Positions 1-64,000 of a DNA stretch of 64,000 nt are shown here, one piece after another. The translations under genes were made by a program, and so were the position numbers. How positions within the stretch are numbered: position 1 is the first letter of the stretch; each line of letters starts with the position of its first letter. Under the pieces are notes generated by a model. It searched no databases. It saw only the letters and a list, made by a program, of their open reading frames with translations, and was not told the origin of the DNA. Source of the DNA: Fuerstiella sp. (GTDB lineage: Bacteria; Planctomycetota; Planctomycetia; Planctomycetales; Planctomycetaceae); assembly GCA_024230215.1 (NCBI GenBank), contig JAAERP010000192.1, forward strand, positions 1 through 64,000, given 5' to 3'.

Positions 1-81
1 AACCCTAAAACCTGGTTCTGACAAACCACTAGAATTGTGCGACCATCGACTTACAAGAAGAAATACTTCCTGAGATTCATC

Positions 82-1650
82 ATGCGAAACTTACGTGCTG
101 TCGTCTGCGTCCTGACTTGCGCTGTGACCACAAGCTGCCTTGCTGCTTCATTGAATCCAAACATCATTTTCATCATGGCGGATGATCAGGGTTTTGGTGA
201 TGTTTCTGCATTGAATCCGGAATCAAAGATTCCAACTCCCAATATTGACCGTATTGCGAAGGAGGGAATGATCTTTTCGGATGGGCATTCTTCTTCGTCC
301 GTCTGCACACCGACACGGTATTCGGTTTTGACGGGGCGATACCACTGGCGGACTCATCTTCAGAAGGGCGTTCTGGGCGGCTTTTCCAAACCGTTGATCT
401 CGTCGGGCCGACTGACGGTCGCGTCGTTGTTGAAGCAACATGGCTATGCGACGGCATGCGTCGGCAAATGGCATCTCGGTTGGGACTGGCCACTGAAGAC
501 AGGCGGAACAGCGAATGATGACGGTGATTTCTCCGGCGGTTTCAAGGCAGGATGGGATGTCGATTATGCGGGCAAAATCCAGAACGGCCCCTGCGATCTT
601 GGTTTCGATTACTTCTTCGGAATCAGTGCGTCGCTGGATATGCCGCCGTACGTCTACGTCCGCAACCGAACTCCCACAGAACCGGCCACCGTGGAAAAGG
701 CGTTTCACCGCAAAGGGCCCGCAGCCGCAGGTTTTGAAGCCGTGGATGTGTTGCCCACGATCACGAAAGAAACCGTGCAGTTCATCAACGACAAAGCAAA
801 ATCCGACAACCCGTTCTTTGTCTATTTTCCGTTGAACGCACCGCACACGCCGATCGTGCCGACAGATGAATGGGAAGGTAAGAGCGGAATCAACAAGTAC
901 GGCGATTTTACCATGCAGGTCGACTGGACGGTGGGCCAGGTTCTCAAGGCCATCGATGACAACGGGATTGCGGAAAACACATTGGTCATATTCACAACTG
1001 ACAACGGATGTTCACCCGCCGCGAAAATCCCGGAACTCGAAGCCGCCGGGCATGACCAGAATTACATCTACCGTGGTCACAAGGCCGACATCTTTGAAGG
1101 AGGGCATCGTGTGCCGTTTGTGGCTCGCTGGCCCAGCCGGGTGAAAGCCGGTTCACGTACGGATCAACTGGTCGGACAAATTGACCTGCTGGCAACCGCG
1201 GCACAGATTGTGGGGGCCACTGTTGCTGAAGACGGTGGCGAAGACAGTGTGTCGTTTCTGCCGGTCCTGTTGGGAGAAGGCAGCAACCCCGCCCGTCGAA
1301 TTCTGCGAACGTCGATCGTTTCGCAATCCATTGGCGGCCAGTTTGCGATCCGCGACGGCGACTGGAAACTCTGCCTGTGCCCGGGGTCCGGCGGATGGAG
1401 CGATCCCAGGCCGGGACGACTGGACATGTCAAAGATGCCGTCGATTCAGTTGTTCAACCTGACGGACGATCCGGGCGAAACGAACAACCTGCAGGCTGAC
1501 CACCCGGACCGAGTCACGAAGATGAAGGACATGCTGAGCAAGATCATCAGCAACGGTCGGTCGACGCCCGGTCCACGCCTGCAAAACGATGCCGAAATCG
1601 TAATGATCAAACCAGTCCCGAAATCACGGGCCAGGCAGAAAAAGAAATAA
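82..1650 (+). CDS. Sulfatase (arylsulfatase family), secreted
   Basis: Sulfatase signature C-x-P-x-R (SSSSVCTPTRYSVLTGRY) and N-terminal IIFIMADDQGFGD metal-binding motif. Signal peptide MRNLRAVVCVLTCAVTTSCLAAS begins at the in-frame ATG at 82. The ORF track starts at a GTG at 37. Confidence 0.9.
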   Translation: MRNLRAVVCVLTCAVTTSCLAASLNPNIIFIMADDQGFGDVSALNPESKIPTPNIDRIAKEGMIFSDGHSSSSVCTPTRYSVLTGRYHWRTHLQKGVLGGFSKPLISSGRLTVASLLKQHGYATACVGKWHLGWDWPLKTGGTANDDGDFSGGFKAGWDVDYAGKIQNGPCDLGFDYFFGISASLDMPPYVYVRNRTPTEPATVEKAFHRKGPAAAGFEAVDVLPTITKETVQFINDKAKSDNPFFVYFPLNAPHTPIVPTDEWEGKSGINKYGDFTMQVDWTVGQVLKAIDDNGIAENTLVIFTTDNGCSPAAKIPELEAAGHDQNYIYRGHKADIFEGGHRVPFVARWPSRVKAGSRTDQLVGQIDLLATAAQIVGATVAEDGGEDSVSFLPVLLGEGSNPARRILRTSIVSQSIGGQFAIRDGDWKLCLCPGSGGWSDPRPGRLDMSKMPSIQLFNLTDDPGETNNLQADHPDRVTKMKDMLSKIISNGRSTPGPRLQNDAEIVMIKPVPKSRARQKKK

Positions 1651-1756
1651 GGGCGTGCGTCTCTCGCGCATGATACCGGAACATAGAAACTCTCCCGATA
1701 ACAACCCTGTAATCATGGCGCGTCACACCTGCTGACCCGACCGACCAGCGTTGTGG

Positions 1757-3061
1757 TCAGACCTTCGGCAGTTGCCACGGGTCACGACGTTCGTAGTCCA
1801 TCCACGAGTTGGCCTCTTTGTCGTCACCGAAGTTCCAGTTCTTTGGATCCCACTTCAGGCTGCGCCCGTGCCAGTAGGCCAGATTGCCCAGATGGCAAAC
1901 GGTGGCACTGCGAGCACCGATTTCCACATCCGCTACCGGGCGACTGCGGTCTCGTATGGCGTTCAGCCAGTCTCGGTGATGCCCCGGCGAGTTATAAAGA
2001 TGGACTTCCTTCTCACCGAGTGGTTCTTTCGTGGCGTCTGGCGGATCGGAACTCAGATGACCACGGTCGATACGCAACGTTCCGTCCGTGCCATGAAATG
2101 TGATGCCGCTGGGACCACCGTGAAACATCTCAATTCCGTTCTCGTAGATGTATTGAACTCCCGTTCCAGCGGAAGGGTCTTCGGGTGGGTTGATTTCCAC
2201 GGGGCCGGATTCGTCCATTCCCAAAGCCCATTGAGCGATGTCGTAGTGGTGAGCTCCGATGTCCGTCTGGCCACCACCGGAATACTCGCGATATTGTCGC
2301 CACTGTCCCCACGGTTTTGAAATTCCACCTCGCGCACTTAGCGCCGAGTTGTAAGGTCGCTGTGCCGCAGGGCCCAGCCACATGTTCCAGTCCAGTCCCG
2401 GTTCAATTTCTTCTTCCGGCAGGTCACACCATTTGCTGGGACCGCCTACGCCAACGGTTACCTTCTGAATAGTTCCGATGCGCCCGCTGCGGACAAACTC
2501 GCAAGCTTTGCGAAACGGTCCGAACACACTGCTGCGCTGCTGACTTCCCGTCTGCAGAACCCGGCCGTGTTTGCGCACGGCATCGATACATCGTTTGGCT
2601 TCCAGAATTGTCAGCGTCAGTGGCTTTTCGCAGTACACATCCTTGCCCACCTGACACGCCTCAATGATCGGGATCGCGTGCCAGTGATCCGGAGCCGCAA
2701 TCAGCACCGCATCGATGTCGTCGCGTTCAATGATTTTTCGAAAATGGTTGTACGCGTCACAGCCGGCGTTGTCGGTTTTCGCGCCGTACTTTTCCGCGAC
2801 TCGTTTTCTGGCAATTTCCCGTCGGGTAGTGTCCACATCGCATACAGCGGTGACCTGCACATCGTCAAAGCCAAGCAGCGTATTCATGTGATAGCCGCTG
2901 CACATCTTTCCCGTTCCAATCAGACCGATCGAAAGACGTTCACTGGCGGCAGCTCGTCCCGGTGCTCTCCCGAGAGCCGTTGCCGGAATGATCATGGGTG
3001 CGGCAAGGGCGGTCGAAGACTTCAGGAAGGAACGGCGGGACGTGTGGTTGCTGTGAGTCAT
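1757..3061 (-). CDS. Gfo/Idh/MocA family oxidoreductase with Tat signal
   Basis: N-terminal twin-arginine motif SRRSFLKSSTALAAPMII followed by the Rossmann motif LSIGLIGTGKM. The C-terminal region is typical of the Gfo/Idh/MocA dimerisation domain. 434 aa. Confidence 0.85.
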   Translation of the reverse strand: MTHSNHTSRRSFLKSSTALAAPMIIPATALGRAPGRAAASERLSIGLIGTGKMCSGYHMNTLLGFDDVQVTAVCDVDTTRREIARKRVAEKYGAKTDNAGCDAYNHFRKIIERDDIDAVLIAAPDHWHAIPIIEACQVGKDVYCEKPLTLTILEAKRCIDAVRKHGRVLQTGSQQRSSVFGPFRKACEFVRSGRIGTIQKVTVGVGGPSKWCDLPEEEIEPGLDWNMWLGPAAQRPYNSALSARGGISKPWGQWRQYREYSGGGQTDIGAHHYDIAQWALGMDESGPVEINPPEDPSAGTGVQYIYENGIEMFHGGPSGITFHGTDGTLRIDRGHLSSDPPDATKEPLGEKEVHLYNSPGHHRDWLNAIRDRSRPVADVEIGARSATVCHLGNLAYWHGRSLKWDPKNWNFGDDKEANSWMDYERRDPWQLPKV

Positions 3062-3380
3062 ACTGAATTCTCAGAAGGAGGGGGCATGGACGTGTGTACG
3101 ATCAGGCTGTGTAGCTGGGTGACGTTGCCGTCACCTGCGTTTCCGTTCCACTATCATCGTATGCATCTCTGCAGTCGGCAACCCGGCGGCACAAACGGTC
3201 GTATTCTTGTGGCGTCTCTCCGTGGAAGACCGGTTGCGCCGGTCAGTATCCTGTCGGTTCGTCATCACTGAGCCAACTGTTTCCACCATCTACATTCTGC
3301 TTTCTTTTGCACGGCACGGGGGGGACAAGAGTTGAGCAGAGTGGTTGACAATTTGAACTGAACGGACACAGATCAGCAAA

Positions 3381-4238
3381 ATGACAGATTCAGAAGTACC
3401 AACATTTCATAGTAATCCGGCTCAGTGCATTCTGCACCCGACTGATTTCTCGCCGCATGCTGATCTTGCTTTTGGTCATGCGCTACGTGTGGCCATCAGA
3501 AACAAAGCCCTGCTTTCCATTCTACACGTGGGCAAAGATACGAGATCGGAGTGGGATCGCTTTCCCGGTGTTCGGCAGACGCTGCAGAACTGGGGTTTGC
3601 TGGATTCGGATGCACGTCGAGCTGACGTAGCGAAAATCGGTGTTGATATTGAAAAGATCATCGCCGAAGAGAGTGATATCCCGGGTGCGATTGCCGGGTA
3701 CGAAGTCAAACGTCCGGTCGACCTGTTGGTCCTGGCCACTGAAGGTCGCAGTGGATTGTCGGCATTGTTGCGGCCATCGAAGGGGCAGCAGGCCGCCCGA
3801 AAACTGGCGGTCCCGACACTGTTTGTTCCCGGCGATGGTCGTGGATGTGTCTCACTCGAAACCGGCGACGTTTCCATGGACGAAGTGCTCATTCCCGTTG
3901 ACCACACGCCGACAAGCGACGCCGCCATCGAACGTGGTCTACGCGCGATCGAGGCCTTCGGACATGAAAAGTCTCGCTTGACGTTATTGCACGTCGGCCC
4001 GGAGTCTGAATTTCCGGAGGTCCGGATTCCGGACGGACCCTGGCATGTCACACGCACGGTTCGTCAGGGAAATCCCGCGACAGAAATCCTTGACGCAGCA
4101 GAAGAGATCTCTGCCAATCTGATCATCATGGTGACCGAGGGAGCGCACGGGTATCTTGACATTCTGCGAGGAACGACAAGCGAAAACGTACTCAGGCAGG
4201 CGCCCTGTCCCGTTCTGACTGTTCCTGCGTCATTCTAA
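3381..4238 (+). CDS. Universal stress protein (tandem UspA domains)
   Basis: Two Usp-like halves (ILHPTDFSPHADLAFGHAL... and LIPVDHTPTSDAAIERGL...). Each ends in a G-x-x-G-x(9)-GS-like ATP motif (ATEGRSGLSALL; VTEGAHGYLDILRGTTSENV). Confidence 0.8.
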   Translation: MTDSEVPTFHSNPAQCILHPTDFSPHADLAFGHALRVAIRNKALLSILHVGKDTRSEWDRFPGVRQTLQNWGLLDSDARRADVAKIGVDIEKIIAEESDIPGAIAGYEVKRPVDLLVLATEGRSGLSALLRPSKGQQAARKLAVPTLFVPGDGRGCVSLETGDVSMDEVLIPVDHTPTSDAAIERGLRAIEAFGHEKSRLTLLHVGPESEFPEVRIPDGPWHVTRTVRQGNPATEILDAAEEISANLIIMVTEGAHGYLDILRGTTSENVLRQAPCPVLTVPASF

Positions 4239-4338
4239 AACGCGCTGCACCGAAGTGTAGCGACTTCCGCCACCACTCAGCTGTAAATTGCTCGCCAGAC
4301 CCGCTACACGTCTGCGCGACACGCACTAAGGCCCTGAC

Positions 4339-5379
4339 ATGTCTCAGCTTCCCATTCGTTCATCCAGAAGACTGACAAGTGTTCTTTCGAACACGGTCTA
4401 TGACATTCCTGCGCCGATGCGAGCCCTGACACTGCTCGTCGGCTTCGCCGCAGTGGTGGTCGTGATTGTTGCGAGTTTGGAAGGCGGGCAGGAACATACC
4501 GTCGAAGTGGACAAAATTCTTCACTTCAGCGGGTACGCCACTCTGGCAATCATCTTTGTGCTGGGATTGCGACCGGCGTTTTTTATTCCTGTGCTGATCC
4601 TGCTGGCCATACTGGGCGTTGCGATTGAATTCCTGCAACCACTCAACTCACGCAGCTTTGATATGGCAGATGCTGCTGCAAATACCACAGGACTGGCTGT
4701 AGGCGCGGGGCTTGGGATGATTCTGCGAATTGTTCTGCGATACATCCGAACTCAGCACAAAGCGACAGAACTGAAGAAACGACGACGCACTTTCGAACGA
4801 GGCGCGATGATCATGCGTCAGGGGGCGCCGGTTCGCAGATTCTGCGTGATCGAACGAGGAGAAGTGAAGGTCTCCAGAGAAGTCGATGGCGAGCAGAAAA
4901 CACTCGGGACGCTGCGAGAAGGCGAGATCTTTGGGCTGCTGGGCCTAATTCAAAACCAGCCGCAGTTCGAAATCCGGGTTCAGGAAGGCGAACGCCAAAA
5001 AGACCGTCACCTGCAGGAAACCATTCGTCACGGGCTGATCGGGAGTGATAAATCCTGTGGCGACCGTGGCAACGTAGCCGATCAGCAGAAAAATGTTGTA
5101 ACGAAACGTGCCCCAGAAGGCCTCCAGAGCCGTGCCCATCAGATAGAACAGGTACCAGAAGAAGAAGGCCCACAGAAGATGAGTGTCAGGCGGCATAATC
5201 ATGAACGTCAGCAGTCGATGGATTTCACCGTCCATGACTTTGGACGGAAACAGCACCATGTTCTCGAATATCGCCGGCTGGCTTTGAGCTGCGACAAACA
5301 TCAGCACCTGACCAATGATCAGGATCAGAGTGACGTTGGGCACAGCAAACCGGCCAAATTTTCGTTCCAACTTGTTTAA
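4339..5379 (+). CDS. VanZ-like membrane domain fused to a cyclic-nucleotide-binding domain; 3' end doubtful
   Basis: N-terminus has TM helices and an EFLQPLNSRSFDMADAAANTTG VanZ-like motif. Residues about 150-215 match the cNMP-binding beta-roll and phosphate-binding cassette start (RQGAPVRRFCVIERGEVKVSREVDGEQKTLGTLREGEIFGLLGL). After about nt 4960 the frame reads as hydrophilic low-complexity sequence that is antisense to a strongly coding minus-strand ORF. The true 3' end is probably earlier or the gene is disrupted. Confidence 0.5.
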   Translation: MSQLPIRSSRRLTSVLSNTVYDIPAPMRALTLLVGFAAVVVVIVASLEGGQEHTVEVDKILHFSGYATLAIIFVLGLRPAFFIPVLILLAILGVAIEFLQPLNSRSFDMADAAANTTGLAVGAGLGMILRIVLRYIRTQHKATELKKRRRTFERGAMIMRQGAPVRRFCVIERGEVKVSREVDGEQKTLGTLREGEIFGLLGLIQNQPQFEIRVQEGERQKDRHLQETIRHGLIGSDKSCGDRGNVADQQKNVVTKRAPEGLQSRAHQIEQVPEEEGPQKMSVRRHNHERQQSMDFTVHDFGRKQHHVLEYRRLALSCDKHQHLTNDQDQSDVGHSKPAKFSFQLV

Positions 5380-5382
5380 CAC
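4945..5382 (-). CDS. Hypothetical integral membrane protein (145 aa, GTG start)
   Basis: Strongly hydrophobic multi-TM sequence (LWAFFFWYLFYLMGTALEAFWGTFRYNIFLLIGYVATVATGF). Third-position GC and CTG-Leu codon usage are clearly higher than in the overlapping + frame. Confidence 0.5.
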   Translation of the reverse strand: MLNKLERKFGRFAVPNVTLILIIGQVLMFVAAQSQPAIFENMVLFPSKVMDGEIHRLLTFMIMPPDTHLLWAFFFWYLFYLMGTALEAFWGTFRYNIFLLIGYVATVATGFITPDQPVTNGFLQVTVFLAFAFLNPDFELRLVLN

Positions 5383-5627
5383 AGTGCACTGTCCAAAAGC
5401 GGATGTATCGCTACCTCGTGACTCATACGGATTGGCTTGATAGTGTTTGCGGGGCCTGGATGCAACTGCTCTGCCGGCATGGATCCTCGCGGCGTGCAGT
5501 CACGGAATGTTGAATATGACCGTAGGATGGGACCATCGTCCCGTCCGGCAATTTGATTCAACTCGAGACAATAGTCCCAAGCTACGTAACGGCCCAACTT
5601 CACCAGCATTCATCACGACACCCGTTC

Positions 5628-7016
5628 TCACTCATTCTTAGGTGGCACGGTAGAGATTTCAGTGTCAGCGATGCAGTACAGGAACTCGTGACCTCGCAGA
5701 AACAGTTCCTGTCCCACGACGGCCGGCGTTGCAGCGAAACCGTCGTCAAGCGAATTCAGTGCCAGGTGTTTTGGCTGATCGCCGTAAGTGAACACCAGCG
5801 TGCGGCCGTACAGATCTGCGATGTAAATGCGTCCATTGGCGGAGACCGGCGAAGCATAGATGTCCTGCACGCCGGTCAATCGAAATGGTCCGGCAGATTC
5901 GGTGCCCGTACGGATATGTCGTCGCGACAGAATGTTCTGGTAGTGTCGCAGAAAGTAGACGTGTTCTTCGATAAGCAGCATGGACGGGACATACGGCGTT
6001 CTTTGAGTTGTTGACCACAGCAGGTGCCTGCTTCCAGTAATGTCGCCTGACGCGCCGCTCATGTTGATGGCCAGCATGGCTCGCGTGTCGTAACTACTGG
6101 CTGCTATCAAAATGCCGTCAGCCGTGACCGGGGTTGCCACGACATTCGACGACAGCCCACCGCATGTCCACAGTACATTGCCAGTTTCCAGGTCGTAGGC
6201 ACGAATGCGATCCGTCCCCGCAACCACAACCTGCGGCTGCTCACCGTCATCCACAATCAGCGGTGAAGACCAGGATGTGACTTCATTACGGTTCTGTTTC
6301 CATTTTGTGATTCCAGTCGTGGCGTCGATGGCTTCAATAAATGACTGTTCTTCGTGATCCGCGTTGATCACAAGAGTCCCGTCGTGCAATCCCGGAGACG
6401 ATCCTTCACCGTGAGCGTGTTTGCTCTGCATTCTTCCCAGGTTGCGTTTCCACAGCAGCTTGCCGTCGAAATCCAGAGCATACAGCCCGTGCGAACCAAA
6501 ATACGCATAGACGCGTTTGCCGTCCGTGATTGGCGATGCCGACGCCAGACTGCCCGTGTCGTGTCCACCTTCGTGCGGCAAGACATCGTTGATTACCGTC
6601 TGCCAGCGAATCGTGCCGTCCTTGCGGTTCACGCAGACGACCACAAACCGATGTTTTTGAGTTACATCCAGATTGTCGTGAGCTCCAGGCGCCGTGACGA
6701 GGACAGGATCAAGTTGTGGGCCGTATGGTATGGCTGTCGTCAGGAATACAGAATCCTGCCAGACGATTGGCGACGAGTGGCCCAGTCCCGGCAGCTTCAC
6801 CTTCCAGCGAATGTTCCTTTTTTCATTCCATTCGACCGGAGGATCGGCCAACGGGGCAACTCCGGTTCGCAATGGACCTCGCCATTCTGCCCAGTTCTGC
6901 AAATAGGTTGAGTCCAGGGCATCGTCCGCTGGGGCGGAGGTCGCCGCCACGAGCAGACAGCAGATGCAGATCAGAAAACAATGTGCCATGAGCTCGTCCA
7001 TTCTAAAGCCGTACAT
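5628..7016 (-). CDS. PQQ-like beta-propeller repeat protein, secreted
   Basis: Signal peptide (MAHCFLICICCLLVAATSAPA) is followed by repeated beta-propeller blades with G-x-x-x-A/Y-x-D motifs (RVYAYFGSHGLYALD, RIRAYDLETGNVLW, RIYIADLYGRTLVF). The ATG at 6989 is the probable start. Confidence 0.8.
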   Translation of the reverse strand: MYGFRMDELMAHCFLICICCLLVAATSAPADDALDSTYLQNWAEWRGPLRTGVAPLADPPVEWNEKRNIRWKVKLPGLGHSSPIVWQDSVFLTTAIPYGPQLDPVLVTAPGAHDNLDVTQKHRFVVVCVNRKDGTIRWQTVINDVLPHEGGHDTGSLASASPITDGKRVYAYFGSHGLYALDFDGKLLWKRNLGRMQSKHAHGEGSSPGLHDGTLVINADHEEQSFIEAIDATTGITKWKQNRNEVTSWSSPLIVDDGEQPQVVVAGTDRIRAYDLETGNVLWTCGGLSSNVVATPVTADGILIAASSYDTRAMLAINMSGASGDITGSRHLLWSTTQRTPYVPSMLLIEEHVYFLRHYQNILSRRHIRTGTESAGPFRLTGVQDIYASPVSANGRIYIADLYGRTLVFTYGDQPKHLALNSLDDGFAATPAVVGQELFLRGHEFLYCIADTEISTVPPKNE

Positions 7017-7535
7017 CCGTAACGTGGCCCGGCACCGCCTGATTGGCCTGCTGCAATATAGTCTCAGAGTACGTCCAGGTCTGCGCTACGAACGCATTCA
7101 TTCTTACGGAGCGTCGTCGCCTTGCTCCTTGGCCTGGTCGGATCTGCTGCTTCCGAACGATGCGAACGGTTTGTGGTGCAGGCGTCCCGCCTGCATGAAC
7201 CATTGAACGGCAGCCGAGACGGCTGCACCACAATTCAGTGGTGTATTTTACCTGTCGTTACCCACAAATCAGGATAGCCAAGGTAGGGTCCGCTGTGCGG
7301 ACCAGCTGAAAACAACAAAGTTCTGCCGCATCAATTGTCGGAATATCGATCCGTCACAGCATTCCTGTGCCTGGGGCACCCAAAGGTTGCAAGCAACCTG
7401 GGCTACCCACCACCTTCGTGGTAACACTCTGCTCCATACTTTCGACCTACTCATTTTTCAATTAGCAGGAATTGCGGATTTTGATCGCAATGACAATGAA
7501 TCATTCAACTTCTAAAAAAGCAGTTGACGCATCTC

Positions 7536-7543
7536 TGTATAAT
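7536..7543 (+). promoter_or_regulatory. Extended -10 promoter element TGTATAAT upstream of the GntR gene
   Basis: TGnTATAAT consensus lies 32 nt upstream of the ATG at 7575. The nearby TTGACG (7524-7529) is only 8 nt from the -10 hexamer, so it is not a functional -35. Confidence 0.45.
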
Positions 7544-7551
7544 TGTACTAT

Positions 7552-7563
7552 TGTGTTAACACA
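7552..7563 (+). promoter_or_regulatory. Perfect 12-bp palindrome TGTGTTAACACA; putative GntR/YtrA autoregulatory operator
   Basis: Perfect inverted repeat (TGTGTT/AACACA) between the -10 element and the GntR start codon. This is the position typical of auto-repressor operators. Confidence 0.5.
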
Positions 7564-7574
7564 CTACTTGGGGC

Positions 7575-7973
7575 ATGGAAATGCAGATTCGAATTTCTCA
7601 GGACGACGGCACACCGATTTATCAGCAGGTTGTCAGCCAGGTCAAGCTGCTGGTTTCTTCCGGTCGACTGGACGAGGGCGAGCAGCTGCCTGCTGTTCGC
7701 AAGCTGGCAGAACAGCTGTTGATCAATCCCAACACAGTCGCTCGTGCATACCGCGAGCTGGAATCTTCCGGCGTTGTGGTTTCACGACGAGGATCCGGCG
7801 TGTTTGTCTCTGACTCCGGATCGCCGCTTTCACGGCGTGAAAAGAACCGGATTCTGAACGACCGGATTGACGCACTGCTGGCGGAATCTGTGCAGCTGGA
7901 TTTTGATCTTGAGAACGTGGTCACACTGGTGCGTCAGAGATGTTCGCGATTCCGCAAGGGAGAAAAGAAGTGA
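7575..7973 (+). CDS. GntR family transcriptional regulator (YtrA subfamily, short)
   Basis: Winged-HTH motif GEQLPAVRKLAEQLLINPNTVARAYRELESSGVVVSRRGSGVFVS. 132 aa with a short C-terminal tail, typical of YtrA-type regulators preceding ABC transporters. Confidence 0.85.
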   Translation: MEMQIRISQDDGTPIYQQVVSQVKLLVSSGRLDEGEQLPAVRKLAEQLLINPNTVARAYRELESSGVVVSRRGSGVFVSDSGSPLSRREKNRILNDRIDALLAESVQLDFDLENVVTLVRQRCSRFRKGEKK

Positions 7974-8851
7974 CAGAAAACGTAATCGATATCCACTCAC
8001 TTGGTCGCTCGTTCGGAAAGAAGCAGGCACTGCAGGACGTGACGTTTTCAGTGCCGAAAGGGTCCGTTTTCGGCCTGGTGGGTGAAAACGGAGCCGGCAA
8101 GACGACTCTGCTGAAACACGTGCTGGGATTATTAAGAGCGTCCTCTGGTTCTATCAGTGTTTTTGGTCTGGCCCCGGTGCAGGAACCGGCGATGGTTCTT
8201 GGGAAGATCGGCTATCTGTCGGAAGATCGTGACCTGCCAACATGGATGCGTATCGACCAACTGATGCACTACCGCAGTGCGTTCTATCCGAGCTGGGACC
8301 ACGAATACGCTAAAGAGCTGGTGACGATGTTCGATCTGGATGTCAAACAGCGAATTCGCTCATTGTCCCGTGGTCAACTGGCGCGAGTTGGATTGTTGTT
8401 GGCGATCGCTCATCGTCCGGAGCTGTTACTTCTTGACGAACCGTCCTCCGGACTGGACCCGGTCGTGCGTCGTGACATTCTGGCGGCCATCATCCGTACC
8501 GTCGCTGACGAAGGACGGACCGTGCTGTTTTCGTCACATCTGCTGGACGAAGTGCAACGCGTCAGCGACCACGTGGCGATGCTGCACGGAGGTCAGCTGT
8601 TGCTGTGCGATCGTCTGGAAGCGGTTTTGGCGCAACATTCACGCTGGACGATTCGACTGCCGGAAATGGTTCAGAGCGCGCCCGACATTCCCGGCAGCGT
8701 CAGTTGTCGAGGCGAAGGGAACGAATGGAGCGTTATCTGCAACGGTCAGCACGAGCAGTTTCAGCGTTGGCTGTCTGAGCACAACGGCGAGGTCATTGAG
8801 CAGGCAACACCGTCACTGGATGAAATCTTCGTCGCGCGAGTGGGAGGCTGA
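7970..8851 (+). CDS. ABC transporter ATP-binding protein
   Basis: Walker A GENGAGKTTLL, ABC signature LSRGQLARVG, Walker B LLLLDEPSSGLD, H-loop. Probable GTG start at 7970 (GTGA overlap with the GntR stop, GGGAG RBS 9 nt upstream). Alternative ATG at 7940. Confidence 0.85.
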   Translation: MTENVIDIHSLGRSFGKKQALQDVTFSVPKGSVFGLVGENGAGKTTLLKHVLGLLRASSGSISVFGLAPVQEPAMVLGKIGYLSEDRDLPTWMRIDQLMHYRSAFYPSWDHEYAKELVTMFDLDVKQRIRSLSRGQLARVGLLLAIAHRPELLLLDEPSSGLDPVVRRDILAAIIRTVADEGRTVLFSSHLLDEVQRVSDHVAMLHGGQLLLCDRLEAVLAQHSRWTIRLPEMVQSAPDIPGSVSCRGEGNEWSVICNGQHEQFQRWLSEHNGEVIEQATPSLDEIFVARVGG

Positions 8852-8852
8852 G

Positions 8853-10484
8853 ATGCTGAGAATCTGGAAAGCGTTAATGTGGGAATTCTCATCTCACGCC
8901 ATTCATCTGGCGTACGTGGCAGTTCTTGTGGCGATCATTGGACCGTGGCTGGGATGGGCGCTGACCGGATTCATCGAGATGTCACCCGATTACCAGACAC
9001 ATGCCAGGTTCTCGTTCTACTTCAGCTACGTTGGCATAGCGTTGTCTTTTTACGGCGCGGCTGCAGGTGCACCGATCGTTGAAATGCCGAAATTCAGCAG
9101 ACTGCACCCCGTGTCATCAAGGCTGCTGGCGACATTTTTCTGGCTGGTGCCGCCCTGCCTGATCATGCTGCTTAACGTGATCAGTCAGTGGGGCTATCGA
9201 ATTGTCTTTGGTACGACATGGCCCATTATGACGACAACGGTCTGTCTGGGAACTTTTTCCACGGTGATAATCGCCGGCGGTTGGTGGCTGACGACATTTC
9301 TCTGGCGCAGACTGGCGGTCGTGCTGCTGTGCGTCGGCTTGTGGGTTGTGTGGTTTGCCGACCACTTCTATGGCAATGGCTGGGACGCTGCAATGACCGT
9401 CTGGAATCGATTCACGGACGCCGACCTTATAGTTATTGCGACGACACTGTTGGTGACATGGTGCATAACGCTGTTTCGGCTGAAAAAATTTCGCTGTGGC
9501 GAAACTGACGCCAGCCGGCTGGTCACGCGAATGGAAGAAACCCCGTACATGATGGCTGCCGACGATGCGGCGTTTGCCCTGACTCCGCTGCCTGACGCTC
9601 CGACAGCATTTCTCGATATGGAATGGACTCGGAACAGCTACATCGTTCGCTGGCTGGCAAACATCTCCATTGGACTGTTTGCCTTACTGGCTGTGTTTGC
9701 ATGGCGTAGCGGTGGCAACCGGAACAACATTGAGGGCATTCTGGTGTTGCTGTCAATGTCCTCGGGCTACGTCGGCATCGCAGCGGGAGCAATGTTGGGC
9801 GGTGAAATGTGGGCAGGCCGCTCTGGCGAACTAAAGTCCACTCACAGTACGCTGCCGTTTTCAGATGCACAACTTGGACGACTTCTGTTGCGCGCGTGGC
9901 TGAAGGTGACAACGGTTATCTGGTTGATGGTTGTTGTGGCGACTCTGGGTCTGTTGGTACTCTGTGGAATCGTCACGGGCATCGCGAAGACCACAGAACA
10001 GGTTCACGACCTGTGGCTGGTACAACAACAGGGCTGGTTGACCGTCCTGGTGGTGCCAGCAGCCTCATTTCTATTGGCGTGGACCTTATCGGGAATCTCG
10101 GGAAGCGTCGTGCTGACAGGACGCAGGTGGCTTGGTTTTGCGGCGATCATTGTCCTCCCGACCATTGGTTTAGTATTTCTTGTGATCTACTCATTCTTTG
10201 GCGAACCAGGCCAAAGATTCGCATTTGCCTTGCTGCTGTGCCTGGTTGTGCTGGTCGCTTGTGGCGGCACTGCCTGCGTTTATGTCAACGCTGTGGTCAG
10301 GCGACTGCTGACCAGGAATCAGGTCTTTGTATGCGCAGCCGCTGTTCTGCTGCTGTGTGCCGCAACGTGGGTCGCCACACCCTCAACGATCTACTGGAAG
10401 ACTCTCTGGACGGCTTTGGTCTGCCTGTCCGCGGCCCCCGTCGCCAGTATGCCGTCGGCACTCGCGTGGAACCGGCACCGATAA
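8853..10484 (+). CDS. Polytopic membrane protein, putative permease partner of the ABC ATPase
   Basis: ATG at 8853 lies 1 nt after the ATPase stop, with a GGAGG RBS at 8843-8847. At least 10 predicted TM helices and no recognisable family. The ORF-track coordinates 8340-10484 include an out-of-frame upstream extension. Confidence 0.7.
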   Translation: MLRIWKALMWEFSSHAIHLAYVAVLVAIIGPWLGWALTGFIEMSPDYQTHARFSFYFSYVGIALSFYGAAAGAPIVEMPKFSRLHPVSSRLLATFFWLVPPCLIMLLNVISQWGYRIVFGTTWPIMTTTVCLGTFSTVIIAGGWWLTTFLWRRLAVVLLCVGLWVVWFADHFYGNGWDAAMTVWNRFTDADLIVIATTLLVTWCITLFRLKKFRCGETDASRLVTRMEETPYMMAADDAAFALTPLPDAPTAFLDMEWTRNSYIVRWLANISIGLFALLAVFAWRSGGNRNNIEGILVLLSMSSGYVGIAAGAMLGGEMWAGRSGELKSTHSTLPFSDAQLGRLLLRAWLKVTTVIWLMVVVATLGLLVLCGIVTGIAKTTEQVHDLWLVQQQGWLTVLVVPAASFLLAWTLSGISGSVVLTGRRWLGFAAIIVLPTIGLVFLVIYSFFGEPGQRFAFALLLCLVVLVACGGTACVYVNAVVRRLLTRNQVFVCAAAVLLLCAATWVATPSTIYWKTLWTALVCLSAAPVASMPSALAWNRHR

Positions 10485-10641
10485 GTCCGTCGCTCAACGA
10501 AATCGTGCACTGCGTATGACCACGACAGATTCTGCAAACACGCCTTGATGCCAACAAATCGTGTGAGGTCTGTTCCTATTTTGGCGGAGTCTTTTAGACT
10601 GCCGAAAAAGCAACACTCACTCCGTTTTGAAGTATAGACGC

Positions 10642-12171
10642 ATGGCAGTTTATCTGGGTATCGATATTGGCACCAGTGGCACCAAAACTCTGGCGATGAA
10701 CGAGGACGGTGCGATCCTTGCAGCCGCGACCGTGGAGTACCCGCTGTACAGTCCGAAGCCGGGCTGGTCCGAGCAGAATCCCGTCGACTGGTGGGCTGCC
10801 TCCGTCAAGAGTGTGAAGAAAGTCATGCGAGCGGCGAAGTTGAAGGCCGCGAGTGTCGGTGGCATCGGCCTGAGCGGACAGATGCACGGCAGCGTGTTTC
10901 TTGATAAGTCAGGCAGCGTCATTCGCCCAGCACTGCTGTGGAACGATCAGCGCACGGCCGCGGAATGTGTCGAGATCGAGAAGCGGGCGGGGGGACGAAA
11001 AAAACTGATCAAGATGGTTGCCAATCCGGCATTGACCGGCTTTACGGCTCCCAAAATTCTGTGGCTGCGCAACAACGAAAAGAAAAACTTCGACAAGACC
11101 GTTCAGATCCTGCTGCCCAAGGACTATGTGCGGTATCGTCTGACCGGAGAATTCGCAACGGAAGTCAGCGACGCGTCCGGAACTCTGCTGCTGGATGTCG
11201 TGAAACGCAGGTGGTCTAAGCGGCTGTTGGGAAAACTGGACCTTGATGCCAGCCTGTTTCCTCGAATGCACGAATCCGAGGACGTGACCGGCGGGCTATC
11301 AGCGATCGCGGCAAAAGCGATGGGCCTGAAAGTTGGTACACCCGTCGTTGGTGGAGGCGGTGACCAGGCAGCCAGCGCCATCGGCAACGGTATTGTTCGC
11401 AAAGGCGTCGTGTCGGCAACGATGGGCACCAGCGGAGTTGTATTTGCACACAGTGACCAGGTTCAGGTCGATCCTGAGGGACGACTGCACACATTCTGCC
11501 ATGCGGTGCGAGGCAAATGGCACGTGATGGGCTGCGTGTTGTCTGCTGGTGGCAGCCTGCAATGGTTCCGCAACGAACTCTGTCAGGCAGAAGTCGCCGC
11601 CGCAAAGAAGAAGAAGGTGGATCCGTATGAATTGATTACTCAACAGGCCGCCGAAGCTCCGGCAGGTTCGGAAGGCCTGTTCTTTCTGCCGTATCTCACT
11701 GGCGAACGCACGCCACATGCCGATCCGAACGCTCGCGGCAGCTGGGTTGGCCTGAGCCTGCGGCATGGCAAAGGGCACATGGCTCGATCCGTGATGGAAG
11801 GAGCCACCTATGCGATGCGCGATTCACTGGAAATCGCGAAGGGCATGAACATACCGGTGAAGGAAATTCGACTTTCCGGCGGCGGAGCCAGAAGTCAGTA
11901 CTGGCGGCAGATGCAGGCCGACATTTATGGACAACCGGTCGTGACGATCAATGCCGAAGAGGGACCAGCGTACGGCGTCGCCTTATTGGCGGCCGCAGGC
12001 ACCGGGGCCTACAAGGACGTGGTCGAAGCCTGCAAGGCGACGATCTCCGTCGTCACAAAAACGGCCGCAAAGCCCGCTGCAAAGAAAACATACAACAAGG
12101 CATACCCCGTGTATCAGCAGTTGTATGCGTCGCTGAAAGATGACTTTGCGGAGATACAGAAGCTGGTGTGA
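10642..12171 (+). CDS. xylB: Xylulokinase (FGGY carbohydrate kinase)
   Basis: N-terminus [19 protein letters not shown] with [12 protein letters not shown], the FGGY_N/FGGY_C architecture, and GGGA motifs. About 510 aa. Confidence 0.9.
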
Positions 12172-12208
12172 ACACAAGTAGTTCAAAAACCCTGGTAGCA
12201 ATCTTGGG

Positions 12209-13240
12209 TCAGTGACCTGGCATGCACCAATTGTTCCATTGCTGATTCAGCCATTCCGGGTTCGGTGCGGCGTCCGTGATCAGAAAGCGGTAGCGTCCGT
12301 GGAATGGGTGATCCTGATCAATCGCGAATTCTCCGTCAGCGCAGGGCGCAAAGCAGAAGTACGGCTTGTTTGGATGCAGGCGAGCCGCCTGGGGAGCTCG
12401 AAAGTTCTCGGCGTGACACAGGACGGTGATGCTGACGGGAGCTGTGTCGAGCGTTCCTGTCAACGAAACCCATCTGGCGTGTTCGTGGTTTCCTTTGCGA
12501 CGTTCCGAACCGTGATCGTTCAAAAAGTCACTCGGTTCGCGTTCTTTGTCACCATCGACCGCAGCGTTCCCGGACTTCTTCTGCAGCCATCGCACGGGGC
12601 CGCGGAGCGCGATTCCGCCGTAGTGATATTCGCTGATGACGAGCGGCTTTGCGGTCAGACCCGTCTGCGTCGTTTCCAGGTCGAAACAGTGATACGCGCC
12701 ATCGGTCGGATAGGCGGAGATCTTCCAGCGTTCTCGCAGGATGTCGACCACCGGTTCCTGTACAGCTCGATGCACCAGATCCACTTCGAAACCGGTAGCG
12801 TCGTTGTCGCTGAACGTAGTGACGACACGTTCGTGGAGAACTCGCCCGGTACCGCCGGCGAGATTCCAGAAGTCGACGTCGCGACTATCCCATTTTGTGC
12901 GAACCCACGCCGAAAATATTCCGTGCTGATGCGGGTGATCAAACGGAAAAGTTGCAGTGACGACTTTACCGGCTGGCGACGCCACCGGATGCAGGAAGCC
13001 GCTGCGACGGTAGGCTGGATCAATCCCGTCAGGCAGCGTCGGCGACTGCTTGTTGTACGCGAGAATCTGTTGGCCACCTTGAGTAATTGTAATGGCGGCT
13101 TTCGTCTCAGTCAGTCGCAGTTGTGCTGATGTCGCAACTTGCTGACCGGGTGACTGATCCGCAGGCAATGTGCCTGTTGAAAAACACGGCAGCAGGACAC
13201 CGAGCAACGTGATGAACCTTGTTCGACAATATGTATTCAT
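12209..13240 (-). CDS. PmoA-family (PF14100/DUF6807-like) protein, secreted
   Basis: Signal peptide MNTYCRTRFITLLGVLLPCFS. The conserved core RSGFLHPVASPAGKVVTATFPFDHPHQHGIFSAWV is shared with two paralogs at 51749 and 52745. Confidence 0.75.
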   Translation of the reverse strand: MNTYCRTRFITLLGVLLPCFSTGTLPADQSPGQQVATSAQLRLTETKAAITITQGGQQILAYNKQSPTLPDGIDPAYRRSGFLHPVASPAGKVVTATFPFDHPHQHGIFSAWVRTKWDSRDVDFWNLAGGTGRVLHERVVTTFSDNDATGFEVDLVHRAVQEPVVDILRERWKISAYPTDGAYHCFDLETTQTGLTAKPLVISEYHYGGIALRGPVRWLQKKSGNAAVDGDKEREPSDFLNDHGSERRKGNHEHARWVSLTGTLDTAPVSITVLCHAENFRAPQAARLHPNKPYFCFAPCADGEFAIDQDHPFHGRYRFLITDAAPNPEWLNQQWNNWCMPGH

Positions 13241-13845
13241 GGCAGATTCCATCAGGGACTGCTCGGAAATCGCTCGCTGTCGACGATGTGTCAACGGAGA
13301 CAATTGTCTGTGCGAACACGCTGAGGCTTACAATTCCACCAAAATCAGGCATTCATTGCGAACGGCGGGGCCAGATCATTGTCGTTCTGGAAACTGCGTG
13401 CATCGCGACCGCCGCTCGCCCCACCGTTTATTCGCCACTTGTCTCATGTCACTGCCCATCTTTCAAATTGTTGCTTTCGCAGACCGACCGTATACCGGAA
13501 ACCCGGCGGCCGTCGTGTTTCCTGGCGACGAACCCAACAGTCACTGAATGCAGTCCGTGGCCGCTGAGATGAATCTTGCCGAACGGCCTTCGTTCAAAGG
13601 CTGACGCCAAACCGATTCGAACTGCGCTGGTTTACTCCACTGACAGAGGTGGACCTGTGTGGACATGCCACGCTGGCCACCCCATCCCGACGTCGTACGT
13701 CGTATGTCGGTACGAGCATATACAATGGAGATGAGTATCGTGGGGGATCGAGATCTGTTGCGAGGTAAAGCTGTCACGATCTTTCGTGGCACGCTGGAGG
13801 TGTATGCGTCACTCTCAGGTGTCACATCAGCCTGGGAAGCCCGGG

Positions 13846-15516
13846 CTACTTTTTCCGCTTTGCCAGACTGGCCTCACGGCGTGCCAGAAACTCGTGCGAC
13901 AGTTCGACCGCTCGTTGTCGGTTAGCTTCGTCATAGTCCCAGAACTCCTGCACGATTTCTTCGCACTGCGGATAGTGCGACCCATCGTCACCGATGTCTT
14001 TGCGAAGTTGCGCAAATTGAGCTTTCAGCCTGGTGCCAACATCACGGTACGCAGAATCGTCATAGACATTGTTCAGTTCCTGCGGGTCTTTTACCAGGTC
14101 GTACAGTTCCCAGGCTGGCGGCGTCTGATCAGCGCCTTTGTAGTTACAACCATAGAAATAGATCAGCTTATGAGTCTTCGTACGAATGGCCATCTCGCCT
14201 GGATTGTCATGGTGAGCCATATGCATCCAATATCGGTAATACGTCGCCTGCTTCCACCCGTCTGGTTCCTTGCCGGTTTCACAGATGCTGCGGAACGATC
14301 GTCCCTGCACGGATGCCGGAATATCAGCCCCGGCGAAGTCCAGCATCAGAGCAGGGTAGTCGACGTTCTCCACGATCGCATCACTGCGGATGCCAGGTGA
14401 AATGGTCCGAGGATAGCGGACGATGAAAGGCATGCGTTCAGACTGATCGTAGGCCCAGCGTTTGTCCTGGTAGTCTCTTTCGCCCAGCCAGAATCCCTGG
14501 TCACCCGTGTAGATGATGACGGTGTTGTCGTAAAGGCCTTCCGTCTTCAGGTAGTCGAACAGCCGCTTCAGGTTGTCGTCCACTCCCTTAACGCATCGCA
14601 GATATTTCTTGAGATACGCCTGATACGCCAGTCGCTTGATGTCGTAGTCGGAAAGATTCGGGTCCTTGTGATCCCACTTGAATTCCTTTGGAAATCTACC
14701 GGGCAGATCGGCTGCATAGCTTCGCCGGGGATTGCGTCGGCCGATGGATGTGCCGATGTGGGGCACCAGTTCATCGTTGTGACCTCGCGTCGCGATCGAT
14801 CCCCAGGTATCCGGCATTTCCCACAGCGTAGCCGGTTCCGGAATATCGACATCGGCCAGATACGTATCGTAGCGTGGCGCACTTTCGAAGTAATCGTGCG
14901 GAGCTTTGAACTGGTGGCAAAGGAAGAATGGTTGTTCCGGATCACGATGTTTCCTGAACCATTCCAGCGTGGAATCCGTAATCGCATCGGAGGAATGCAT
15001 GCCCTGGTGCGTCACGACATTCTTCGGCCACGGTTGATCGCCCTGAATTCGGAATTCTGTGTTGAAGTATTTTCCCTGGCCGGGCAGCACCTTGTAGTAG
15101 TCAAAGCTGGGCTCGGTCTTCAGATGCCATTTGCCGACAATCGCCGTCTGATACCCTGCCTTCTTCATCTGAATAGGCAGCGTTTGTTTGTCAGCTGCAA
15201 TTCGTCCCCCCAGATCAAACACGCCGTTGATGTGGTCATACTGACCGGTGATCACACAGGCCCGGGAAGGAGTACAGATGGCGTTGGTGCAGAAGGCGTT
15301 ATCAAAGCAAATGCCTTCGGACGCCAGGGTATCAATCGTCGGCGTCGGATCCAGAGTCTTCAGCAGTGTTGCGAATGCCCCAACTGCCTGAGCCGTGTGA
15401 TCGTCCGACATGATGAACAGAATATTCGGCCGGTCAGCAGCGCTCACCGGATTGATCACACCTGCCGGAATTGTCGCGATGAATGACGTCGCCAGTATTG
15501 CTGCAGTTTTGAGCAT
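13846..15516 (-). CDS. Sulfatase, secreted
   Basis: C-x-P-x-R motif (CTPSRACVITGQY) and ILFIMSDDH. Signal peptide from the ATG at 15516 (MLKTAAILATSFIATIPAGV). Confidence 0.9.
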   Translation of the reverse strand: MLKTAAILATSFIATIPAGVINPVSAADRPNILFIMSDDHTAQAVGAFATLLKTLDPTPTIDTLASEGICFDNAFCTNAICTPSRACVITGQYDHINGVFDLGGRIAADKQTLPIQMKKAGYQTAIVGKWHLKTEPSFDYYKVLPGQGKYFNTEFRIQGDQPWPKNVVTHQGMHSSDAITDSTLEWFRKHRDPEQPFFLCHQFKAPHDYFESAPRYDTYLADVDIPEPATLWEMPDTWGSIATRGHNDELVPHIGTSIGRRNPRRSYAADLPGRFPKEFKWDHKDPNLSDYDIKRLAYQAYLKKYLRCVKGVDDNLKRLFDYLKTEGLYDNTVIIYTGDQGFWLGERDYQDKRWAYDQSERMPFIVRYPRTISPGIRSDAIVENVDYPALMLDFAGADIPASVQGRSFRSICETGKEPDGWKQATYYRYWMHMAHHDNPGEMAIRTKTHKLIYFYGCNYKGADQTPPAWELYDLVKDPQELNNVYDDSAYRDVGTRLKAQFAQLRKDIGDDGSHYPQCEEIVQEFWDYDEANRQRAVELSHEFLARREASLAKRKK

Positions 15517-15789
15517 GATTAGACGTTTCAGATCTGAGGGGGGATGATTCCAGGTTCCGAACCCTGGTTTGGAACCGCATATTCTCGACCGTAACCCACC
15601 AGCTTTGCTGGTGCGCACTCATGAGACCCTGCCGTTCCTGATACAAGCACGCTGCGCCAGCAAGTGATTTTCACGATCGCAAAAAAATCACTCACGCCTG
15701 TTGTATTGCGGCCCCTTTCATGGGGCCTTCGTAATCACCGGCAGCGCAGCTTCCAGGACAGATGCTTCCAGGATGACCTGGGTTCGAAG

Positions 15790-17124
15790 TTACTCGGCCT
15801 TTTTCTTCGGTGACGGAGCCAGCTCTTTAATACTCACGTTTCGGAACTCAACCGGGTCATTGTGACCAGCGAATCCAAAGAAACCGCTGGTGCGATCTTT
15901 TCCCGGGTGAGGCCGTTCAGCCATGAACTCGGTCACTTTCGACAGGTCGGCATCCAGAATCAAGCTGCCATTGAGCTCCACTCTGATTGTGCTGCCATCC
16001 ACGGTGACCTGCTGGAAATTCCACTGCCCGGTCTCACGCAGATAGCCGCGATGCGCGGCAACCATTCCGTAGGCACACCCGTGATATTGCCGGGCGTCAA
16101 GCTTCGCGTATTTTTCGTGTTCAGAATCGAGCACCTGCAGTTCACACATGGCGGCATATGCAGGGTCACCATCACCGGGCGATCGAATGGCAAGACCGTT
16201 GTTTCCACCAGGCGGCAGCTTGAACTCGAGACGGGCAATAAAGTTGCCGTATTCATTTTCTGTCAGCAGTTGTCCGCCGTGGCCGGCTTTGCACCGAATG
16301 GCACCGTCGACGACCTCATAGTTTTCCAGAGCACCCTGCCAGCCGGTCAGATCTTTGCCGTTAAACAGCTGCTGGAAGGCCTGTTGCTGATGAGCTGACA
16401 GCAGGCGATTAGCTTCGTCTGGCGAAATCTCACGGATGAACAGATTCTTCCAGCGGATCTCACCTCCGTGTGTCTGCAATTCGATCGGCCCCTTCGCAAA
16501 CAAGGGTGACTTGCGATCCCAGTAGTTTTCCATGATCGCGTTGTCGACCAGCAACTGGCCGTTCAACCAAACCGTTGTTCGAGCCCCCAGTTGGCGAATT
16601 CGAAAAGTGTTCCATTCGCCAAATGGGTTGTCAGCCAGCACGAAAGGATTTTTCCCGGGAGCTCCGGCACTGTTGTTCCACAGTCCTCCACTGCCCAGGT
16701 CAGAGTCGATCCCGAACTTACCGGGATCCGTGTAGTCCCAGATCTGAACCTGTGGCGTGCCTTTCAAATAGATTCCGCTGTCGGCACGAGGCACGGTCTT
16801 GAAATCAATCAGGAATTCGTAGTCACCAAACTCATCATTCGTAACGAGGTACGCGCCATGCCCGTCGTTGACCAGTTCTCCGTTTTCAACGGTCCAGTGT
16901 TGTTTCGCGCCTGCCGTCCATTCACTGATCTTCGCATTACGGTCTTCGTCGGTCATTTCCCCCAGCTTCCGAGGGTCAAAGTGTGGCCTGCCCTGCCAGC
17001 CATCCAGATCCTTGCCGTTGAATAACGGTCGAAATCCTTCTGGTGCTTCGGCTGCGTGTGTGGCTGGGTGCAAAATGCCAACGATTGAGAGCAGGCATAG
17101 GAACGCATGGCGGCAAGTGAACAT
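15790..17124 (-). CDS. Tandem DUF1080 (3-keto-disaccharide hydrolase-like) domain protein, secreted
   Basis: Two repeats of the FNGKDL(D/T)GWQG ... G(P)IELQTHGGEIRWKNLFI / FAGHNDPVEFRNVSI pattern. Signal peptide from the ATG at 17124. Confidence 0.85.
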   Translation of the reverse strand: MFTCRHAFLCLLSIVGILHPATHAAEAPEGFRPLFNGKDLDGWQGRPHFDPRKLGEMTDEDRNAKISEWTAGAKQHWTVENGELVNDGHGAYLVTNDEFGDYEFLIDFKTVPRADSGIYLKGTPQVQIWDYTDPGKFGIDSDLGSGGLWNNSAGAPGKNPFVLADNPFGEWNTFRIRQLGARTTVWLNGQLLVDNAIMENYWDRKSPLFAKGPIELQTHGGEIRWKNLFIREISPDEANRLLSAHQQQAFQQLFNGKDLTGWQGALENYEVVDGAIRCKAGHGGQLLTENEYGNFIARLEFKLPPGGNNGLAIRSPGDGDPAYAAMCELQVLDSEHEKYAKLDARQYHGCAYGMVAAHRGYLRETGQWNFQQVTVDGSTIRVELNGSLILDADLSKVTEFMAERPHPGKDRTSGFFGFAGHNDPVEFRNVSIKELAPSPKKKAE

Positions 17125-17428
17125 CAAGAAGAATCTCCGGGGCGGTGGGGAATCGATTGGTTGAAGGTGAGCTACACGCATAGGTTACGAAGAAACCGAC
17201 GAAAAACAATGGCGCCCGAAGCCGTTATGTGGCTCCAACGTCTTTCAAAATTCAGCGATGCGGGGAGAAATCGACGCACATCCTTCCATTCGGAACAACG
17301 CCTAATTCAGGCTCATCGCCACTACTCGCTGAGATTTTGTGATCCGCAGGGGCGAATACACGTTATGACTGAGGTTTCCGCCCGGACGAAGCTGGATAAT
17401 CGCAAATCAATGTCGCAAAGGGAATCAC

Positions 17429-18052
17429 GTGGAACAGTTCATTGAAAGCTGCTTTTCGTGGCCGTCATGGCCAGCGTCGGTGCTGCTGTTGTGTGTCTGC
17501 GTCTACTGGATGCTGATGATTGTCGGAGCGGTGGACCTGGACTTTCTGGATATCGATGTGGATCTGGATCTCGACATTGACGTCGACGCCGACCCATCAA
17601 TCCTGGAGTTTGGATTTATTCCGCTGAAGTTCCTGAACATCGGCAGTGTGCCGACGATGGTGTGGGGCAGCATTTTTGCGTTGGTGGGCTGGATGGTGTC
17701 GCGACTGTGGAACAGTCCGTTGCCCCATCCGTCATTTGAGTGGACCAGCGATTCGCTGGCGATCATACGTGACTTTGGGGTGGCCGCGATGCTGACAAAG
17801 ATCATCACACAGCCAATGCGAGGGCGCTTTGACCCGGTGGAACCAAACAAAGCAGAAGACCTTGTTGGTCAGACGTGCATTGTCACGACCAGCGAAGTCA
17901 CAGACACGTTTGGAGAGGCGGAGTTTGCGACGGAAGGTGCGCCACTGCGGCTTAACGTTCGCAACGGCAAACGGGACATCAGCAAAGGGGACACGGTGCT
18001 GATCACGTACTTCCGAAGTGAAACGAATGAGTACGTTGTAGAACGAATGTGA
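17429..18052 (+). CDS. NfeD-like / YqiJ (DUF1449)-type membrane protein
   Basis: TM helix, an acidic DLDFLDIDVDLDLDIDVDAD loop, two more TM helices, and a C-terminal OB-fold-like beta domain (GQTCIVTTSEV...GDTVLITYF). The architecture matches E. coli YqiJ, and the gene sits directly upstream of a flotillin gene. Confidence 0.75.
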   Translation: MEQFIESCFSWPSWPASVLLLCVCVYWMLMIVGAVDLDFLDIDVDLDLDIDVDADPSILEFGFIPLKFLNIGSVPTMVWGSIFALVGWMVSRLWNSPLPHPSFEWTSDSLAIIRDFGVAAMLTKIITQPMRGRFDPVEPNKAEDLVGQTCIVTTSEVTDTFGEAEFATEGAPLRLNVRNGKRDISKGDTVLITYFRSETNEYVVERM

Positions 18053-18222
18053 GTGGTCTCCGGAATCGGCAAAGGAGTTCACTCGATCGGCAGGTCATCA
18101 GGAAATCGTCTAACCGTGTGCTCAACGGACCACGCGAAACACGATGGTTAGAAGAACGCGGGGCGTTGCCCACGCAGTTAAACCAAACAAGACAGAATTC
18201 GATATAGAAACAGGAGCGTCAC

Positions 18223-20259
18223 ATGCTTGCTCAAACATTTCTGGGAATGGACAGCCAGCAGCTGCTGGTAGTCGGCGCGGTGCTGGTCATTCTCGTCCTG
18301 ATGCTCGTGGGAATGGCTACCGCATTCTCAAAGTTCTATCGCAAGCCCGGCCCGGAAGAGGCCATCATTCGGACCGGGGTGAAGGGGTTGGCGGTGATCA
18401 CGGGAAAAGGCATGATCGTGATTCCGCTCATTCAGGAAGCACACGTGATGGACCTGTCCGTTAAACGCATTCTGATCTCACGCGATGGCGAAGACGGCCT
18501 GATCTGTGAGGACAATATGCGAGCCGACATTAAAGTGACCTTCTTTATTCGAGTTAACAATCAGACGAACGACATCAAAACCGTTGCCGAAACCATCGGC
18601 CCCCGTCGAGCATCAGAGCAGGACAAGCTGGAAGAGCTTTTCGAAGCAAAGTTCTCTGAAGCACTGAAGACCGTTGGCAAGAACTTCGAATTTGTTCAAC
18701 TGTATACGGAACGAGATCAATTCAAGGAACAGATTCTGAAAGTGATCGGCACCGACCTGAACGGCTACGTACTGGACGACTGTGCGATTGACTATCTGGA
18801 ACAGACACCGCTGGATCGTCTTAGTCCGACGAACATCCTTGACGCCGAAGGAATCAAGAAGATCACGGAACTAACGGCGGCCGAAAAAGTCAAAGAGAAC
18901 TTCTTCACTCGTGAAAAGGAAAAGACGCTGAAGAAGCAGGACGTGGAAGCTCAGGAAGCGATTCTGGAACTGGAAAAGCAACGCGTCGAGGCGGTCGAAA
19001 AACAGCATCGCGAAATTGCGGCGATTACTTCTCGTGAACACGCTGAAGCCGCGAGAATTCAGGAAGAAGAACGACTGAAGGCTGACTCTGCCCGGATTCG
19101 CACGGAAGAGGAATTGCAGGTCCAGGAAGAGAATAAACAACGACAGGTCCTTGTTGCTCAACGAAACAAGGAGAAAACAGATGCCGTTGAACAGGAGCGA
19201 GTCACTCGTGACCGCGAACTGGAAGTGACGGAGCGGCAGAGGGTTGTTGGGTTGGCTGAAATTGAAAAAGAGAAGGTGATTGAAGTCGAGAAAAAGAACA
19301 TTCAGGAAGTCATCCGCGAACGAGTTACTGTCGAACGCGACGTCGTGGAGGAACAGGAAAAAATCAAGAACACCGAAGCATTCATGGATGCGGACCGACA
19401 GAAGCAGGTGGCCGTCACGCTGGCGGAAAAGACAGCCGAGGAAGCGTTGGTCAAGCAGGTCAAAGCGGCGGAAGCTTCGAAGACAGCTGCTGGACTGCAT
19501 GCTGACGAAGTTGTCGTTGCGGCCGAAGGCAAGCGGGCGTCCGCCGAGAAGGAAACGGAAGCGACCAAGATGCTGGCCGAAGCCAAAGCTGCCGATCACG
19601 CCGCGATTGGCCTGGCGGAAGCCGATGTTATGAATGCCAAAGCTGACGCTACTGAAAAGACCGGCACCGCCGAGGCTCAGGTGCTGCAGCTGAAATTCAG
19701 TGCCGAAGCAACCGGCATTCAGGAGAAGGCGGAAGCCATGAAGCTGTTCGACAGCGTCGGCCGAGAACACGAAGAGTTCAAACTGCAGTTGAACAAGGAA
19801 AAGGAAATCGAAATCGTTGCGATTCAGACTCAGCAGTACATCGCGGAAGCTCAGGCGGGCATCGTTGGCGAAGCTCTCAAGACGGCTCGCATCGATATCG
19901 TCGGTGGCGAAAGCACGTTCTTCGATCAGATCGTGAATTCGGTCAAGGCCGGCAAGTCGGTTGATCGCTTCGTGCAAAACAGCGAAACCGTGACCGACGT
20001 GAAACAGACGTTCTTTAACGGTGATCCCGAATACTTCCGCAATAAACTGACTCAGTTTGCCAGCCAGTTCAATATGAGTTTTGACGACGTGAAGGATCTT
20101 TCGGTGGCTGCGTTGATCGGAAAAATGTTGACGATGGCGGACACGGATGAATCAAAGTCCGAGTTATCCCGCATGCTGGACACGGTCTCGGGGTCGTCGC
20201 TGGCCACACAGAAAATCGCGTCTCTGGCCGGAGGGCTTGCGGGCAGAACAGAGTCGTGA
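18223..20259 (+). CDS. Flotillin-like SPFH/band-7 protein (YqiK type) with long E/A/K-rich coiled coil
   Basis: N-terminal TM helix + FYRKPGPEEAIIRTG...VITGKGMIVIPLIQEAHVMDL...ADIKVTFFIRV is clearly homologous to YqiK/flotillin. About 350 aa of EA-repeat coiled coil follows. Confidence 0.9.
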   Translation: MLAQTFLGMDSQQLLVVGAVLVILVLMLVGMATAFSKFYRKPGPEEAIIRTGVKGLAVITGKGMIVIPLIQEAHVMDLSVKRILISRDGEDGLICEDNMRADIKVTFFIRVNNQTNDIKTVAETIGPRRASEQDKLEELFEAKFSEALKTVGKNFEFVQLYTERDQFKEQILKVIGTDLNGYVLDDCAIDYLEQTPLDRLSPTNILDAEGIKKITELTAAEKVKENFFTREKEKTLKKQDVEAQEAILELEKQRVEAVEKQHREIAAITSREHAEAARIQEEERLKADSARIRTEEELQVQEENKQRQVLVAQRNKEKTDAVEQERVTRDRELEVTERQRVVGLAEIEKEKVIEVEKKNIQEVIRERVTVERDVVEEQEKIKNTEAFMDADRQKQVAVTLAEKTAEEALVKQVKAAEASKTAAGLHADEVVVAAEGKRASAEKETEATKMLAEAKAADHAAIGLAEADVMNAKADATEKTGTAEAQVLQLKFSAEATGIQEKAEAMKLFDSVGREHEEFKLQLNKEKEIEIVAIQTQQYIAEAQAGIVGEALKTARIDIVGGESTFFDQIVNSVKAGKSVDRFVQNSETVTDVKQTFFNGDPEYFRNKLTQFASQFNMSFDDVKDLSVAALIGKMLTMADTDESKSELSRMLDTVSGSSLATQKIASLAGGLAGRTES

Positions 20260-20450
20260 CGCCAACGAACATGCGGCTTTCCAACGGCCCCCTTCTGCTT
20301 TCCGGGGAGAACGGGGCCGAAGACCGGATGAGGGGCCTGTGACGGAAGAACATGCACGTGACCAGCCGTCGTACGCAAGCCCCCTCAACCTAACCCTTTC
20401 TCCAGCGGTGGAGAGAGGACAATCGCAAACTGTTTCCGTCTTAATACTTC

Positions 20451-23400
20451 ATGCCTGAAACCACCGAAAACCAGCCGGATGACACCGCACCGTCGGTGGG
20501 ACTTGAGAGTAGCACGTACGAAATCATTCGTAGTCGGCTGCTGACAGGTGGCAAGGAACTGCGGTCGCGGCTGGATCAACTCAACGACGCGCGAAAGCAG
20601 GTGTTCGGTTCCATCGACACCACGTTGTTAAGCACGGAACGTATTACCACCGCGCATAACTGCATCGCTCGCGATATGGTGGCCATCGGTAACCGAGTCC
20701 TGCTCGGCTACAACGTGCATTTTGGCCTGAAATCGGAAACTGACATCAGTGACGTTTTCGCCGTCTACAATTTCAACGAGGCAAATTCACCGCTCTCGGC
20801 GGCAGAACCCATCTCGGCAATCTCCGCAGATACCACGCCCACGCCCGCCGGGGCTCCCGGCTTTGAACGTGATTTCAAGGAACTGTTTCGGTATTACAAG
20901 AACGCTGTTTTTGCGAAGTTCGCTCGGCGAGGCCCGCATCTGTTCATGGTTTTTCGAGTCGGTAAGTCAGTCGGCGAGATTAAGGTCTTCAAGTGGCTGA
21001 TTGAAGGCAGTGGATCCGGCGACGATACAGGACTGCGATACGTAGACAATCGCAGTGACCACGAATTCCGCTTTCCACCACAGCATGACTTTGAGTGGAT
21101 CCGAACGACACGCGACGACCATCATTACGGTAGTCACCCACACGTTTCGATCAAGGATCGTGTATTCGTCGAAACCGTCGGCGGCGATCTGACCATCAAG
21201 ATCGAGAACAACACCGCCAGCGGCGAAGGCATCTACGCAGAACCCGTCGCAGACGCGGACCAGACGCTGGATGATGCCGAAATCTATTACGCCATCATCG
21301 GCAATATCATTCTGTTGAAGATGAGGCCATACCAGGAAAAGGAATTCCGCTACATCCTGTACAACGAAAAGTTGCAACGGGCGATGCGACTGGATTCGAT
21401 TCGCGATGCGTGTGTCATGCTGCCGGATGATCACGGCCTGATCTTCCCCAACGGCTACTACCTGCAGGACGGCGAATACAAGACGTTTGAACACAAACTG
21501 GCCGACATGCTGTTCGAACGCACCATCATGGCGCCGAACGGCGAAGACTATCTGTACATCTTCTACAACCGCGATTCCGGAACCTACGTGCTGTTGCACT
21601 ACAACCTGATCGAACAGAAGGTCGACACACCACTGATCTGCAACGGTTTTACCTTCTTCGAAGCAGGCGAGCTACTGTGTTTCAAGTCACAGCGAGACGC
21701 TCAGAAGCGACACGCCATTCAGGTATGGCAGACACCGTATGTCGGCGAGGACCACGTTCCACACACGCAGAACGATTCGTTCCTTAACAAAATCGGCAAT
21801 AAGGACATTGTTCGAGGCATGGCGGAATGCCATGAAGTCCTGAACCTGATCAACAAGGAAGACACATACGCGAATTTGTACAGCGATCTGGTAAAGCAAA
21901 GCGGCGAGATCGTGAATTCACACTTCTGGCTGAACCGCGAAGACACGTTCAACCTTGCCGAAACTCTGGGTGAAGTCAAAGCTGCCGCCTCTGCCGCCGT
22001 AGACGAATTTGACAAAGTTGTCCGAGTCAAAAAGAACACTGCTGCTGAAACCAGTGCGACTGTAAATCGCACAAAGGAAATCCTTGCACAGGTAAAGCAC
22101 CGTCGTTTCGAACACATTAACGATTTTGTCAGTTCGCTGAGCGACCTGCGAGCTGTTCGCGGCAACATCATTTCTCTACGGGATCTGCGTTACGTCGATA
22201 CCAATTTGATCGCCGATCTGGAACAGGACGTCGCCGAGCACACTGATCGCCTGTCGCGCACATGCGTGACCTTTTTGCTGCGACCGGCTTCACTGGAGCC
22301 GTACGAACAGAAGGTCCGCGACGAACAGGCCGGGATCGAACATCTGACGAAAGTCACCGATGCAAGAGCGTTGGAAGAGGATATCGCCAGGAGTGCAGCC
22401 GAGCTGGAAATGCTGATTGAAATCGTCAGTAACCTGAAGATCGAAGACGCGACTCAACGCACTGCGATCATCGACAACATTTCCGGGATTTTCGCGACCG
22501 TCAATCAGGCTCGCGCGATTCTGAAGAAGAAACTACGTGAACTGGCATCAGTCGAAGGGATCGCCGAATTCAATTCGCAGATGAAGTTGCTGAATCAGGC
22601 CGTCGTCAACTACCTGGATATCTGTGACGATCCGGAAAAGTGTGAACAGTTCCTCACAAAGATGATGATCCAGCTGGAAGAACTCGAAGGCCGCTTTGCC
22701 GAGTTCGATGAGTTCATCCTGCAGTTGGCGGACAAACGCGAAGAAGTCTACAACGCCTTCGAAAACCGCAAGCTCGCGTTGGTGGAAGCTCGCAACAAGC
22801 GAGCGAACTCACTAATGAGCGCGGCAGAACGAGTGCTGAAGGGCATTCAGACGCGGGCTCAGAGTTTCGAAACGGTCAACGATATCAATGGCTACTTTGC
22901 GTCGGATCTGATGATCGAAAAGGTCCGCGACATCGTCGAGAACCTGAAGGAGCTCGACGACAGCGTCAAAGTCGACGACATCCAGAGTCGTCTGAAGACG
23001 ATCCGTGAGGATGCTGTTCGCCAGCTGAAAGACCGACAGGAACTGTTCGTCGACGGCGAAAATACCATTCGTCTTGGTTCACACCTGTTCTCTGTGAATA
23101 CTCAGGTGCTGGATCTGACGACTGTGATGCACAGCGATGAGTTGTGCCTGCACCTTACCGGAACCAACTTCTTTGAACCGATTCACGATGAACGCCTGCT
23201 GACAACTCGCGCCGTGTGGGATCAGGAAGTCGTTTCCGAGAATCGCAGCGTTTATCGTGGGGAGTATCTGGCCTGGAAGATTCTGCAGGCTGTCTCGTGT
23301 GCCGGTGCTCCCGTGCAGGGCGAAACAGCGCTGGCGGAGCCAGCGGCACACGGCGACGATGCAGCAGCGACTCCTGCCATGGCCCGGTTACTGGAGTTTT

Positions 23401-26063
23401 CGGAAGCGGAACTCCTCAGCTTCGTGCAGCGTTTTATGGGGCCTCGTTACGGTGAAGCGTACACCAAGGGTGTGCACGACGTGGACGCTGCCAACATACT
23501 TCGTGCACTGTGCGGCATGCACCAGACAATCGGCCTGTTGCGATTTGATACTCAAAGTCGTGCATTGGCATTGTTGTGCTGGAAAATCTTCGCAGACAGG
23601 AAGACGAAGACGACAGTGGCGTCTCGCATGGCGGGGGCTGGTGCCATCGCGACCGTATTTCGTGAAGTGGCCGGACGGACGGGATACGTCGCCGAGCTGC
23701 AGGAACTGTTGGCAAAGGTAGCAACAGGGCGAGAGGGGGGGGAGTCTTTTTCGGAAGGTCGTTTACCCGGTAACCAGGACGAAACTCCGAAAAAAACTCC
23801 CGACCCTGTTTGTAGAACCGCTGCCGAATACCTGTTCTGCGAACTGTCCGGCGATGCCGCCTTCGCTGTCAGCAGCGTAGCTGTCGGGCTGGCGAAGGAT
23901 TTTCGCCGGCATCTGAAGTCCAACGGCTTCACCGAAGCCTTCGACAAATCCGTTGAAGCTGTGGGTAAAGACAAAGCGAACTGTTTTGTGCTGCTGAAGA
24001 ACTGGGTGCAGGCCTTCCTGGCCACGAAAAACGACCCGGTTCACGACGACTACGCCGACGAGGTGGCGGTAAGCCTGATGCCGACATGGCCAGGAAAGAA
24101 GCGTGTCATCGAAGCTGCCGTAGACGCTGAGCTAACCGGAATTGTTGGCAGTCACAGCGTGATTGACGGCGGCAGCTATCACTTGAATTACAACCGCTTC
24201 ACCCAGCGGCTGACCGAGTTCGATGCCACCGCTGTTCCACGTTTTAACGACTACGTTGCGTTAAAGCACGAAGCCGTCGAGCACGCTCGCGAAGCCATGC
24301 GACTGGACGAATTTCGTCCGCGAGTTCTTACGTCGTTCGTCCGCAACAAACTGCTGAATGAGGTCTACCTGCCGCTGATCGGCGACAACCTTGCCAAGCA
24401 GATCGGCGTGACGGGTGAAGGCAAACGTACTGACCTGATGGGCCTGTTGCTGCTGGTGTCACCGCCAGGTTACGGCAAGACCACACTGATGGAATATATT
24501 GCCAATCGACTCGGCCTGATTTTTATGAAGATCAACGGCCCGGCGCTGGGGCATCACGTCACATCGCTGGATCCGTCCGAAGCGACCAACGCGGGTGCTC
24601 GCGAAGAAGTGGAAAAGCTGAATCTCGCTCTAGAAATGGGCGACAACGTCATGATCTACCTGGACGACATTCAGCATACCAACCCGGAATTCCTGCAGAA
24701 ATTTATCTCGCTGTGCGACGCTCAACGCAAGGTTGAAGGTGTGTACAAAGGCAGGACCAGGACTTACGACCTTCGCGGCCGTAAAGTTTCCGTGGTGATG
24801 GCTGGTAATCCGTACACGGAAAGTGGTGAGAAGTTCCAGATTCCGGACATGCTGTCCAACCGTGCCGACATCTACAATCTTGGCGAAATTATCGGAGAAT
24901 CCAGCGACGCGTTCGAAATGAGTTACCTGGAGAACGCGCTGACGTCGAACCCCGTGCTCGCGAAACTGGCCAGTCGCAGTCAGCAGGATGTATATGCGAT
25001 CATCAGAATGGCAAACGATGAACCGCGCGACGGTATTGAACTGGAAGGCAACTACTCGCTGGAAGAAATCAGTGAATTGGTCAGCACGATGCGGAAGCTG
25101 ATGCGGGTGCGCGATGTGATTCTGACCGTCAACAGGGAATACATCCGATCGGCTGCTCAAAGCGACGATTACCGAACCGAACCATCCTTCAAATTGCAGG
25201 GTTCGTACCGCAACATGAATCGCATCGCCGAAAAGGTTGTGTCGATCATGAACGATGACGAACTGACTTCGCTGATCGTGTCCAACTACGAAAACGATGC
25301 TCAGACGCTGACGTCCGGTACTGAAGCCAACCTGTTGAAATTCAAGGAATTGACCGGTCTATTGACGAATGTGGAAGCTGAACGATGGGACGACATCAAA
25401 CGAACCTTCCGACAGAACGTCAAACTCAAAGGCATCAGCAGCGACGACAGGACCGGCCAGGTGATTGCCACGCTTGGCAACCTCAGCGACGGTCTTGATG
25501 CCATTCGCAAAGCGATGACGGCGGGCGTGAGCCAGCTGACGGATCAACGAAGCGAAGCACAGATAGAGCCGGTGGAGGACACAGGAGTTGCTGAAAACGA
25601 AGTGCTTGCCCAGCTCATTACGGAAGAACTGTCCGGTCTGAAATCCGGTCTGGCTGATATCAATGCGTCATTGTCGGATGGGGTCAAATGGGGCCGGGAG
25701 TCTTTTTCAGCTCCGCCAACACGTATCCATGAAGTGGAGACTCAGAAAAAGACTCCCAGCCCGGTTCTACCCACCGTAACGCCCGGGGATTCCCTTGCTT
25801 CGGACAGTCCAGCCACGACCACCGGGGTGGACGAACAGTCGCAGGAGGCGCTTCCTCACAAAATCACGGTCGTCAATAAGATCCCACCCACAGTCGTTGG
25901 TGTCTTGAAGCAGCAGTTCAAGCTGATGAATGCCTGGATGGAGCCAATCCACAGTGCCACGCAGGCCCAGCGAAAGGAAACGCGAAAACTGGCCAAACAG
26001 CTGCAGGAATGTATGAATCAGTACGAAGAACTGATCAACCGCATTGAGAATCAGGGGGACTGA
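20451..26063 (+). CDS. Giant (1870 aa) multidomain protein with a C-proximal AAA+ P-loop ATPase module; function unknown
   Basis: Uninterrupted ORF. Walker A LLLVSPPGYGKTTL (about aa 1335), Walker B VMIYLDDIQH, sensor-1-like VVMAGNP. A beta-rich N-terminal region of about 450 aa and about 600 aa of predicted coiled coil precede the ATPase. Co-directional with the NfeD/flotillin pair. Confidence 0.85.
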   Translation: MPETTENQPDDTAPSVGLESSTYEIIRSRLLTGGKELRSRLDQLNDARKQVFGSIDTTLLSTERITTAHNCIARDMVAIGNRVLLGYNVHFGLKSETDISDVFAVYNFNEANSPLSAAEPISAISADTTPTPAGAPGFERDFKELFRYYKNAVFAKFARRGPHLFMVFRVGKSVGEIKVFKWLIEGSGSGDDTGLRYVDNRSDHEFRFPPQHDFEWIRTTRDDHHYGSHPHVSIKDRVFVETVGGDLTIKIENNTASGEGIYAEPVADADQTLDDAEIYYAIIGNIILLKMRPYQEKEFRYILYNEKLQRAMRLDSIRDACVMLPDDHGLIFPNGYYLQDGEYKTFEHKLADMLFERTIMAPNGEDYLYIFYNRDSGTYVLLHYNLIEQKVDTPLICNGFTFFEAGELLCFKSQRDAQKRHAIQVWQTPYVGEDHVPHTQNDSFLNKIGNKDIVRGMAECHEVLNLINKEDTYANLYSDLVKQSGEIVNSHFWLNREDTFNLAETLGEVKAAASAAVDEFDKVVRVKKNTAAETSATVNRTKEILAQVKHRRFEHINDFVSSLSDLRAVRGNIISLRDLRYVDTNLIADLEQDVAEHTDRLSRTCVTFLLRPASLEPYEQKVRDEQAGIEHLTKVTDARALEEDIARSAAELEMLIEIVSNLKIEDATQRTAIIDNISGIFATVNQARAILKKKLRELASVEGIAEFNSQMKLLNQAVVNYLDICDDPEKCEQFLTKMMIQLEELEGRFAEFDEFILQLADKREEVYNAFENRKLALVEARNKRANSLMSAAERVLKGIQTRAQSFETVNDINGYFASDLMIEKVRDIVENLKELDDSVKVDDIQSRLKTIREDAVRQLKDRQELFVDGENTIRLGSHLFSVNTQVLDLTTVMHSDELCLHLTGTNFFEPIHDERLLTTRAVWDQEVVSENRSVYRGEYLAWKILQAVSCAGAPVQGETALAEPAAHGDDAAATPAMARLLEFSEAELLSFVQRFMGPRYGEAYTKGVHDVDAANILRALCGMHQTIGLLRFDTQSRALALLCWKIFADRKTKTTVASRMAGAGAIATVFREVAGRTGYVAELQELLAKVATGREGGESFSEGRLPGNQDETPKKTPDPVCRTAAEYLFCELSGDAAFAVSSVAVGLAKDFRRHLKSNGFTEAFDKSVEAVGKDKANCFVLLKNWVQAFLATKNDPVHDDYADEVAVSLMPTWPGKKRVIEAAVDAELTGIVGSHSVIDGGSYHLNYNRFTQRLTEFDATAVPRFNDYVALKHEAVEHAREAMRLDEFRPRVLTSFVRNKLLNEVYLPLIGDNLAKQIGVTGEGKRTDLMGLLLLVSPPGYGKTTLMEYIANRLGLIFMKINGPALGHHVTSLDPSEATNAGAREEVEKLNLALEMGDNVMIYLDDIQHTNPEFLQKFISLCDAQRKVEGVYKGRTRTYDLRGRKVSVVMAGNPYTESGEKFQIPDMLSNRADIYNLGEIIGESSDAFEMSYLENALTSNPVLAKLASRSQQDVYAIIRMANDEPRDGIELEGNYSLEEISELVSTMRKLMRVRDVILTVNREYIRSAAQSDDYRTEPSFKLQGSYRNMNRIAEKVVSIMNDDELTSLIVSNYENDAQTLTSGTEANLLKFKELTGLLTNVEAERWDDIKRTFRQNVKLKGISSDDRTGQVIATLGNLSDGLDAIRKAMTAGVSQLTDQRSEAQIEPVEDTGVAENEVLAQLITEELSGLKSGLADINASLSDGVKWGRESFSAPPTRIHEVETQKKTPSPVLPTVTPGDSLASDSPATTTGVDEQSQEALPHKITVVNKIPPTVVGVLKQQFKLMNAWMEPIHSATQAQRKETRKLAKQLQECMNQYEELINRIENQGD

Positions 26064-26136
26064 TCAGTTCACCAATGTTGAGCCGATTCCCCCAACTGAC
26101 ACCGCGAAGGAAAACACGGGCCCGGTAGAACCGGGG

Positions 26137-27570
26137 CTATGGAATCTTCTTCAGTAAGGCCTGAAATGCTCCGTCGCTGGGCTGGCCCGGCAGCTGCAGG
26201 TGTTGCGATACCAGGGTTAACCCCGGAACCTGTTTGGTGATGCTTTCCACCAGCTGAGCCGTTTCTTCCGGTTCGATGCTGCATGTTGAGTAGACGATGC
26301 GTCCGCCAGGTTTCACGTGGTCGAAGGCCGTCAGCAGTAGTCGAGTCTGTAGCTGGACCAGTTCATTCACTTCATCTTCCTTGAACCGCCAGCGAGCTTC
26401 CGGTCGCCGCGAGAGCACGCCTGTGTTTGAACAGGGAACGTCGACAAGAACGGCGTCGTAATCCGCATCGGGAATATCGGTGCCGTCACGCTGAATCAAC
26501 ACGGGAGTTGCACTGGTCAGTTTTAAACGCTCAATACTGTCCTCCACGCGCAGCAATCTGCTTTCGGAAACATCACAGGCTGTGATCTGCGCCGTGTCTC
26601 CGCTGAGTTCCGCCAGGTGCGTTGTCTTGCCTCCGGGAGCAGCGCACAGATCAAGAAGTTTTTCACCAGGCTGAGGTGCCAGCAGTTCCGCCGGCAGCAT
26701 CGCGGAATCATCCTGAACAGACCACCAGCCCTCGGCGTATCCGGGAAGAGACGTCAGTCGCGACGCATGCTCCAGTTTCAGTGCCCAGTCATTCTCTCCG
26801 GGCGTAACATCGACGCCATGTTCCTGCAATGCGTCCTGTACCTTGCCAACAGTGGCTCTCAGGCGATTCACACGCAGCGTAATCTGCGGCACCTTCAAAC
26901 TGTGGTAGCAGGATTTCGTCAGATCAAAACGCGACATTCGTGCGCACCAGCGCCGTGCCAGTGATCGCGGCAATGAAAACGCTCGGCCGATGTACTCAGG
27001 CAGGTCGTTGATTGGGTCCGGCAGAATTGATTGGTTCAGCCTGCGATATAAACCGTCCTCTGCTGGCAGTGCATCACCGGCGAAATCTTCGGCGGCGTCG
27101 GTCGACAACAGCCGTGCAACGTTCCGCAGGACTCCGTTGACAAAGCTGCACCAGCGTTCACGGCCTACACGTTTGGCCAGTTCCACCGTGGTGTCGACGG
27201 CTGCATGTTCGGGGGTCCGTGAGTACACGACCTGCCACGTTCCCAGCTGCAGCAGGCGCCAGAGATCCGGTTCGACGTTGGATCGTGGCCGGGAAATCTG
27301 TGATTCCAGAAGCGTGTCCAGAGCACGGCGACGACGCACGACCCCGGACGCCACGTCCACGGCAAGTCCCCGCTCCTGCGACGAAAGTGAATGGCGGGAA
27401 TCTGCCTGGCTCAGGATCTCTGACAGAAATCGACCTGTGTCGTCATAATTCTGCAGAGCGTACCACGCCAGCATTCGACCGTTGTCAAAGTGATCGATGA
27501 TCAGCGTTTCGCCGGTGTCCAGTGTGGCTTTCTTCCAGGGGCTCTTCTGTTTGTGCCTTCGACCGTTCAC
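26137..27570 (-). CDS. rsmB: 16S rRNA (cytosine967-C5)-methyltransferase RsmB/Sun
   Basis: N-terminal NusB-like domain. SAM-MTase motifs LLDLCAAPGGKTTHL, DAVLVDVPCSNTGV, GGRIVYSTCS (catalytic Cys). Confidence 0.85.
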   Translation of the reverse strand: MNGRRHKQKSPWKKATLDTGETLIIDHFDNGRMLAWYALQNYDDTGRFLSEILSQADSRHSLSSQERGLAVDVASGVVRRRRALDTLLESQISRPRSNVEPDLWRLLQLGTWQVVYSRTPEHAAVDTTVELAKRVGRERWCSFVNGVLRNVARLLSTDAAEDFAGDALPAEDGLYRRLNQSILPDPINDLPEYIGRAFSLPRSLARRWCARMSRFDLTKSCYHSLKVPQITLRVNRLRATVGKVQDALQEHGVDVTPGENDWALKLEHASRLTSLPGYAEGWWSVQDDSAMLPAELLAPQPGEKLLDLCAAPGGKTTHLAELSGDTAQITACDVSESRLLRVEDSIERLKLTSATPVLIQRDGTDIPDADYDAVLVDVPCSNTGVLSRRPEARWRFKEDEVNELVQLQTRLLLTAFDHVKPGGRIVYSTCSIEPEETAQLVESITKQVPGLTLVSQHLQLPGQPSDGAFQALLKKIP

Positions 27571-27751
27571 TCAGTTTCCAATCATGGTGACTAGTGCTTT
27601 GTCAGAACCAGGGCTTCCAGCCATGTTTCGCCGTTATATGAATTGTGCTGGATACGCGCCACGCAACGTACAGCCCCGACCACGCAACTTCCAATACTCT
27701 CGGTGGGCTTCGTTAAAGAAACCCACTATTCTCCCGTAAACAGTTTCCTTA

Positions 27752-30157
27752 TTGCCGCGGACGATACTGGCTCGTGGAAGTACCGAAACTGCGATTGAAC
27801 AGGGTTCTTCGCGGCCACAAGTCAGCGTGAAACGCTGTAATCTTCCACAACGACCATTTACCTGCGACTGTTCCGTGACCGATCAACAGGGACTCTTCGA
27901 TTTTGCTGACCTGCCGGAATGGGAACAGGCTGCCGCTGAAGATGTGCTGGTCGCGGAGGTCGTGTTTAACCTGCCGTTGGAAAAACCGTACACGTACAGC
28001 ATTCCGGACGAATTCCGTGAGCTGTTAAAAACGGGAATGCGGGTCAAAGCGCCACTGGGGCGGGGCAATCGTCGGGTCATTGGCTATTGCGTGAAAGTTC
28101 GGCAGGCCGAGAGTGCGGTCCGGCGCCTTAAGCCCATCGAAGAGGTTCTGGATAACGAGCCGCTGCTGGACGACCTGATGCTGCAGCTGACGCACTGGAT
28201 TGCGGAACGATACCTGTGCGGCTGGGGGCAAGTGCTGGAGAGTGTGATTCCTGCAGGTGTTCGGCGCAAGAGCGGTACACGGCTGGTGCAGTCATTCGTT
28301 CTGGCCGAAACTGCAGATGAGCTGATGGTCTCGGTGAAGTTACCCGCCAAACAGCAGGCGGTCGTCGATGTGCTGAGGAAGACGACGGAACCTGTTGCGG
28401 CCGTCCGTCTGTGCGAACTGGCCGATTGCGGGCCCGGACCAATCAACTCGCTCAGAAAAAAAGGCATCATATCGGCTCTTCGCATTCGTTCCGAAGTTTC
28501 CGGGGAACTGATGGGAGCATCTGACCCTACTGAAGATCTGATTCTCAACGAACAGCAACAGCAGACTCTGAACGCCACCATTGCCGCGCTACAATCGGGT
28601 GAACACAGCACAATGCTGTTGCACGGAGCCACCGGCAGCGGGAAGACAGAAGTTTATATCAGGGCGATTCGTGAGGTTGTCAGTTATGGTCGGCAGGCGA
28701 TCGTGCTGGTGCCGGAAATCAGTCTGACACCGCAGACGATTCGGCGGTTTCGCAGCCGGTTCAAATCGCTCGCCGTGTTACACAGCCACATGACCGACTC
28801 GGAACGACACTGGCAGTGGCAGCAGATTGCTCGTGGAGCTGTCGAAGTTATCGTGGGTGCGCGAAGTGCTGTTTTCGCACCGACACCGAATCTTGGCCTG
28901 ATTGTTATTGACGAAGAGCACGAGCCAACTTTCAAACAGGACTCGATGCCGCGGTATCACGCTCGTGAAGTCGCCCGTTACCGCTGTCGCCAGGAAGAAG
29001 TCCCTCTGCTGCTGGGTTCGGCGACTCCGACGTTGGAATCGTGGCTGCGAGCCACTCGCCGACAGGACGTACTGTTGTCGATGCCCGATCGAGTCAACAA
29101 TCTGCCGTTGCCGCCCGTGGTTATTGTGGACACCCGCAACGACCCGCAAATATCCAAAGGCGCTTCCATCGGTCGAGCTTTGCGGACGTCCATCGACCGG
29201 GCGTTGAAAGACAAGGGCCAGGTGATTCTGTTTCTGAATCTTCGAGGTTACTCACCCACGGTCTGGTGCCGCAGTTGCGGGACAGGCGTAAAATGTCCGG
29301 ACTGCGACATTACACTGACGTGGCACCGTGATCGCCAGGAAGCCGTCTGCCACAGTTGCGACTACAGCATTCCTGCTCCTGAAAAATGCCCTACGTGTGA
29401 AAGCGCCGCGGTCCGGTACTTTGGCACGGGCACTCAGAAGCTGGAAGAAGAGGTGGCAGCCGCATTTCCGAAAGCCTCAGTGCTGCGCATGGACAGTGAT
29501 TCGATGCGCAAGCCCGGCAGTCACGATATAGCGCTGGAAAAATTCCGGCATGGTGACGTGGACATCCTGCTGGGGACTCAGATGATCGCGAAGGGGCTTG
29601 ATTTTCCAAACGTGACACTTGTCGGTGTGATTGATGCGGACAGCATGCTGAATCAGCCGGACATGCGAGCTGCCGAAAGAACGTTTCAGCTGATCGCGCA
29701 GGTCGCCGGTCGCACCGGCCGCAGCGCGCGAGGTGGGCGCGTTCTGGTACAGACGACCAGTCCTGATGACCCGTCGGTGACGTACGCTTCAAAGCACGAC
29801 TATCTTGGCTTTGCCAGGCACGAACTGCATCAGCGCAAGGACACCGGCGCACCTCCGTTCACTGCCGTCACGCGAGTTATCTTTCGCGGTCTGAGCGAAC
29901 CGCAGGTCTGCGACACTGCTCGGACCGTCGCTGACAAGCTTCGTGCCGCCGCAAAGAAGATGGATCCCGACGCTCGAATTCTGGGGGCTGCTCCGGCCCC
30001 AATCACGCGTCTGCGCGGATACTACCGCTTTCACCTGCAGATCGCTGCCCCGAGTCATGAACAGGTCAAACTGCTCTGGCAGCGCGTCGAAGACAAACTG
30101 ACGCTGCCCGACGGAGTGGAAATGGCTGTGGATGTGGATCCCATCAATTCGCGGTAA
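27752..30157 (+). CDS. priA: Primosomal protein N' (replication restart helicase PriA)
   Basis: Walker A LLHGATGSGKTEVY, DEAH-like VIDEEHE, Cys4 zinc-binding CRSCG...CPDC...CHSCD...CPTC, and the C-terminal helicase domain. The listed start is a TTG. An in-frame GTG at 27944 (MLVAEVVFNLPL) is a plausible alternative start. Confidence 0.85.
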   Translation: MPRTILARGSTETAIEQGSSRPQVSVKRCNLPQRPFTCDCSVTDQQGLFDFADLPEWEQAAAEDVLVAEVVFNLPLEKPYTYSIPDEFRELLKTGMRVKAPLGRGNRRVIGYCVKVRQAESAVRRLKPIEEVLDNEPLLDDLMLQLTHWIAERYLCGWGQVLESVIPAGVRRKSGTRLVQSFVLAETADELMVSVKLPAKQQAVVDVLRKTTEPVAAVRLCELADCGPGPINSLRKKGIISALRIRSEVSGELMGASDPTEDLILNEQQQQTLNATIAALQSGEHSTMLLHGATGSGKTEVYIRAIREVVSYGRQAIVLVPEISLTPQTIRRFRSRFKSLAVLHSHMTDSERHWQWQQIARGAVEVIVGARSAVFAPTPNLGLIVIDEEHEPTFKQDSMPRYHAREVARYRCRQEEVPLLLGSATPTLESWLRATRRQDVLLSMPDRVNNLPLPPVVIVDTRNDPQISKGASIGRALRTSIDRALKDKGQVILFLNLRGYSPTVWCRSCGTGVKCPDCDITLTWHRDRQEAVCHSCDYSIPAPEKCPTCESAAVRYFGTGTQKLEEEVAAAFPKASVLRMDSDSMRKPGSHDIALEKFRHGDVDILLGTQMIAKGLDFPNVTLVGVIDADSMLNQPDMRAAERTFQLIAQVAGRTGRSARGGRVLVQTTSPDDPSVTYASKHDYLGFARHELHQRKDTGAPPFTAVTRVIFRGLSEPQVCDTARTVADKLRAAAKKMDPDARILGAAPAPITRLRGYYRFHLQIAAPSHEQVKLLWQRVEDKLTLPDGVEMAVDVDPINSR

Positions 30158-30471
30158 GCCAGAACGACCGGCCGCCATACAAGCCCGCGGCGCAAGCGTC
30201 CATGAGGATCTCGTGCGTTTGAAAGACACACTTGCTTGCGCTGCGAGCTTGTATGGAAAACACAAGACCTCATGAATACTCACCTTCAGAGCGTGGAGTT
30301 TGCAGTCGAGAAGAAGCAGAGACTGCCGTCATCGCGGGTCTGGTCTTCGGCTCAACGTCAAACTCCCACACCGGCGCGCAAAAACACGCGGCAAGGGAAC
30401 CCCCTCGCCGCGCGGTTTACTTCCACCGGAATCCTCCATGCATGCCCCAAGTCAACCGCCGAAGGCGGTGG

Positions 30472-31041
30472 TTAGGCAGGCTGCATGCTGTTGACGAGTA
30501 CGTCGTGGAGGCGGTGTCGGGCGGTATGCAGACGTCGTTTGATCGTTCCGATCGGACTGTCAAACACAACGCTCATTTCCTTCAGCGACTGACCATCAAA
30601 GTAGAAGGCCATCAGTGTGCGCCGGTCCAGATCGCCGAGACGATCAAGGCCGGTGCGCAGCTGCTCTGCGTCTTCCAGTTGCATCAACTCCGCGGCTGGA
30701 CTGTCCGGAGCTTCCTGCAGGACTTCAAACGAAGCGGGCTCACAGGCCGTTTCCGGAGGACGTCGGACAGCTCGGTTGATCGACAGACGTGCTGCGATCT
30801 GGCACAGCCAGCCGCCAAACGCCTTTGGTTCCTTCAGCTGCGACAGCTTACGAAATGCCCGCAGGAAGACTTCCTGAGTCACTTCGTCAGCTTCTGCCGT
30901 ATTGCGCAGCCGCTGCATGACGATGCCGTAAATGCGCGAGTGAAACTCAATGACCAGTTCACCGAAAGCCTCTCGGTTTCCGGCCTGAGCGCGAACGACA
31001 GTATTTGTTAATGTGTCAAGAGACATGATATCAGACTCCAT
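30472..31041 (-). CDS. RNA polymerase ECF-type sigma factor
   Basis: Sigma-70 region 2 (EAFGELVIEFHSRIYGIVMQRL...DEVTQEVFLRAFRKL) and region 4 (LDRRTLMAFYFDGQSLKEMSVVFDSPIGTIKRRLHTAR). No cognate anti-sigma gene lies adjacent. Confidence 0.85.
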   Translation of the reverse strand: MESDIMSLDTLTNTVVRAQAGNREAFGELVIEFHSRIYGIVMQRLRNTAEADEVTQEVFLRAFRKLSQLKEPKAFGGWLCQIAARLSINRAVRRPPETACEPASFEVLQEAPDSPAAELMQLEDAEQLRTGLDRLGDLDRRTLMAFYFDGQSLKEMSVVFDSPIGTIKRRLHTARHRLHDVLVNSMQPA

Positions 31042-32266
31042 GTCTGGAAGGTGGCGTGGCCACCAGGAGGAAAACCGTATAATGGCTCCCGAACGAATTT
31101 TCGGTTGCCGTGAATAAAGGCATGGCCGGTCGTCGGGAACAGAAAATCACAGGGCGGTGCCGACCGCCAGCGGATGCGAGCGAATGCTCGGAAACGGAGG
31201 CAAAGTCGAATCCATCGAAACCAACGGCAACGTGACGCGGAACAAACGTCCGGTCAGTGAGCCTCGGTCTGCTGTTGAAGCGAATCAGATTTCGTCAGGG
31301 AGCATTCGCTCCGGAGAATCCGCGTGTGCGGCTGACGGGAAGCTGAGTTATTCGCTTCAGCTAAGACTTCGACCGAACGCGAGTCCGAGTAGGAGTCCCG
31401 AGACGGACTGCTGCGATAAGGACGATCCAAGCCACGGCTGTTGCCATGACGGCTGATCGTCCGAATACATCGCATGCAGTTGTCTGCCCGGGCGCCGGAC
31501 AGCACGAACGCCTATGCGTTTCGCCGCCGGTTTCTCGGATGGTCGATCTGCGACATGTGCGGGACAGGCAGGACAACCACGAAACTCGACGACGGTCGCA
31601 ATCACATTGCCGCTGGCAATTGTGGTGTTGACGGTCAGAGTATTAATCGTGTTTGTAAGCAGCATTATTCTGCCTTCCTGTAATTCGTCCCGCGCTCTGT
31701 GAGAGCAAGTACGGTTCATGATGGTGCGTCGCTCACTACCACGACGCTGATTGGCAAAAGCCACCTCAGTGGTTCATTTGGAGCTAACGCTCCATCACTG
31801 AGAAACAAAGTACTCGATAATCGACGTGTCAATCCGGCGGACGCCTTCGCTTCCACCGAACAGTTTGGCTCTTCCAATGGTCAGGATAAAGAAGGCTGGC
31901 TTCTTCATCATCTGCACTCTCAGGAAGAGTCACCCGTTTGGAAAATGAAGCGGGGTGAATGCTTCACGGGCTGGATTCGACGAGCGAACCATCAGCCCAT
32001 TTTCTGAAAACTTCCGTAATGACCATATGACAGATGAAACGTCATTATGGTTCGGGAAGTTTATCCGGTAATTCCATTTTTGGAGGGAAATTCCCAGGAA
32101 TGGATGTAAGCCGTGTTGTGGAAATGGTTTAGGCGTCCGTGTGATTGGCCGGAAATTCATAGAATCGACTCTGGCACAGCCTGCCCACCGAATTGCTCCG
32201 AGAATCATCGAACCCGACAGTTAGGGCATGTCCTGTGTTTCGCGGTCAAATGATGGTCTTCGTGGG

Positions 32267-32283
32267 GCAGGTTTGTAACCTGC
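32267..32283 (+). promoter_or_regulatory. Palindrome GCAGGTT-TGT-AACCTGC, 44 nt upstream of the FtsX-permease gene
   Basis: Perfect 7-bp inverted repeat with a 3-nt spacer in the AT-richer leader of the gene at 32327. Candidate operator or attenuator. Sequence-only. Confidence 0.25.
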
Positions 32284-32326
32284 CTGCAAAGGACTCAGGT
32301 CTTATCTCCGGACTGGTTAAACATAA

Positions 32327-35300
32327 ATGCTCTCGTACGTTTTGAACGGCATCTGGCACTATCGACGCATCAACGTTGTCGTGCTGGTTGCCGTCGCGAT
32401 TTCCACAGCGGTGATCGGTGGTTCATTGATCGTCGGTGATTCGGTTCGCTTCAGCCTGCGGCGGATGACGCAGCAACGTCTGGGACAGATCGCCCACGTG
32501 ATGAATTCGCCTCGGTTTTTTCGACAGGCGCTCGTTGCCGATATGGCTGTCGCAGATATTGAGAGTCCGACCGTCGCGAATGCGCAGGATTCGCCAGACG
32601 CACAGATCATCGAAAGTCGACTTCTTGCTCCCGCGATTTTGGTAACGGGCAGCGTCGAAGCAACGATCAGCGGACAGGGACTCCGTCGTGCCGGATCTGT
32701 GACACTACTTGGTGTCGACGAATCAGCCTGGCGTTTGCTGGAAAACGGCGGCATCCGGGCGCCACAGAATCGTGAGGTCGTGCTGGGGTTCCGGACTGCC
32801 AGGGAACTAAAGGTTGACAGAGGTGACGAAATCTCCGTCTGGGTAGAAGTGCCTGCTTCCATTCCGCGAGACAGCCTGCTGGGTGAGAGAGACGACCTGC
32901 ACGTGGAAATGGTCCTGACGGTGTCAGCGGTGGTTCCCGAAACAGTCGGTGCGTCTCGGTTTGATCTGAATCCAGGGCAGCAACTTCCGTACAACGCGTT
33001 TCTACCACTGGCGACTCTGCAGGAACGCCTTGGTCTGCAGTCGGTCGAAGCAAGCCGTCGCAATCCGGTGGCGAAACCGGGCAGGGTTAACTGCATTCTG
33101 GCGGGATACCCCATCCATGAGCCGTTATTGGTGAATGCCACAGGTGAAGAGCGGACAGTACTGGCGTTGGCTGCGGAAGGTCTCGTGGATGGCAAGGCGG
33201 GGACGTCTGATGAACTTAACAAGATGCTGTCGCAGCACCTGACGCCGGCTGATGTGGGGTTAACGATCCAAACAGTTCCCGATCGCGGTTACCTGACGGC
33301 CGAAAGCGAACGGATGATTCTGGAAGATCCGTTGGCGGACGCAGTCATGGCGGCGGCAGAAGATCTCGGCCTGAATACTGCTCCCGCGTTGGTCTATCTG
33401 GCCAACGAACTTTCAGCTGCAGATCGCGCGGACACGGAGGCAAGGTATTCGATGTACTCGATCGTGGCTGGCCTGCCATTTGACAGTGTTCCGCCGTTGG
33501 GGCCGTTTCGTCTGAACGACGGCAATGATTTAATTGATCTTGCCGATGATGAAATTGTGCTGTCTTCGTGGCTGGCGGACGATTTGCAGGTGGTCGCGAA
33601 CGATATCGTCCACGCAGCCTGGCACGAAGTTGGTAGTGATGGAGAGCTACCGGAGATCGAAAAGTTATTTACTGTCAAAGGCATCTTTGCCGCAGATGAT
33701 CCGGTAAGTGTCGACCGGAACCTGACTCCAATGGTGGAGGGCATTACTGATGTCGAATCCTTTGGCGACTGGGATCAGCCGTTCGACATGGATGAGGGGC
33801 GCATCACGGAGCGAGACCATGACTACTGGGCGCGATACCGAGCGACTCCGAAGGCGTTTGTATCTCTGCGGACGGCCGAAGCACTTTGGAACAGTCGCTA
33901 CGGAAGCTATACGTCAGTACGAATCGCGCCGTCGGCGGGGAGCGAAAAACCCACCGAAGAGCAGTTGACCAGCATTGCCAATCGGCTGGCATTTGAAATT
34001 CCTCGTCAGCTGACGCCAACCGAACTGGGGATGATGTTTCGTCCGGTCCGCGCCGAAGGTCTGGCAGCCGCCGTCGGTGCGAATGACTTCACTCAGCTTT
34101 TTATCGGCTTCAGCTTCTTTTTGATTCTGTCAGCGATTATCCTGGCATCACTCATGTTTCGGTTAGGGATTCAGCAGCGAGTCAGCCAGCTGGGACTACT
34201 GAACGCCGTTGGCTGGACCGGACAAAGGATTCAGCGACTGTTCATGCTTGAAGGACTGACTGTCTGTATCGCGGGAGCAACAGCTGGAGCTGTTGCCGCG
34301 GTGTTCTTTGCACAACTCATGATCTACGGACTGACCACATGGTGGGTCGGTGCCGTAGGAACTCAGTTTCTTCTGCTGGACGTTCAACCAGCGCGACTGG
34401 TGATTGCCGCGGTGGCGTCGGTTGTTCTGGCGGGGGCGGTTATCCGAAAGGCGTTAAGATCGTTCCGTGGCATTTCCATCCGTGATCAACTGGCAGGAAA
34501 TTCTGAGGCCGCGGAAGCGGGGACTGCACGAGAGTCGCGGTGGTCAGAGGTTGCCCGATATGTCGCAGTTGGCTCGTCAGTCACGGCGATCGCTGTTCCG
34601 GCAGCTGTGGTAGCCGGACTTGTCCCCAGCGGCGAGGCGTTCGGCGGACTGACATGGCAGATCGTTTGTTTTTTTGTCGCGGGGTTTGCCTGTCTGACGG
34701 CCGGTCTTTCATTGCTCAGCTCATCTTTGCGTCGCCGAAGTCAGAAGGAAACGATCAGTTCGCGCACCAGCGATCTGATTGGCCTGGCTCTGGCAAACGC
34801 TGCTCGCAGTCCGATGCGGAGCCAACTGACGACGGCACTGATCGCCTTCGCCACGTTTGTTATTGTTGCCGTCGGAGCAGGACGACGGAATCCATTGTCA
34901 GAGGTTCCGGATATCAATTCCGGTAACGGTGGCTTTTCGCTGATTGCGGAATCTGCCCAGCCAGTGCTGTTTAGTCTGAACACAGACGATGGACGCAAAC
35001 GTCTGGGCGTTGCCACCGAAGAATCCTCGCTGCCGAACGGAGTGAATATCTTTCCGTTTGGGATGAAGCCTGGATCCGATGCAAGTTGCGTCAATCTGTA
35101 TCAGACTCGTATCCCAACGTTGATCGGCGCTTCTGATGACTTCATTGACCGCGGTGGATTTCGATTCGCTGATACATCGGGTGAGAATCCATGGCAGCTG
35201 TTGCAGGTCGCACACGACGATACGGTCGTGCCGAATTCAGGAATCACTGTGCCAACGATCCCGGTGATCGGCGACATGAACACGCTGATGTACAGCCTGA

Positions 35301-35974
35301 AGAAGGGCATTGGCAGCACAATTCTGGTGCCCGACGAATCGGCTCCGGAATACGCCCTGGAAGTTGTGGGCATGCTGGATGGCAGCGTATTTCAGGGAGT
35401 GTTGGTCATGACGGACGCGAATCTGAAGCATATCGATCCGGACGTTGTCGGAGCAAAGTATTTCCTGATTGAAGCTCCTGGTGGCAACGCAATGTCGTCA
35501 ACATCCACGATACTGGAAAGTACACTTAACGACTACGGCTTTGACGCCGAACCCGTCAGTGAGCGTCTGGCAGGATTTCTGGCCGTGCAGAACACGTATC
35601 TGTCGACGTTTCAGATGCTGGGGGGATTGGGTCTGTTGGTCGGCACGTTCGGACTGGCTGCCGTGATGATGAGAAACGTGATGGAACGTAAGCAGGAAAT
35701 TGCGCTAATGAGAGCCGTTGGGTTTACTACATTTCGTGTTTCACGTCTGGTGCTTTACGAGAACTGCGTCCTGCTGCTGTGGGGCATTCTGCTTGGTTCC
35801 GTTTCGGCTTTGCTGGCCATGCTGCCACATCTTCGATCCACCGGAGCCGACCTGCCGTGGCAGCCGCTGGTGATCACTCTGGGCGGAGTTGCCGTCGTGG
35901 GTTCGCTGGCCGCGATGTTTGCTGTGCGTGCTGCGGCGGGAGTATCGATCCGTGATAATCTCGCCGCCGAATGA
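32327..35974 (+). CDS. Large (1215 aa) FtsX/MacB-like ABC-transporter permease with two FtsX domains
   Basis: N-terminus MLSYVLNGIWHYRRINVVVLVAVAISTAVIGGSLIVGDSVRFSL is typical of FtsX-family permeases. Two 4-TM FtsX-like blocks (about aa 590-720 and 1090-1215) are separated by large extracytoplasmic regions. Confidence 0.75.
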   Translation: MLSYVLNGIWHYRRINVVVLVAVAISTAVIGGSLIVGDSVRFSLRRMTQQRLGQIAHVMNSPRFFRQALVADMAVADIESPTVANAQDSPDAQIIESRLLAPAILVTGSVEATISGQGLRRAGSVTLLGVDESAWRLLENGGIRAPQNREVVLGFRTARELKVDRGDEISVWVEVPASIPRDSLLGERDDLHVEMVLTVSAVVPETVGASRFDLNPGQQLPYNAFLPLATLQERLGLQSVEASRRNPVAKPGRVNCILAGYPIHEPLLVNATGEERTVLALAAEGLVDGKAGTSDELNKMLSQHLTPADVGLTIQTVPDRGYLTAESERMILEDPLADAVMAAAEDLGLNTAPALVYLANELSAADRADTEARYSMYSIVAGLPFDSVPPLGPFRLNDGNDLIDLADDEIVLSSWLADDLQVVANDIVHAAWHEVGSDGELPEIEKLFTVKGIFAADDPVSVDRNLTPMVEGITDVESFGDWDQPFDMDEGRITERDHDYWARYRATPKAFVSLRTAEALWNSRYGSYTSVRIAPSAGSEKPTEEQLTSIANRLAFEIPRQLTPTELGMMFRPVRAEGLAAAVGANDFTQLFIGFSFFLILSAIILASLMFRLGIQQRVSQLGLLNAVGWTGQRIQRLFMLEGLTVCIAGATAGAVAAVFFAQLMIYGLTTWWVGAVGTQFLLLDVQPARLVIAAVASVVLAGAVIRKALRSFRGISIRDQLAGNSEAAEAGTARESRWSEVARYVAVGSSVTAIAVPAAVVAGLVPSGEAFGGLTWQIVCFFVAGFACLTAGLSLLSSSLRRRSQKETISSRTSDLIGLALANAARSPMRSQLTTALIAFATFVIVAVGAGRRNPLSEVPDINSGNGGFSLIAESAQPVLFSLNTDDGRKRLGVATEESSLPNGVNIFPFGMKPGSDASCVNLYQTRIPTLIGASDDFIDRGGFRFADTSGENPWQLLQVAHDDTVVPNSGITVPTIPVIGDMNTLMYSLKKGIGSTILVPDESAPEYALEVVGMLDGSVFQGVLVMTDANLKHIDPDVVGAKYFLIEAPGGNAMSSTSTILESTLNDYGFDAEPVSERLAGFLAVQNTYLSTFQMLGGLGLLVGTFGLAAVMMRNVMERKQEIALMRAVGFTTFRVSRLVLYENCVLLLWGILLGSVSALLAMLPHLRSTGADLPWQPLVITLGGVAVVGSLAAMFAVRAAAGVSIRDNLAAE

Positions 35975-36026
35975 ATCAGTCACCTGAAGTTTTTGGATCT
36001 GAGGACCCGCAGGAACAATTACACTC

Positions 36027-36872
36027 ATGTTCAGGTCCAGACAAATCCGTGGGGTCTTAGCAGCGTGCCTTCTGTTGTGTTGGGGCATGTGCTGGCATAA
36101 CTCGCCGGCGGACTCGGATCGCACCGTGACGAATCCTGGCCAGGACGCGGATGCGTTCACATTTGTTCGCATAAAGTACGACAGTACGGGTGGGTACGGT
36201 GAATCGTGGTACCGCCATGAAGGTCGCGACTGGGATCGCTGGGAAACAGACTACCCGCGTGCCGAGATGAACCTGATTCCAAGACTGACGGAACTAACAT
36301 CAGTACGCGTGAATCCCAGGCCGATTGTATTGCAGCTGACAGACACCGAACTGTTCGACCATCCATTCATCTTTATGAGTGACGTGGGTTGGATGCAGCT
36401 TTCGTCTGTGGAACGCGTAATGCTGGAACGCTATCTGAGTGCGGGCGGATTCCTGTGGGTCGATGATTTCTGGGGCGAAGCCGAGTGGCAAAACATGGAA
36501 CGCAATATCGGCAGTCTGCGGACAGATTGGAATTGGAAAGCTATCCCCAACGATCATCCGATTCTACGAACGGTATATCGATTGAAACAATGTCCTCAGG
36601 TGCCAGCTCGAATCTTCTTTGTACAGACCGGGCGGAATTGGGATCCTCCCGAAGTCCACCGTGGTCCGACGGGCGGTGTGGATGGAGTACGCAACGTCCG
36701 TCTGATGGGGCTGTTTGACACTCCAGGCCGGTTAATGGCCGTTGCCACACACAATACAGATATCGCGGACGGCTGGGAGCGTGAAGGCGAATCGAAGGAG
36801 TTCTTTGATCGTTTCTCTGTACATTCCTATGCGATGGCGATCAACGTTTTGTTCTATGCGATGACTCACTAG
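36027..36872 (+). CDS. DUF4159-like secreted protein
   Basis: Signal peptide. The motif HPFIFMSDVGWMQLSSVERVMLERYLSAGGFLWVDDFWG resembles the DUF4159 signature. 52 nt downstream of the permease. Confidence 0.5.
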   Translation: MFRSRQIRGVLAACLLLCWGMCWHNSPADSDRTVTNPGQDADAFTFVRIKYDSTGGYGESWYRHEGRDWDRWETDYPRAEMNLIPRLTELTSVRVNPRPIVLQLTDTELFDHPFIFMSDVGWMQLSSVERVMLERYLSAGGFLWVDDFWGEAEWQNMERNIGSLRTDWNWKAIPNDHPILRTVYRLKQCPQVPARIFFVQTGRNWDPPEVHRGPTGGVDGVRNVRLMGLFDTPGRLMAVATHNTDIADGWEREGESKEFFDRFSVHSYAMAINVLFYAMTH

Positions 36873-37125
36873 ACTTCGCGTTGTTCGTTGATGACGGGAT
36901 GACCTGAATCATAGTTGGCGGCCGAGTGTACTGGTGCCGGGATGGCGACCTCGAACGGATCGCCATCCTGACATTCCCTGCGTTGAACATGTCACGCCTG
37001 TCCGCACGCCTATCTGCCACCGAAGATTCTACTTTCTGGTTGGACTTGAATGTGATGCCAGGGCCGCTGTTGTGATGGTTGGCGTTCAGTGACCGTGCAT
37101 TTGACACGTGCATCCGTTCGCCGAG

Positions 37126-38340
37126 TCACAGGATCATCAGGTCCCAATCTTCGAATGCAGTGTCTGTCGCGACACAGTCCACGACCGACACTCGGATCAG
37201 TCCCCACTCTTCCCAGCCATGCTGATCGAACACGCGGTACCAAACAGAGATTTCGCCGGTGAAACCTGGATCCGGTATGACGGTCATTGAATGTCCGTCA
37301 GACAGCAACATCGCTTCGCCGTCGCACCCGCCAAACACCTCGAAAATGAGTTGTTCACCTGGAGTTTCCACATCACTGGCGTAGTCGAGCAGATCGATCG
37401 TGATCGGTGTTGACGCCTGTGTGGTGACGAAGCCGTTTGATGCAGTCGGAGCATCGTTGACAGGGACAACGTCGATGTCGACGTGGGCTGAGGCACTCAG
37501 CACTGGTACTCCGTCGTCGGTGACTGTGAAGTCGAATGACGCGGGGCCGTTAAAATTGGGGTCCGGAGTGAAGATCAGGTTCCAGCCCCCCACACTTTGC
37601 ACGACGCTGCCACCGTGCATTGCGTCAAACTGAAACTGCAAATCGGTGAGGTCGCTTTCCACATCGTCAACAAGGTCGTCTATAGAGATCCAGATGTCTT
37701 CGTCCTCGAGCATCTGGTAGGTCGCGTCGGCTGCGGTGGGAGCGTCGTTTACGGGCAGGATTTCAACCGTTACGCTGCCCCATGTTTCTGCCCCGGCCGG
37801 ATCGATGGCCTGAAACCAGATGTCGATTGTGCCGGAGAGATTGTCTGTCGGAGTGAATTCGGCCGTTTGGCCATCCGACAGGACTTCGATTGTGCCCAGC
37901 CATTCGTCAAAGAACGTAATCGACAGGTCCTGGACGGAATGGTCAGGATCAACCACGGCATCGGACAGATTGAACAGAAACGGCACATCTTCAGACGTTT
38001 GGTAAGACGGGTACAGTGCGATCGGTTCGTCGTTGATCGGCAACACCGAAATGCTCATCATTCCGGAAGTACTGAGAGCCGGATCGCCGTCGTCGGTAAC
38101 TGTCCAGCTCACGGAGGCCGGGCCTGCATAGTCTTCATCCGGCATGAACACCACGTTGGAATAGATGTCGACAATTTCCGCTGTGCCTCCGGTCACGGCG
38201 TCGACTGCAAACGTAAGATTGTCCCACGAAGTTTCAGCATCGAATCCGTGGTCGAGCAACTCGATCCACAGCTCATCGTCTTCCGACGTTGTAAAGTGTG
38301 CGGAAACGGCGGTTGGCGGAGTGTTCTGTTCCGGTGGCAA
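37126..38340 (-). CDS. C-terminal segment: tandem cadherin-like / bacterial Ig-like repeats
   Basis: Three repeats of about 95 aa (PINDEPIAL..., PVNDAPTAADATYQMLEDE..., PVNDAPTASNGFVTTQAST...). This is typical of VCBS/cadherin-like adhesin repeats. Confidence 0.55.
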   Translation of the reverse strand: MPPEQNTPPTAVSAHFTTSEDDELWIELLDHGFDAETSWDNLTFAVDAVTGGTAEIVDIYSNVVFMPDEDYAGPASVSWTVTDDGDPALSTSGMMSISVLPINDEPIALYPSYQTSEDVPFLFNLSDAVVDPDHSVQDLSITFFDEWLGTIEVLSDGQTAEFTPTDNLSGTIDIWFQAIDPAGAETWGSVTVEILPVNDAPTAADATYQMLEDEDIWISIDDLVDDVESDLTDLQFQFDAMHGGSVVQSVGGWNLIFTPDPNFNGPASFDFTVTDDGVPVLSASAHVDIDVVPVNDAPTASNGFVTTQASTPITIDLLDYASDVETPGEQLIFEVFGGCDGEAMLLSDGHSMTVIPDPGFTGEISVWYRVFDQHGWEEWGLIRVSVVDCVATDTAFEDWDLMIL

Positions 38341-40274
38341 TGGTGGATTCTCGGGCGGCAGAGGTGGGGGGGCGGAGGTGTGTCTTCGGGCGGTACGATG
38401 TCCAGGTAGAACGTGTCAACGACTGTGCCACCGTGTTCGTCAATGACGAGTGTCGAGATCAGCGCAAGACCATATAATCCATCCGTTGTCTGAATATGCA
38501 GCGAACGATCCGTTCCCGACCCTGACACAGCGATGCTGCTGTTTGGAACGTGCAGCGATTCCGACGAGTCGACCATAATTGTCAGGTCGCTGACCGCGGT
38601 TTCCACGTCGCCTATGGTGAAGTCGACAGTGAAAGACTCGCCAGCCACTACATGCCGGCGGGGCATGTCTGAAATCGTCGGACGCACATTTACCATGTCG
38701 ATCGCCGAACCATCCAGTCCTTCCATCAATGCACGGTACTTGTGAGCATCTTCAATGGACTGATCCTGGGCGGTCAGCGATCCGAAATTTCCATAGGCGT
38801 TGTCGCTGACTGCCTGCGTGTATTGGTAGTCATACATCGCGGCCACGCCCAGATCGTGCATTCCGTTAATGATCAGTCGTTCGGCGTCATAGATCCTCGG
38901 GCTGACAAACGCTTCCGTAAAGGCAGTCTGAAAGTTCGTCTCTCCGGCGTCGAAGTGCGGTCCCGATTCATACAACACCAGCGGAATCTCGCGGCCGAGT
39001 GTGGATTCGAAGCCAGAGATCAGTTCCTGGTGCTCCTGAACAAAACCCAGCGTAGTGGGAATCGCAGCGAACGCCACGTCCAGTACTTCGTCAGCCGTTG
39101 TCAGGGCAGTGAAGTTGCGTTCGTCGTAGTCCGGCGCAAAGTAGCCTGCAATCGATACAGCATCAAAGTCGTCGCCCAGATGTGTCAGAAGTTCCCGCGT
39201 CATTTCCGGCATCCCGACAGCACTTGCGACGACCCGAACGACGCGATCCTGTTGTCCGGCAAATACGCCTGACCAGATGTCGAAGTCCTCACTTATCTGA
39301 CTGGCGGCGAATTCAATCCGTCCCGGGGCGTCGTCGCCCATCGCCTTCAGCTGATCCGTGATCCAGTGGTAAGCCGGAAACCACGGTAGTGCGTTCCAGA
39401 TTTCGTTCGACCACTCGACGTTGATTTTCAGTTCCGGGTCGAGCGTGTCACGCACCAGCGTCGCGAACTTCTCGACATAGTCGGGGGTCGCCGTGTGCGG
39501 CATGTTGACCCAGATGTCTGTCTGCAGCGTGTTGGCCAGTTCAACAACGTATTCCACCGACATGCCTTTTGCCGTGGTGTCGACCTGTACCTGACGGGCG
39601 TCGGTCAGTTCACGGCGGTCCGACCATTCCAGCACGGCACCGTCTTCATACTCGTGCGTTCCCAGCATCTGAGTAAACCGCAGCGTTTCGAACGGAGCAA
39701 GACGCTCCAGGAACAGTGGATGGAACGGTGAGAAGTCTGCGTCCGGCGTCCAGTTGCGCTGTCCGGCAAAGCTCTGACCTTCATAATCGGGCATCCAGAA
39801 GTTGATGTTCTCCAACGGTCTGTCCGGGTTGATATTTCTGATTTGTAGATACAGCCCCGCACCAGCTGCGTTAACATCGATGTCCGCAAAATGGCGGCCG
39901 CCCTCCATTGTTCCCTCGGCAACAATGCTGTTGACATCCCAGTCGATCGACAGGTCGCCATCGGCAAACGTGCCGTCTCCGTCCCACTCCATGCGATAGA
40001 TTCCCGCCGGGTAATTTCCTGCACCCACGTCGTTGAACATCAGCGTCCCGATCCACTGCTGGATTTCTTCGCCATTACTGTTGGTCCATGAGTCAAGCTG
40101 GGTGGCCCAGCCGTGTTGGTCCTGAGCCACCGGTCGTTGTCCATTCCAGGTGAATTCACCCGTCGCAGTGTTGTATTCGTGCGAGATCCAGCCCCGGGAA
40201 TGTTTGATGGCGTCGGTAAACGTCCAGCCCGCCATCCAGTCGTAGACGCCTTCGACGTTGGTTCCAATCTGCAT
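38193..40274 (-). CDS. Central (putatively catalytic, glycosidase-like) segment of the disrupted secreted protein
   Basis: 693-aa ORF with no signal peptide of its own. It is W/D/G-rich, and a C-terminal beta region precedes the poly-Pro linker. Its last about 45 aa are out of the true frame. Confidence 0.5.
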   Translation of the reverse strand: MQIGTNVEGVYDWMAGWTFTDAIKHSRGWISHEYNTATGEFTWNGQRPVAQDQHGWATQLDSWTNSNGEEIQQWIGTLMFNDVGAGNYPAGIYRMEWDGDGTFADGDLSIDWDVNSIVAEGTMEGGRHFADIDVNAAGAGLYLQIRNINPDRPLENINFWMPDYEGQSFAGQRNWTPDADFSPFHPLFLERLAPFETLRFTQMLGTHEYEDGAVLEWSDRRELTDARQVQVDTTAKGMSVEYVVELANTLQTDIWVNMPHTATPDYVEKFATLVRDTLDPELKINVEWSNEIWNALPWFPAYHWITDQLKAMGDDAPGRIEFAASQISEDFDIWSGVFAGQQDRVVRVVASAVGMPEMTRELLTHLGDDFDAVSIAGYFAPDYDERNFTALTTADEVLDVAFAAIPTTLGFVQEHQELISGFESTLGREIPLVLYESGPHFDAGETNFQTAFTEAFVSPRIYDAERLIINGMHDLGVAAMYDYQYTQAVSDNAYGNFGSLTAQDQSIEDAHKYRALMEGLDGSAIDMVNVRPTISDMPRRHVVAGESFTVDFTIGDVETAVSDLTIMVDSSESLHVPNSSIAVSGSGTDRSLHIQTTDGLYGLALISTLVIDEHGGTVVDTFYLDIVPPEDTPPPPHLCRPRIHHCHRNRTLRQPPFPHTLQRRKTMSCGSSCSTTDSMLKLRGTILRLQSTP

Positions 40275-40622
40275 GTCGTGCGCCGCACCGTGTCGTCAGC
40301 GTCAGCGGGAATCTCGCCCGTCGCCGCGGCCAGCAGTTGACGGTCTTCAAGGTGTTCCAGCGCCAGCGAAGCGACGTGGTTCCGTGAACGGCGTCTCTTC
40401 TGTCGACGATTCTGGACAAGGTGGTTCAGGATATTGGTCGCGTGGAATGAACGTAGCATGTGAATCTCTCGTGAAAGTGAATGGACAGCGAAGTGAACAG
40501 GCGCGCAGAACTGGCCCGTTCGTCTCGTGATGGCGGCGCGCACCATCTCCGTGTTGATTACAGAATGAGGAAATTCAGGCTCCGGCAATGGAGCGGTTGG
40601 CAGTGACGTCTCAGGAAAGGCG

Positions 40623-42512
40623 TCAGGGGACGCGTGCGAGTGTCCACACGATGGTCTCGGCGAACTGCTCAGCGAAATCAGCATCGGCAGCAGTGATCAG
40701 TCTGCCGGATGTGACGACGTCGTCTCTCGATGGGGTAGCACGTCTTAGTGTGAATTCATGCTGAATCTGTTCCAATGCTGCGATGCTGTGTCCCTCGAAG
40801 TATGCAGCATCCGATAGCGCTATCATGCCCAGGCAGATGCCCGCAACGACCCGGTGATCGTCATCCATCACAGCCAGAATGCGTCTGATGTGGACATTCG
40901 CCGGTGCTTCATCGTCCAGACCTTCCATCTGTCCGCCGACAAAGACGACAGCGTCGAACGCTTCGGGGTCAACGTCACTGATCAGCAGGTCTGCCTGAAA
41001 AGGCTGACCGGGATCGTCTTCAGTCGGAGTAATGGACAATCCCGGTGACGCCGTCTTGATGTCACCGCCCTGTGCTTCCAGGATCCGCCGCACCGGAACG
41101 TAGTCCGGATAGTACGTCTGCTGCGGCATTACGAACAGGACCTGCATGCCGTCGATGCGCGGCAGACCGGTCAGGCCAGTTTTATCGGGGAACTTCGATT
41201 CTTCCTGGCGGCCGGCCACGTGGCCATTGGGATCAGTTGTTTCGTCCGTTGCTGCGGGCCAGAGCCCGCTCACGCCGTACCCGCCTGCCACGACCGCCAG
41301 CAACAGCAGCACCCCGACGACAACACGTCCAGGAAGCTGTGCCGCGGAGGTGTTTGGTCGCCGCGAGTCGTATTGGCTGATGACTGACGGCGACTCAGCA
41401 ATCTCCAACTCGTCGATTGCAGCAACGACTTCAGAGGGTGTTTGGAAACGGTCGCTGACGGATTTGGCCATCATCTTTCTGACGATCGCGTTGACGCCTG
41501 GTGGTATCGAACGGTCGGCCTCTGCCAGCGGCGTCGGTTCCAGCAGCATGTGCGATGAGATTTTTTGCAGGTGGCTGCCCGTGGGAAACGGCGGTCGTCC
41601 TGTCAGCAGAAAGTAGAACGTGCAGCCCAGACTGTAGATGTCTGCACGGATGTCCGCCGAACGCGCGTTGTCGGCCTGTTCGGGCGCAATATAGTCCGGA
41701 GTCCCAAGCGCCAGGTTGGCTGCGGTGATGCCAACGGACTCCTGAGGTTCAGATTCTTCAGGCGTCATCGTAATGAACCTGGCCAGGCCGAAATCCAGTA
41801 TCTTGACGTTATTATCTGGTGTCGTGATCAGGTTTTGAGGCTTGATATCTCGGTGTACGAGACGATGCTCGTGTGCATGCTGTAATCCGAGTGCGACTGA
41901 ACGAACAGCTTCGGTGGCCTTTGCAGAACTCAGTGGGCCGCGTTTCTCGACCAGCCGGTCCAGGCTGATGCCTTCCACATACTCCATCACCAGCAGATGC
42001 ATGTCGCCCGCCTGTTCAGCGTCGTGAACGGTGACGATGTTTGGATGCGATAACCGGGAAGCGGCGCGGACTTCCGTGCGAAACCGGCTGACAGCGGTCG
42101 GACTTGTCATGAACTCTCCGCGAATGACCTTCACCGCCACGGTACGGTCCATCAGCCGATGCTCTGCCTTAAACACCTCACCCATACCGCCCGCACCAAG
42201 AGGCTCCAGAATGCGGTACCTCGGATGGTCCGACAGTCGTGCCATCACATCGACGGGTCTCTGGTTAGCAGCGGCATCCGGGTTGGTGTCAGCTATGCCG
42301 GTCATGCCCGTGTCAGCGTGCCTGACAGGTTGAACGGCTGCCCGGGCAAGATGAACCATGTGGTCGTCGGGAATTCCCTGGAGCGATTCACAACAGGACT
42401 GGCACGATTCAATGTGCTGTACCACCCGATCCGAAGTGTCCATTGCGAGCCGGCCGAGGACAAAGTCCGACAGCTGAGCCGCAGTTGGATGGTCGGCAGT
42501 CTGGGCGTTCAT
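40623..42512 (-). CDS. Ser/Thr protein kinase with N-terminal anti-sigma zf-HC2 motif, TM helix and C-terminal DJ-1/PfpI domain
   Basis: zf-HC2 H-x3-C-x2-C motif (HIESCQSC). Hanks kinase motifs LGAGGMGEVF, AVK, HRDIKPQNL, DFGLA, APE. TM segment VVVGVLLLLAVVAGGYGV. DJ-1/PfpI fold (DAVVFVGG, nucleophile-elbow VAGICLG, VVTSGRLITAA). Confidence 0.85.
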   Translation of the reverse strand: MNAQTADHPTAAQLSDFVLGRLAMDTSDRVVQHIESCQSCCESLQGIPDDHMVHLARAAVQPVRHADTGMTGIADTNPDAAANQRPVDVMARLSDHPRYRILEPLGAGGMGEVFKAEHRLMDRTVAVKVIRGEFMTSPTAVSRFRTEVRAASRLSHPNIVTVHDAEQAGDMHLLVMEYVEGISLDRLVEKRGPLSSAKATEAVRSVALGLQHAHEHRLVHRDIKPQNLITTPDNNVKILDFGLARFITMTPEESEPQESVGITAANLALGTPDYIAPEQADNARSADIRADIYSLGCTFYFLLTGRPPFPTGSHLQKISSHMLLEPTPLAEADRSIPPGVNAIVRKMMAKSVSDRFQTPSEVVAAIDELEIAESPSVISQYDSRRPNTSAAQLPGRVVVGVLLLLAVVAGGYGVSGLWPAATDETTDPNGHVAGRQEESKFPDKTGLTGLPRIDGMQVLFVMPQQTYYPDYVPVRRILEAQGGDIKTASPGLSITPTEDDPGQPFQADLLISDVDPEAFDAVVFVGGQMEGLDDEAPANVHIRRILAVMDDDHRVVAGICLGMIALSDAAYFEGHSIAALEQIQHEFTLRRATPSRDDVVTSGRLITAADADFAEQFAETIVWTLARVP

Positions 42513-42641
42513 ATTCCGCTCCGCACGATTCGTGAATGAGGCCTTGAAATCCCTCTACTGTGTACATTGAACAATGTGATATGGGACGAGCTCGGAGAAT
42601 CTGACACCCCGATTACGAAATTCTGCAGATTTCCAGGAATG

Positions 42642-43232
42642 TCAGTCCAGCAGCCCCACGGCGGCTTGTCGCAGTCGTGCCAGAACGCGGGATTTTGCCT
42701 GATATACCGACGCGATTGAGATCCGCAGTTCAGTGGCCACTTCTGCCGCCGGCTTTTCCTGCAGGGCAACGCCTTCGAATGCCTGCCAGGTAGGCTCCTC
42801 AACGTCGTCGCGAATCGAATCGAGCAACTTTCGTGTGACGATCAGGTCATGCTCTTCATCCCACTGTCGACTTAGATCGCTGTTGTCGTCGGTGAGCTGA
42901 TTCAGGGCCTCAAGGAAGCTGGTGTCCCCTCCCACCAGCGGTCGCAGTCGCCGGGTTCTCCAGTGATCTCGCAGGCAGTTGACCGAAATCGCTCGCAGCC
43001 ACGTTCGGAACGCTCCGGGCCGCCGATTGTGTTGAAACTGCGGCAACCTCCTCAGGACGACCAGTAACACATCCTGCACGACATCGTCGCGATCGGATCG
43101 CTCCAGCTGTTGTCGGGACAACCACCCCAGAATCAACGGCGCATAAATATCATTCAGCTGCTGCCATGCAGTCTCATCCTGCTGATTCTGCAATCGGTCC
43201 AGGAGACTGAATGATGTCGTCGCCACTGACAC
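42642..43232 (-). CDS. RNA polymerase ECF-type sigma factor (STK-associated type)
   Basis: Region 2 (DVVQDVLLVVLRRLPQF...FRTWLRAISVNCLRDHWR) and region 4 (EGVALQEKPAAEVATELRISIASVYQAKSRVLARLR). Immediately upstream of the kinase/anti-sigma fusion. Confidence 0.85.
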   Translation of the reverse strand: MSVATTSFSLLDRLQNQQDETAWQQLNDIYAPLILGWLSRQQLERSDRDDVVQDVLLVVLRRLPQFQHNRRPGAFRTWLRAISVNCLRDHWRTRRLRPLVGGDTSFLEALNQLTDDNSDLSRQWDEEHDLIVTRKLLDSIRDDVEEPTWQAFEGVALQEKPAAEVATELRISIASVYQAKSRVLARLRQAAVGLLD

Positions 43233-43546
43233 AGCTTTCTACTATGACTGGTGCCCGCCCAGGGTGTGTGACATGAGATACATTTGCAGATCACACGACG
43301 GTTGTCGACATCAAAATGCTGCCATCGGCTCAGGCGATTCACGCCAGGCAACTCATGACACGCTCATTTCGCCCGGATATCACAGAGAGCTGCAGTATTG
43401 CGGCTTCGATCAGTGATCCGCGATCGAATCAAAGTACCACTGCGGCATCAGTGGGCGGAAGATACAAAAAGTTGTATCCAGGCGGCGACATCTGCAATTG
43501 AAGTTGTCGGAGCCACTGCCCGTGAATACGACGTTGTTCGTCATCC

Positions 43547-43801
43547 TTACGTGCTGCTCACTCGGATTTCGTTGCGGATCTTTCGAGTGCTGCTGATGGC
43601 GCGAAGGGCCTCCTGAGCATACTGTTTTTCGTGCCAGTTGTTGACCGAACCGGTTAACAGCACGGTGTCTTTGGACAGCCGTACCGTCACGTTCGCCAGT
43701 TGCAATCTTTCGACCGTCCGCTGCATCATTTCGTGAAGATGGTGATCTGTATCGATACGAATCGAGCGAGCGAGATTTCGAGACGATGAGTCTGATTGCA
43801 T
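43547..43801 (-). CDS. Small BON-domain protein
   Basis: C-terminus RLQLANVTVRLSKDTVLLTGSVNNWHEKQYAQEALRAISSTRKIRNEIRV matches the BON (OsmY-like) domain. ATG at 43801; the longer ORF up to 44065 is probably an upstream extension. Confidence 0.55.
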   Translation of the reverse strand: MQSDSSSRNLARSIRIDTDHHLHEMMQRTVERLQLANVTVRLSKDTVLLTGSVNNWHEKQYAQEALRAISSTRKIRNEIRVSST

Positions 43802-43847
43802 TGGTGAGAAAGCCTGTAGTGGTAGTTCTTTTCCCCATCCCTGGGAT

Positions 43848-46343
43848 GTGTTTTTAAGGTGCGGTGTCTCAGATGGAGTCGGTATGACAGCCGCGAGTTC
43901 TGGATGGAATCCCGCCGACGTCCCTCGTCCATCGGTTGACGGGCAGCCTCTGGCGGCGAACGCTGCGCGACTGCTGGAGGCGCTGGAATATCTGGGGCAT
44001 CCGCTGCCGGAGAAGACGATCTTAGCATTGCGAACTGCCATCCACGCGGAGAGCAGCAATGACATTCAGCAGTTGCTCGATCAGCATGTTTTGTTCGCCG
44101 CGTCCATTAATCCGGAACTGCGAGTCAAAGTTGGTCGCGGGCCTGCAGACCCCGTTATTCAGCAGGCCGGTTTTACGCCGGTTCTGGTGAAAGTGATTAA
44201 TGACGCAACCGTGACACGTCGCCTGCAGATCAGCAGCCCACAGGCCGGGCCGGTGTATGCGGGCACGGGTGAAGTGATTCTGAAACGCCAGGCTCAGACC
44301 GAATTGAAGATTAACGAAAACGTGAAGGGCGATCGCCGCTTTCTGGAGGTCGAAATATTCGATCAGTCACCGATGACGTCTCGCCTGAGTGGTTTGCAGG
44401 CCGAATACCTGCTCGCTTTAATCTACAGCAGCGAAGCAGGTCAGCGCGAAGCCACCATCATTTTTGACATCGGTGAAGGAACGCAGGAATTCGGTTTTCG
44501 CAGCGAAGTTCCTGTGCTGTTCAGCGTGGCCCCCGCGATTCCCGTGACGCTGAAGATCAACGATTTTGACGGAAGGCCGACGACGGCTCGCCTTGAGTTC
44601 CGCGACAGGGACGGTCGCGTTTATCCGCCCCAGGCCAAACGACTGGCCCCCGATTTCTTTTTTCAACCACAGATTTATCGCAATGACGGCGACGCCGTTC
44701 TGTTGCCTCCAGGGGAGTTTGAACTTCTTTCCAACCGCGGTCCGGAATATCTGCGCATCAGGCAGGACATCGCGGTGATCGAAGGCGGCGAAAACACCGT
44801 GGAAGTGAAACTGGAGCGGTGGATCAATCCCATGGACTTCGGATTCTACTGTGGCGATCATCACATTCACGGCGCTGGATGTTCGCACTACGATAACCCG
44901 ACTCAGGGTGTGACTCCGCAGGATATGTTCGCTCAGGTGAAGGGTGAAGGGTTGAATGTTGGCTGCGTGCTGACATGGGGACCGTGCTTTGACTTTCAGC
45001 GAAACTATTTTTCACCGCTCGCCGACACGGTCAGCGAGCGTTTGAATATTCTGAAGTACGACCTGGAAATCAGTGGCTTCGGTTCTGCGGCATTGGGGCA
45101 CGTCTGTTTGCTGAACCTGAAGAATCAGACCTACCCGGGTTCAGAAGGCACCGCGACAAAAGGATGGCCAAAGTGGACAGTGCCGGTGATGAGATGGGCC
45201 AAAGAACAGGGCGGAATCACCGGATATCCTCATTCTGCGCTGCACGTCGATCCTCAGCAGGCGGCCAGATGGCAGCTTTCAAAACTTGACACGAACTCGA
45301 ATGGCACCCTTTCTGCAACCGAAGCAGCAGCCGGATTGCTGGCAGAAGCGTTCGCACGAACTGACGAGGACACGAACGGTCAACTGACGCAGGTTGAACT
45401 GCAGAAGAGTGCCAATCGTGCGGCCGATACGCTGCCAAACGTCGCACTGCCGTCCATGAACGGCGGGGGCGCGATGGAAATTTTTGTCAGCACCAGCGAA
45501 GGCGTGTGTGACTTCATCAGCGCAATGGACACGGCCAGAATTTCCGAATGGAATACGTGGTATCACCTCATGAATTGTGGGTTTCCCTTAAAGTTGAGCG
45601 GAGAAACCGACTTCCCCTGCATGAGCAGCCGTCGGGTTGGTCAGGGCCGCGTGTATGTACAATTGGGAGACGTGCAGCAGGTTGACTTTCCCACGTGGTG
45701 TCAGGGAATCGCTGCCGGACAGTCTTATGTTTCAGACGGTTTTGCGCACGCCGTGAAACTTACTGTCAACGGCCAGTCGCCAGGCCGTTCCGACGTCGCC
45801 CTGGGCAGTTCGACGTCCGTTACCGTCAAAACGAGCGTCTCCTTTGCGCCGGAACAACCCAAGGCGGTGGCCTATGGAACGCTGTTGCCGTCAGCAGGTC
45901 GCAGAATGGTGGGGGACACGATCAATCTGCACGCTCCCAGAAACACGGGCTTTGTGCGAGGTGGCCAGCGACTGGTCGAGGTCGTCGTTAACGGCAGGGT
46001 CGCTGGATCAAAGTCGGTGGCAGCGGACGGAAAGATCCACGATCTGGAGTTCACCGTACCGATCCACCGCAGCAGCTGGGTTGCCATTCGACAATTCCCC
46101 CAACTGCACACAAACCCCGTCAACGTGATCATTGACAATCAACCAATCAGGGCCTCACGCGAAAGCGCACTTTGGTGCGCCGAAGCCGTCCGCCTGCTGT
46201 GGCACAATCGACGTCAGTTCATTTCTGAAGCTGAACAGCCAGCCGCAAAGATTGCTTACACAAACGCCCTGGAAAGGTTTTTCGGGATTGCCGATGAATC
46301 GGATGCCAACAGCAGGAAGGTGAATCGTTTCGCGCTGCAGTAA
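43848..46343 (+). CDS. Putative metal-dependent hydrolase (PHP/CehA-McbA-like H-x-H motif) with an inserted EF-hand pair
   Basis: FYCGDHHIHGAGCSHYD metal-binding motif. Two canonical 12-residue EF-hand loops, DTNSNGTLSATE and DEDTNGQLTQVE (nt 45288-45398). 831 aa; the start could be the ATG at 43884. Confidence 0.6.
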   Translation: MFLRCGVSDGVGMTAASSGWNPADVPRPSVDGQPLAANAARLLEALEYLGHPLPEKTILALRTAIHAESSNDIQQLLDQHVLFAASINPELRVKVGRGPADPVIQQAGFTPVLVKVINDATVTRRLQISSPQAGPVYAGTGEVILKRQAQTELKINENVKGDRRFLEVEIFDQSPMTSRLSGLQAEYLLALIYSSEAGQREATIIFDIGEGTQEFGFRSEVPVLFSVAPAIPVTLKINDFDGRPTTARLEFRDRDGRVYPPQAKRLAPDFFFQPQIYRNDGDAVLLPPGEFELLSNRGPEYLRIRQDIAVIEGGENTVEVKLERWINPMDFGFYCGDHHIHGAGCSHYDNPTQGVTPQDMFAQVKGEGLNVGCVLTWGPCFDFQRNYFSPLADTVSERLNILKYDLEISGFGSAALGHVCLLNLKNQTYPGSEGTATKGWPKWTVPVMRWAKEQGGITGYPHSALHVDPQQAARWQLSKLDTNSNGTLSATEAAAGLLAEAFARTDEDTNGQLTQVELQKSANRAADTLPNVALPSMNGGGAMEIFVSTSEGVCDFISAMDTARISEWNTWYHLMNCGFPLKLSGETDFPCMSSRRVGQGRVYVQLGDVQQVDFPTWCQGIAAGQSYVSDGFAHAVKLTVNGQSPGRSDVALGSSTSVTVKTSVSFAPEQPKAVAYGTLLPSAGRRMVGDTINLHAPRNTGFVRGGQRLVEVVVNGRVAGSKSVAADGKIHDLEFTVPIHRSSWVAIRQFPQLHTNPVNVIIDNQPIRASRESALWCAEAVRLLWHNRRQFISEAEQPAAKIAYTNALERFFGIADESDANSRKVNRFALQ

Positions 46344-46566
46344 TCTGCGTTACGATCGATCAATCCGGATTGAGTCCTGTTCTGAATTCCGCGATTTTCT
46401 TCACCAGGCAGTGAGCCCAGTTATTTTGCGGGTGGTGTATTCGGAACAGGAACCGGTGGGTGGATGCCTGCGCAGGGAACTTCAGCGATGCGACGACTTG
46501 CTGAAAACAGCTGGCCGGACAAGCTTAATGGGGAAAGTCGCGCAAGCCGCCAACAGGGCAACATTC

Positions 46567-48663
46567 TTAGTGCGAACTATCTTCTGTCAGTCGTCTCGCC
46601 AGCAGGTTCAGGAACAAGCCGACATCCGTCACGATCCCTGTTGATTCAACGCTTCCGCGGTCGGCAAGCTTGGTGACGACGGCCGGAGAAATATCGACGC
46701 AGACCAGCCGTATACCTGCGCGAGTCATATTGCCCGTGCCAATGGCATGCAGCATCGAAGCAAGCATGACGATCATGTCGGCCCCGTCGACCGCTTTGGC
46801 ATAGGCTGCCTGCGCTTCGAAGAGATCCATCAGGGTATCGGGCAGAGGACCATCGTCCCGGATCGAACCGGCCAGGATATAATCGACGTCATTCTTCACA
46901 CATGCGTACATGACCCCGTCAGTAACGACTCCCTGCTCGACCGCCGCTCGGATGCTGCCAGCGGAACGAATTCGATTGATCGCCTTGATGTGGTGCTGAT
47001 GTCCTCCATGCACGCCGACGCCGCGGGCCAGGTCCACACCCAGAGATGTACCGAATAGATTCATTTCGATGTCGTGCGTTGGCAGAGCATTTCCGGTGAG
47101 CAGTACATCCAGGTATCCATGGTTGATGATACTGGCCAGATGCGGCCCCCCGCCCGTATGGATCACCACCGGCCCGGCGACAAATACGATGCGTCCGCTG
47201 CGAGCCCGGATTCTGCGCATCTCCCACGCCAGTTCTTCGACAGCCGTTTCAACTCGCCGCTCGCTTGAAACGCCGGCACTCATGAAGGAAAACTCGTCCC
47301 TGGCAGCGACACTCAGCAGGCGTTTGACCCTCACACCTTCGACACCGCAGACAACCTGGTCTCCCTCCTGTAGGTCGCGAATCAGTGAACAACGAGCCGA
47401 CGTGGCGTTCTGGTCTGTGTTGATGACGACCACAGCATCCATGCGTTGATTTGTCGCACGAATCCACTGTTCACCCACTCGTACTTCCGTGGGATAAATC
47501 GTCGTCGAATAAAACGCCTGCGGCGCGACACCATTCTGTGTCACGACCTCCATGCGTGCGTCGGTGTGTTCTGTGACGGCGACCGCCCCGAGCGGTTGCA
47601 GAGTGTTGAGGATAAGTTCGAGCCGTTCCTCATTGGGAGCCGTCACCCGCACGCGCGCCGTCGAGTCCAGATCGTTCCGCTGCCCGACGATAAACTGATC
47701 GACGCGAAAACCGCCCCCGCCAACGGTGATGATGTCAAACAGTCGACTCATCAGTCCGCTGTCCAGCAGATGACCCTTCAACTGAATGTTCGTGTGGCGG
47801 ATCGGAGATTCGATCCGGCCTTCCGCGGGCGTGCGGACATCCTGCCTGCCGATCAGACATAGACATTTTGCCGCTCCTCCGGCCAGCATGAATTCGTCCA
47901 GCGGTGTCGTCCGCACATCGTAGCCCCAGGCCTCCAGGCGACGACGCAATTCGTTCGAGACATGGTTCGTAATCAGGGTGTTATCGATACGGACGGCATT
48001 ACACGCGAAACGCTGGGCATCAGATTCGCTGACCTCAAGTCGCCTGTCGGGCGGCACGCGGCGGTGAATCTCACCCAGAGAAGCTTCGTCGAACGCCGCC
48101 GGAAAATACACGACCCGGCCGCCGGGCAACGGAAAGAAGCAGGTGTCCAGGTGGTAGAATCTCTCATCGATCAGACGCAGAGAGACGACTTCGACGTTGA
48201 GTCTCTCGCTCATTAACTGGTGCGATTCAAGCGAGCTTCGCGTCCCATAACCAGCCCAGACGCAATCCGCCTCGTTGTCTGCCAGCAGCGCATCTCCTTC
48301 GCCTTCGAACGTGTCGTCTCCGCCCAGCGGTGCAATTTCGCAGCCTGAGTCGGAAAACCAATCGCAGAACAGAGGGGACTCCGACTGTCGCTGGAGGAAT
48401 CGAAACACACTGGGGATGAAACGATCGCCAACCAACAGGCCGGCATTGGCAACAAAGCACATATCCGGGAGTGCGGGAGCGCCTTCGATCACCGCGACGC
48501 TCGTCAGGCCGGCCACGATCTCATACAGCCGATTCCATTGCTCGCCGGCGACATCGTTGCGAGCGCGTCCGATCTGTCCCTGCATCCAGGGATTGATGAC
48601 GTAGTGCACTCCGAAGTGAGTGGGGCGGCACATTACAATTCCCGGCCGATCGTTGGTCATCAT
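46567..48663 (-). CDS. ArgZ/AgrE-like bifunctional arginine dihydrolase (amidinotransferase-fold N-domain + TIGR00300/LOR-SDH-like C-domain)
   Basis: N-domain of about 270 aa in the guanidino-group-modifying superfamily, ending in the catalytic-Cys context AGGAAKCLCL. The C-domain of about 420 aa has G-rich motifs (TVGGGGFRV, VAGPVVIHTGGGPH). Size and architecture match cyanobacterial ArgZ/AgrE. Confidence 0.6.
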   Translation of the reverse strand: MMTNDRPGIVMCRPTHFGVHYVINPWMQGQIGRARNDVAGEQWNRLYEIVAGLTSVAVIEGAPALPDMCFVANAGLLVGDRFIPSVFRFLQRQSESPLFCDWFSDSGCEIAPLGGDDTFEGEGDALLADNEADCVWAGYGTRSSLESHQLMSERLNVEVVSLRLIDERFYHLDTCFFPLPGGRVVYFPAAFDEASLGEIHRRVPPDRRLEVSESDAQRFACNAVRIDNTLITNHVSNELRRRLEAWGYDVRTTPLDEFMLAGGAAKCLCLIGRQDVRTPAEGRIESPIRHTNIQLKGHLLDSGLMSRLFDIITVGGGGFRVDQFIVGQRNDLDSTARVRVTAPNEERLELILNTLQPLGAVAVTEHTDARMEVVTQNGVAPQAFYSTTIYPTEVRVGEQWIRATNQRMDAVVVINTDQNATSARCSLIRDLQEGDQVVCGVEGVRVKRLLSVAARDEFSFMSAGVSSERRVETAVEELAWEMRRIRARSGRIVFVAGPVVIHTGGGPHLASIINHGYLDVLLTGNALPTHDIEMNLFGTSLGVDLARGVGVHGGHQHHIKAINRIRSAGSIRAAVEQGVVTDGVMYACVKNDVDYILAGSIRDDGPLPDTLMDLFEAQAAYAKAVDGADMIVMLASMLHAIGTGNMTRAGIRLVCVDISPAVVTKLADRGSVESTGIVTDVGLFLNLLARRLTEDSSH

Positions 48664-48824
48664 GCTTTCCCTGTATTCAAACGAATTCTTCGGACGCAGG
48701 CCCCGTACTCATTACAGCATTTCACACTGACTTGTGGCCGCGAAGAACGTTCTTCAACAGCAGTTTCGCTACTCCCGCGAGCCAGTATCGTTCACGACAA
48801 TAAGTAACTTGCTCCAGTGATTTT

Positions 48825-49091
48825 TCACAGCCAAAAAGTGGGATTGAATCGTTCGCCGGAAAAGGGGGTCAGGTAAATGTTCCTGTATTGCACAGAGGTA
48901 TGATCGCCCTGCAAATGGATGGGGCCGGGAGCCGTCGGATCAGTATGGATGGCTCCTGAGGTGGGACCATTCACGGGTTGGCTATCGATAACCTTCATTC
49001 CATTAAGGACTACCGTAAAGTGCCGATCGACCAGGGGTGATGTCGTAAGTCTGCTCTGTCCCAAACGGGAATCGTACTGTGCCTCTTTCAT
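48825..49091 (-). pseudogene. 3' remnant of a DUF1080-family gene
   Basis: 88-aa ORF with FTVVLNGMKVIDSQPVNGP...GPIHLQGDHTSVQYRNIYLTPF. This matches the C-terminal block of the two DUF1080 domains at 15790-17124. An in-frame stop lies 15 codons upstream, so there is no room for the rest of the domain before the divergent sulfatase gene. Confidence 0.4.
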
Positions 49092-49261
49092 ACGTTCGCT
49101 CGGTTTTGCGCAATAATAACTGAAATCTGTGGATCAGCCGGGTATCGTGGCAGGCGTTTGAGGGCTCTTGATGTGAGCAACGGACATGATAGTTCACGTC
49201 GGTTCGGTCGTCTGCCTGGGAACTTCCTCTTTTGTGAATCAAAACATCCACGAGAAACACC

Positions 49262-50836
49262 ATGTCAATTCGCCGACCGACTTTCGTTTGTTTCATTGTG
49301 CTCTCCGCAGTTTTCTCGAATCCTGCAACCGCGGCACAAAAGCCCAATATCGTCTTCATCCTTGCGGATGATCTCGGCTGGCGTGATCTGAGTAACGAAG
49401 GTTCGACTTACTACGAGAGTCCGCATATCGACCGGATCGCCACGGGTGGAATGAAGTTCACTCGAGGTTATGCAACGTGTCAGGTGTGCAGTCCTTCGCG
49501 CGCGAGCATTCTCACAGGCAAGTATCCGACAAATCATGGCATCACGACCTGGATTGGCGATCGCTCCGGCGACGCGTGGCGCGGCACCGGACGACACGAC
49601 AGCCATCTGCCACCAGCGTACGAGCACAATCTGCGTGCCGACGAAGTCACGCTTGCTGAAGTCCTTAGCGACGCAGGCTATGAGACTTTCTTTGCGGGCA
49701 AGTGGCACCTGGGGAGCGAAGGTTCCTGGCCAACCGATCACGGTTTTAAGGTCAACAAAGGGGGCTGGGACGTGGGCAGTCCACGGGGTGGGTATTTCTC
49801 TCCGTGGCAAAATCCAAACCTTTCGTCTGGTCCCGCGGGCGAGTCATTGCCGATCCGGCTGGGACGCGAGACCGCGGCGTTCATTGAGAAGAATCAGGAC
49901 AAACCGTTCCTGGCGAACCTGTCGTTTTATTCGGTGCACGGGCCAATTCAGACAACGCCAGCGCTGTGGAAGAAGTACCGCGACAAGGCAGCCGATGCCG
50001 GACTGGCCGACGAGCGGTTCATCTTCGATCGACGCCTGGCAGTGCGCCAGGTTCAGGATTGCCCGATTTACGCGGGCATGATCGAGTCGATGGATGATGC
50101 GGTCGGCATTGTCCTGGAAACGCTCGACGAACTGGGCCTTGCCGAGAATACGATCGTTTGCTTCACGTCGGATAATGGTGGCGTGTCGTCCGGCGACGCC
50201 TATTCGACCAGCAACACTCCGTTCCGTGGCGGCAAGGGACGCCAGTGGGAAGGTGGCATTCGCGAACCGTTCTACATCAACGTACCTGGTGTTACAAAAG
50301 CGAACTCGACCAGTGCCGTGCCGGTTAGCGGCGTCGACTGGTATCCAACGCTGCTTGAACTCGCCGGCGTACCTGCGCCCGCCGAACAGAATGTTGACGG
50401 TGTGAGTCTTGTGCCACTACTCAAAGGCAACTCGATCACAGACCGCTCCCTGTTCTGGCACTACCCTCACTACGGTAACCAGGGCGGCGAACCTTCTTCG
50501 ATCATTACCGAAGACAATTGGAAGCTCATCCATTATCACGAGGATGGTCACGACGAGTTGTACGACCTCGACACGGATCCGGTCGAACAGAAGGATGTCG
50601 CAGGCGCCGAGCCAGACCGGGCCAAAGCTCTACGCACGAAACTCGACACGTGGCTGAAGTCCACAAATGCCAGATTCCCGACAAAGGACCCGCAGTTCGA
50701 TCCGAGCAAACGAACGGCTCGTTGGGAGTCGCTCAGGACGCGCGGCACGGCCAGCCTCGAAGCTCGCCACACCACCTACCTCAATTCCACCTACGTCCCG
50801 AACGAGAACTGGTGGGGAAGCTCGCCAAAGGATTAG
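49262..50836 (+). CDS. Sulfatase, secreted
   Basis: C-x-P-x-R motif (CQVCSPSRASILTGKY), IVFILADDLGW, and a signal peptide. Confidence 0.9.
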   Translation: MSIRRPTFVCFIVLSAVFSNPATAAQKPNIVFILADDLGWRDLSNEGSTYYESPHIDRIATGGMKFTRGYATCQVCSPSRASILTGKYPTNHGITTWIGDRSGDAWRGTGRHDSHLPPAYEHNLRADEVTLAEVLSDAGYETFFAGKWHLGSEGSWPTDHGFKVNKGGWDVGSPRGGYFSPWQNPNLSSGPAGESLPIRLGRETAAFIEKNQDKPFLANLSFYSVHGPIQTTPALWKKYRDKAADAGLADERFIFDRRLAVRQVQDCPIYAGMIESMDDAVGIVLETLDELGLAENTIVCFTSDNGGVSSGDAYSTSNTPFRGGKGRQWEGGIREPFYINVPGVTKANSTSAVPVSGVDWYPTLLELAGVPAPAEQNVDGVSLVPLLKGNSITDRSLFWHYPHYGNQGGEPSSIITEDNWKLIHYHEDGHDELYDLDTDPVEQKDVAGAEPDRAKALRTKLDTWLKSTNARFPTKDPQFDPSKRTARWESLRTRGTASLEARHTTYLNSTYVPNENWWGSSPKD

Positions 50837-50928
50837 AGCAGTTTTCTATTTATCGTGGATCCCGTGCCTCGTCTTCTCGCCGTTCGTCGCAAAGTCAAAG
50901 CCCTGCTGACTCTGCAACTCCACGGTCA

Positions 50929-51312
50929 TTATTCCTCTGATGCCTCATAGTAATCGTCATCATCGATGTCCGGGATTCCGACAACGAGAACACGCATCCG
51001 GCCGCGCGTACTATGGACGACATTGGGTGGTATGTGAATCAGTGATCCTGTGGCCACGTCATGCTCGATGCCGTCCAGCATAACGGTCCCCGCGCCATCC
51101 AACACGTAATACAATTCGGTTGATCGTTTGTGATAGTGGGGCTTGGCGCCATCAATATCTACAGCGTGTGCCCACGCAGCTGGCGAAAACTGAGCATCTT
51201 CGCGACTGATTAGTCGATCCCGCCACCCACACGCACTTCTTTCACGGGGAGTGTGCCCCTCATGGCGAACAAGGGCACCTTTGGCGGACAGGTTGTGGTC
51301 CGGTGAGTCCAT
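50929..51312 (-). CDS. Cupin-domain protein
   Basis: Cupin motifs HYHKRSTELYYVLDGAGTV and HIPPNVVHS. 127 aa. Confidence 0.7.
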   Translation of the reverse strand: MDSPDHNLSAKGALVRHEGHTPRERSACGWRDRLISREDAQFSPAAWAHAVDIDGAKPHYHKRSTELYYVLDGAGTVMLDGIEHDVATGSLIHIPPNVVHSTRGRMRVLVVGIPDIDDDDYYEASEE

Positions 51313-51748
51313 GAATAGTCAATCAGTAAGGACTTGTGGCAGAACGGCGAAGTTAACGTTGTGCGAGGAATTGATTCTGAATTTCAAACCATACAGCGCC
51401 GAGCACTCACGTTCAATGCTGTGTTGGCCACCTTAAACGAACGCGAGGCCGAGAGTAAGTTGGGCGCGGAGCGAACTCCCAGCACGTGAGATTGGCCAGG
51501 TCGCAGGTAAGATCGAACGTCGCGAGCGACTTGTTGGAATGTTGAACGACCACCGGGATGCGGCGTAGCCGGTGATCGCAATCGGACACCGTTTCCAGGC
51601 CTGCCGCACAATCGTTGCGCACGATTCACACCAAAAGCGGTGCGTTTGCCGAGCGTTGTATCCTGATCGGTCAGGTTGCCCGATCAGGAGCAATCACAGA
51701 TACTGGAATAAGCGTCTTCGAAGGCCTGGATCTGGCGCCACCGAACAG

Positions 51749-52702
51749 TCACGCGCCATTTGTCCAATCGTCCCACAGCGAATTCAGGTCAGCTGATTCC
51801 GGCGAGCCCGTGAACAGGACGACTCGATAACGGAGAGTCACCGATTCATCTTTGGGGAGCGTAAAGCTCTCCTTCCCAAAGTACATTGGCGTGGGCGAGG
51901 CAAATCCGTAGTCACGAGTGAACCAGGGTGAATCACCATTCATGTTCTCGGGGTGATCCAGAATAGCGATGCCTTCGGCAGGCCCGTCGCCACCGCGTTT
52001 GCCGTGGAACGCCATCCAGCGGGCGGGCTTGCCGAAAGTGGCTTTTTCGCCGGCGGCGCCAGCAGTGTTCATCAGATTGCCTCCGCCAGTGACCGCCAGG
52101 TCGGTGGCGGACCGCATGCTGAACAACGAGTGGTTGGTCCGTGGGATCGTCATGTCGGTCAGGGCGATCCAGCGAATCTCAACATCCAGCGTGTAGCCGC
52201 TATCGCATTTGCTGAACGTGAAGACGCGTTCATCGCGACAGGGGGCTTCGGCGTCGGGACGTTTCCACAGGCAGGCGTCGGTGATGGTAACCTTGTCGGC
52301 AGTTGCCTCCGCTACCTTGGGGCCCGCGGACAGTATCTGGCCCTGGTCGTAACCTGCCTGCCAATAATTGCCGCCGTTAACTCTATCGCACGCGAACCAA
52401 AGTGACCGGTGATGGGGCCAGGGCAGGCTGGTTTCCACCGTGAGCGGCAAACCGGACGCCGGGCCGGTGAGTGGGTAGAAGTAGGGGTACTTCTGGCTTT
52501 CATGCGCTCGGTAGCAGGTAACGACGTTCTTGCCTTTGCGAATCCAGATGCGCGGGCCAAGCTGATAGACGTTGAGCTCGTCATCCCCTTCGGCGGCGAA
52601 CATAGCGGCGGCCGGCACTCCACCGGTAGCGGCGAGGCCGCAAGCCATCGCCCCGGAATCACGAATGAAGGAGCGGCGGTTGTACATGTTTTCAGCGTTC
52701 AT
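51749..52702 (-). CDS. PmoA-family (PF14100/DUF6807-like) protein with Tat signal
   Basis: RRSFIRDSGAMACGLAATGGVPAAAMFA Tat motif and core YPYFYPLTGPASGLPLTVETSLPWPHHRSLWFA. Paralog of 12209 and 52745. Confidence 0.75.
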   Translation of the reverse strand: MNAENMYNRRSFIRDSGAMACGLAATGGVPAAAMFAAEGDDELNVYQLGPRIWIRKGKNVVTCYRAHESQKYPYFYPLTGPASGLPLTVETSLPWPHHRSLWFACDRVNGGNYWQAGYDQGQILSAGPKVAEATADKVTITDACLWKRPDAEAPCRDERVFTFSKCDSGYTLDVEIRWIALTDMTIPRTNHSLFSMRSATDLAVTGGGNLMNTAGAAGEKATFGKPARWMAFHGKRGGDGPAEGIAILDHPENMNGDSPWFTRDYGFASPTPMYFGKESFTLPKDESVTLRYRVVLFTGSPESADLNSLWDDWTNGA

Positions 52703-52744
52703 AACGTCTCCCTGTGCTGCAATGAAATGGAGGCTTCGTCGTCG

Positions 52745-53473
52745 TTACTCGGACAGCGAATTCAAGTAGTGCTCGTAGGTCTCGGTCATTTCTCTTACGT
52801 TTGGCTCTCCACGGTGAATGCGGAAGCGGTAGGCCAATGTGACTGGTTTGCCAGGCGAAAGCGTTTGCTCCTCCACGCCGGGCCAACCGACACACAGTGC
52901 ACCGTAGCAGCGTGTGAGCCACGTAGGAGGATAATCCGGATGGCCTGGCGAGACCATAATTGCCACGCCGCTCCGGTTGGGGCCATCGGGGATACTGGTC
53001 GTCAGCTTCCTGTCCCCGAGATACCAACCGTTTTGCACCGCCAACGTGGCCCTGTTTTCGTCCGCGTCGAGTTCCAACCACTTCTCAAACTTCTGAAAGA
53101 TATCAGGCCGTTCCCGGAGGCGGTGTTCCACTCCGTCGATCTTCACATGCGGCCAGGCCCAGAAGATGCCGTGATGATGGACATGGTCGTTGGGCGCGTC
53201 GTGGGTCAGGATCTCGCCGTCCAACCCGCGAAGGGTGTGGATATAGCAGCCGCGCGTGCGCCGGGTGTCGTCATGCGGGACTTTTTTAAAAGTTCTGGTC
53301 AGGTATTGGTAGGTGAACCACTCGACATCCCCGAACCTGAGCGTTCGGGTGCCTTCGCCCTCGTGCCATTGGAAGGAATCGGCGGCAGGGGCGACCTGTG
53401 CCGAGTGAACGCCGAGGACCAGAACGATAGCGAGGCAGGACAGGTTGCTCCAGTGATTCGTTGGATTGTTCAT
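52745..53473 (-). CDS. PmoA-family (PF14100/DUF6807-like) protein, secreted
   Basis: Signal peptide and core GCYIHTLRGLDGEILTHDAPNDHVHHHGIFWAWPHV. Confidence 0.75.
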   Translation of the reverse strand: MNNPTNHWSNLSCLAIVLVLGVHSAQVAPAADSFQWHEGEGTRTLRFGDVEWFTYQYLTRTFKKVPHDDTRRTRGCYIHTLRGLDGEILTHDAPNDHVHHHGIFWAWPHVKIDGVEHRLRERPDIFQKFEKWLELDADENRATLAVQNGWYLGDRKLTTSIPDGPNRSGVAIMVSPGHPDYPPTWLTRCYGALCVGWPGVEEQTLSPGKPVTLAYRFRIHRGEPNVREMTETYEHYLNSLSE

Positions 53474-53602
53474 ACGTGACCTGGGGGGATAGTGTGTCGA
53501 ATGTTAAGTTTGAAAGTGCGCGGAAGCGTCCGCGGCAATGTTCGGTAAAATTGGGCAATCGTTCACGTTGACACCTCCTGGCCTCGACGAGGTACTTTCG
53601 AC

Positions 53603-54742
53603 TTAGGACTTAGTCCTACTCTCGCGAGTGCGTTCCGCGAGGGCTCGCACTTGTTGCTCGTCGACGTCAATTCCCAGTCCTGGGCCGTCCGGCACATAGG
53701 CCTGGCCGTCAACGATCTTCAGCGGCCTGGTCAATACGTTTGCGGTCAGGAATTGGGGGCCATTCAGGGCGCAGGGCTGTTTCTGATCGAACGCCGCAAA
53801 TAAGTGTAATGTGGCCGCGAGGGAAATATCCGGGTCGGTCAGCCCGCTGCCGAGCCACCCCAACCCCGCGTCGCGGACGATTTCGATTTGTCGTTTGCAC
53901 GACGTCAGACCGCCGCAACGGGCCGGTTTCATCGCCACTCCGTCCAGCATCTCGAGTTTAATGAACTCGGTCAGTTCGACTGGTGAGACAATTCCCTCGT
54001 CCATGTAGATTGGCAGGGCCGCCTGCTTCTTGAGCATCCGGTACGTGCTGATGCGATTCGGCCTGACCGGAGCCTCCAATACGTCCACGCCAGCGTCGGC
54101 CAGGCGGGGAGCGGCAGCGAGGGCGTCCTGGGGCGCGTAGCCGCAGTTGGCGTCCGCCCAAAGAAAGCCGTTTGGCGCCAGGCGTTTTACTCGGCTGGCA
54201 AGTTGTACGTCGTAGTCAGCGTCGGGACCGACTTTGATATTAAAATTCTGATAACCGCGGCCGCGACCTTCTTCAATCAACTCATCCACGTCATCCAGTT
54301 TCACGGCGTTCACCGTCCAGCTCAAAGTCAACGGCGTGGCGACATTCCGGCCCCACAGCTTGTAGAGCGGCAAGTCGGCCAATTTACCGACGATGTCCCA
54401 CAGCGCGATGTCAATCCCGGCTCTCGTAATCGGCATGCCTGTGCTGAAGCCGGGGGCGACCACCGAATCCATCTTGTGATGGGCGCCTGCGATGTCGGTG
54501 GGATCGTGGCCCAGCAGGACCGGCCGATAATATTCGGCCAGAGTGGTCGTGGCCGCTTCGAGTGTTTCGTAGCTCCACCTGGCAATAGGAACGCTCTGCC
54601 CCCAGCCGAACGTACCGTCGTCCGCCGTCACCTTGACGATAACGGCCTCCCGGCCTGTTCCGCCGTGCGGCCCGGTGAAGAACTTGAAGAAGCCCGTCAT
54701 TGGGTAACGAAGCGGGAAGATTTCGATGCGTTCGATCTTCAC
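53603..54742 (-). CDS. Enolase-superfamily enzyme (mandelate racemase/muconate lactonizing enzyme family)
   Basis: N-terminal capping domain MKIERIEIFPLRYPM. KxK motif (NFNIKVG), metal-ligand Asp/Glu positions (WADANCGY, YMDEGI), and barrel end. Confidence 0.8.
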   Translation of the reverse strand: MKIERIEIFPLRYPMTGFFKFFTGPHGGTGREAVIVKVTADDGTFGWGQSVPIARWSYETLEAATTTLAEYYRPVLLGHDPTDIAGAHHKMDSVVAPGFSTGMPITRAGIDIALWDIVGKLADLPLYKLWGRNVATPLTLSWTVNAVKLDDVDELIEEGRGRGYQNFNIKVGPDADYDVQLASRVKRLAPNGFLWADANCGYAPQDALAAAPRLADAGVDVLEAPVRPNRISTYRMLKKQAALPIYMDEGIVSPVELTEFIKLEMLDGVAMKPARCGGLTSCKRQIEIVRDAGLGWLGSGLTDPDISLAATLHLFAAFDQKQPCALNGPQFLTANVLTRPLKIVDGQAYVPDGPGLGIDVDEQQVRALAERTRESRTKS

Positions 54743-54963
54743 TTTGCGACTCCTGGCGAGGTTTGTGCCGGCGCGGCGGTCAGTGCCAATCCAGACGCCA
54801 ACGTCGTTCGCCGCGAACTCTTAACGCCACGCTGAACAATCCCGTGGGATGCTGCCGTGTGCAGAGGGTCCATCAGCGCGGTCCTGGTCAAGTGGCGTGG
54901 AAATCAGCAACGGGAAGCGCAAATCAACACTCCGAGTGAGAACGCGCCAGGCACTGGTTGTGA

Positions 54964-56289
54964 TTAAACGTCAGGGATCTCGTAGCCCTTGCGCTGCTCG
55001 CGCTGGACGAACCTGTTCGCCTCTTTCTCTTTGAACTGTTCGCCGACGGGATCCCACGTCAGCCTACCGCCGGCCCAGCGAGCGATGTTGCCAAGATGGC
55101 AGAGTGTTGCCGAACGGTGGCCTATTTCGACGTCCGCAACCGACCTTTCACGTGACTTGATGCAATCGATCCAGTTGGCGAGGTGCTTTTGAGTCGGGTC
55201 CTTGTCCTGACGCATTTCGTCCTTGTAGGTTTGCACGATATCGGCAGGATCGGCCTTCAAGCTTCCACGGTCGATCCAGATCGTTCCCTTTTCGCCATAG
55301 AAGGTTCCGCCGCCTCGAGCGCCGCCGGAAAATTTCAGTTCTACGCCGTTGGCGTACTTCATCATAACGATGGGCGAACTGCACTGCTTATCGCCGATGC
55401 CTCGGTCGCCGGGTTCCGTCCAGGTGGGCGGGGCGAATGGCTTGCCTTCGGTCCATATTTCAACCGGCCCACTGTTTTCCATGCCCAATGCGCATTGAAT
55501 CTGATCGAGTCCGTGCGCCCCCCAACCTGTCATTTCGCCGCCGGACCAGCGGCGGAAGGAGATCCAACCGGGCTTGGCACGGGGGCGATAGATGTCTTCG
55601 TGATAGGGATGCGGCTGCGATTGTCCGAGCCACATGTCCCAGTCGATCCCCGTCGGAACAGGTTGCGACGGGAGGTTGCAACTCCAGGGGGTTTCGAAAT
55701 TGGCCGCTTCCACACGGAGAATCCTGCCGATGGCGCCTTCCCGCACAAGCCGACACGCCAGCACATTGGCGTTGGTGCTCCGCTGCTGGCTGCCGCACTG
55801 GACAATGCGTTCGTACTTGCGGGCCGCGTTGGTAAGTTGGCGACCCTCGCGAATGGTTAGAGTCATCGGCTTTTCGACATAGACGTCCTTGCCGGCCATA
55901 CAAGCATGAATGGACGCAAGTGTGTGCCAATGGTCGGGCGTGGCGACAACGACCGCATCCAGGTCCGCCATCTCCAGCATCTTCCGGTAATCCTGAAAGC
56001 TCTTGCACTTGTAGCGAGCGGCATCGGCTTCGGCGCGGAGAAGATTGCAGTCAGCGAGCGCCACGATCCGGGCGTCGGCGGGCAGGCCCCGTAACTGATT
56101 GGAGCGGCGACCACAGCCGATGTAGCCGATATTCACGCGCTCATTCGCCGAGGCGACACTGGCATTGCCGAGCACATGATTGGGAATGATTGTGGGAAAG
56201 CCAAACGCCGCGGCGCCGACCGCCGTCCTGCCGAGGAATTGACGACGGGACGAACATGAACTGTCGGACGGATTGGAAGGAGGGATCAT
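54964..56289 (-). CDS. Gfo/Idh/MocA family oxidoreductase with Tat signal
   Basis: SRRQFLGRTAVGAAAFGFP Tat motif and Rossmann VNIGYIGCGRR. Homologous to 1757-3061 (shared CDAYNHFRKI/CKSFQDYRKM and DAV..A.PDHWH motifs). ATG at 56289 is preferred over the TTG at 56343. Confidence 0.85.
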   Translation of the reverse strand: MIPPSNPSDSSCSSRRQFLGRTAVGAAAFGFPTIIPNHVLGNASVASANERVNIGYIGCGRRSNQLRGLPADARIVALADCNLLRAEADAARYKCKSFQDYRKMLEMADLDAVVVATPDHWHTLASIHACMAGKDVYVEKPMTLTIREGRQLTNAARKYERIVQCGSQQRSTNANVLACRLVREGAIGRILRVEAANFETPWSCNLPSQPVPTGIDWDMWLGQSQPHPYHEDIYRPRAKPGWISFRRWSGGEMTGWGAHGLDQIQCALGMENSGPVEIWTEGKPFAPPTWTEPGDRGIGDKQCSSPIVMMKYANGVELKFSGGARGGGTFYGEKGTIWIDRGSLKADPADIVQTYKDEMRQDKDPTQKHLANWIDCIKSRERSVADVEIGHRSATLCHLGNIARWAGGRLTWDPVGEQFKEKEANRFVQREQRKGYEIPDV

Positions 56290-56637
56290 GGTATTTCCGC
56301 GGACGGGAGTTAAGGCGGGATGTGCTGTGGCCGGCCTGGACAATGGCCACGGACTCTCCCGCCGTTATGAGGAAACAGTGCCCGAAACGCAATCAAATCA
56401 CTAGTGATAGTTTTGAATTCAGCACCGGAACTCACTCTATATGGAACAATCGCTGGTTCAGGGGATGCAAGTGTGCAAATGCGGCCATGGCCGCATTTGC
56501 ACACCTACCATTTTCGGGCGTTCATGGGTGAACCTGGGATGTGCCGGATTGCGCAGCTCGTACGATTTGTCCCATGCCGAAATGCGTCAGGGATGATTAG
56601 AGGTTTGTTCTGAAGAACGTGTCGCAGCTAATCATCC

Positions 56638-58107
56638 TCACCTGACCGTAGTCGGAGACGCAGTTTCTGACTTCATCACAAACGGAAGTTGGAAGACGCT
56701 CCCCTTGCTGTCAGAGAAATAGAGCCGGGATTCGGAAGGCTGTCGCCCGTGTCCGTCTGCCCAAAGGGCGATGAAGTCGGGGTTCGCGTTCAGCACACGG
56801 CGGACATAAGTGTGGTTCATGGCACTGTTCTGCGTCATCTGCCGTGTCCTGGTCCATGTCGCTCCGCGATCACGGCTTGTCCACATCGCGACTTCACCAC
56901 CCGGATTGAACGGCTGCGGTCCGCTTTCGGTTGGGCCGGTGATTCGCCAGTCATCCGCCCCCAACATCCAAAGTTCGCCCATGTCGTAGTTGTTGTCCGA
57001 TGTCGTGACCGGCGCCGAAAGCCAGCGCTCGCCGTCCCAACGTGTGATGGTCCACGTGCGAGGATCATTCTTCGGTCCGGACTGGTAGCCTTTGCTCGTG
57101 ATGTACAACATCACCGGATGGTCGTTTTCGTCAAAACGGAGGTCCTTGAGATAGACGTTCAGGCCTGTTGCTTCATAATCGCGAACGAGCCCGTCGTTGC
57201 GAACCTCGGTGAGCGGCAGTGACAGCTTGCGGCCATCGACCGATTGCCACGTCGCACCGTTGTCGGGGGATTCGACATAGTACAGGTTTGTACGCCAATT
57301 GAGACCCTTTCCCGCCGGGTGATAGTTAAACATCGAACCAACCTTTGTCCTGCCGATGCCGCTGACCTGGTAATGCCCATCGTCGATCGCCGCCAAACGC
57401 TGCCAACGGCTCCAGTTCTCACCATCAGGGCTGTTCATGAAACAGATGGTGCGTTTCGCTGGATAGCCGTATCGCGTGAAGAACGCGGCGAACCCACGGT
57501 CGGGTTTATGCCACGCCTGCATATATGAAAAGTTGGTAATCGGCTTCCTCTGGTCGCCGTCCAGGCGTGTGGCGGGGACCAATTCGAACTCGTCAATGTC
57601 GTATGGTCTGACACTGCGGTGAATGTACGAAGGGCGGGACGTTCCGTGGGATGTCGAGAAGATCCAAAGGTGCCCCTTTCCGTCGACTGAAATCACCGGG
57701 TTGTCATGGGCGTCACTGGTCTTCTTGTCGAGTAGGATTGTCGGGCGTGGTACTGTCTTCGTGGCATGATCGAAGTACGACACCATGTGCAGCAACTGGC
57801 GGTTGCTGTCGCGTGTCGTACCGCCAAAGCAGAAAAACGTTTTGCCAACCTGCTCACAATAGACAGCGAACGGTTTGTGTTTCGCGCAGTAGGTTCCCAA
57901 CCCGCCGCTGTACTTGTAAACGTACTCGTCATTCGACGGCTGGTTCATGTACCAGATGCCGCGATAGCCATCAGCCTTCGTGTTGAGGGTGATCGGTTTG
58001 CCGGTTTGACCGAGTACCACGCGGCTGGTCAGAAAGACCATCATGCACACAACCCATGGATGCGTAAGGACCGGTCGTGTTTTCCGTTTCGTCAGCGTCG
58101 TTTGCAT
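56638..58107 (-). CDS. BNR/Asp-box repeat protein (sialidase-like beta-propeller), secreted
   Basis: Signal peptide and at least three Asp-box S-x-D-x-G-x-T-W motifs (SPDGENWS, SPDNGATWQ, SRDRGATWT). Confidence 0.75.
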   Translation of the reverse strand: MQTTLTKRKTRPVLTHPWVVCMMVFLTSRVVLGQTGKPITLNTKADGYRGIWYMNQPSNDEYVYKYSGGLGTYCAKHKPFAVYCEQVGKTFFCFGGTTRDSNRQLLHMVSYFDHATKTVPRPTILLDKKTSDAHDNPVISVDGKGHLWIFSTSHGTSRPSYIHRSVRPYDIDEFELVPATRLDGDQRKPITNFSYMQAWHKPDRGFAAFFTRYGYPAKRTICFMNSPDGENWSRWQRLAAIDDGHYQVSGIGRTKVGSMFNYHPAGKGLNWRTNLYYVESPDNGATWQSVDGRKLSLPLTEVRNDGLVRDYEATGLNVYLKDLRFDENDHPVMLYITSKGYQSGPKNDPRTWTITRWDGERWLSAPVTTSDNNYDMGELWMLGADDWRITGPTESGPQPFNPGGEVAMWTSRDRGATWTRTRQMTQNSAMNHTYVRRVLNANPDFIALWADGHGRQPSESRLYFSDSKGSVFQLPFVMKSETASPTTVR

Positions 58108-58495
58108 TTTAGCCGGATTACTCCAGTGAGTGTGATCGCGTCTGCGCGAGTATTAGATCAATTTAATTATTGCCGTAGACGATACTGTCTTATGGAAGTG
58201 ACGAAACAGCTATTGAAGAATAATCTGCGGGCCACAAATCAGCGTGAAACGCTGTAGTTCCCATTGGCAGCCGCAGTCTGGCCTTGTTCTCGTACGCAAT
58301 GCTTGAATATCGCCTGCCAATGTGAACCGTTCACGACTCAACCATGTGCCGTTCGACGTTGTGGGAACCATGCTGCCATTTTCAAACCGACACTCAATAT
58401 AACATTTTCGGATTGTCGATGCAGTTGTCTTCTTTTGCAAGTGCCGGTTAAGAATACCGGGTTCGTCATAGTTGCAACCACGACCTGCTTCATCC

Positions 58496-59950
58496 TCAGG
58501 CGATCAGTTCATCAATGACGTTGCCGTACAGGTCCGTGAAGCGGAAATCCCGGCCGGCGTAGTGGTAGGTGAATTTCTCGTGGTCGAAGCCGAGCAGCTT
58601 CAGGACAGTCGCGTGCAGATCGTGAACGTGGACTTTGTTTTCGACAGCCTTGAATCCGAATTCGTCCGTCGCGCCGTGAGCGTAACCGCCGCGGGCTCCG
58701 CCGCCGGCCATCCAGGTGGTGAAGCCCCAGTGATTGTGATCACGACCATTGATCTTGCCGGCGTTGGCGCCCTTCTTCGGCAATTCCACAACGGGAGTGC
58801 GACCGAATTCCCCGCCACAGATCACGAGCGTGTCTTCCAGCATGCCGCGCTGCTTCAAATCCTTCAGCAGCGCACCGATCGCCTGGTCGCACTGTTTGGC
58901 AAGGCGGCGGTGATTGACTTCGATGTCGTCATGGTTGTCCCATGGCTGGCCGGCTCCGTGCCACAGCTGAACAAAGCGAACACCGCGTTCCACCAGTCGG
59001 CGAGCAATCAGGATTTGTCGCGCATTTACTCCGTCCCCGTACATGTCGCGGATATGTTTGGGTTCACGAGTAATGTCGAAGGCGTCAGCCGCTTCTGTCT
59101 GCATGCGAAACGCGAGTTCGAATGACTGAATGCGGGATTCCAGCTGAGCATCCCCGGTTCGCTGCGAAAGGTGCTTCGCATTCAGCTGTCTCAACAGATT
59201 CAGTTGCAGTGACTGCTGCTGCGGTATCACTCGATCGTTGCGAATATTTTCGATCAGCTTTTCGATTTGACTATGTTGGGTATCAACGTACGTTCCCTGA
59301 TACACACCGGGCAGGAACCCGGACTGCCAGTTCTGGGACTCCTGAATCGGATAACCGCCGGGACACATGGACACGAACGCCGGCAGGTTCTGATTCTCCG
59401 CACCCAGACCATAAGTCAGCCATGAACCGAAACTCGGCCTCACAAGCCTCGCTTCTCCGCAGTTCATCAACAACAAAGACGGCTCGTGATTGGGTATGTC
59501 GGCGTACATTGAACGAATCACGGCGATGTCATCGATGCTCTCGGCGACGTTCGGAAACAGTTCGCTGACTTCGATTCCGCTTTCTCCATGCTTGCGAAAC
59601 CGAAACGGCGACGGAAAGGCGGCTCCCGTAGGGCGCTCGGTCTTCAGGTTGCCACCAGGGATCAACTTGCCACCATGCTTCTGCAGCGCTGGTTTCGGGT
59701 CGAATGTGTCGACATGTGACGGTCCGCCGTTCATGAACAGATGAATGACGCGTTTGGCCTTCGCCGGAAAATGGGCCGCCTTTGGCAACAGTGGATTTGT
59801 GCTGCGGGCTGCTGCGGCCTGCGCTGTGTCTGATTTCAACATGGCTCCCAGCGCGAGGCCGCCAAAGCCCATTCCGCAGCGGGCCAGCATGCCGCGGCGT
59901 CCAACCGCGATGGGAGAGTGATTCCGGCTGTGCGCCGAACAATTTTTCAT
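58496..59950 (-). CDS. DUF1501 domain protein (sulfatase-like fold) with Tat signal
   Basis: RRGMLARCGMGFGGLALGA Tat motif, VIHLFMNGGPSHVDTFDPKP, and C-terminal GRDHNHWGFTTWMAGGG. Classic Planctomycete DUF1501. Confidence 0.9.
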   Translation of the reverse strand: MKNCSAHSRNHSPIAVGRRGMLARCGMGFGGLALGAMLKSDTAQAAAARSTNPLLPKAAHFPAKAKRVIHLFMNGGPSHVDTFDPKPALQKHGGKLIPGGNLKTERPTGAAFPSPFRFRKHGESGIEVSELFPNVAESIDDIAVIRSMYADIPNHEPSLLLMNCGEARLVRPSFGSWLTYGLGAENQNLPAFVSMCPGGYPIQESQNWQSGFLPGVYQGTYVDTQHSQIEKLIENIRNDRVIPQQQSLQLNLLRQLNAKHLSQRTGDAQLESRIQSFELAFRMQTEAADAFDITREPKHIRDMYGDGVNARQILIARRLVERGVRFVQLWHGAGQPWDNHDDIEVNHRRLAKQCDQAIGALLKDLKQRGMLEDTLVICGGEFGRTPVVELPKKGANAGKINGRDHNHWGFTTWMAGGGARGGYAHGATDEFGFKAVENKVHVHDLHATVLKLLGFDHEKFTYHYAGRDFRFTDLYGNVIDELIA

Positions 59951-59995
59951 AGAAGTGTTTCCTGGTGTTGTCCCGCGAAACCTTATGATCCATGG

Positions 59996-62626
59996 TCAAT
60001 CGACAAACATAAATTCGTTGGCCAGCATCAACGTCTGAGCAAGTTGTGCGACAGCACCGAGCCGAGAGGTTGCGGCTTCCGACGAAAATTCGGCTTTCGA
60101 GTCCCACGTTCGTACCTGTTGACCGTTAACGGACTGCTCGATCGTGATATTCCACGTGAAACTATCGTGGCTTTCGCTGGCACCGCAGTCTGCAACGAAG
60201 TCGATCGGCTCACCCGCCCTGATCGTGAACTCTTCCGTTGACAACGCGGTACTTCTGTCGTGGACGTGAGATGTTCCCAGAGATCGATCGTGAAACAGAA
60301 CATGTCCGTGGACTCCATCGCCCTGAGCCGTGGGATGTCCAAGAAGACTGCGGATTCTTATCGAACAGTCGCGGTCAGCAATCCAGCGTCTGATTGGGCA
60401 GTGTTGCAGGTCGCGACCGGTGTGCCCGCCCTCACGATTCAGACTGCACCAGCCGAGTTTCTGATCGGGCAGTTTGTCGCTGCCCCCCCATCGGTTTTCA
60501 TGCCAGACCGGCATTGGCTCATACCTCAGAATTTTCGTTTTTTCACTGTCGATTTCCCCCCAACCGTAGTGCCAGCCGACACCGCCGTTGGTCGTCGGAA
60601 TCAATTCTGCGGTTGCCGTCAGAAATGACGTTGCCGTCGTGACTTCGTGCTTGGTCGGTCTGCGTTGTAGAATTCTGATAAACAGTTCACTGATTATTGC
60701 GTCCGGCTGGCTGATGCTGTTCCGGGTGAATTGCGTGGCAATCGATTCCGCCTGCTCGATTACAAAGGGATTGTTCAGTTGAAACAGCGCCTGTTGCGGC
60801 ACTGTGGTTTCGAACCGTTGTGACACGTGGTTGTCCGGGTTGGCAAAATCAAAGGTGCGAAAAGTGCCCGGAAGGTTCTGGCGATCAATCCGAGCGTAAA
60901 CAGTGCGGCGTCTGGCGAACGGCATTTTCGTGATGTCGAAAGACGTTCCGCCCACATTCTGATCCAGATTTCCGGAGACCGTCAGCAGCGCGTCGCGAAA
61001 TGCTTCAAAGTTCAGTCGTCGCCGCGACATTCTGGCCATCAGGCGATTTTCCGGATCAGCGTCCGTGATGTCCGGTCGCGGAGCACTACTGCGTCGCCAT
61101 GTTTGTGATGTTAAAATGTGGCGAATGACGGCCTTCCGCGACCAGTTGTTCCTGATGAAAAACGTCGCCAGATGATCAAGAAGTTCCGGGTGTGAAGGTG
61201 GTGGTGTTCGCACGCCAAAATCACTGGGTGAGTCCACCAGTCCTGTTCCGAACAGCCGCAGCCAGATGCGGTTGACCGCCACCCTCGCTGTCAGCGGGTT
61301 GTCCGGACTAGCGATCTTCTTCGCAAGCTCCAGACGACCGCTGCCATCGGTGAATGCCTCTGGTTCGCCCTTTGACAACGCGGTCAGGAAATGCCGGGAC
61401 ACTCGAGCACCACGATTCCCCGCACTGCCCCGGATAAAGATGACGGGTTCACGAGGTTGCTCGCGATCCACCAACCGCAATGGGGAAGGTTCATCCTGCG
61501 GTTCGTGTGACGAATCAAAAACTCCGTACAGGCTGTAGTAGTCGGCCATCGGAATCGGATCAGATTTGTGGTCGTGGCAGCGAGCACACGTCACCGTCAG
61601 CCCCATCGTGCCGCGCGATACCACATCGATGCGGTCGTCGATGATGTCCGGTGTCTTGTTCAGAAATCGCCGGCCCAGCGTCAGAAACCCCATCGCTGCC
61701 AGCTGTTGCGGGTCCTGGTTGTCCGGCAGCCGGTCGCCCGCCAACTGCCGAATCAGGAACTCATTGTATGGCATGTCAGAATTCAGCGACCTGATCACCC
61801 ATTCTCGAAACCGCCACGCCTCTTTGTATTCACGGCTTGCCGTGAATACGTATCCCTTTGTGTCGGCGTAGCGGGCCACATCCAGCCAGTATCGCCCCCA
61901 GCGTTCGCCAAACTGCGGCGTCGCCAGCAGGCGGTCGGCATAGTCGTCCAGCCAGACGTTCAACTGTCGCGGATCGCCGAGGGCCGCGACTTCGTCAAGG
62001 TCCTTCGCATCCGGGGGCAGGCCGATGATTGCAACCGACATCCGACGCACCAGAGTCCGGCCGTCAGCCTGAGGCGACGGGTTCATACTCTGGTTCCGCA
62101 GTCGTCGTTCGATGAATGCGTCAACCGGATGCGTCGACTGACTCGCGCCGGCAGGTGGAGTCGGATCCGCGATCGGCTGGAATGCCCAGTGCTTTTTCCA
62201 TGACTCAGCATCGATGGCTTTCGCTTTTCCGAAGTCCATCGTCTCCGGCCAGTGCGCTCCGTCGCGAATCCACCTTCTGACTGTTTCTATTTCAGGTTCG
62301 TCAAGCTTCGCCTTCGGAGGCATCTGTGCGTCGTCGTCGGAATAGAGAATTACCTGCAGCAGTCGACTGTCGGCGACCTGCTTTCGATTCACCAGGGCCG
62401 CCACTTCGGCTGTGCCGGTCAACATCTGATCGCGAGAATCCAGTCGGAGGTCGCCTTCCTGCTTATCGGGTCCGTGGCATGCGACGCATTTTTCGATCAG
62501 TAATGGACGAATGTGACGTTCAAAAAACACTTCTCGTTCATCTGCGTTTGCAGCGACAGCTGAGAAGCTCGTCAGGGCGATGGCGAGCAGCTGGTAGCGC
62601 ATCACATACTGCCACCATTGAGCCAT
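59996..62626 (-). CDS. DUF1549/DUF1553 protein with N-terminal Planctomycete cytochrome-c-like (PSCyt) CxxCH domain
   Basis: KCVACHGPDKQEGDLRLD heme-binding-like motif, then DUF1549 and DUF1553 regions. Signal peptide from the ATG at 62626 or 62602; the ORF track starts at 62704. Canonical partner of the adjacent DUF1501 gene. Confidence 0.9.
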   Translation of the reverse strand: MAQWWQYVMRYQLLAIALTSFSAVAANADEREVFFERHIRPLLIEKCVACHGPDKQEGDLRLDSRDQMLTGTAEVAALVNRKQVADSRLLQVILYSDDDAQMPPKAKLDEPEIETVRRWIRDGAHWPETMDFGKAKAIDAESWKKHWAFQPIADPTPPAGASQSTHPVDAFIERRLRNQSMNPSPQADGRTLVRRMSVAIIGLPPDAKDLDEVAALGDPRQLNVWLDDYADRLLATPQFGERWGRYWLDVARYADTKGYVFTASREYKEAWRFREWVIRSLNSDMPYNEFLIRQLAGDRLPDNQDPQQLAAMGFLTLGRRFLNKTPDIIDDRIDVVSRGTMGLTVTCARCHDHKSDPIPMADYYSLYGVFDSSHEPQDEPSPLRLVDREQPREPVIFIRGSAGNRGARVSRHFLTALSKGEPEAFTDGSGRLELAKKIASPDNPLTARVAVNRIWLRLFGTGLVDSPSDFGVRTPPPSHPELLDHLATFFIRNNWSRKAVIRHILTSQTWRRSSAPRPDITDADPENRLMARMSRRRLNFEAFRDALLTVSGNLDQNVGGTSFDITKMPFARRRTVYARIDRQNLPGTFRTFDFANPDNHVSQRFETTVPQQALFQLNNPFVIEQAESIATQFTRNSISQPDAIISELFIRILQRRPTKHEVTTATSFLTATAELIPTTNGGVGWHYGWGEIDSEKTKILRYEPMPVWHENRWGGSDKLPDQKLGWCSLNREGGHTGRDLQHCPIRRWIADRDCSIRIRSLLGHPTAQGDGVHGHVLFHDRSLGTSHVHDRSTALSTEEFTIRAGEPIDFVADCGASESHDSFTWNITIEQSVNGQQVRTWDSKAEFSSEAATSRLGAVAQLAQTLMLANEFMFVD

Positions 62627-62999
62627 GAACGCACAGAATTGCTGAATTGCTGACGAGTGGTGCCGCTGTGTATATACGGCAACCTGAATTGTGGAGAAAG
62701 GCATGGCGGGGTGACGATGCGGAGGCGGGAGGGAGATGCGGGCGGAGGGATTTTATCTCCCGGTTACATCATAGCCGCCCGCACAGGCCGCGTCGACGAA
62801 AAGTCAATTTATGTCGTCGACGCAGCCCCTGCTTGTGCCGCTGATTTCAATGTCTGACACAGTCAGGGCAGCAGATGGGCAGTGCCGAAGACAAGTCTGG
62901 TCAAGTGTCAAACTGCTGTGATCGTCGATGGCCGTGCGTTTCACTCCACATCGAGGCCACCTTCTGGAAGAATGGAGGGCTTCCACTTCCTACTCTGAT

Positions 63000-64000
63000 A
63001 TGGCCAGCCTCATGACACAGAAAAAGTACCGATCTCGCGCAATGGTCGCCTGTTGTGCTCTGCTCTACGCCACCAGTCTTTTTGCATGGGACGGACAGAC
63101 TCGTCCCTCTGCCAACGACAAAGACCTGAAGACCTGGCTGCAGAACATGTACTGGCACCATCGGTACACGAGCGAAGAGATGCAGCAGGTGACCGGACTG
63201 GCCGCGGCCGAAGTCGCGGCAAAGCTGCAGCAATTCAAGATCAGCGACAGCACTCGTCCAAAGCGTCCGGACGACAAAGTGCTCGTGCTGCCGTATCCAG
63301 GGGGCCGTCACCCGCGTATCGGATTTCTTGAAGGCGCGATTGAGCCGCAGCGGGAAACGAAGCTCAGCGTATTTTGTCCGTGGGACGACAAAAGCTATGC
63401 GGTTATGGATGTGCCGGAAGCGATCTGGTCGAATCTTGGCCTGACCTATCTCGCGCACACGCACGTCGACACCATCTGGACAAAACAGGGAGTTGATCTT
63501 GCTCAGCAGGAGTGGGCAGTGCTGCCGGATGGTAACTTTGTACTGGAACGCAAACTTCCGAACGGCATTGTCTTTGGCACCAAGGTCATTCCAATGAAAG
63601 ACCACGTGCGCATGAAGATGTGGCTAACCAACGGAACGGACAAGCCGCTGTCGGACCTGCGAGTACAAAACTGCGTCATGCTGAAGGACGCAATGGGTTT
63701 CGAACAGCAGAGCAATGACAACAAGACGTTCGTGAACGGCTATGCCGTCGTTAGGTCTCCCGATGGCAGTCGCTGGATGATCAGCGGCTGGGATCCTGTG
63801 CATCGACCATGGGGCAATGCACGTTGTCCGTGTCTGCATTCCGACCCGAAGTTTCCGAACTGTGAGCCCGGAGAAACCAAATGGCTGCGTGGCTGGTTTT
63901 CGTTTTATGAGGGCACAGACATCAATGCGGAGCTGGCTCGCATTGAAGCCACCGGCTGGCGCAAACATCCTCTGCATCATGTGACCGGCAACGTCACCGG
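63000..64000 (+). CDS. Hypothetical secreted protein, 5' partial (runs off the window end)
   Basis: Stop-free frame of at least 333 codons from the ATG at 63000 or 63012. Signal peptide MTQKKYRSRAMVACCALLYATSLFAW and protein-like composition. Absent from the ORF track because it lacks a stop. The listed minus ORFs 62901-63605 and 63624-63980 are Arg-rich antisense artefacts. Confidence 0.6.
   Translation, partial: MASLMTQKKYRSRAMVACCALLYATSLFAWDGQTRPSANDKDLKTWLQNMYWHHRYTSEEMQQVTGLAAAEVAAKLQQFKISDSTRPKRPDDKVLVLPYPGGRHPRIGFLEGAIEPQRETKLSVFCPWDDKSYAVMDVPEAIWSNLGLTYLAHTHVDTIWTKQGVDLAQQEWAVLPDGNFVLERKLPNGIVFGTKVIPMKDHVRMKMWLTNGTDKPLSDLRVQNCVMLKDAMGFEQQSNDNKTFVNGYAVVRSPDGSRWMISGWDPVHRPWGNARCPCLHSDPKFPNCEPGETKWLRGWFSFYEGTDINAELARIEATGWRKHPLHHVTGNVT

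Follow-up and report, generated by a model that had tools for sequence, protein, structure and literature searches.

A YqiJ-flotillin-giant ATPase cassette of Fuerstiella sp. is an abbreviated instance of a computationally known operon

The gene pairs yqiJ-yqiK of E. coli, SO1376-SO1377 of Shewanella and yuaF-floT of B. subtilis are SPFH-NfeD-type two-gene operons: the first gene encodes a small membrane protein of the YqiJ/DUF1449 type and the second a flotillin, which combines an N-terminal anchor with an SPFH domain and a charged coiled coil. These operons end after the flotillin and do not involve an ATPase partner; downstream of the pair, sib/ibs loci are found in E. coli and a terminator in Shewanella. 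In FtsH-HflK/C, an SPFH cage surrounds an AAA+ protease, and together with Vps4-ESCRT-III this complex provides the concept of an AAA+ ATPase that is functionally coupled to an SPFH cage or a membrane-remodelling polymer. An operon consisting of YqiJ/YuaF, a Band-7-coiled-coil flotillin and a beta-propeller-coiled-coil-AAA+ protein, with or without a CesT/Tir-PspA pair, was described by Ravi et al. (2024, mSystems, PMC11237479; preprint 2020) with the neighbourhood of Dokdonia donghaensis ANH61663.1 as prototype. These authors placed the operon in the PSP network, also described an abbreviated operon without PspA and suggested that operons of this form work with a PspA from another locus. They did not assign the proteins to Pfam families or the AAA+ module to a clade, and neither flotillin subtypes nor experiments are part of their description.

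We analysed a 64,000-nucleotide stretch of Fuerstiella sp. DNA (the window). As reported in a preliminary description of this DNA, three co-directional open reading frames are located on the plus strand, to which all coordinates given here refer. They encode a YqiJ/DUF1449-like small membrane protein (207 aa, 17429..18052), a flotillin (678 aa, 18223..20259) and a giant cytoplasmic ATPase of the DUF3686 family (1870 aa, 20451..26063), which is 100% identical to a Fuerstiella sp. MAG protein at NCBI. The last three genes of the operon of Ravi et al. share domain architectures, order and strand with these genes, but CesT/Tir, PspA and the HTH regulator of the full operon were all absent across the 64 kb of the window. 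Thus, the Fuerstiella cassette is the abbreviated, PspA-less form and another instance of a computationally known system. The preliminary description had considered it undescribed, which does not hold since exactly this operon was reported by Ravi et al. and the giant falls into existing Pfam families. The full form with CesT/Tir-PspA is present at a Hymenobacter plasmid locus (L001), the giant of which is 51% identical to that of the window.

The YqiJ-like gene and the flotillin gene are separated by 170 nt (18053..18222), which exceeds the distance at most related loci (mostly -4 to about 60 nt), and neither a terminator-like or promoter-like site nor an Rfam match was found in this spacer. 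A further 191 nt (20260..20450) separate the flotillin gene from the giant gene, compared with a median of 124 nt in related loci, and a search for terminator-like sites in this second spacer yielded none. The genes flanking the cassette (3-keto-disaccharide hydrolase, sulfatase, RsmB, PriA) are not conserved with it.

By its sequence, the first gene product is a YqiJ homolog, as had been proposed. BLASTP against E. coli YqiJ gave an E-value of 3e-7 (27% identity, 159 aa) and a family HMM derived from 57 loci matched at E 2e-63; the Pfam YqiJ_N score of 20.7 bits was under the 23-bit cut-off. Hydropathy analysis indicated a single strong hydrophobic segment (aa 17-35) and a soluble C-terminal part, which aligns to E. 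coli YqiJ.

The second gene product had been called a YqiK-type flotillin, and this classification is correct for only part of the protein. When we compared it with E. coli YqiK by hhalign, we obtained a probability of 99.95% (E 1.4e-38, 400 columns), with an alignment that includes the membrane anchor and SPFH region and extends into the first part of the coiled coil. The NCBIfam FloT model matched weakly (E 6e-5) and Pfam Band_7 did not match even at E 10. Behind its single N-terminal hydrophobic anchor (aa 14-32) lies the SPFH region; a charged helical part (about aa 200-510) and a C-terminal module specific to the subtype complete the protein. For the C-terminal 188 residues (aa 491-678) BLASTP detected no similarity to YqiK. 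The C-terminal third (about aa 480-678, 19660..20256) lies outside the YqiK-alignable region and is conserved among giant-linked flotillins, including a block of the form HEEFKL...IDIVGGE...GKSVDR...NLS (alignment A3). The flotillins of the two-gene operons are shorter (553-592 aa) and do not carry this module, since their alignment with the window protein is confined to aa 35-454/476, as it is for other plasmid flotillins. That the partner flotillin has a C-terminal module of its own is new in this analysis, and we propose this module as putative docking site for the giant.

For the giant protein, the preliminary description had named the AAA+ domain as its only recognisable module. However, two additional Pfam families match, DUF3686 at aa 36-492 (628 bits, E 7e-189) and DUF7902 (PF25472) at aa 614-697 (22290-22541, E 2.6e-27). 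The former (20556..21926) corresponds to the beta-rich N-terminal region of about 450 residues noted before, which is thus present and can now be assigned; it forms a divergent beta-propeller-like domain held by a helical bundle (helix 19-52 and helices 444-529). A helical, coiled-coil-like stalk (aa 493-868, 21927..23054) follows, which includes DUF7902 and was termed coiled-coil by Ravi et al. (PMC11237479). Heptad-like segments are located at aa 508-555, 562-627, 632-678 and 711-812, and the Pro/Gly content is low from aa 500 to 900. The helical stretch covers about 370 residues (approximately aa 500-870) and not the about 600 residues of coiled coil suggested previously. In an AF2 model of aa 860-1700 (pLDDT 78.6), the adjoining middle region (aa 869-1300, 23055..24350) comprises a small beta unit (aa 872-910) and a globular helical domain as well as long helices ahead of the AAA+ core. 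This middle region matches no known family and shares 23-42% identity with diverse homologs. Hydropathy analysis did not reveal any hydrophobic or transmembrane segment in the giant. Downstream of the AAA+ core, the AAA+ lid and a conserved post-AAA region (aa 1481-1640, 24891..25370) are helical in the model and show 50% mean identity across diverse homologs. The C-terminal tail (aa 1641-1870, 25371..26060) is variable and mostly absent or unalignable outside Planctomycetota: aa 1701-1870 show 7% identity and 58% gaps, and tblastn matches in other phyla end near aa 1680-1695. A short motif at the tail end (RITVVNK...QF.LM..WM.P, alignment A2) is kept within a homolog set dominated by Planctomycetota.

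The late AAA+ domain noted before (about aa 1335-1480) was readily recovered. Pfam AAA and AAA_5 match at aa 1333-1458, the latter above its cut-off, and the core (aa 1301-1480, 24351..24890) carries the Walker A motif SPPGYGKT (1337-1344, 24459-24482) and the Walker B motif VMIYLDD (1400-1406, 24648-24668). A beta-hairpin (about aa 1427-1440) precedes the sensor-1 strand; N1453 is the candidate sensor-1 residue and R1471 the candidate Arg finger. Walker A, the DD pair of Walker B (1405-1406), N1453 and R1471 are invariant in 18 diverse homologs and the core is 71% identical across phyla, indicating that ATPase activity is under strong selection. Top structural matches of the fold were the MoxR ATPases CbbQ and NorQ, with Mdn1 and dynein also among the nearest. 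This placement of the AAA+ fold nearest to the MoxR/midasin/dynein group is new in this analysis. Unlike midasin and dynein, the giant involves a single AAA+ module and not six per chain, and its propeller, stalk and middle domains occur in this family only. Classical-clade AAA proteins resemble it only around Walker A.

A relative was found in at least 592 GTDB species genomes. Linkage was counted at the 68 loci with at least 2.5 kb of upstream DNA. Here, a same-strand flotillin homolog of the giant-linked subtype was located upstream of the giant in 65 loci (median gap 124 nt), and a YqiJ homolog was present just upstream of that flotillin in 59 of 64. The conserved order of YqiJ-like gene, flotillin and giant on one strand extends over at least nine bacterial phyla; such recurrence beside SPFH/NfeD-type genes had been named beforehand as decisive. 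A nearby flotillin was missing at three of the 68 loci (L017, L023, L041), and about one third of the loci have unrelated genes between the flotillin gene and the giant gene, which means that the cassette does not depend on tight translational coupling. The same gene order is seen in annotated plasmid and chromosome records of Bacteroidota, Gammaproteobacteria, Actinomycetota and Deinococcota, and independent annotation gives it for Hymenobacter, Pseudomonas pQBR103, Streptomyces and Deinococcus. When we searched a collection of 72,556 plasmid records, 322 contained any flotillin match. The 13 records with at least 80% coverage were exactly the 13 that hold the giant, which was absent from the remaining 309, where the flotillin matches were shorter and YqiK-like. 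In this collection, every record with the giant has this particular flotillin subtype and vice versa (13/13), a one-to-one coupling. Taken together, the recurrence and this reciprocity indicate that a functional flotillin-ATPase module is well founded.

With slightly better than even confidence, we consider that the three genes constitute a single conserved and functional cassette building a membrane-associated machine, in which the giant is an ATP-driven remodeller of flotillin assemblies, as the preliminary description had suggested alongside a defence module. The N-terminally anchored flotillin, with the help of its YqiJ/NfeD-type partner, would form an SPFH cage or patch at the cytoplasmic membrane face, by analogy to solved SPFH complexes. 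Among the cage-forming SPFH-NfeD complexes, QmcA-YbbJ comprises 26 heterodimers according to work cited in PMC13086221, and PDB entry 8z5g contains 26 QmcA chains. The giant may oligomerise via its AAA+ ring, probably as hexamer, so that its propeller-tipped stalks could reach the flotillin assembly and dock on the subtype-specific flotillin C-terminus. ATP hydrolysis would then open, disassemble or re-set the assembly, or extract a client held there. In contrast to FtsH and Vps4, the giant does not carry a protease domain, a membrane anchor or an MIT domain. In some lineages the same machine may be wired to the CesT/Tir-PspA pair and an HTH regulator, which suggests that it takes part in the response to envelope or membrane stress. 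The same contextual inference was made by Ravi et al. (2024, PMC11237479). Points against a remodeller of flotillin assemblies are the three loci without nearby flotillin, the unrelated genes that interrupt the cassette at about one third of the loci, the long spacers of the window (170 and 191 nt) and the lack of a VWA/MIDAS partner of the giant, which also counts against an analogy with MoxR proteins. MoxR-type ATPases usually pair with such a partner.

Alternatively, the giant might be a Vps4-like disassembly ATPase for a PspA/IM30 (ESCRT-III-like) polymer, with flotillin and YqiJ only serving as recruiting membrane platform. In 15-17 of 84 loci (e.g. the Hymenobacter locus), genes for CesT_Tir_1 and for PspA_IM30, a member of the ESCRT-III superfamily, immediately precede the cassette, a yjfJ-type PspA cluster is located just upstream in pQBR103, and the B. 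subtilis SPFH protein YdjI was reported to be necessary for membrane localisation of PspA (cited in PMC10936438). In the window, the giant would act on PspA encoded elsewhere in the genome, as Ravi et al. suggest for abbreviated operons. We regard this explanation as unlikely. A mobile conflict or anti-phage (abortive-infection-like) module, in which flotillin and YqiJ sense membrane perturbation by phages and the ATPase drives an effector response, seems improbable. The patchy distribution of the giant and the very high identity of its AAA core across phyla suggest horizontal transfer. Moreover, several copies reside on mega-plasmids or chromids, in Bacteroidota variable genes, with toxin-antitoxin-like and transposase-like ORFs among them, are inserted beside or inside the cassette, a divergent HTH regulator is present in 15 loci (LexA family by Hymenobacter annotation, cHTH+protease in Ravi et al.) and PADLOC mad8 matched the AAA domain weakly (E 0.0019). 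However, beyond generic AAA similarity no component fits a PADLOC defence model, and domain searches of the cassette did not find nuclease, protease, pore-toxin or NADase effectors. The window neighbours are ordinary metabolic and housekeeping-type genes rather than a defence island, 50,697 phage records did not contain a single homolog, and we found no paper tying the giant-linked flotillin system to defence.

The structural matches to CbbQ and NorQ, the AAA_5 assignment and the JGI name 'MoxR-like ATPase' for some family members would be consistent with a MoxR-type chaperone for a membrane protein complex in the flotillin domain, which it would mature or supply with a cofactor, by analogy to CbbQ/CbbO, NorQ/NorD and RavA/ViaA. 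We consider this quite improbable, since the neighbourhood offers neither a conserved VWA/MIDAS partner nor a candidate client enzyme, the relation to E. coli RavA is barely detectable (hhalign probability 17.7%), and the giant has about six times the typical MoxR length with a propeller and a stalk unseen in MoxR proteins. A very remote explanation takes the giant as DNA-repair ATPase with incidental flotillin adjacency. It draws on the names 'DNA repair ATPase' (NCBI family) and 'ATPase involved in DNA repair' (Pfam DUF3686 description), on weak RuvB_N/RuvB matches and on PriA, which is encoded 1.7 kb downstream in the window. A match to a known repair ATPase had been considered as counterevidence before, but neither a repair domain nor a conserved repair neighbour nor any publication was found to back this label. 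Our literature search did not return any paper that mentions DUF3686 or PF12458 or supports a repair role, and DNA-binding, nuclease and helicase domains were not detected in the giant. The RuvB similarity covers about 50 residues of the generic P-loop region around Walker A and PriA is a near neighbour of the giant at just 2 of 84 loci, whereas linkage to the two membrane proteins was observed in about 96% of loci.

The three genes of the cassette were found exactly where the preliminary description had placed them, all on the plus strand: a YqiJ-like gene 1 (17429–18052, 207 aa, GTG start), a flotillin gene 2 (18223–20259, 678 aa) and gene 3 (20451–26063), which encodes a giant protein of 1870 aa. 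The window derives from a metagenome-assembled genome of Fuerstiella sp. (Planctomycetota), and the giant matched an NCBI protein from that organism with 100% identity; the base composition of the cassette resembled that of the rest of the window. The nearest neighbours of the cassette, both on the minus strand, are a divergent 3-keto-disaccharide hydrolase gene upstream (15790–17181) and the convergent rsmB downstream (26137–27570); a sulfatase gene lies farther upstream and priA farther downstream. The upstream genes have no relation to the cassette and concern carbohydrates and sulfated glycans: they encode an FGGY sugar kinase (10627–12171) and, on the minus strand at 12209–17181, a DUF6807 protein, an SGSH_C-domain sulfatase and the 3-keto-disaccharide hydrolase-domain protein. 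The spacers within the cassette (170 nt at 18053–18222 and 191 nt at 20260–20450) are both longer than in most related loci, where the distance between YqiJ and flotillin was mostly −4 to about 60 nt and that between flotillin and giant had a median of 124 nt (300 nt or less in 40 loci). Scanning of the region 17000–26400 yielded no promoter-like (sigma-70-like) site and terminator-like sites at chance level, none of them within either spacer, and an Rfam search of the cassette region including both spacers retrieved no family. Thus, co-transcription is possible but the scan is uninformative either way.

When an annotated plasmid collection was searched with the giant by tblastn, we found it in 13 records, some of them really chromosomes or chromids, from Hymenobacter, Pseudomonas, Proteus, Halomonas, Vibrio, Photobacterium, Streptomyces, Nonomuraea and Deinococcus. 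In all four annotated regions examined, a protein of about 145–215 aa, an SPFH/flotillin protein of 643–722 aa and then a "DNA repair ATPase" were encoded on one strand. With one genome taken for each GTDB species, a pattern scan yielded at least 592 confirmed relatives of the giant, and the best 80 of these loci belonged to Planctomycetota, Bacteroidota, Verrucomicrobiota, Desulfobacterota, Kiritimatiellota and Clostridia. For 84 related loci, six-frame ORFs were searched by jackhmmer with the three proteins of the window as queries. Among the 68 loci that extend 2.5 kb or more upstream of the giant, 65 had a flotillin homologue there on the same strand, and in 59 of the 64 loci with room upstream of the flotillin, a YqiJ homologue stood just before it. 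The giant does therefore recur beside SPFH/NfeD-type genes across phyla, an observation that the preliminary description had named as decisive, and its reading of the locus as a flotillin-associated machine is well supported by this conservation.

Three loci from MAGs of Desulfobacteraceae, Cytophagaceae and Bacteroidia (L017, L023, L041) carried the giant without flotillin or YqiJ within 6–9 kb upstream. In L019, L020, L030, L031, L032, L048 and L062, which are mostly of Bacteroidota (L020 is of Desulfobacterota), 0.7–2.4 kb of unrelated genes separated flotillin and giant. The inserted genes include those for small lipoproteins and membrane proteins, a nucleotidyltransferase/antitoxin-like pair and, judged from sequence, a transposase-like ORF; this junction of the cassette can evidently be interrupted. 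The inserts of Bacteroidota were considered as fourth components and rejected, since they are heterogeneous and not conserved.

In the reverse direction, the window's flotillin served as tblastn query for the plasmid collection and matched 322 records. Exactly 13 of them reached a flotillin coverage of at least 80%, and these were the same 13 that hold the giant. The other 309 contained shorter, YqiK-like flotillin matches; among the matches listed (mostly E. coli, also Salmonella), aa 35–454/476 were aligned at about 28–30% identity. This reciprocal overlap (13/13) indicates that the giant is coupled to one flotillin subfamily, which is marked by its C-terminal module. Taken together, the three genes form a conserved unit that is complete in itself, in which giant and flotillin subtype are reciprocally coupled.

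Gene 1 belongs to the YqiJ/DUF1449 (NfeD-like) family, as indicated by homology, by its position upstream of the flotillin and by its membrane N-domain. BLASTP aligned it with E. coli YqiJ over 159 residues (E 3e-7), including the soluble C-terminal part, and a family HMM built from related loci matched it with E 2e-63. Its Hymenobacter homologue is annotated as DUF1449. Hydropathy analysis revealed one strong hydrophobic segment (aa 17–35). The Pfam YqiJ_N score (20.7 bits) was below the 23-bit cut-off and Pfam NfeD did not match.

Gene 2 is a member of the SPFH/flotillin family, with homology to YqiK across the SPFH domain, an N-terminal hydrophobic anchor (aa 14–32) and a charged coiled coil (helical, Pro/Gly-poor region at about aa 200–510). 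RefSeq names its homologues "SPFH domain-containing" or "flotillin family". Pfam Band_7 and Flot did not match even at E 10, NCBIfam FloT matched weakly (22 bits), and searches of the PDB with the single sequence and with a profile gave solely a weak coiled-coil match to QmcA. Since the PDB and Band_7 searches were unproductive, the SPFH identity was established by hhalign of a profile of 14 homologues with E. coli YqiK, which gave a probability of 99.95% (E 1.4e-38) over 400 columns that run from the anchor through the SPFH domain into the beginning of the coiled coil. The last third of the protein (about aa 480–678) is strongly conserved among its closest relatives, but its final 188 aa lacked BLASTP similarity to E. 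coli YqiK. Because of this and of the confinement of YqiK-like matches to aa 35–454/476, we consider gene 2 to represent a distinct flotillin subfamily. The designation "YqiK-type flotillin" thus holds for the 400 homologous columns and fails for the C-terminus; membership of the YqiK orthologous group was rejected, as the C-terminus is not colinear with that of E. coli YqiK.

The giant belongs to the Pfam DUF3686/DUF7902 "DNA repair ATPase" family. DUF3686 (PF12458) matched aa 36–492 over the full-length model (628.5 bits, cut-off 25, E 6.6e-189), DUF7902 (PF25472) matched aa 614–697 (95.3 bits, cut-off 26), and AAA/AAA_5 matched the C-terminal module at aa 1333–1458 (AAA 30 bits); all three domains are precomputed in each of the 120 listed homologues. 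With these Pfam matches, the earlier statement that the AAA+ domain is the sole recognisable module is incorrect. An AlphaFold2 model of aa 1–530 (pLDDT 81, pTM 0.82) contained about 25 strands in four-stranded sheets, flanked by a helix (19–52) and by helices at 444–529. Foldseek returned 134 PDB matches at E ≤ 1e-3, and nearly all of the 50 listed hold propellers (Elp1, the LRRK2 WD40 domain, a kelch protein, pseudaminidase, CyRPA, prolyl oligopeptidase), with TM-scores of only 0.10–0.34. In our reading, the modelled N-domain is a diverged, propeller-like fold around which a helical bundle closes like a clasp; this agrees with the label "beta-propeller" given to it by Ravi et al. (2024; PMC11237479). 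A heptad-like, Pro/Gly-poor stalk follows at about aa 500–870, so that the 600 aa of coiled coil previously proposed shrink to about 370. In a second model (aa 860–1700, pLDDT 78.6), a small beta unit (aa 872–910) was followed by a globular helical domain, long pre-AAA helices and a canonical AAA+ core with lid. Hydropathy analysis revealed no hydrophobic segment; the giant is soluble and both its partners are membrane proteins.

Conservation was assessed in an alignment of the window's giant with 17 diverse homologues (29–51% overall identity). Walker A (SPPGYGKT), the Walker B residues DD 1405–1406, N1453 and R1471 were invariant, and identity to the window's sequence was 71% in the AAA core, 50% in the lid region and 39% in the propeller domain. 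From this alignment, the ATPase motifs appear to be under very strong purifying selection. With Walker A/B, a candidate sensor-1, a candidate arginine finger and a core-plus-lid fold, aa 1301–1640 fall within the AAA+ superfamily, and from this membership the giant is predicted to form a hexameric ring and to hydrolyse ATP. The classical AAA clade (Cdc48/p97, FtsH, Vps4) was rejected since similarity is limited to the Walker A surroundings: phmmer and profile matches to p97, NVL and Rix7 covered about 35–115 residues there, hhalign aligned 34 columns with FtsH, and the Pfam AAA match ended at model position 72 of 131. As such matches are uninformative on the clade, we used the fold instead. 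In the model, a beta-hairpin at about aa 1427–1440 lies between the Walker B and sensor-1 strands, and the fold of the AAA+ module appears to be nearest to the MoxR/dynein group. RavA was barely detectable by hhalign (probability 17.7%), and this, together with the restriction of sequence matches in solved relatives to about 35 residues at Walker A, argues for an independent AAA+ family.

The last 170 residues of the giant are essentially lineage-specific in this alignment. The C-terminal 170–230 residues (25371–26060, aa 1641–1870) are confined to close relatives of the window's protein, and homologues from other phyla stop or become unalignable near aa 1690. A short motif, RITVVNK...QF.LM..WM.P..., is conserved at the end of this tail in the Planctomycetota-dominated homologue set and may act as a signal for interaction or localisation that is specific to the lineage. 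Two further homologues, P0082 ("eukprot", 64% identical) and P0023 (labelled Porticoccaceae, 70% identical), are among homologues that, where named, are Planctomycetota; contamination or mis-binning seems a likelier origin for the two than true close relationship in a eukaryote or gammaproteobacterium.

The arrangement had been called undescribed, but Ravi et al. (2024, mSystems, PMC11237479; bioRxiv 2020) had already reported this very arrangement, a CesT/Tir-PspA dyad combined with three genes of the cassette type. These authors also mentioned a phospholipase D gene for some Proteobacteria; none was noticed incidentally in the loci examined here. The cassette is thus a member of a computationally described operon type, here in its abbreviated form (without the dyad) and in a Planctomycetota lineage. 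What our analysis adds is the Pfam identity of the giant, the baselessness of its "DNA repair" label, the quantified synteny, the flotillin-subfamily coupling and, from modelling, a probable MoxR/dynein-like fold of its AAA+ module. Our literature search found no paper on DUF3686, PF12458 or "DNA repair ATPase" together with flotillin, and the other PSP, ESCRT and SPFH papers that we checked do not treat the giant. In Shewanella, SO1376/SO1377, which has been studied by knock-out, is a simple yqiJK pair, closed by a terminator and lacking the giant, so the SO1377 knock-out phenotypes are not transferable to the cassette.

All-against-all ORF clustering revealed just three further recurrent neighbours, in 15–17 of the 84 loci, mostly of Bacteroidota: proteins of the PspA/IM30 and CesT_Tir_1 types and an HTH regulator in divergent orientation; none of the window's own flanking genes was conserved with the cassette. 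PspA and CesT family HMMs built from related loci had no match within the 64 kb, which makes the window's operon the abbreviated form, and the position upstream of the cassette is taken by the divergent 3-keto-disaccharide hydrolase gene. In the Hymenobacter plasmid locus L001, an HTH_3 regulator annotated as LexA family (1577–2362) stands divergently beside the full CesT-PspA-YqiJ-flotillin-giant form, and 15 further loci carry it likewise (ORF cluster 8, e.g. L029 3335–4096). It corresponds to the "cHTH+Protease" of Ravi et al. (2024; PMC11237479), and these annotations hint that the operon is induced in an SOS-like manner under control by cleavage. The window contains no HTH regulator of this full-form type.

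We are highly confident that flotillin and ATPase form one functional module. That a flotillin–YqiJ assembly is acted on by the giant in an ATP-driven manner is the reading towards which we lean slightly, and we infer the specific docking and remodelling steps with far less confidence than the existence of the module. By analogy with SPFH-NfeD cages, flotillin and YqiJ would assemble beneath the membrane as a cage or patch; a passage of PMC13086221 cites a QmcA-YbbJ cage of 26 heterodimers, and PDB 8z5g contains 26 QmcA chains. Among AAA+ motors, those of the MoxR, midasin and dynein type have long appendages by which they pull on partners. The giant would form a ring, reach the flotillin assembly with propeller-tipped stalks and bind the subtype-specific C-terminal module of the flotillin. 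Driven by ATP, it would then open, dismantle or reset the assembly, or extract a client. The link to PspA/CesT and the HTH regulator in some lineages suggests deployment in envelope stress. That PspA itself is the true substrate of the giant we consider unlikely.

Nor do we favour the cassette as a mobile defence module. It occurs on several mega-plasmids, but no giant homologue was found in a phage collection, and PADLOC-DB 2.0 gave a generic AAA match to mad8 (E 0.0019) and nothing for flotillin or YqiJ. A known anti-phage system was rejected on this sole generic match, and with both results the defence reading is kept as an improbable rival. The modelled fold would also suit a MoxR-like maturation chaperone with an unspecified client, to which we assign a slim chance: a VWA/MIDAS partner, as in CbbO, NorD and ViaA, was absent among the recurrent neighbours of the 84 loci, and Pfam detected no VWA domain in the giant itself. 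A genuine DNA-repair ATPase, as the NCBI label has it, is very improbable. This label has no traceable basis, and PriA adjacency was dropped as a hint of DNA metabolism because PriA lies near the giant in 2 of the 84 loci alone.

The cassette bears on what bacterial flotillins do and on how SPFH cages open and turn over. SPFH deletions in P. aeruginosa gave little phenotype (PMC13086221). A flotillin subtype that almost never occurs without an ATPase of 1600–1900 aa offers a genetically tractable entry point, and loss-of-function or trap mutants of the giant should show a sharp phenotype that reports the flotillin's job. We put forward, tentatively and as doubtful, that the giant would be the first dedicated, energy-consuming regulator of SPFH/flotillin cages, a hexameric MoxR/dynein-like motor whose coiled-coil arms, tipped by propellers, would hold the subtype-specific flotillin C-terminal module and which would open or dismantle the cage on demand. 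If so, bacterial flotillin microdomains would be actively cycled rather than passively assembled, and the strict partner coupling would provide a clean handle on the contents of the cage. As the operon has been described computationally, this is not the discovery of a new kind of system; it could make flotillin function testable, and its existence will not surprise specialists in PSP comparative genomics. With relatives in at least 592 species genomes from no fewer than nine phyla and on several mega-plasmids, the cassette is widespread, and the misleading "DNA repair ATPase" label spreads through annotations, so that its correction is of practical value. On the P. fluorescens SBW25 plasmid pQBR103 (L002, 1–12190), a yjfJ-type cluster (PspA/IM30, rhomboid protease, DUF2491, DUF350, DUF1190 and a glutathionylspermidine-synthase-like protein) is followed directly by the cassette on the same strand. 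Together they make up about 12 kb of arrayed membrane-stress genes. As this environmental mega-plasmid has been well studied, it offers a convenient experimental host.

Follow-up and report, generated by a model that had tools for sequence, protein, structure and literature searches.

In the kinase-linked ECF sigma factor systems covered by reviews and the current ECF classification, the sigma lacks the acidic DAED patch, no anti-sigma factor is involved and the sigma is activated by phosphorylation. In the ECF43 type, uncharged residues, among them a phosphorylatable Thr or Ser, take the place of the DAED/DxxD patch of region sigma2.2. The sigma gene of EcfP-PknT (Vibrio parahaemolyticus), EcfK-PknS (Xanthomonas citri) and the planctomycetal ECFSTK1-4 / ECF59-62 pairs adjoins that of a single-pass receptor kinase, as it does at the locus described here, and the variable extracytoplasmic domain of the kinase is also common to our locus and the ECF43 and ECFSTK1-4 / ECF59-62 pairs. 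Such adjacency of ECF sigma and receptor kinase is typical of the phylum in Planctomycetes.

A second comparison is with the anti-sigma factors ChrR (R. sphaeroides), RslA (M. tuberculosis), RsiW (B. subtilis) and DdvA (M. xanthus). They share with our protein the H...HxxxCxxC signature, the helix pattern predicted for it, a gene placed directly after that of the ECF sigma, a membrane tether and an extracytoplasmic C-terminal domain. In none of them, unlike in our protein, does a kinase separate the anti-sigma domain from the membrane, and it is proteolysis, a redox change or a conformational change that releases their sigma. PknB of Mycobacterium tuberculosis phosphorylates the anti-sigma factor RseA. 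In the same species it phosphorylates the anti-sigma factor RshA, freeing SigH, a precedent in trans (PMC13147305). There, too, a Hanks receptor kinase acts on the anti-sigma factor of an ECF sigma, but PknB and RshA are separate proteins encoded apart and PASTA domains do the sensing, whereas here the phosphorylation would take place within one polypeptide under a DJ-1-like sensor.

The known members of the DJ-1/PfpI group work in the cytoplasm, as enzymes or chaperones. A precedent for this fold as an input module comes from AraC-family regulators that carry a DJ-1/PfpI (GATase1-like) ligand-binding domain at the N-terminus; these act in the cytoplasm as one-component regulators and involve neither membrane, kinase nor sigma. 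Within the literature searched, neither a periplasmic DJ-1 sensor nor a combination of DJ-1/PfpI and kinase in Planctomycetes was found.

The locus and its sigma factor

The window was a 64,000-nucleotide stretch of DNA from Fuerstiella sp., and its relevant features were as follows.

43276..43316, minus strand: conserved block TTTTGATGTCGACAACCGTCGTGTGATCTGCAAATGTATCT, 41 nt, 44-84 nt before the sigma start codon
42642..43232, minus strand: ECF sigma gene, 196 aa, GTG start
40623..42512, minus strand: fusion-protein gene (anti-sigma, Hanks kinase, TM helix, DJ-1/PfpI-like), 629 aa
42333..42491, minus strand: class I zinc-binding anti-sigma (ZAS) domain, residues 8-60
41439..42218, minus strand: Hanks-type Ser/Thr kinase domain, residues 99-358
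41259..41324, minus strand: single TM helix VVVGVLLLLAVVAGGYGVSGLW, residues 397-418
40647..41144, minus strand: predicted extracytoplasmic DJ-1/PfpI-fold domain, residues 457-622
40460..40622, minus strand: spacer between the kinase gene and the downstream gene, 89% identical to the related locus L081
37129..40459, minus strand: downstream secreted-protein gene, about 1100 aa, split over three frames

An earlier sequence-only reading had proposed, at 40623-43232, a sigma gene and a four-part kinase gene. Both open reading frames were found exactly there (42642-43232 and 40623-42512), and domain searches, the AF2 fold and the hydrophobic segment all agreed with the four-part architecture, supporting the identity and integrity of the four domains. 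In-frame read-through from the sigma into the kinase gene was blocked by two stop codons. A database homologue search showed the 629-aa protein to be identical to MCP4854270.1, “protein kinase [Fuerstiella sp.]”; the family is currently annotated merely as “protein kinase” or “putative intracellular protease/amidase”.

The kinase plus DJ-1 architecture was present in 113 of the 120 best homologues, across Planctomycetota, and was found in Fuerstiella, Kolteria, Tuwongella, Singulisphaera and Pirellulaceae. Synteny of sigma and kinase was tight: all ten DJ-1-type kinases with available upstream DNA had a sigma of ~194 aa encoded directly upstream. A closely related sigma lay at most 2.5 kb upstream of 14 of 25 kinases with the anti-sigma domain but of only 2 of 62 without it (odds ratio 38, Fisher p 7e-8); the adjacent sigma was absent from the other 11 of the 25. 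The pair thus belongs to a large, uncharacterised, phylum-wide family. The DJ-1 sensor had been called unusual, which did not hold for its frequency, since nearly all of the 120 best matches have this architecture, and holds only in the sense that it is uncharacterised.

Assignment of the 196-aa protein as an ECF sigma was borne out by TIGR02937 (sigma70-ECF, E 2e-16, 60 bits, cut-off 42.9) and Sigma70_r2 (E 5e-9), together with a weak match to Sigma70_r4_2 (1.4e-3). It consists of sigma2 and sigma4 only, in about 200 aa, as is typical of ECF (group IV) sigma factors. The sigma2.2 acidic patch was intact (D47-R-D49-D50-V-V-Q53-D54, the DxDDxxQ core-binding patch), and in the family (n=119) position 47 was acidic in 100% and position 49 in 98% of members, while D50 and Q53 were each kept in 100%. 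Because DxDDxxQ is 98-100% conserved, the sigma needs no charge-restoring phosphate, and it does not belong to the ECF43-type phospho-switch sigmas. Its best solved matches, sigma-H (6in7), CnrH, RpoE and R. sphaeroides SigE, are all regulated by anti-sigma factors.

The anti-sigma domain, kinase and membrane helix

The anti-sigma zinc motif claimed for the N-terminus was located at 42390-42416 as HIESCQSC(C). Its putative Zn ligands were H8 and H33-x3-C37-x2-C40, i.e. HxxxCxxC with a His ligand ~25 residues upstream, as in ZAS domains, and H8 aligned with His6 of ChrR. Among 30 homologues (38-77% identity), H8, P9, L14, F17, G20, H33, C37 and C40 were invariant, and the motif was as invariant as the catalytic residues of the kinase. 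The zf-HC2 match (residues 12-40) had E 0.0026 and 18.3 bits, under the cut-off of 22.2; the NCBIfam antisigma match had E 0.0023, and a precomputed PF13490 match was present in about 22 of 120 homologues. Against the weak zf-HC2 score stand the family conservation and the profile matches to solved anti-sigma factors: a family profile of the N-terminus matched DdvA (1.7e-6), ChrR (4.8e-5), RslA (7e-4) and RsiW (0.011), and nothing else among the solved structures was significant. An AF2 model contained four helices (11-18, 24-36, 38-46 and 50-60; mean pLDDT 71.5, 86-90 over residues 11-40). Anti-sigma factors made up 14 of its 15 Foldseek matches (E about 1), with RslA, ChrR, DdvA and RsiW superposing at rmsd 1.5-2.0 Å over about 50 residues, also at E about 1. 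We infer that this domain binds the adjacent sigma.

The locus had been read as an instance of the documented ECF-Ser/Thr kinase coupling. That was the wrong frame, since the documented sigmas have neither the acidic patch nor an anti-sigma factor, and both are present here. Unlike the ECF43 and ECFSTK pairs, this planctomycetal family has the opposite combination, an intact sigma patch together with a kinase that bears an invariant zinc anti-sigma domain of class I, suggesting a mode of sigma control not described in reviews of kinase-linked sigma factors.

It is unlikely, in our judgement, that the locus works as an ECF43/ECFSTK-type pair all the same, with no sequestration, a kinase that activates the sigma by phosphorylation and a zinc motif that is only a structural or dimerisation element. 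Such an arrangement would fit the conserved S118 and S121 in the sigma2-sigma4 linker, a linker in which EcfK has functional phosphosites, and PknS, too, is extended at its N-terminus by a conserved segment of unknown role; but it is opposed by the retained DxDDxxQ patch, by the match of the N-terminus, down to the distal His ligand of ChrR, to anti-sigma domains known from solved sigma complexes, and by the finding that presence of the zinc motif predicts presence of the sigma.

The kinase domain was complete, as had been claimed (Pkinase E 1e-52), with all catalytic residues in place (G106-x-G108-G109, K128, E147, H220-R221-D222, N227, D240-F-G242 and A276-P-E278) and invariant in the 30 homologues. 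T263 and T271 of the activation loop were present and likewise invariant. The best-conserved Thr of the family linker (PDDT) is a His in this 629-aa protein.

Residues 397-418 were the sole strong hydrophobic segment (Kyte-Doolittle 19-residue mean peaking at 2.34), consistent with the single TM helix proposed earlier, and nearly all fused representatives likewise had one TM helix separating the kinase from the DJ-1 domain. Because the helix is flanked by Arg and other basic residues on its N side and by Asp and Glu on its C side, an N-in/C-out orientation is predicted. This charge bias, the single helix and the signal peptides of standalone homologues together support the claim that the DJ-1 domain lies outside the cytoplasm, probably in the periplasm.

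Class I anti-sigma domain, single TM helix and extracytoplasmic domain also follow one another in the way that is classic for regulated intramembrane proteolysis. All of the closest solved sigmas are under anti-sigma factors, and some of these are released by proteolysis. The protein might then be a conventional membrane anti-sigma factor whose DJ-1-like domain is the site-1 target or protector, the kinase serving other substrates. We consider this improbable: in every member a ~300-aa kinase plus linker separates the anti-sigma domain from the membrane, and no gene for a site-1 or site-2 protease was found near the locus. The invariant catalytic residues of the kinase and its position between anti-sigma domain and membrane argue that it is part of the same signal path.

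The DJ-1/PfpI-fold domain

The sequence-only reading had made its proposal for the C-terminal domain depend on a DJ-1/PfpI fold, and the fold was upheld by AF2 and Foldseek. Residues 457-622 matched DJ-1_PfpI (PF01965) with E 1.5e-17 and 64 bits (cut-off 26.6). The AF2 model (pLDDT 95.9) retrieved PfpI, DR1199, PH1704 and human DJ-1 at E 1e-15 to 1e-12 and TM about 0.8; the top match was PfpI 8r3n (E 1.2e-15, TM 0.82), and all of the top 50 matches were DJ-1/PfpI proteins. PfpI (8r3n, P. aeruginosa), DR1199 (2vrn, D. radiodurans), 4hcj (Brachyspira), PH1704 and human DJ-1 share with it the fold, the elbow Cys in register and the acid at the Glu18 position. They differ in that sequence identity is 16-26% and that the Fuerstiella domain has no catalytic His, is fused to a kinase and is predicted to be extracytoplasmic.

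The expected nucleophile elbow, AGICLG, was present at 40827-40844. Its Cys560, the only extracytoplasmic Cys of the fusion protein, aligned with the catalytic Cys of PfpI/DJ-1D (“ASICHG” motif) and was kept in 97 of 110 members (88%). In the other 13 (12%) it was replaced by Gly, Asn, Asp or Ser with the architecture retained. Position 470 was acidic (D or E) in 109 of 110 members (99%); on aligning human DJ-1 by hand, we take Asp470 to occupy the Glu18 position of DJ-1. Gly526-Gly527 lay at the oxyanion-hole position, G526 being invariant. The family alignment contained no conserved His at the positions of PfpI His101 or DJ-1 His126, and the residue after the elbow Cys was Leu instead of His. 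With no Cys-His set, and with scores far under the cut-offs of TIGR01382 (53.1 vs 139 bits), NF040823 (22.8 vs 330) and TIGR01383 (35.1 vs 131), identity as a PfpI-type protease/deglycase or a DJ-1 glyoxalase III was rejected.

In an exhaustive search of representative sequences, relatives of the domain also occurred as signal-peptide proteins and as secreted tandem repeats. The domain alone gave one match in a word-indexed protein database, a 110-aa Fuerstiella fragment. On the same anti-sigma/kinase chassis the alternative modules were WD40, Kelch and FGE-sulfatase. The DJ-1 domain is one of several interchangeable, putative sensor modules, and such swapping on the chassis is what one expects of an input domain.

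That the domain is instead chiefly an enzyme of the periplasm (deglycase, glyoxalase, amidase or isocyanide-hydratase-like), tethered to the kinase and no sensor, seems to us quite improbable. In its favour, the family conserves the nucleophile Cys, Gly-Gly at the oxyanion position and the Glu18-position acid (isocyanide hydratase uses Asp there), and homologous domains are secreted singly and in tandem; yet the His equivalent is missing, scores fall well short of the equivalog cut-offs for PfpI and DJ-1, those 13 members keep the architecture without the Cys, and 4hcj, the closest solved sequence, likewise has Gly at the elbow. Moreover, non-enzymatic WD40 and Kelch propellers fill the same position of the chassis.

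As for what is sensed, the reactive carbonyl, thiol-redox signal or peptide proposed earlier is still a guess: the Cys-acid pair is kept, the catalytic His is not there and the Cys is lost in 12% of the family, which excludes thiol chemistry as an input common to all members.

Proposed mechanism and the downstream gene

We propose a two-gene signalling module with a clade-specific third gene, in which a kinase switches the release of an ECF sigma from its anti-sigma domain; we give this reading about an even chance of being right. At rest, the N-terminal class I zinc domain would hold the co-encoded sigma at the inner membrane. The input would be received by the periplasmic DJ-1/PfpI-like domain, most likely as an oxidant, electrophile or small ligand that modifies or occupies the Cys560/Asp470 pocket, or alternatively as altered DJ-1-type oligomerisation. 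It would alter how the Hanks kinase dimerises, which is how receptor Ser/Thr kinases are usually activated. The presumed phosphorylation targets of the active kinase are its own anti-sigma domain or linker, a cis-fused version of the action of PknB on RshA, and it may also phosphorylate Ser118/Ser121 of the sigma. Released or made competent, the sigma would join RNA polymerase and drive expression of its own operon and of the downstream cadherin-like protein. Since the domain has a single conserved Cys, the input hypothesis is open to point mutation.

More tentatively, and with some doubt, we suggest that this is an undescribed form of ECF control, an anti-sigma factor with its own Hanks kinase, in which signal-driven autophosphorylation releases the ZAS-held sigma without proteolysis or direct sigma activation. 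The chassis would be Planctomycetota-wide with swappable periplasmic sensors, the DJ-1 version reading the chemical state of one periplasmic Cys or binding secreted DJ-1 partners of the kind encoded next to the module in Kolteria and at locus L087. If the proposed mechanism holds, ECF sigma factors and Hanks kinases, the main non-two-component signalling systems, would be joined in one polypeptide, many planctomycetal ECF-kinase pairs would need reinterpretation, and the DJ-1/PfpI fold would have its first role as an extracytoplasmic input domain.

An RsrA-like thiol-disulfide switch at the zinc site, responding to cytoplasmic oxidants with the outside domain only modulating, would make use of the extra Cys41 (CxxCC, at least 90% conserved among homologues) but is very unlikely, since the first ligand is His8 as in ChrR, whose type of zinc anti-sigma factor is to our knowledge not a thiol redox sensor, and since it leaves the invariant kinase and the variable outside module unexplained.

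Under the kinase-switched release proposed above, the regulon would include the sigma operon itself. The 43276-43316 block was nearly identical in locus L081, while the remaining intergenic sequence was poorly conserved, and on this conservation it is a candidate promoter or operator. No dyad motif common to 17 sigma upstream regions was found beyond shuffled controls, and a scan for consensus sigma-70 promoters and terminators gave nothing above chance. Autoregulation and the regulon thus remain proposals, as no ECF-type promoter motif was common across clades. In the near clade, a “CAAC-N10-12-TGC” pattern recurred by eye ahead of both the sigma and the downstream gene; having been picked post hoc, and with ~20 chance matches expected in the window by a rough estimate, it is not claimed.

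The downstream gene had been described as disrupted, and it was indeed spread over three reading frames in comparison with an intact 1124-aa cadherin/Big_9-like orthologue. With the intact L081 orthologue as the query, tblastn aligned 40286-38394 in frame -1 (87% identity) and 38328-37129 in frame -3 (75%), and the frame breaks lay near 40275-40300 and 38328-38394. The protein has an N-terminal leader with a LEDRQLLAA motif, a ~630-aa domain with no Pfam, NCBIfam or PDB sequence match, and four cadherin/Big_9 repeats (Big_9/Cadherin_5). The spacer (40460-40622) was more alike to L081 than the flanking coding DNA suggests. It contained no significant RNA structure (z -1.4) and no terminator-like site in a scan, and an alternative in-frame ATG of the downstream gene lay at about 40546.

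A cadherin-like gene directly followed the kinase in the three closest loci (L081, L082 and L083), whose flanks differ, and because this order is kept a functional link between the two genes is plausible. The earlier suggestion of a regulon target stands as far as this synteny goes, but conservation of the gene is confined to the near clade. In Kolteria (6x DJ-1 repeat) and at locus L087, DJ-1-domain proteins were encoded directly downstream.

The sigma–kinase gene pair and its N-terminal domain

The sigma and kinase genes proposed by the sequence-only reading, together with the two motifs quoted for the kinase protein, were all found in the window, as ORFs and by motif search, respectively.

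42642-43232, minus strand: ECF sigma gene, 196 aa
40623-42512, minus strand: kinase protein gene, 629 aa
42390-42416, minus strand: HIESCQSCC motif
40827-40844, minus strand: AGICLG motif
Kinase protein residues 12-40: zf-HC2, Pfam 18.3 bits, sub-threshold (cut-off 22.2)
Kinase protein residues 99-358: Pkinase, Pfam 1e-52
Kinase protein residues 457-622: DJ-1_PfpI, Pfam 1.5e-17, above cut-off

The sigma protein matched Sigma70_r2 of Pfam (5e-9) and passed the TIGR02937 ECF model (60 bits, cut-off 42.9), and the kinase protein had the same sequence as MCP4854270.1 ("protein kinase [Fuerstiella sp.]"), which places the window in a Planctomycetota MAG. Between the kinase and DJ-1 domains of the protein lay a single strongly hydrophobic stretch (residues 397-418), preceded by Arg and followed by Asp/Glu. 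The genes were separated by a 129-nt gap (42513-42641), in which no minus-strand terminator-like site was found. Both ORFs share a reading frame, with two stop codons within the gap; this is probably a coincidence.

Residues H8, P9, L14, F17, G20, H33, C37 and C40 of the kinase protein were invariant among 30 full-length homologues (38-77% identity), being conserved equally with K128, HRD, DFG and APE of the kinase domain, and C41, L44 and D50 were conserved in at least 90% of them. A profile built from 31 N-termini was run against all PDB sequences and matched the anti-sigma factors DdvA (1.7e-6), ChrR (4.8e-5), RslA (7e-4) and RsiW (0.011). The second match listed, a 991-aa CHAT-domain chain, aligned over the same segment as DdvA, and there was no other significant match. 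H8 aligned with ChrR His6, which we take to be the distal zinc ligand. AlphaFold2 (AF2) placed helices at residues 11-18, 24-36, 38-46 and 50-60 (pLDDT 86-90 across residues 11-40), and 14 of 15 Foldseek matches of this model were DdvA, ChrR, RslA or RsiW, with E-values of only about 1 because the unit is helical and 50 residues long. From the conservation, the family profile and the model we conclude that the N-terminus is a predicted class I, ChrR-like zinc-binding anti-sigma (ZAS) domain and a putative sigma binder; the evidence for this candidate domain is weak in the single-sequence Pfam score and strong in the family. An extra cysteine, C41 (42390-42392, minus strand), directly follows the zinc motif (HxxxCxxCC) and does not belong to the canonical ZAS signature.

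One genome per species was scanned, yielding 80 loci with related kinases, and HMMs for the anti-sigma region, kinase, DJ-1 domain and sigma were run on all ORFs. A closely related sigma was encoded within 2.5 kb upstream of 14 of 25 kinases with the anti-sigma region, compared with 2 of 62 without it (odds ratio 38, p 7e-8). All DJ-1-type kinases with upstream DNA present (the window and loci L001, L011, L044, L081, L082, L084, L085, L086 and L087) had a sigma of 193-196 aa encoded immediately upstream in the same orientation; L083, where the kinase locus ends at the contig end, was outside this count. In all, about 20 natural sigma–kinase pairs were identified. The sigma family was tight (>120 clusters, 48-89% identity). 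At four loci of Gemmataceae/Isosphaeraceae MAGs (L013, L018, L021 and L033), two or three paralogous anti-sigma-domain kinases stood in tandem with no sigma nearby; their targets may be sigmas encoded elsewhere, or each other.

Other sigma-linked anti-sigma/kinases of the same scan ended in WD40 propellers (L006, L010 and L012), Kelch propellers (L046), an FGE-sulfatase domain (L014) or C-terminal regions without a Pfam match. The conserved chassis was therefore sigma plus anti-sigma–kinase–TM, with DJ-1 as one of several inputs.

The C-terminal DJ-1/PfpI-like domain

Residues 440-629 were modelled by AF2 with a pLDDT of 95.9 (110-sequence alignment), and Foldseek matched this model in the PDB to P. 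aeruginosa PfpI (E 1.2e-15, TM 0.82), DR1199, 4hcj, PH1704 and human DJ-1. The DJ-1/PfpI fold that the sequence-only reading had named for this domain was thus borne out.

Cys560, the sole cysteine of the kinase protein beyond the membrane, aligned with the catalytic cysteine in "ASICHG" and was kept in 97 of 110 family members; of the others, 9 had Gly, 2 had Asn, and Asp and Ser occurred once each. In a manual alignment to the human DJ-1 sequence, Asp470 presumably occupies the Glu18 position and G526-G527 the oxyanion Gly-Gly position; among the 110 members, position 470 carried Asp in 101 cases and Glu in 8, and G526 was invariant. No conserved His was found in these members beside Cys560 or at the DJ-1 His126 position, and the domain scored far below the cut-offs of the PfpI and DJ-1 equivalog models.

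When 1.84 billion representatives were searched exhaustively, 691 sequences related to the domain were found at E <= 1e-3.

Architecture classes among the best of the 691 DJ-1-domain relatives
Anti-sigma + kinase + TM + DJ-1
Kinase + TM + DJ-1 (some may be truncated gene calls)
About 200-250 aa, signal-like N-terminal helix, DJ-1 domain
About 270 aa, TM then DJ-1 domain
Secreted, 2-5 tandem DJ-1 copies

These architectures support a predicted extracytoplasmic clade of the DJ-1 fold, and argue for a putative binding or sensing module, possibly enzyme-derived, rather than a conserved catalyst. A short hypothetical protein of Fuerstiella sp. (P0121, 110 aa) matched the middle of the DJ-1 domain at 63-66% identity and represents either an incomplete gene call or what is left of a paralogue in a related MAG.

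Type of sigma and proposed mechanism

The kinase-associated groups ECF43, ECF59-62 (formerly ECFSTK1-4), ECF217, ECF267 and ECF283 are treated in the papers cited here as having no anti-sigma, and are described as activated by phosphorylation, which gives back the negative charge of a sigma2.2 patch lacking DAED/DxxD (PMC7826278; PMC8103513; PMC13147305; PMC4937300). Unlike the sigmas of ECF43-type pairs, the Fuerstiella sigma keeps the acidic patch: among 119 relatives, D47 was acidic in 100%, D49 acidic in 98%, D50 Asp in 100% and Q53 Gln in 100%. By the defining criterion it was therefore not of the ECF43 type, and that assignment was rejected on the presence of the D47/D49/D50 patch in 98-100% of the relatives. 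As a whole, the family does not fit the published account of kinase-linked ECF sigma factors. The sequence-only reading had the anatomy largely right and the mechanism incompletely; its view of the DJ-1 fusion as unusual was wrong, the kinase protein being a typical representative of a large planctomycetal family that is so far unstudied.

In the mechanism that we favour, the ZAS domain would sequester the sigma, and the DJ-1-like domain, predicted to be periplasmic, would control dimerisation and activation of the kinase. The kinase would then phosphorylate its own anti-sigma domain or linker, possibly the sigma linker too, whereupon the sigma would be released. Such a protein would do in cis, as a fusion, what PknB does to RshA. 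We hold this model as a whole with moderate confidence.

The linker between sigma2 and sigma4 had two conserved serines, Ser118 and Ser121, in the same 119-relative alignment, and the functional phosphosites of EcfK sit in that linker (PMC13147305), so an additional phospho-input to the sigma is conceivable. Phosphorylation of the sigma alone, with no sequestration, seems unlikely beside the retained acidic patch and the association of the anti-sigma region with an upstream sigma. Release by classical proteolysis, in which the kinase would have its task elsewhere, is no likelier. An enzymatic rather than sensory DJ-1 domain is improbable, a conserved His being missing from the positions inspected. 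Redox sensing by the zinc site is very improbable.

Downstream genes and putative regulatory DNA

The gene following the kinase was broken in the window, when compared with the intact 1124-aa orthologue of L081.

37129-40459, minus strand: cadherin/Big_9 gene in three frames, breaks near 40275-40300 and 38328-38394

Identity between the two was 87% for residues 59-689 of the L081 protein and 75% for its residues 725-1124; the breaks reflect either decay or assembly error. In the three closest loci, L081, L082 and L083 (kinase identity to the window copy 77%, 43% and 45-46%), the kinase was likewise followed by a same-strand gene for a 909-1124-aa protein, and the flanking genes were completely different. 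Each such protein comprised a planctomycete-type leader (LEDRxLLA), a ~630-aa domain without a family and cadherin/Big_9 repeats. The ~630-aa domain of the window copy was 87% identical to that of L081 and 56-58% to those of L082 and L083, and matched nothing in Pfam, NCBIfam or, by sequence, the PDB. One stretch in it, "EWSNEIWN", may recall the acid/base NE motif of glycosidases in clan GH-A.

Two other loci encoded the DJ-1 fold after the kinase.

L044 (Kolteria novifilia Pan216, NZ_CP036279.1), 8217-12200, plus strand: 1327 aa, six DJ-1/PfpI repeats (Pfam 4e-65), directly after the orthologous sigma/kinase pair
L087, 8109-9905, plus strand: 598 aa, DJ-1_PfpI (weak), Cadherin and HemolysinCabind (RTX) repeats (Pfam), after the kinase

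The putative output or partner in L044 therefore has the same fold as the sensor, and the L087 protein bridges the DJ-1 and cadherin kinds of neighbour. With the sensor's own fold downstream in two cases, sensing via DJ-1-type protein-protein contacts is a speculative possibility. In L085 the next gene encoded 844 aa that matched DUF6259 weakly, in L086 a 1376-aa cadherin/FG-GAP protein was encoded two genes further on, and L001, L011 and L084 (Tuwongella immobilis) had no co-oriented gene downstream of the kinase. A large secreted repeat protein was thus a recurrent neighbour, not a universal one.

Other neighbouring genes in the window, among which no PP2C phosphatase or FHA protein was found, were as follows.

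43547-43738, minus strand: small BON-domain ORF upstream of the sigma, same strand
43848-46343, plus strand: 831-aa ORF, no Pfam match
46567-48663, minus strand: ArgZ-like arginine dihydrolase/LOR-SDH fusion
49262-50836, plus strand: sulfatase
30472-31146, minus strand: second ECF sigma (Sigma70_ECF type)

Two non-coding stretches were compared with L081.

43276-43316, minus strand: 41-nt block, 44-84 nt before the sigma start, nearly identical in a spacer otherwise diverged
40460-40622, minus strand: spacer from kinase to downstream gene, 89% identical

Across clades, no common motif could be detected in the upstream DNA, and the kinase-to-downstream-gene spacer held no significant RNA structure. 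Both the block and the whole spacer were far more conserved with L081 than neighbouring non-coding DNA. An in-frame ATG near 40546 is an alternative start of the downstream gene; if it is the true start, part of the spacer may be coding.
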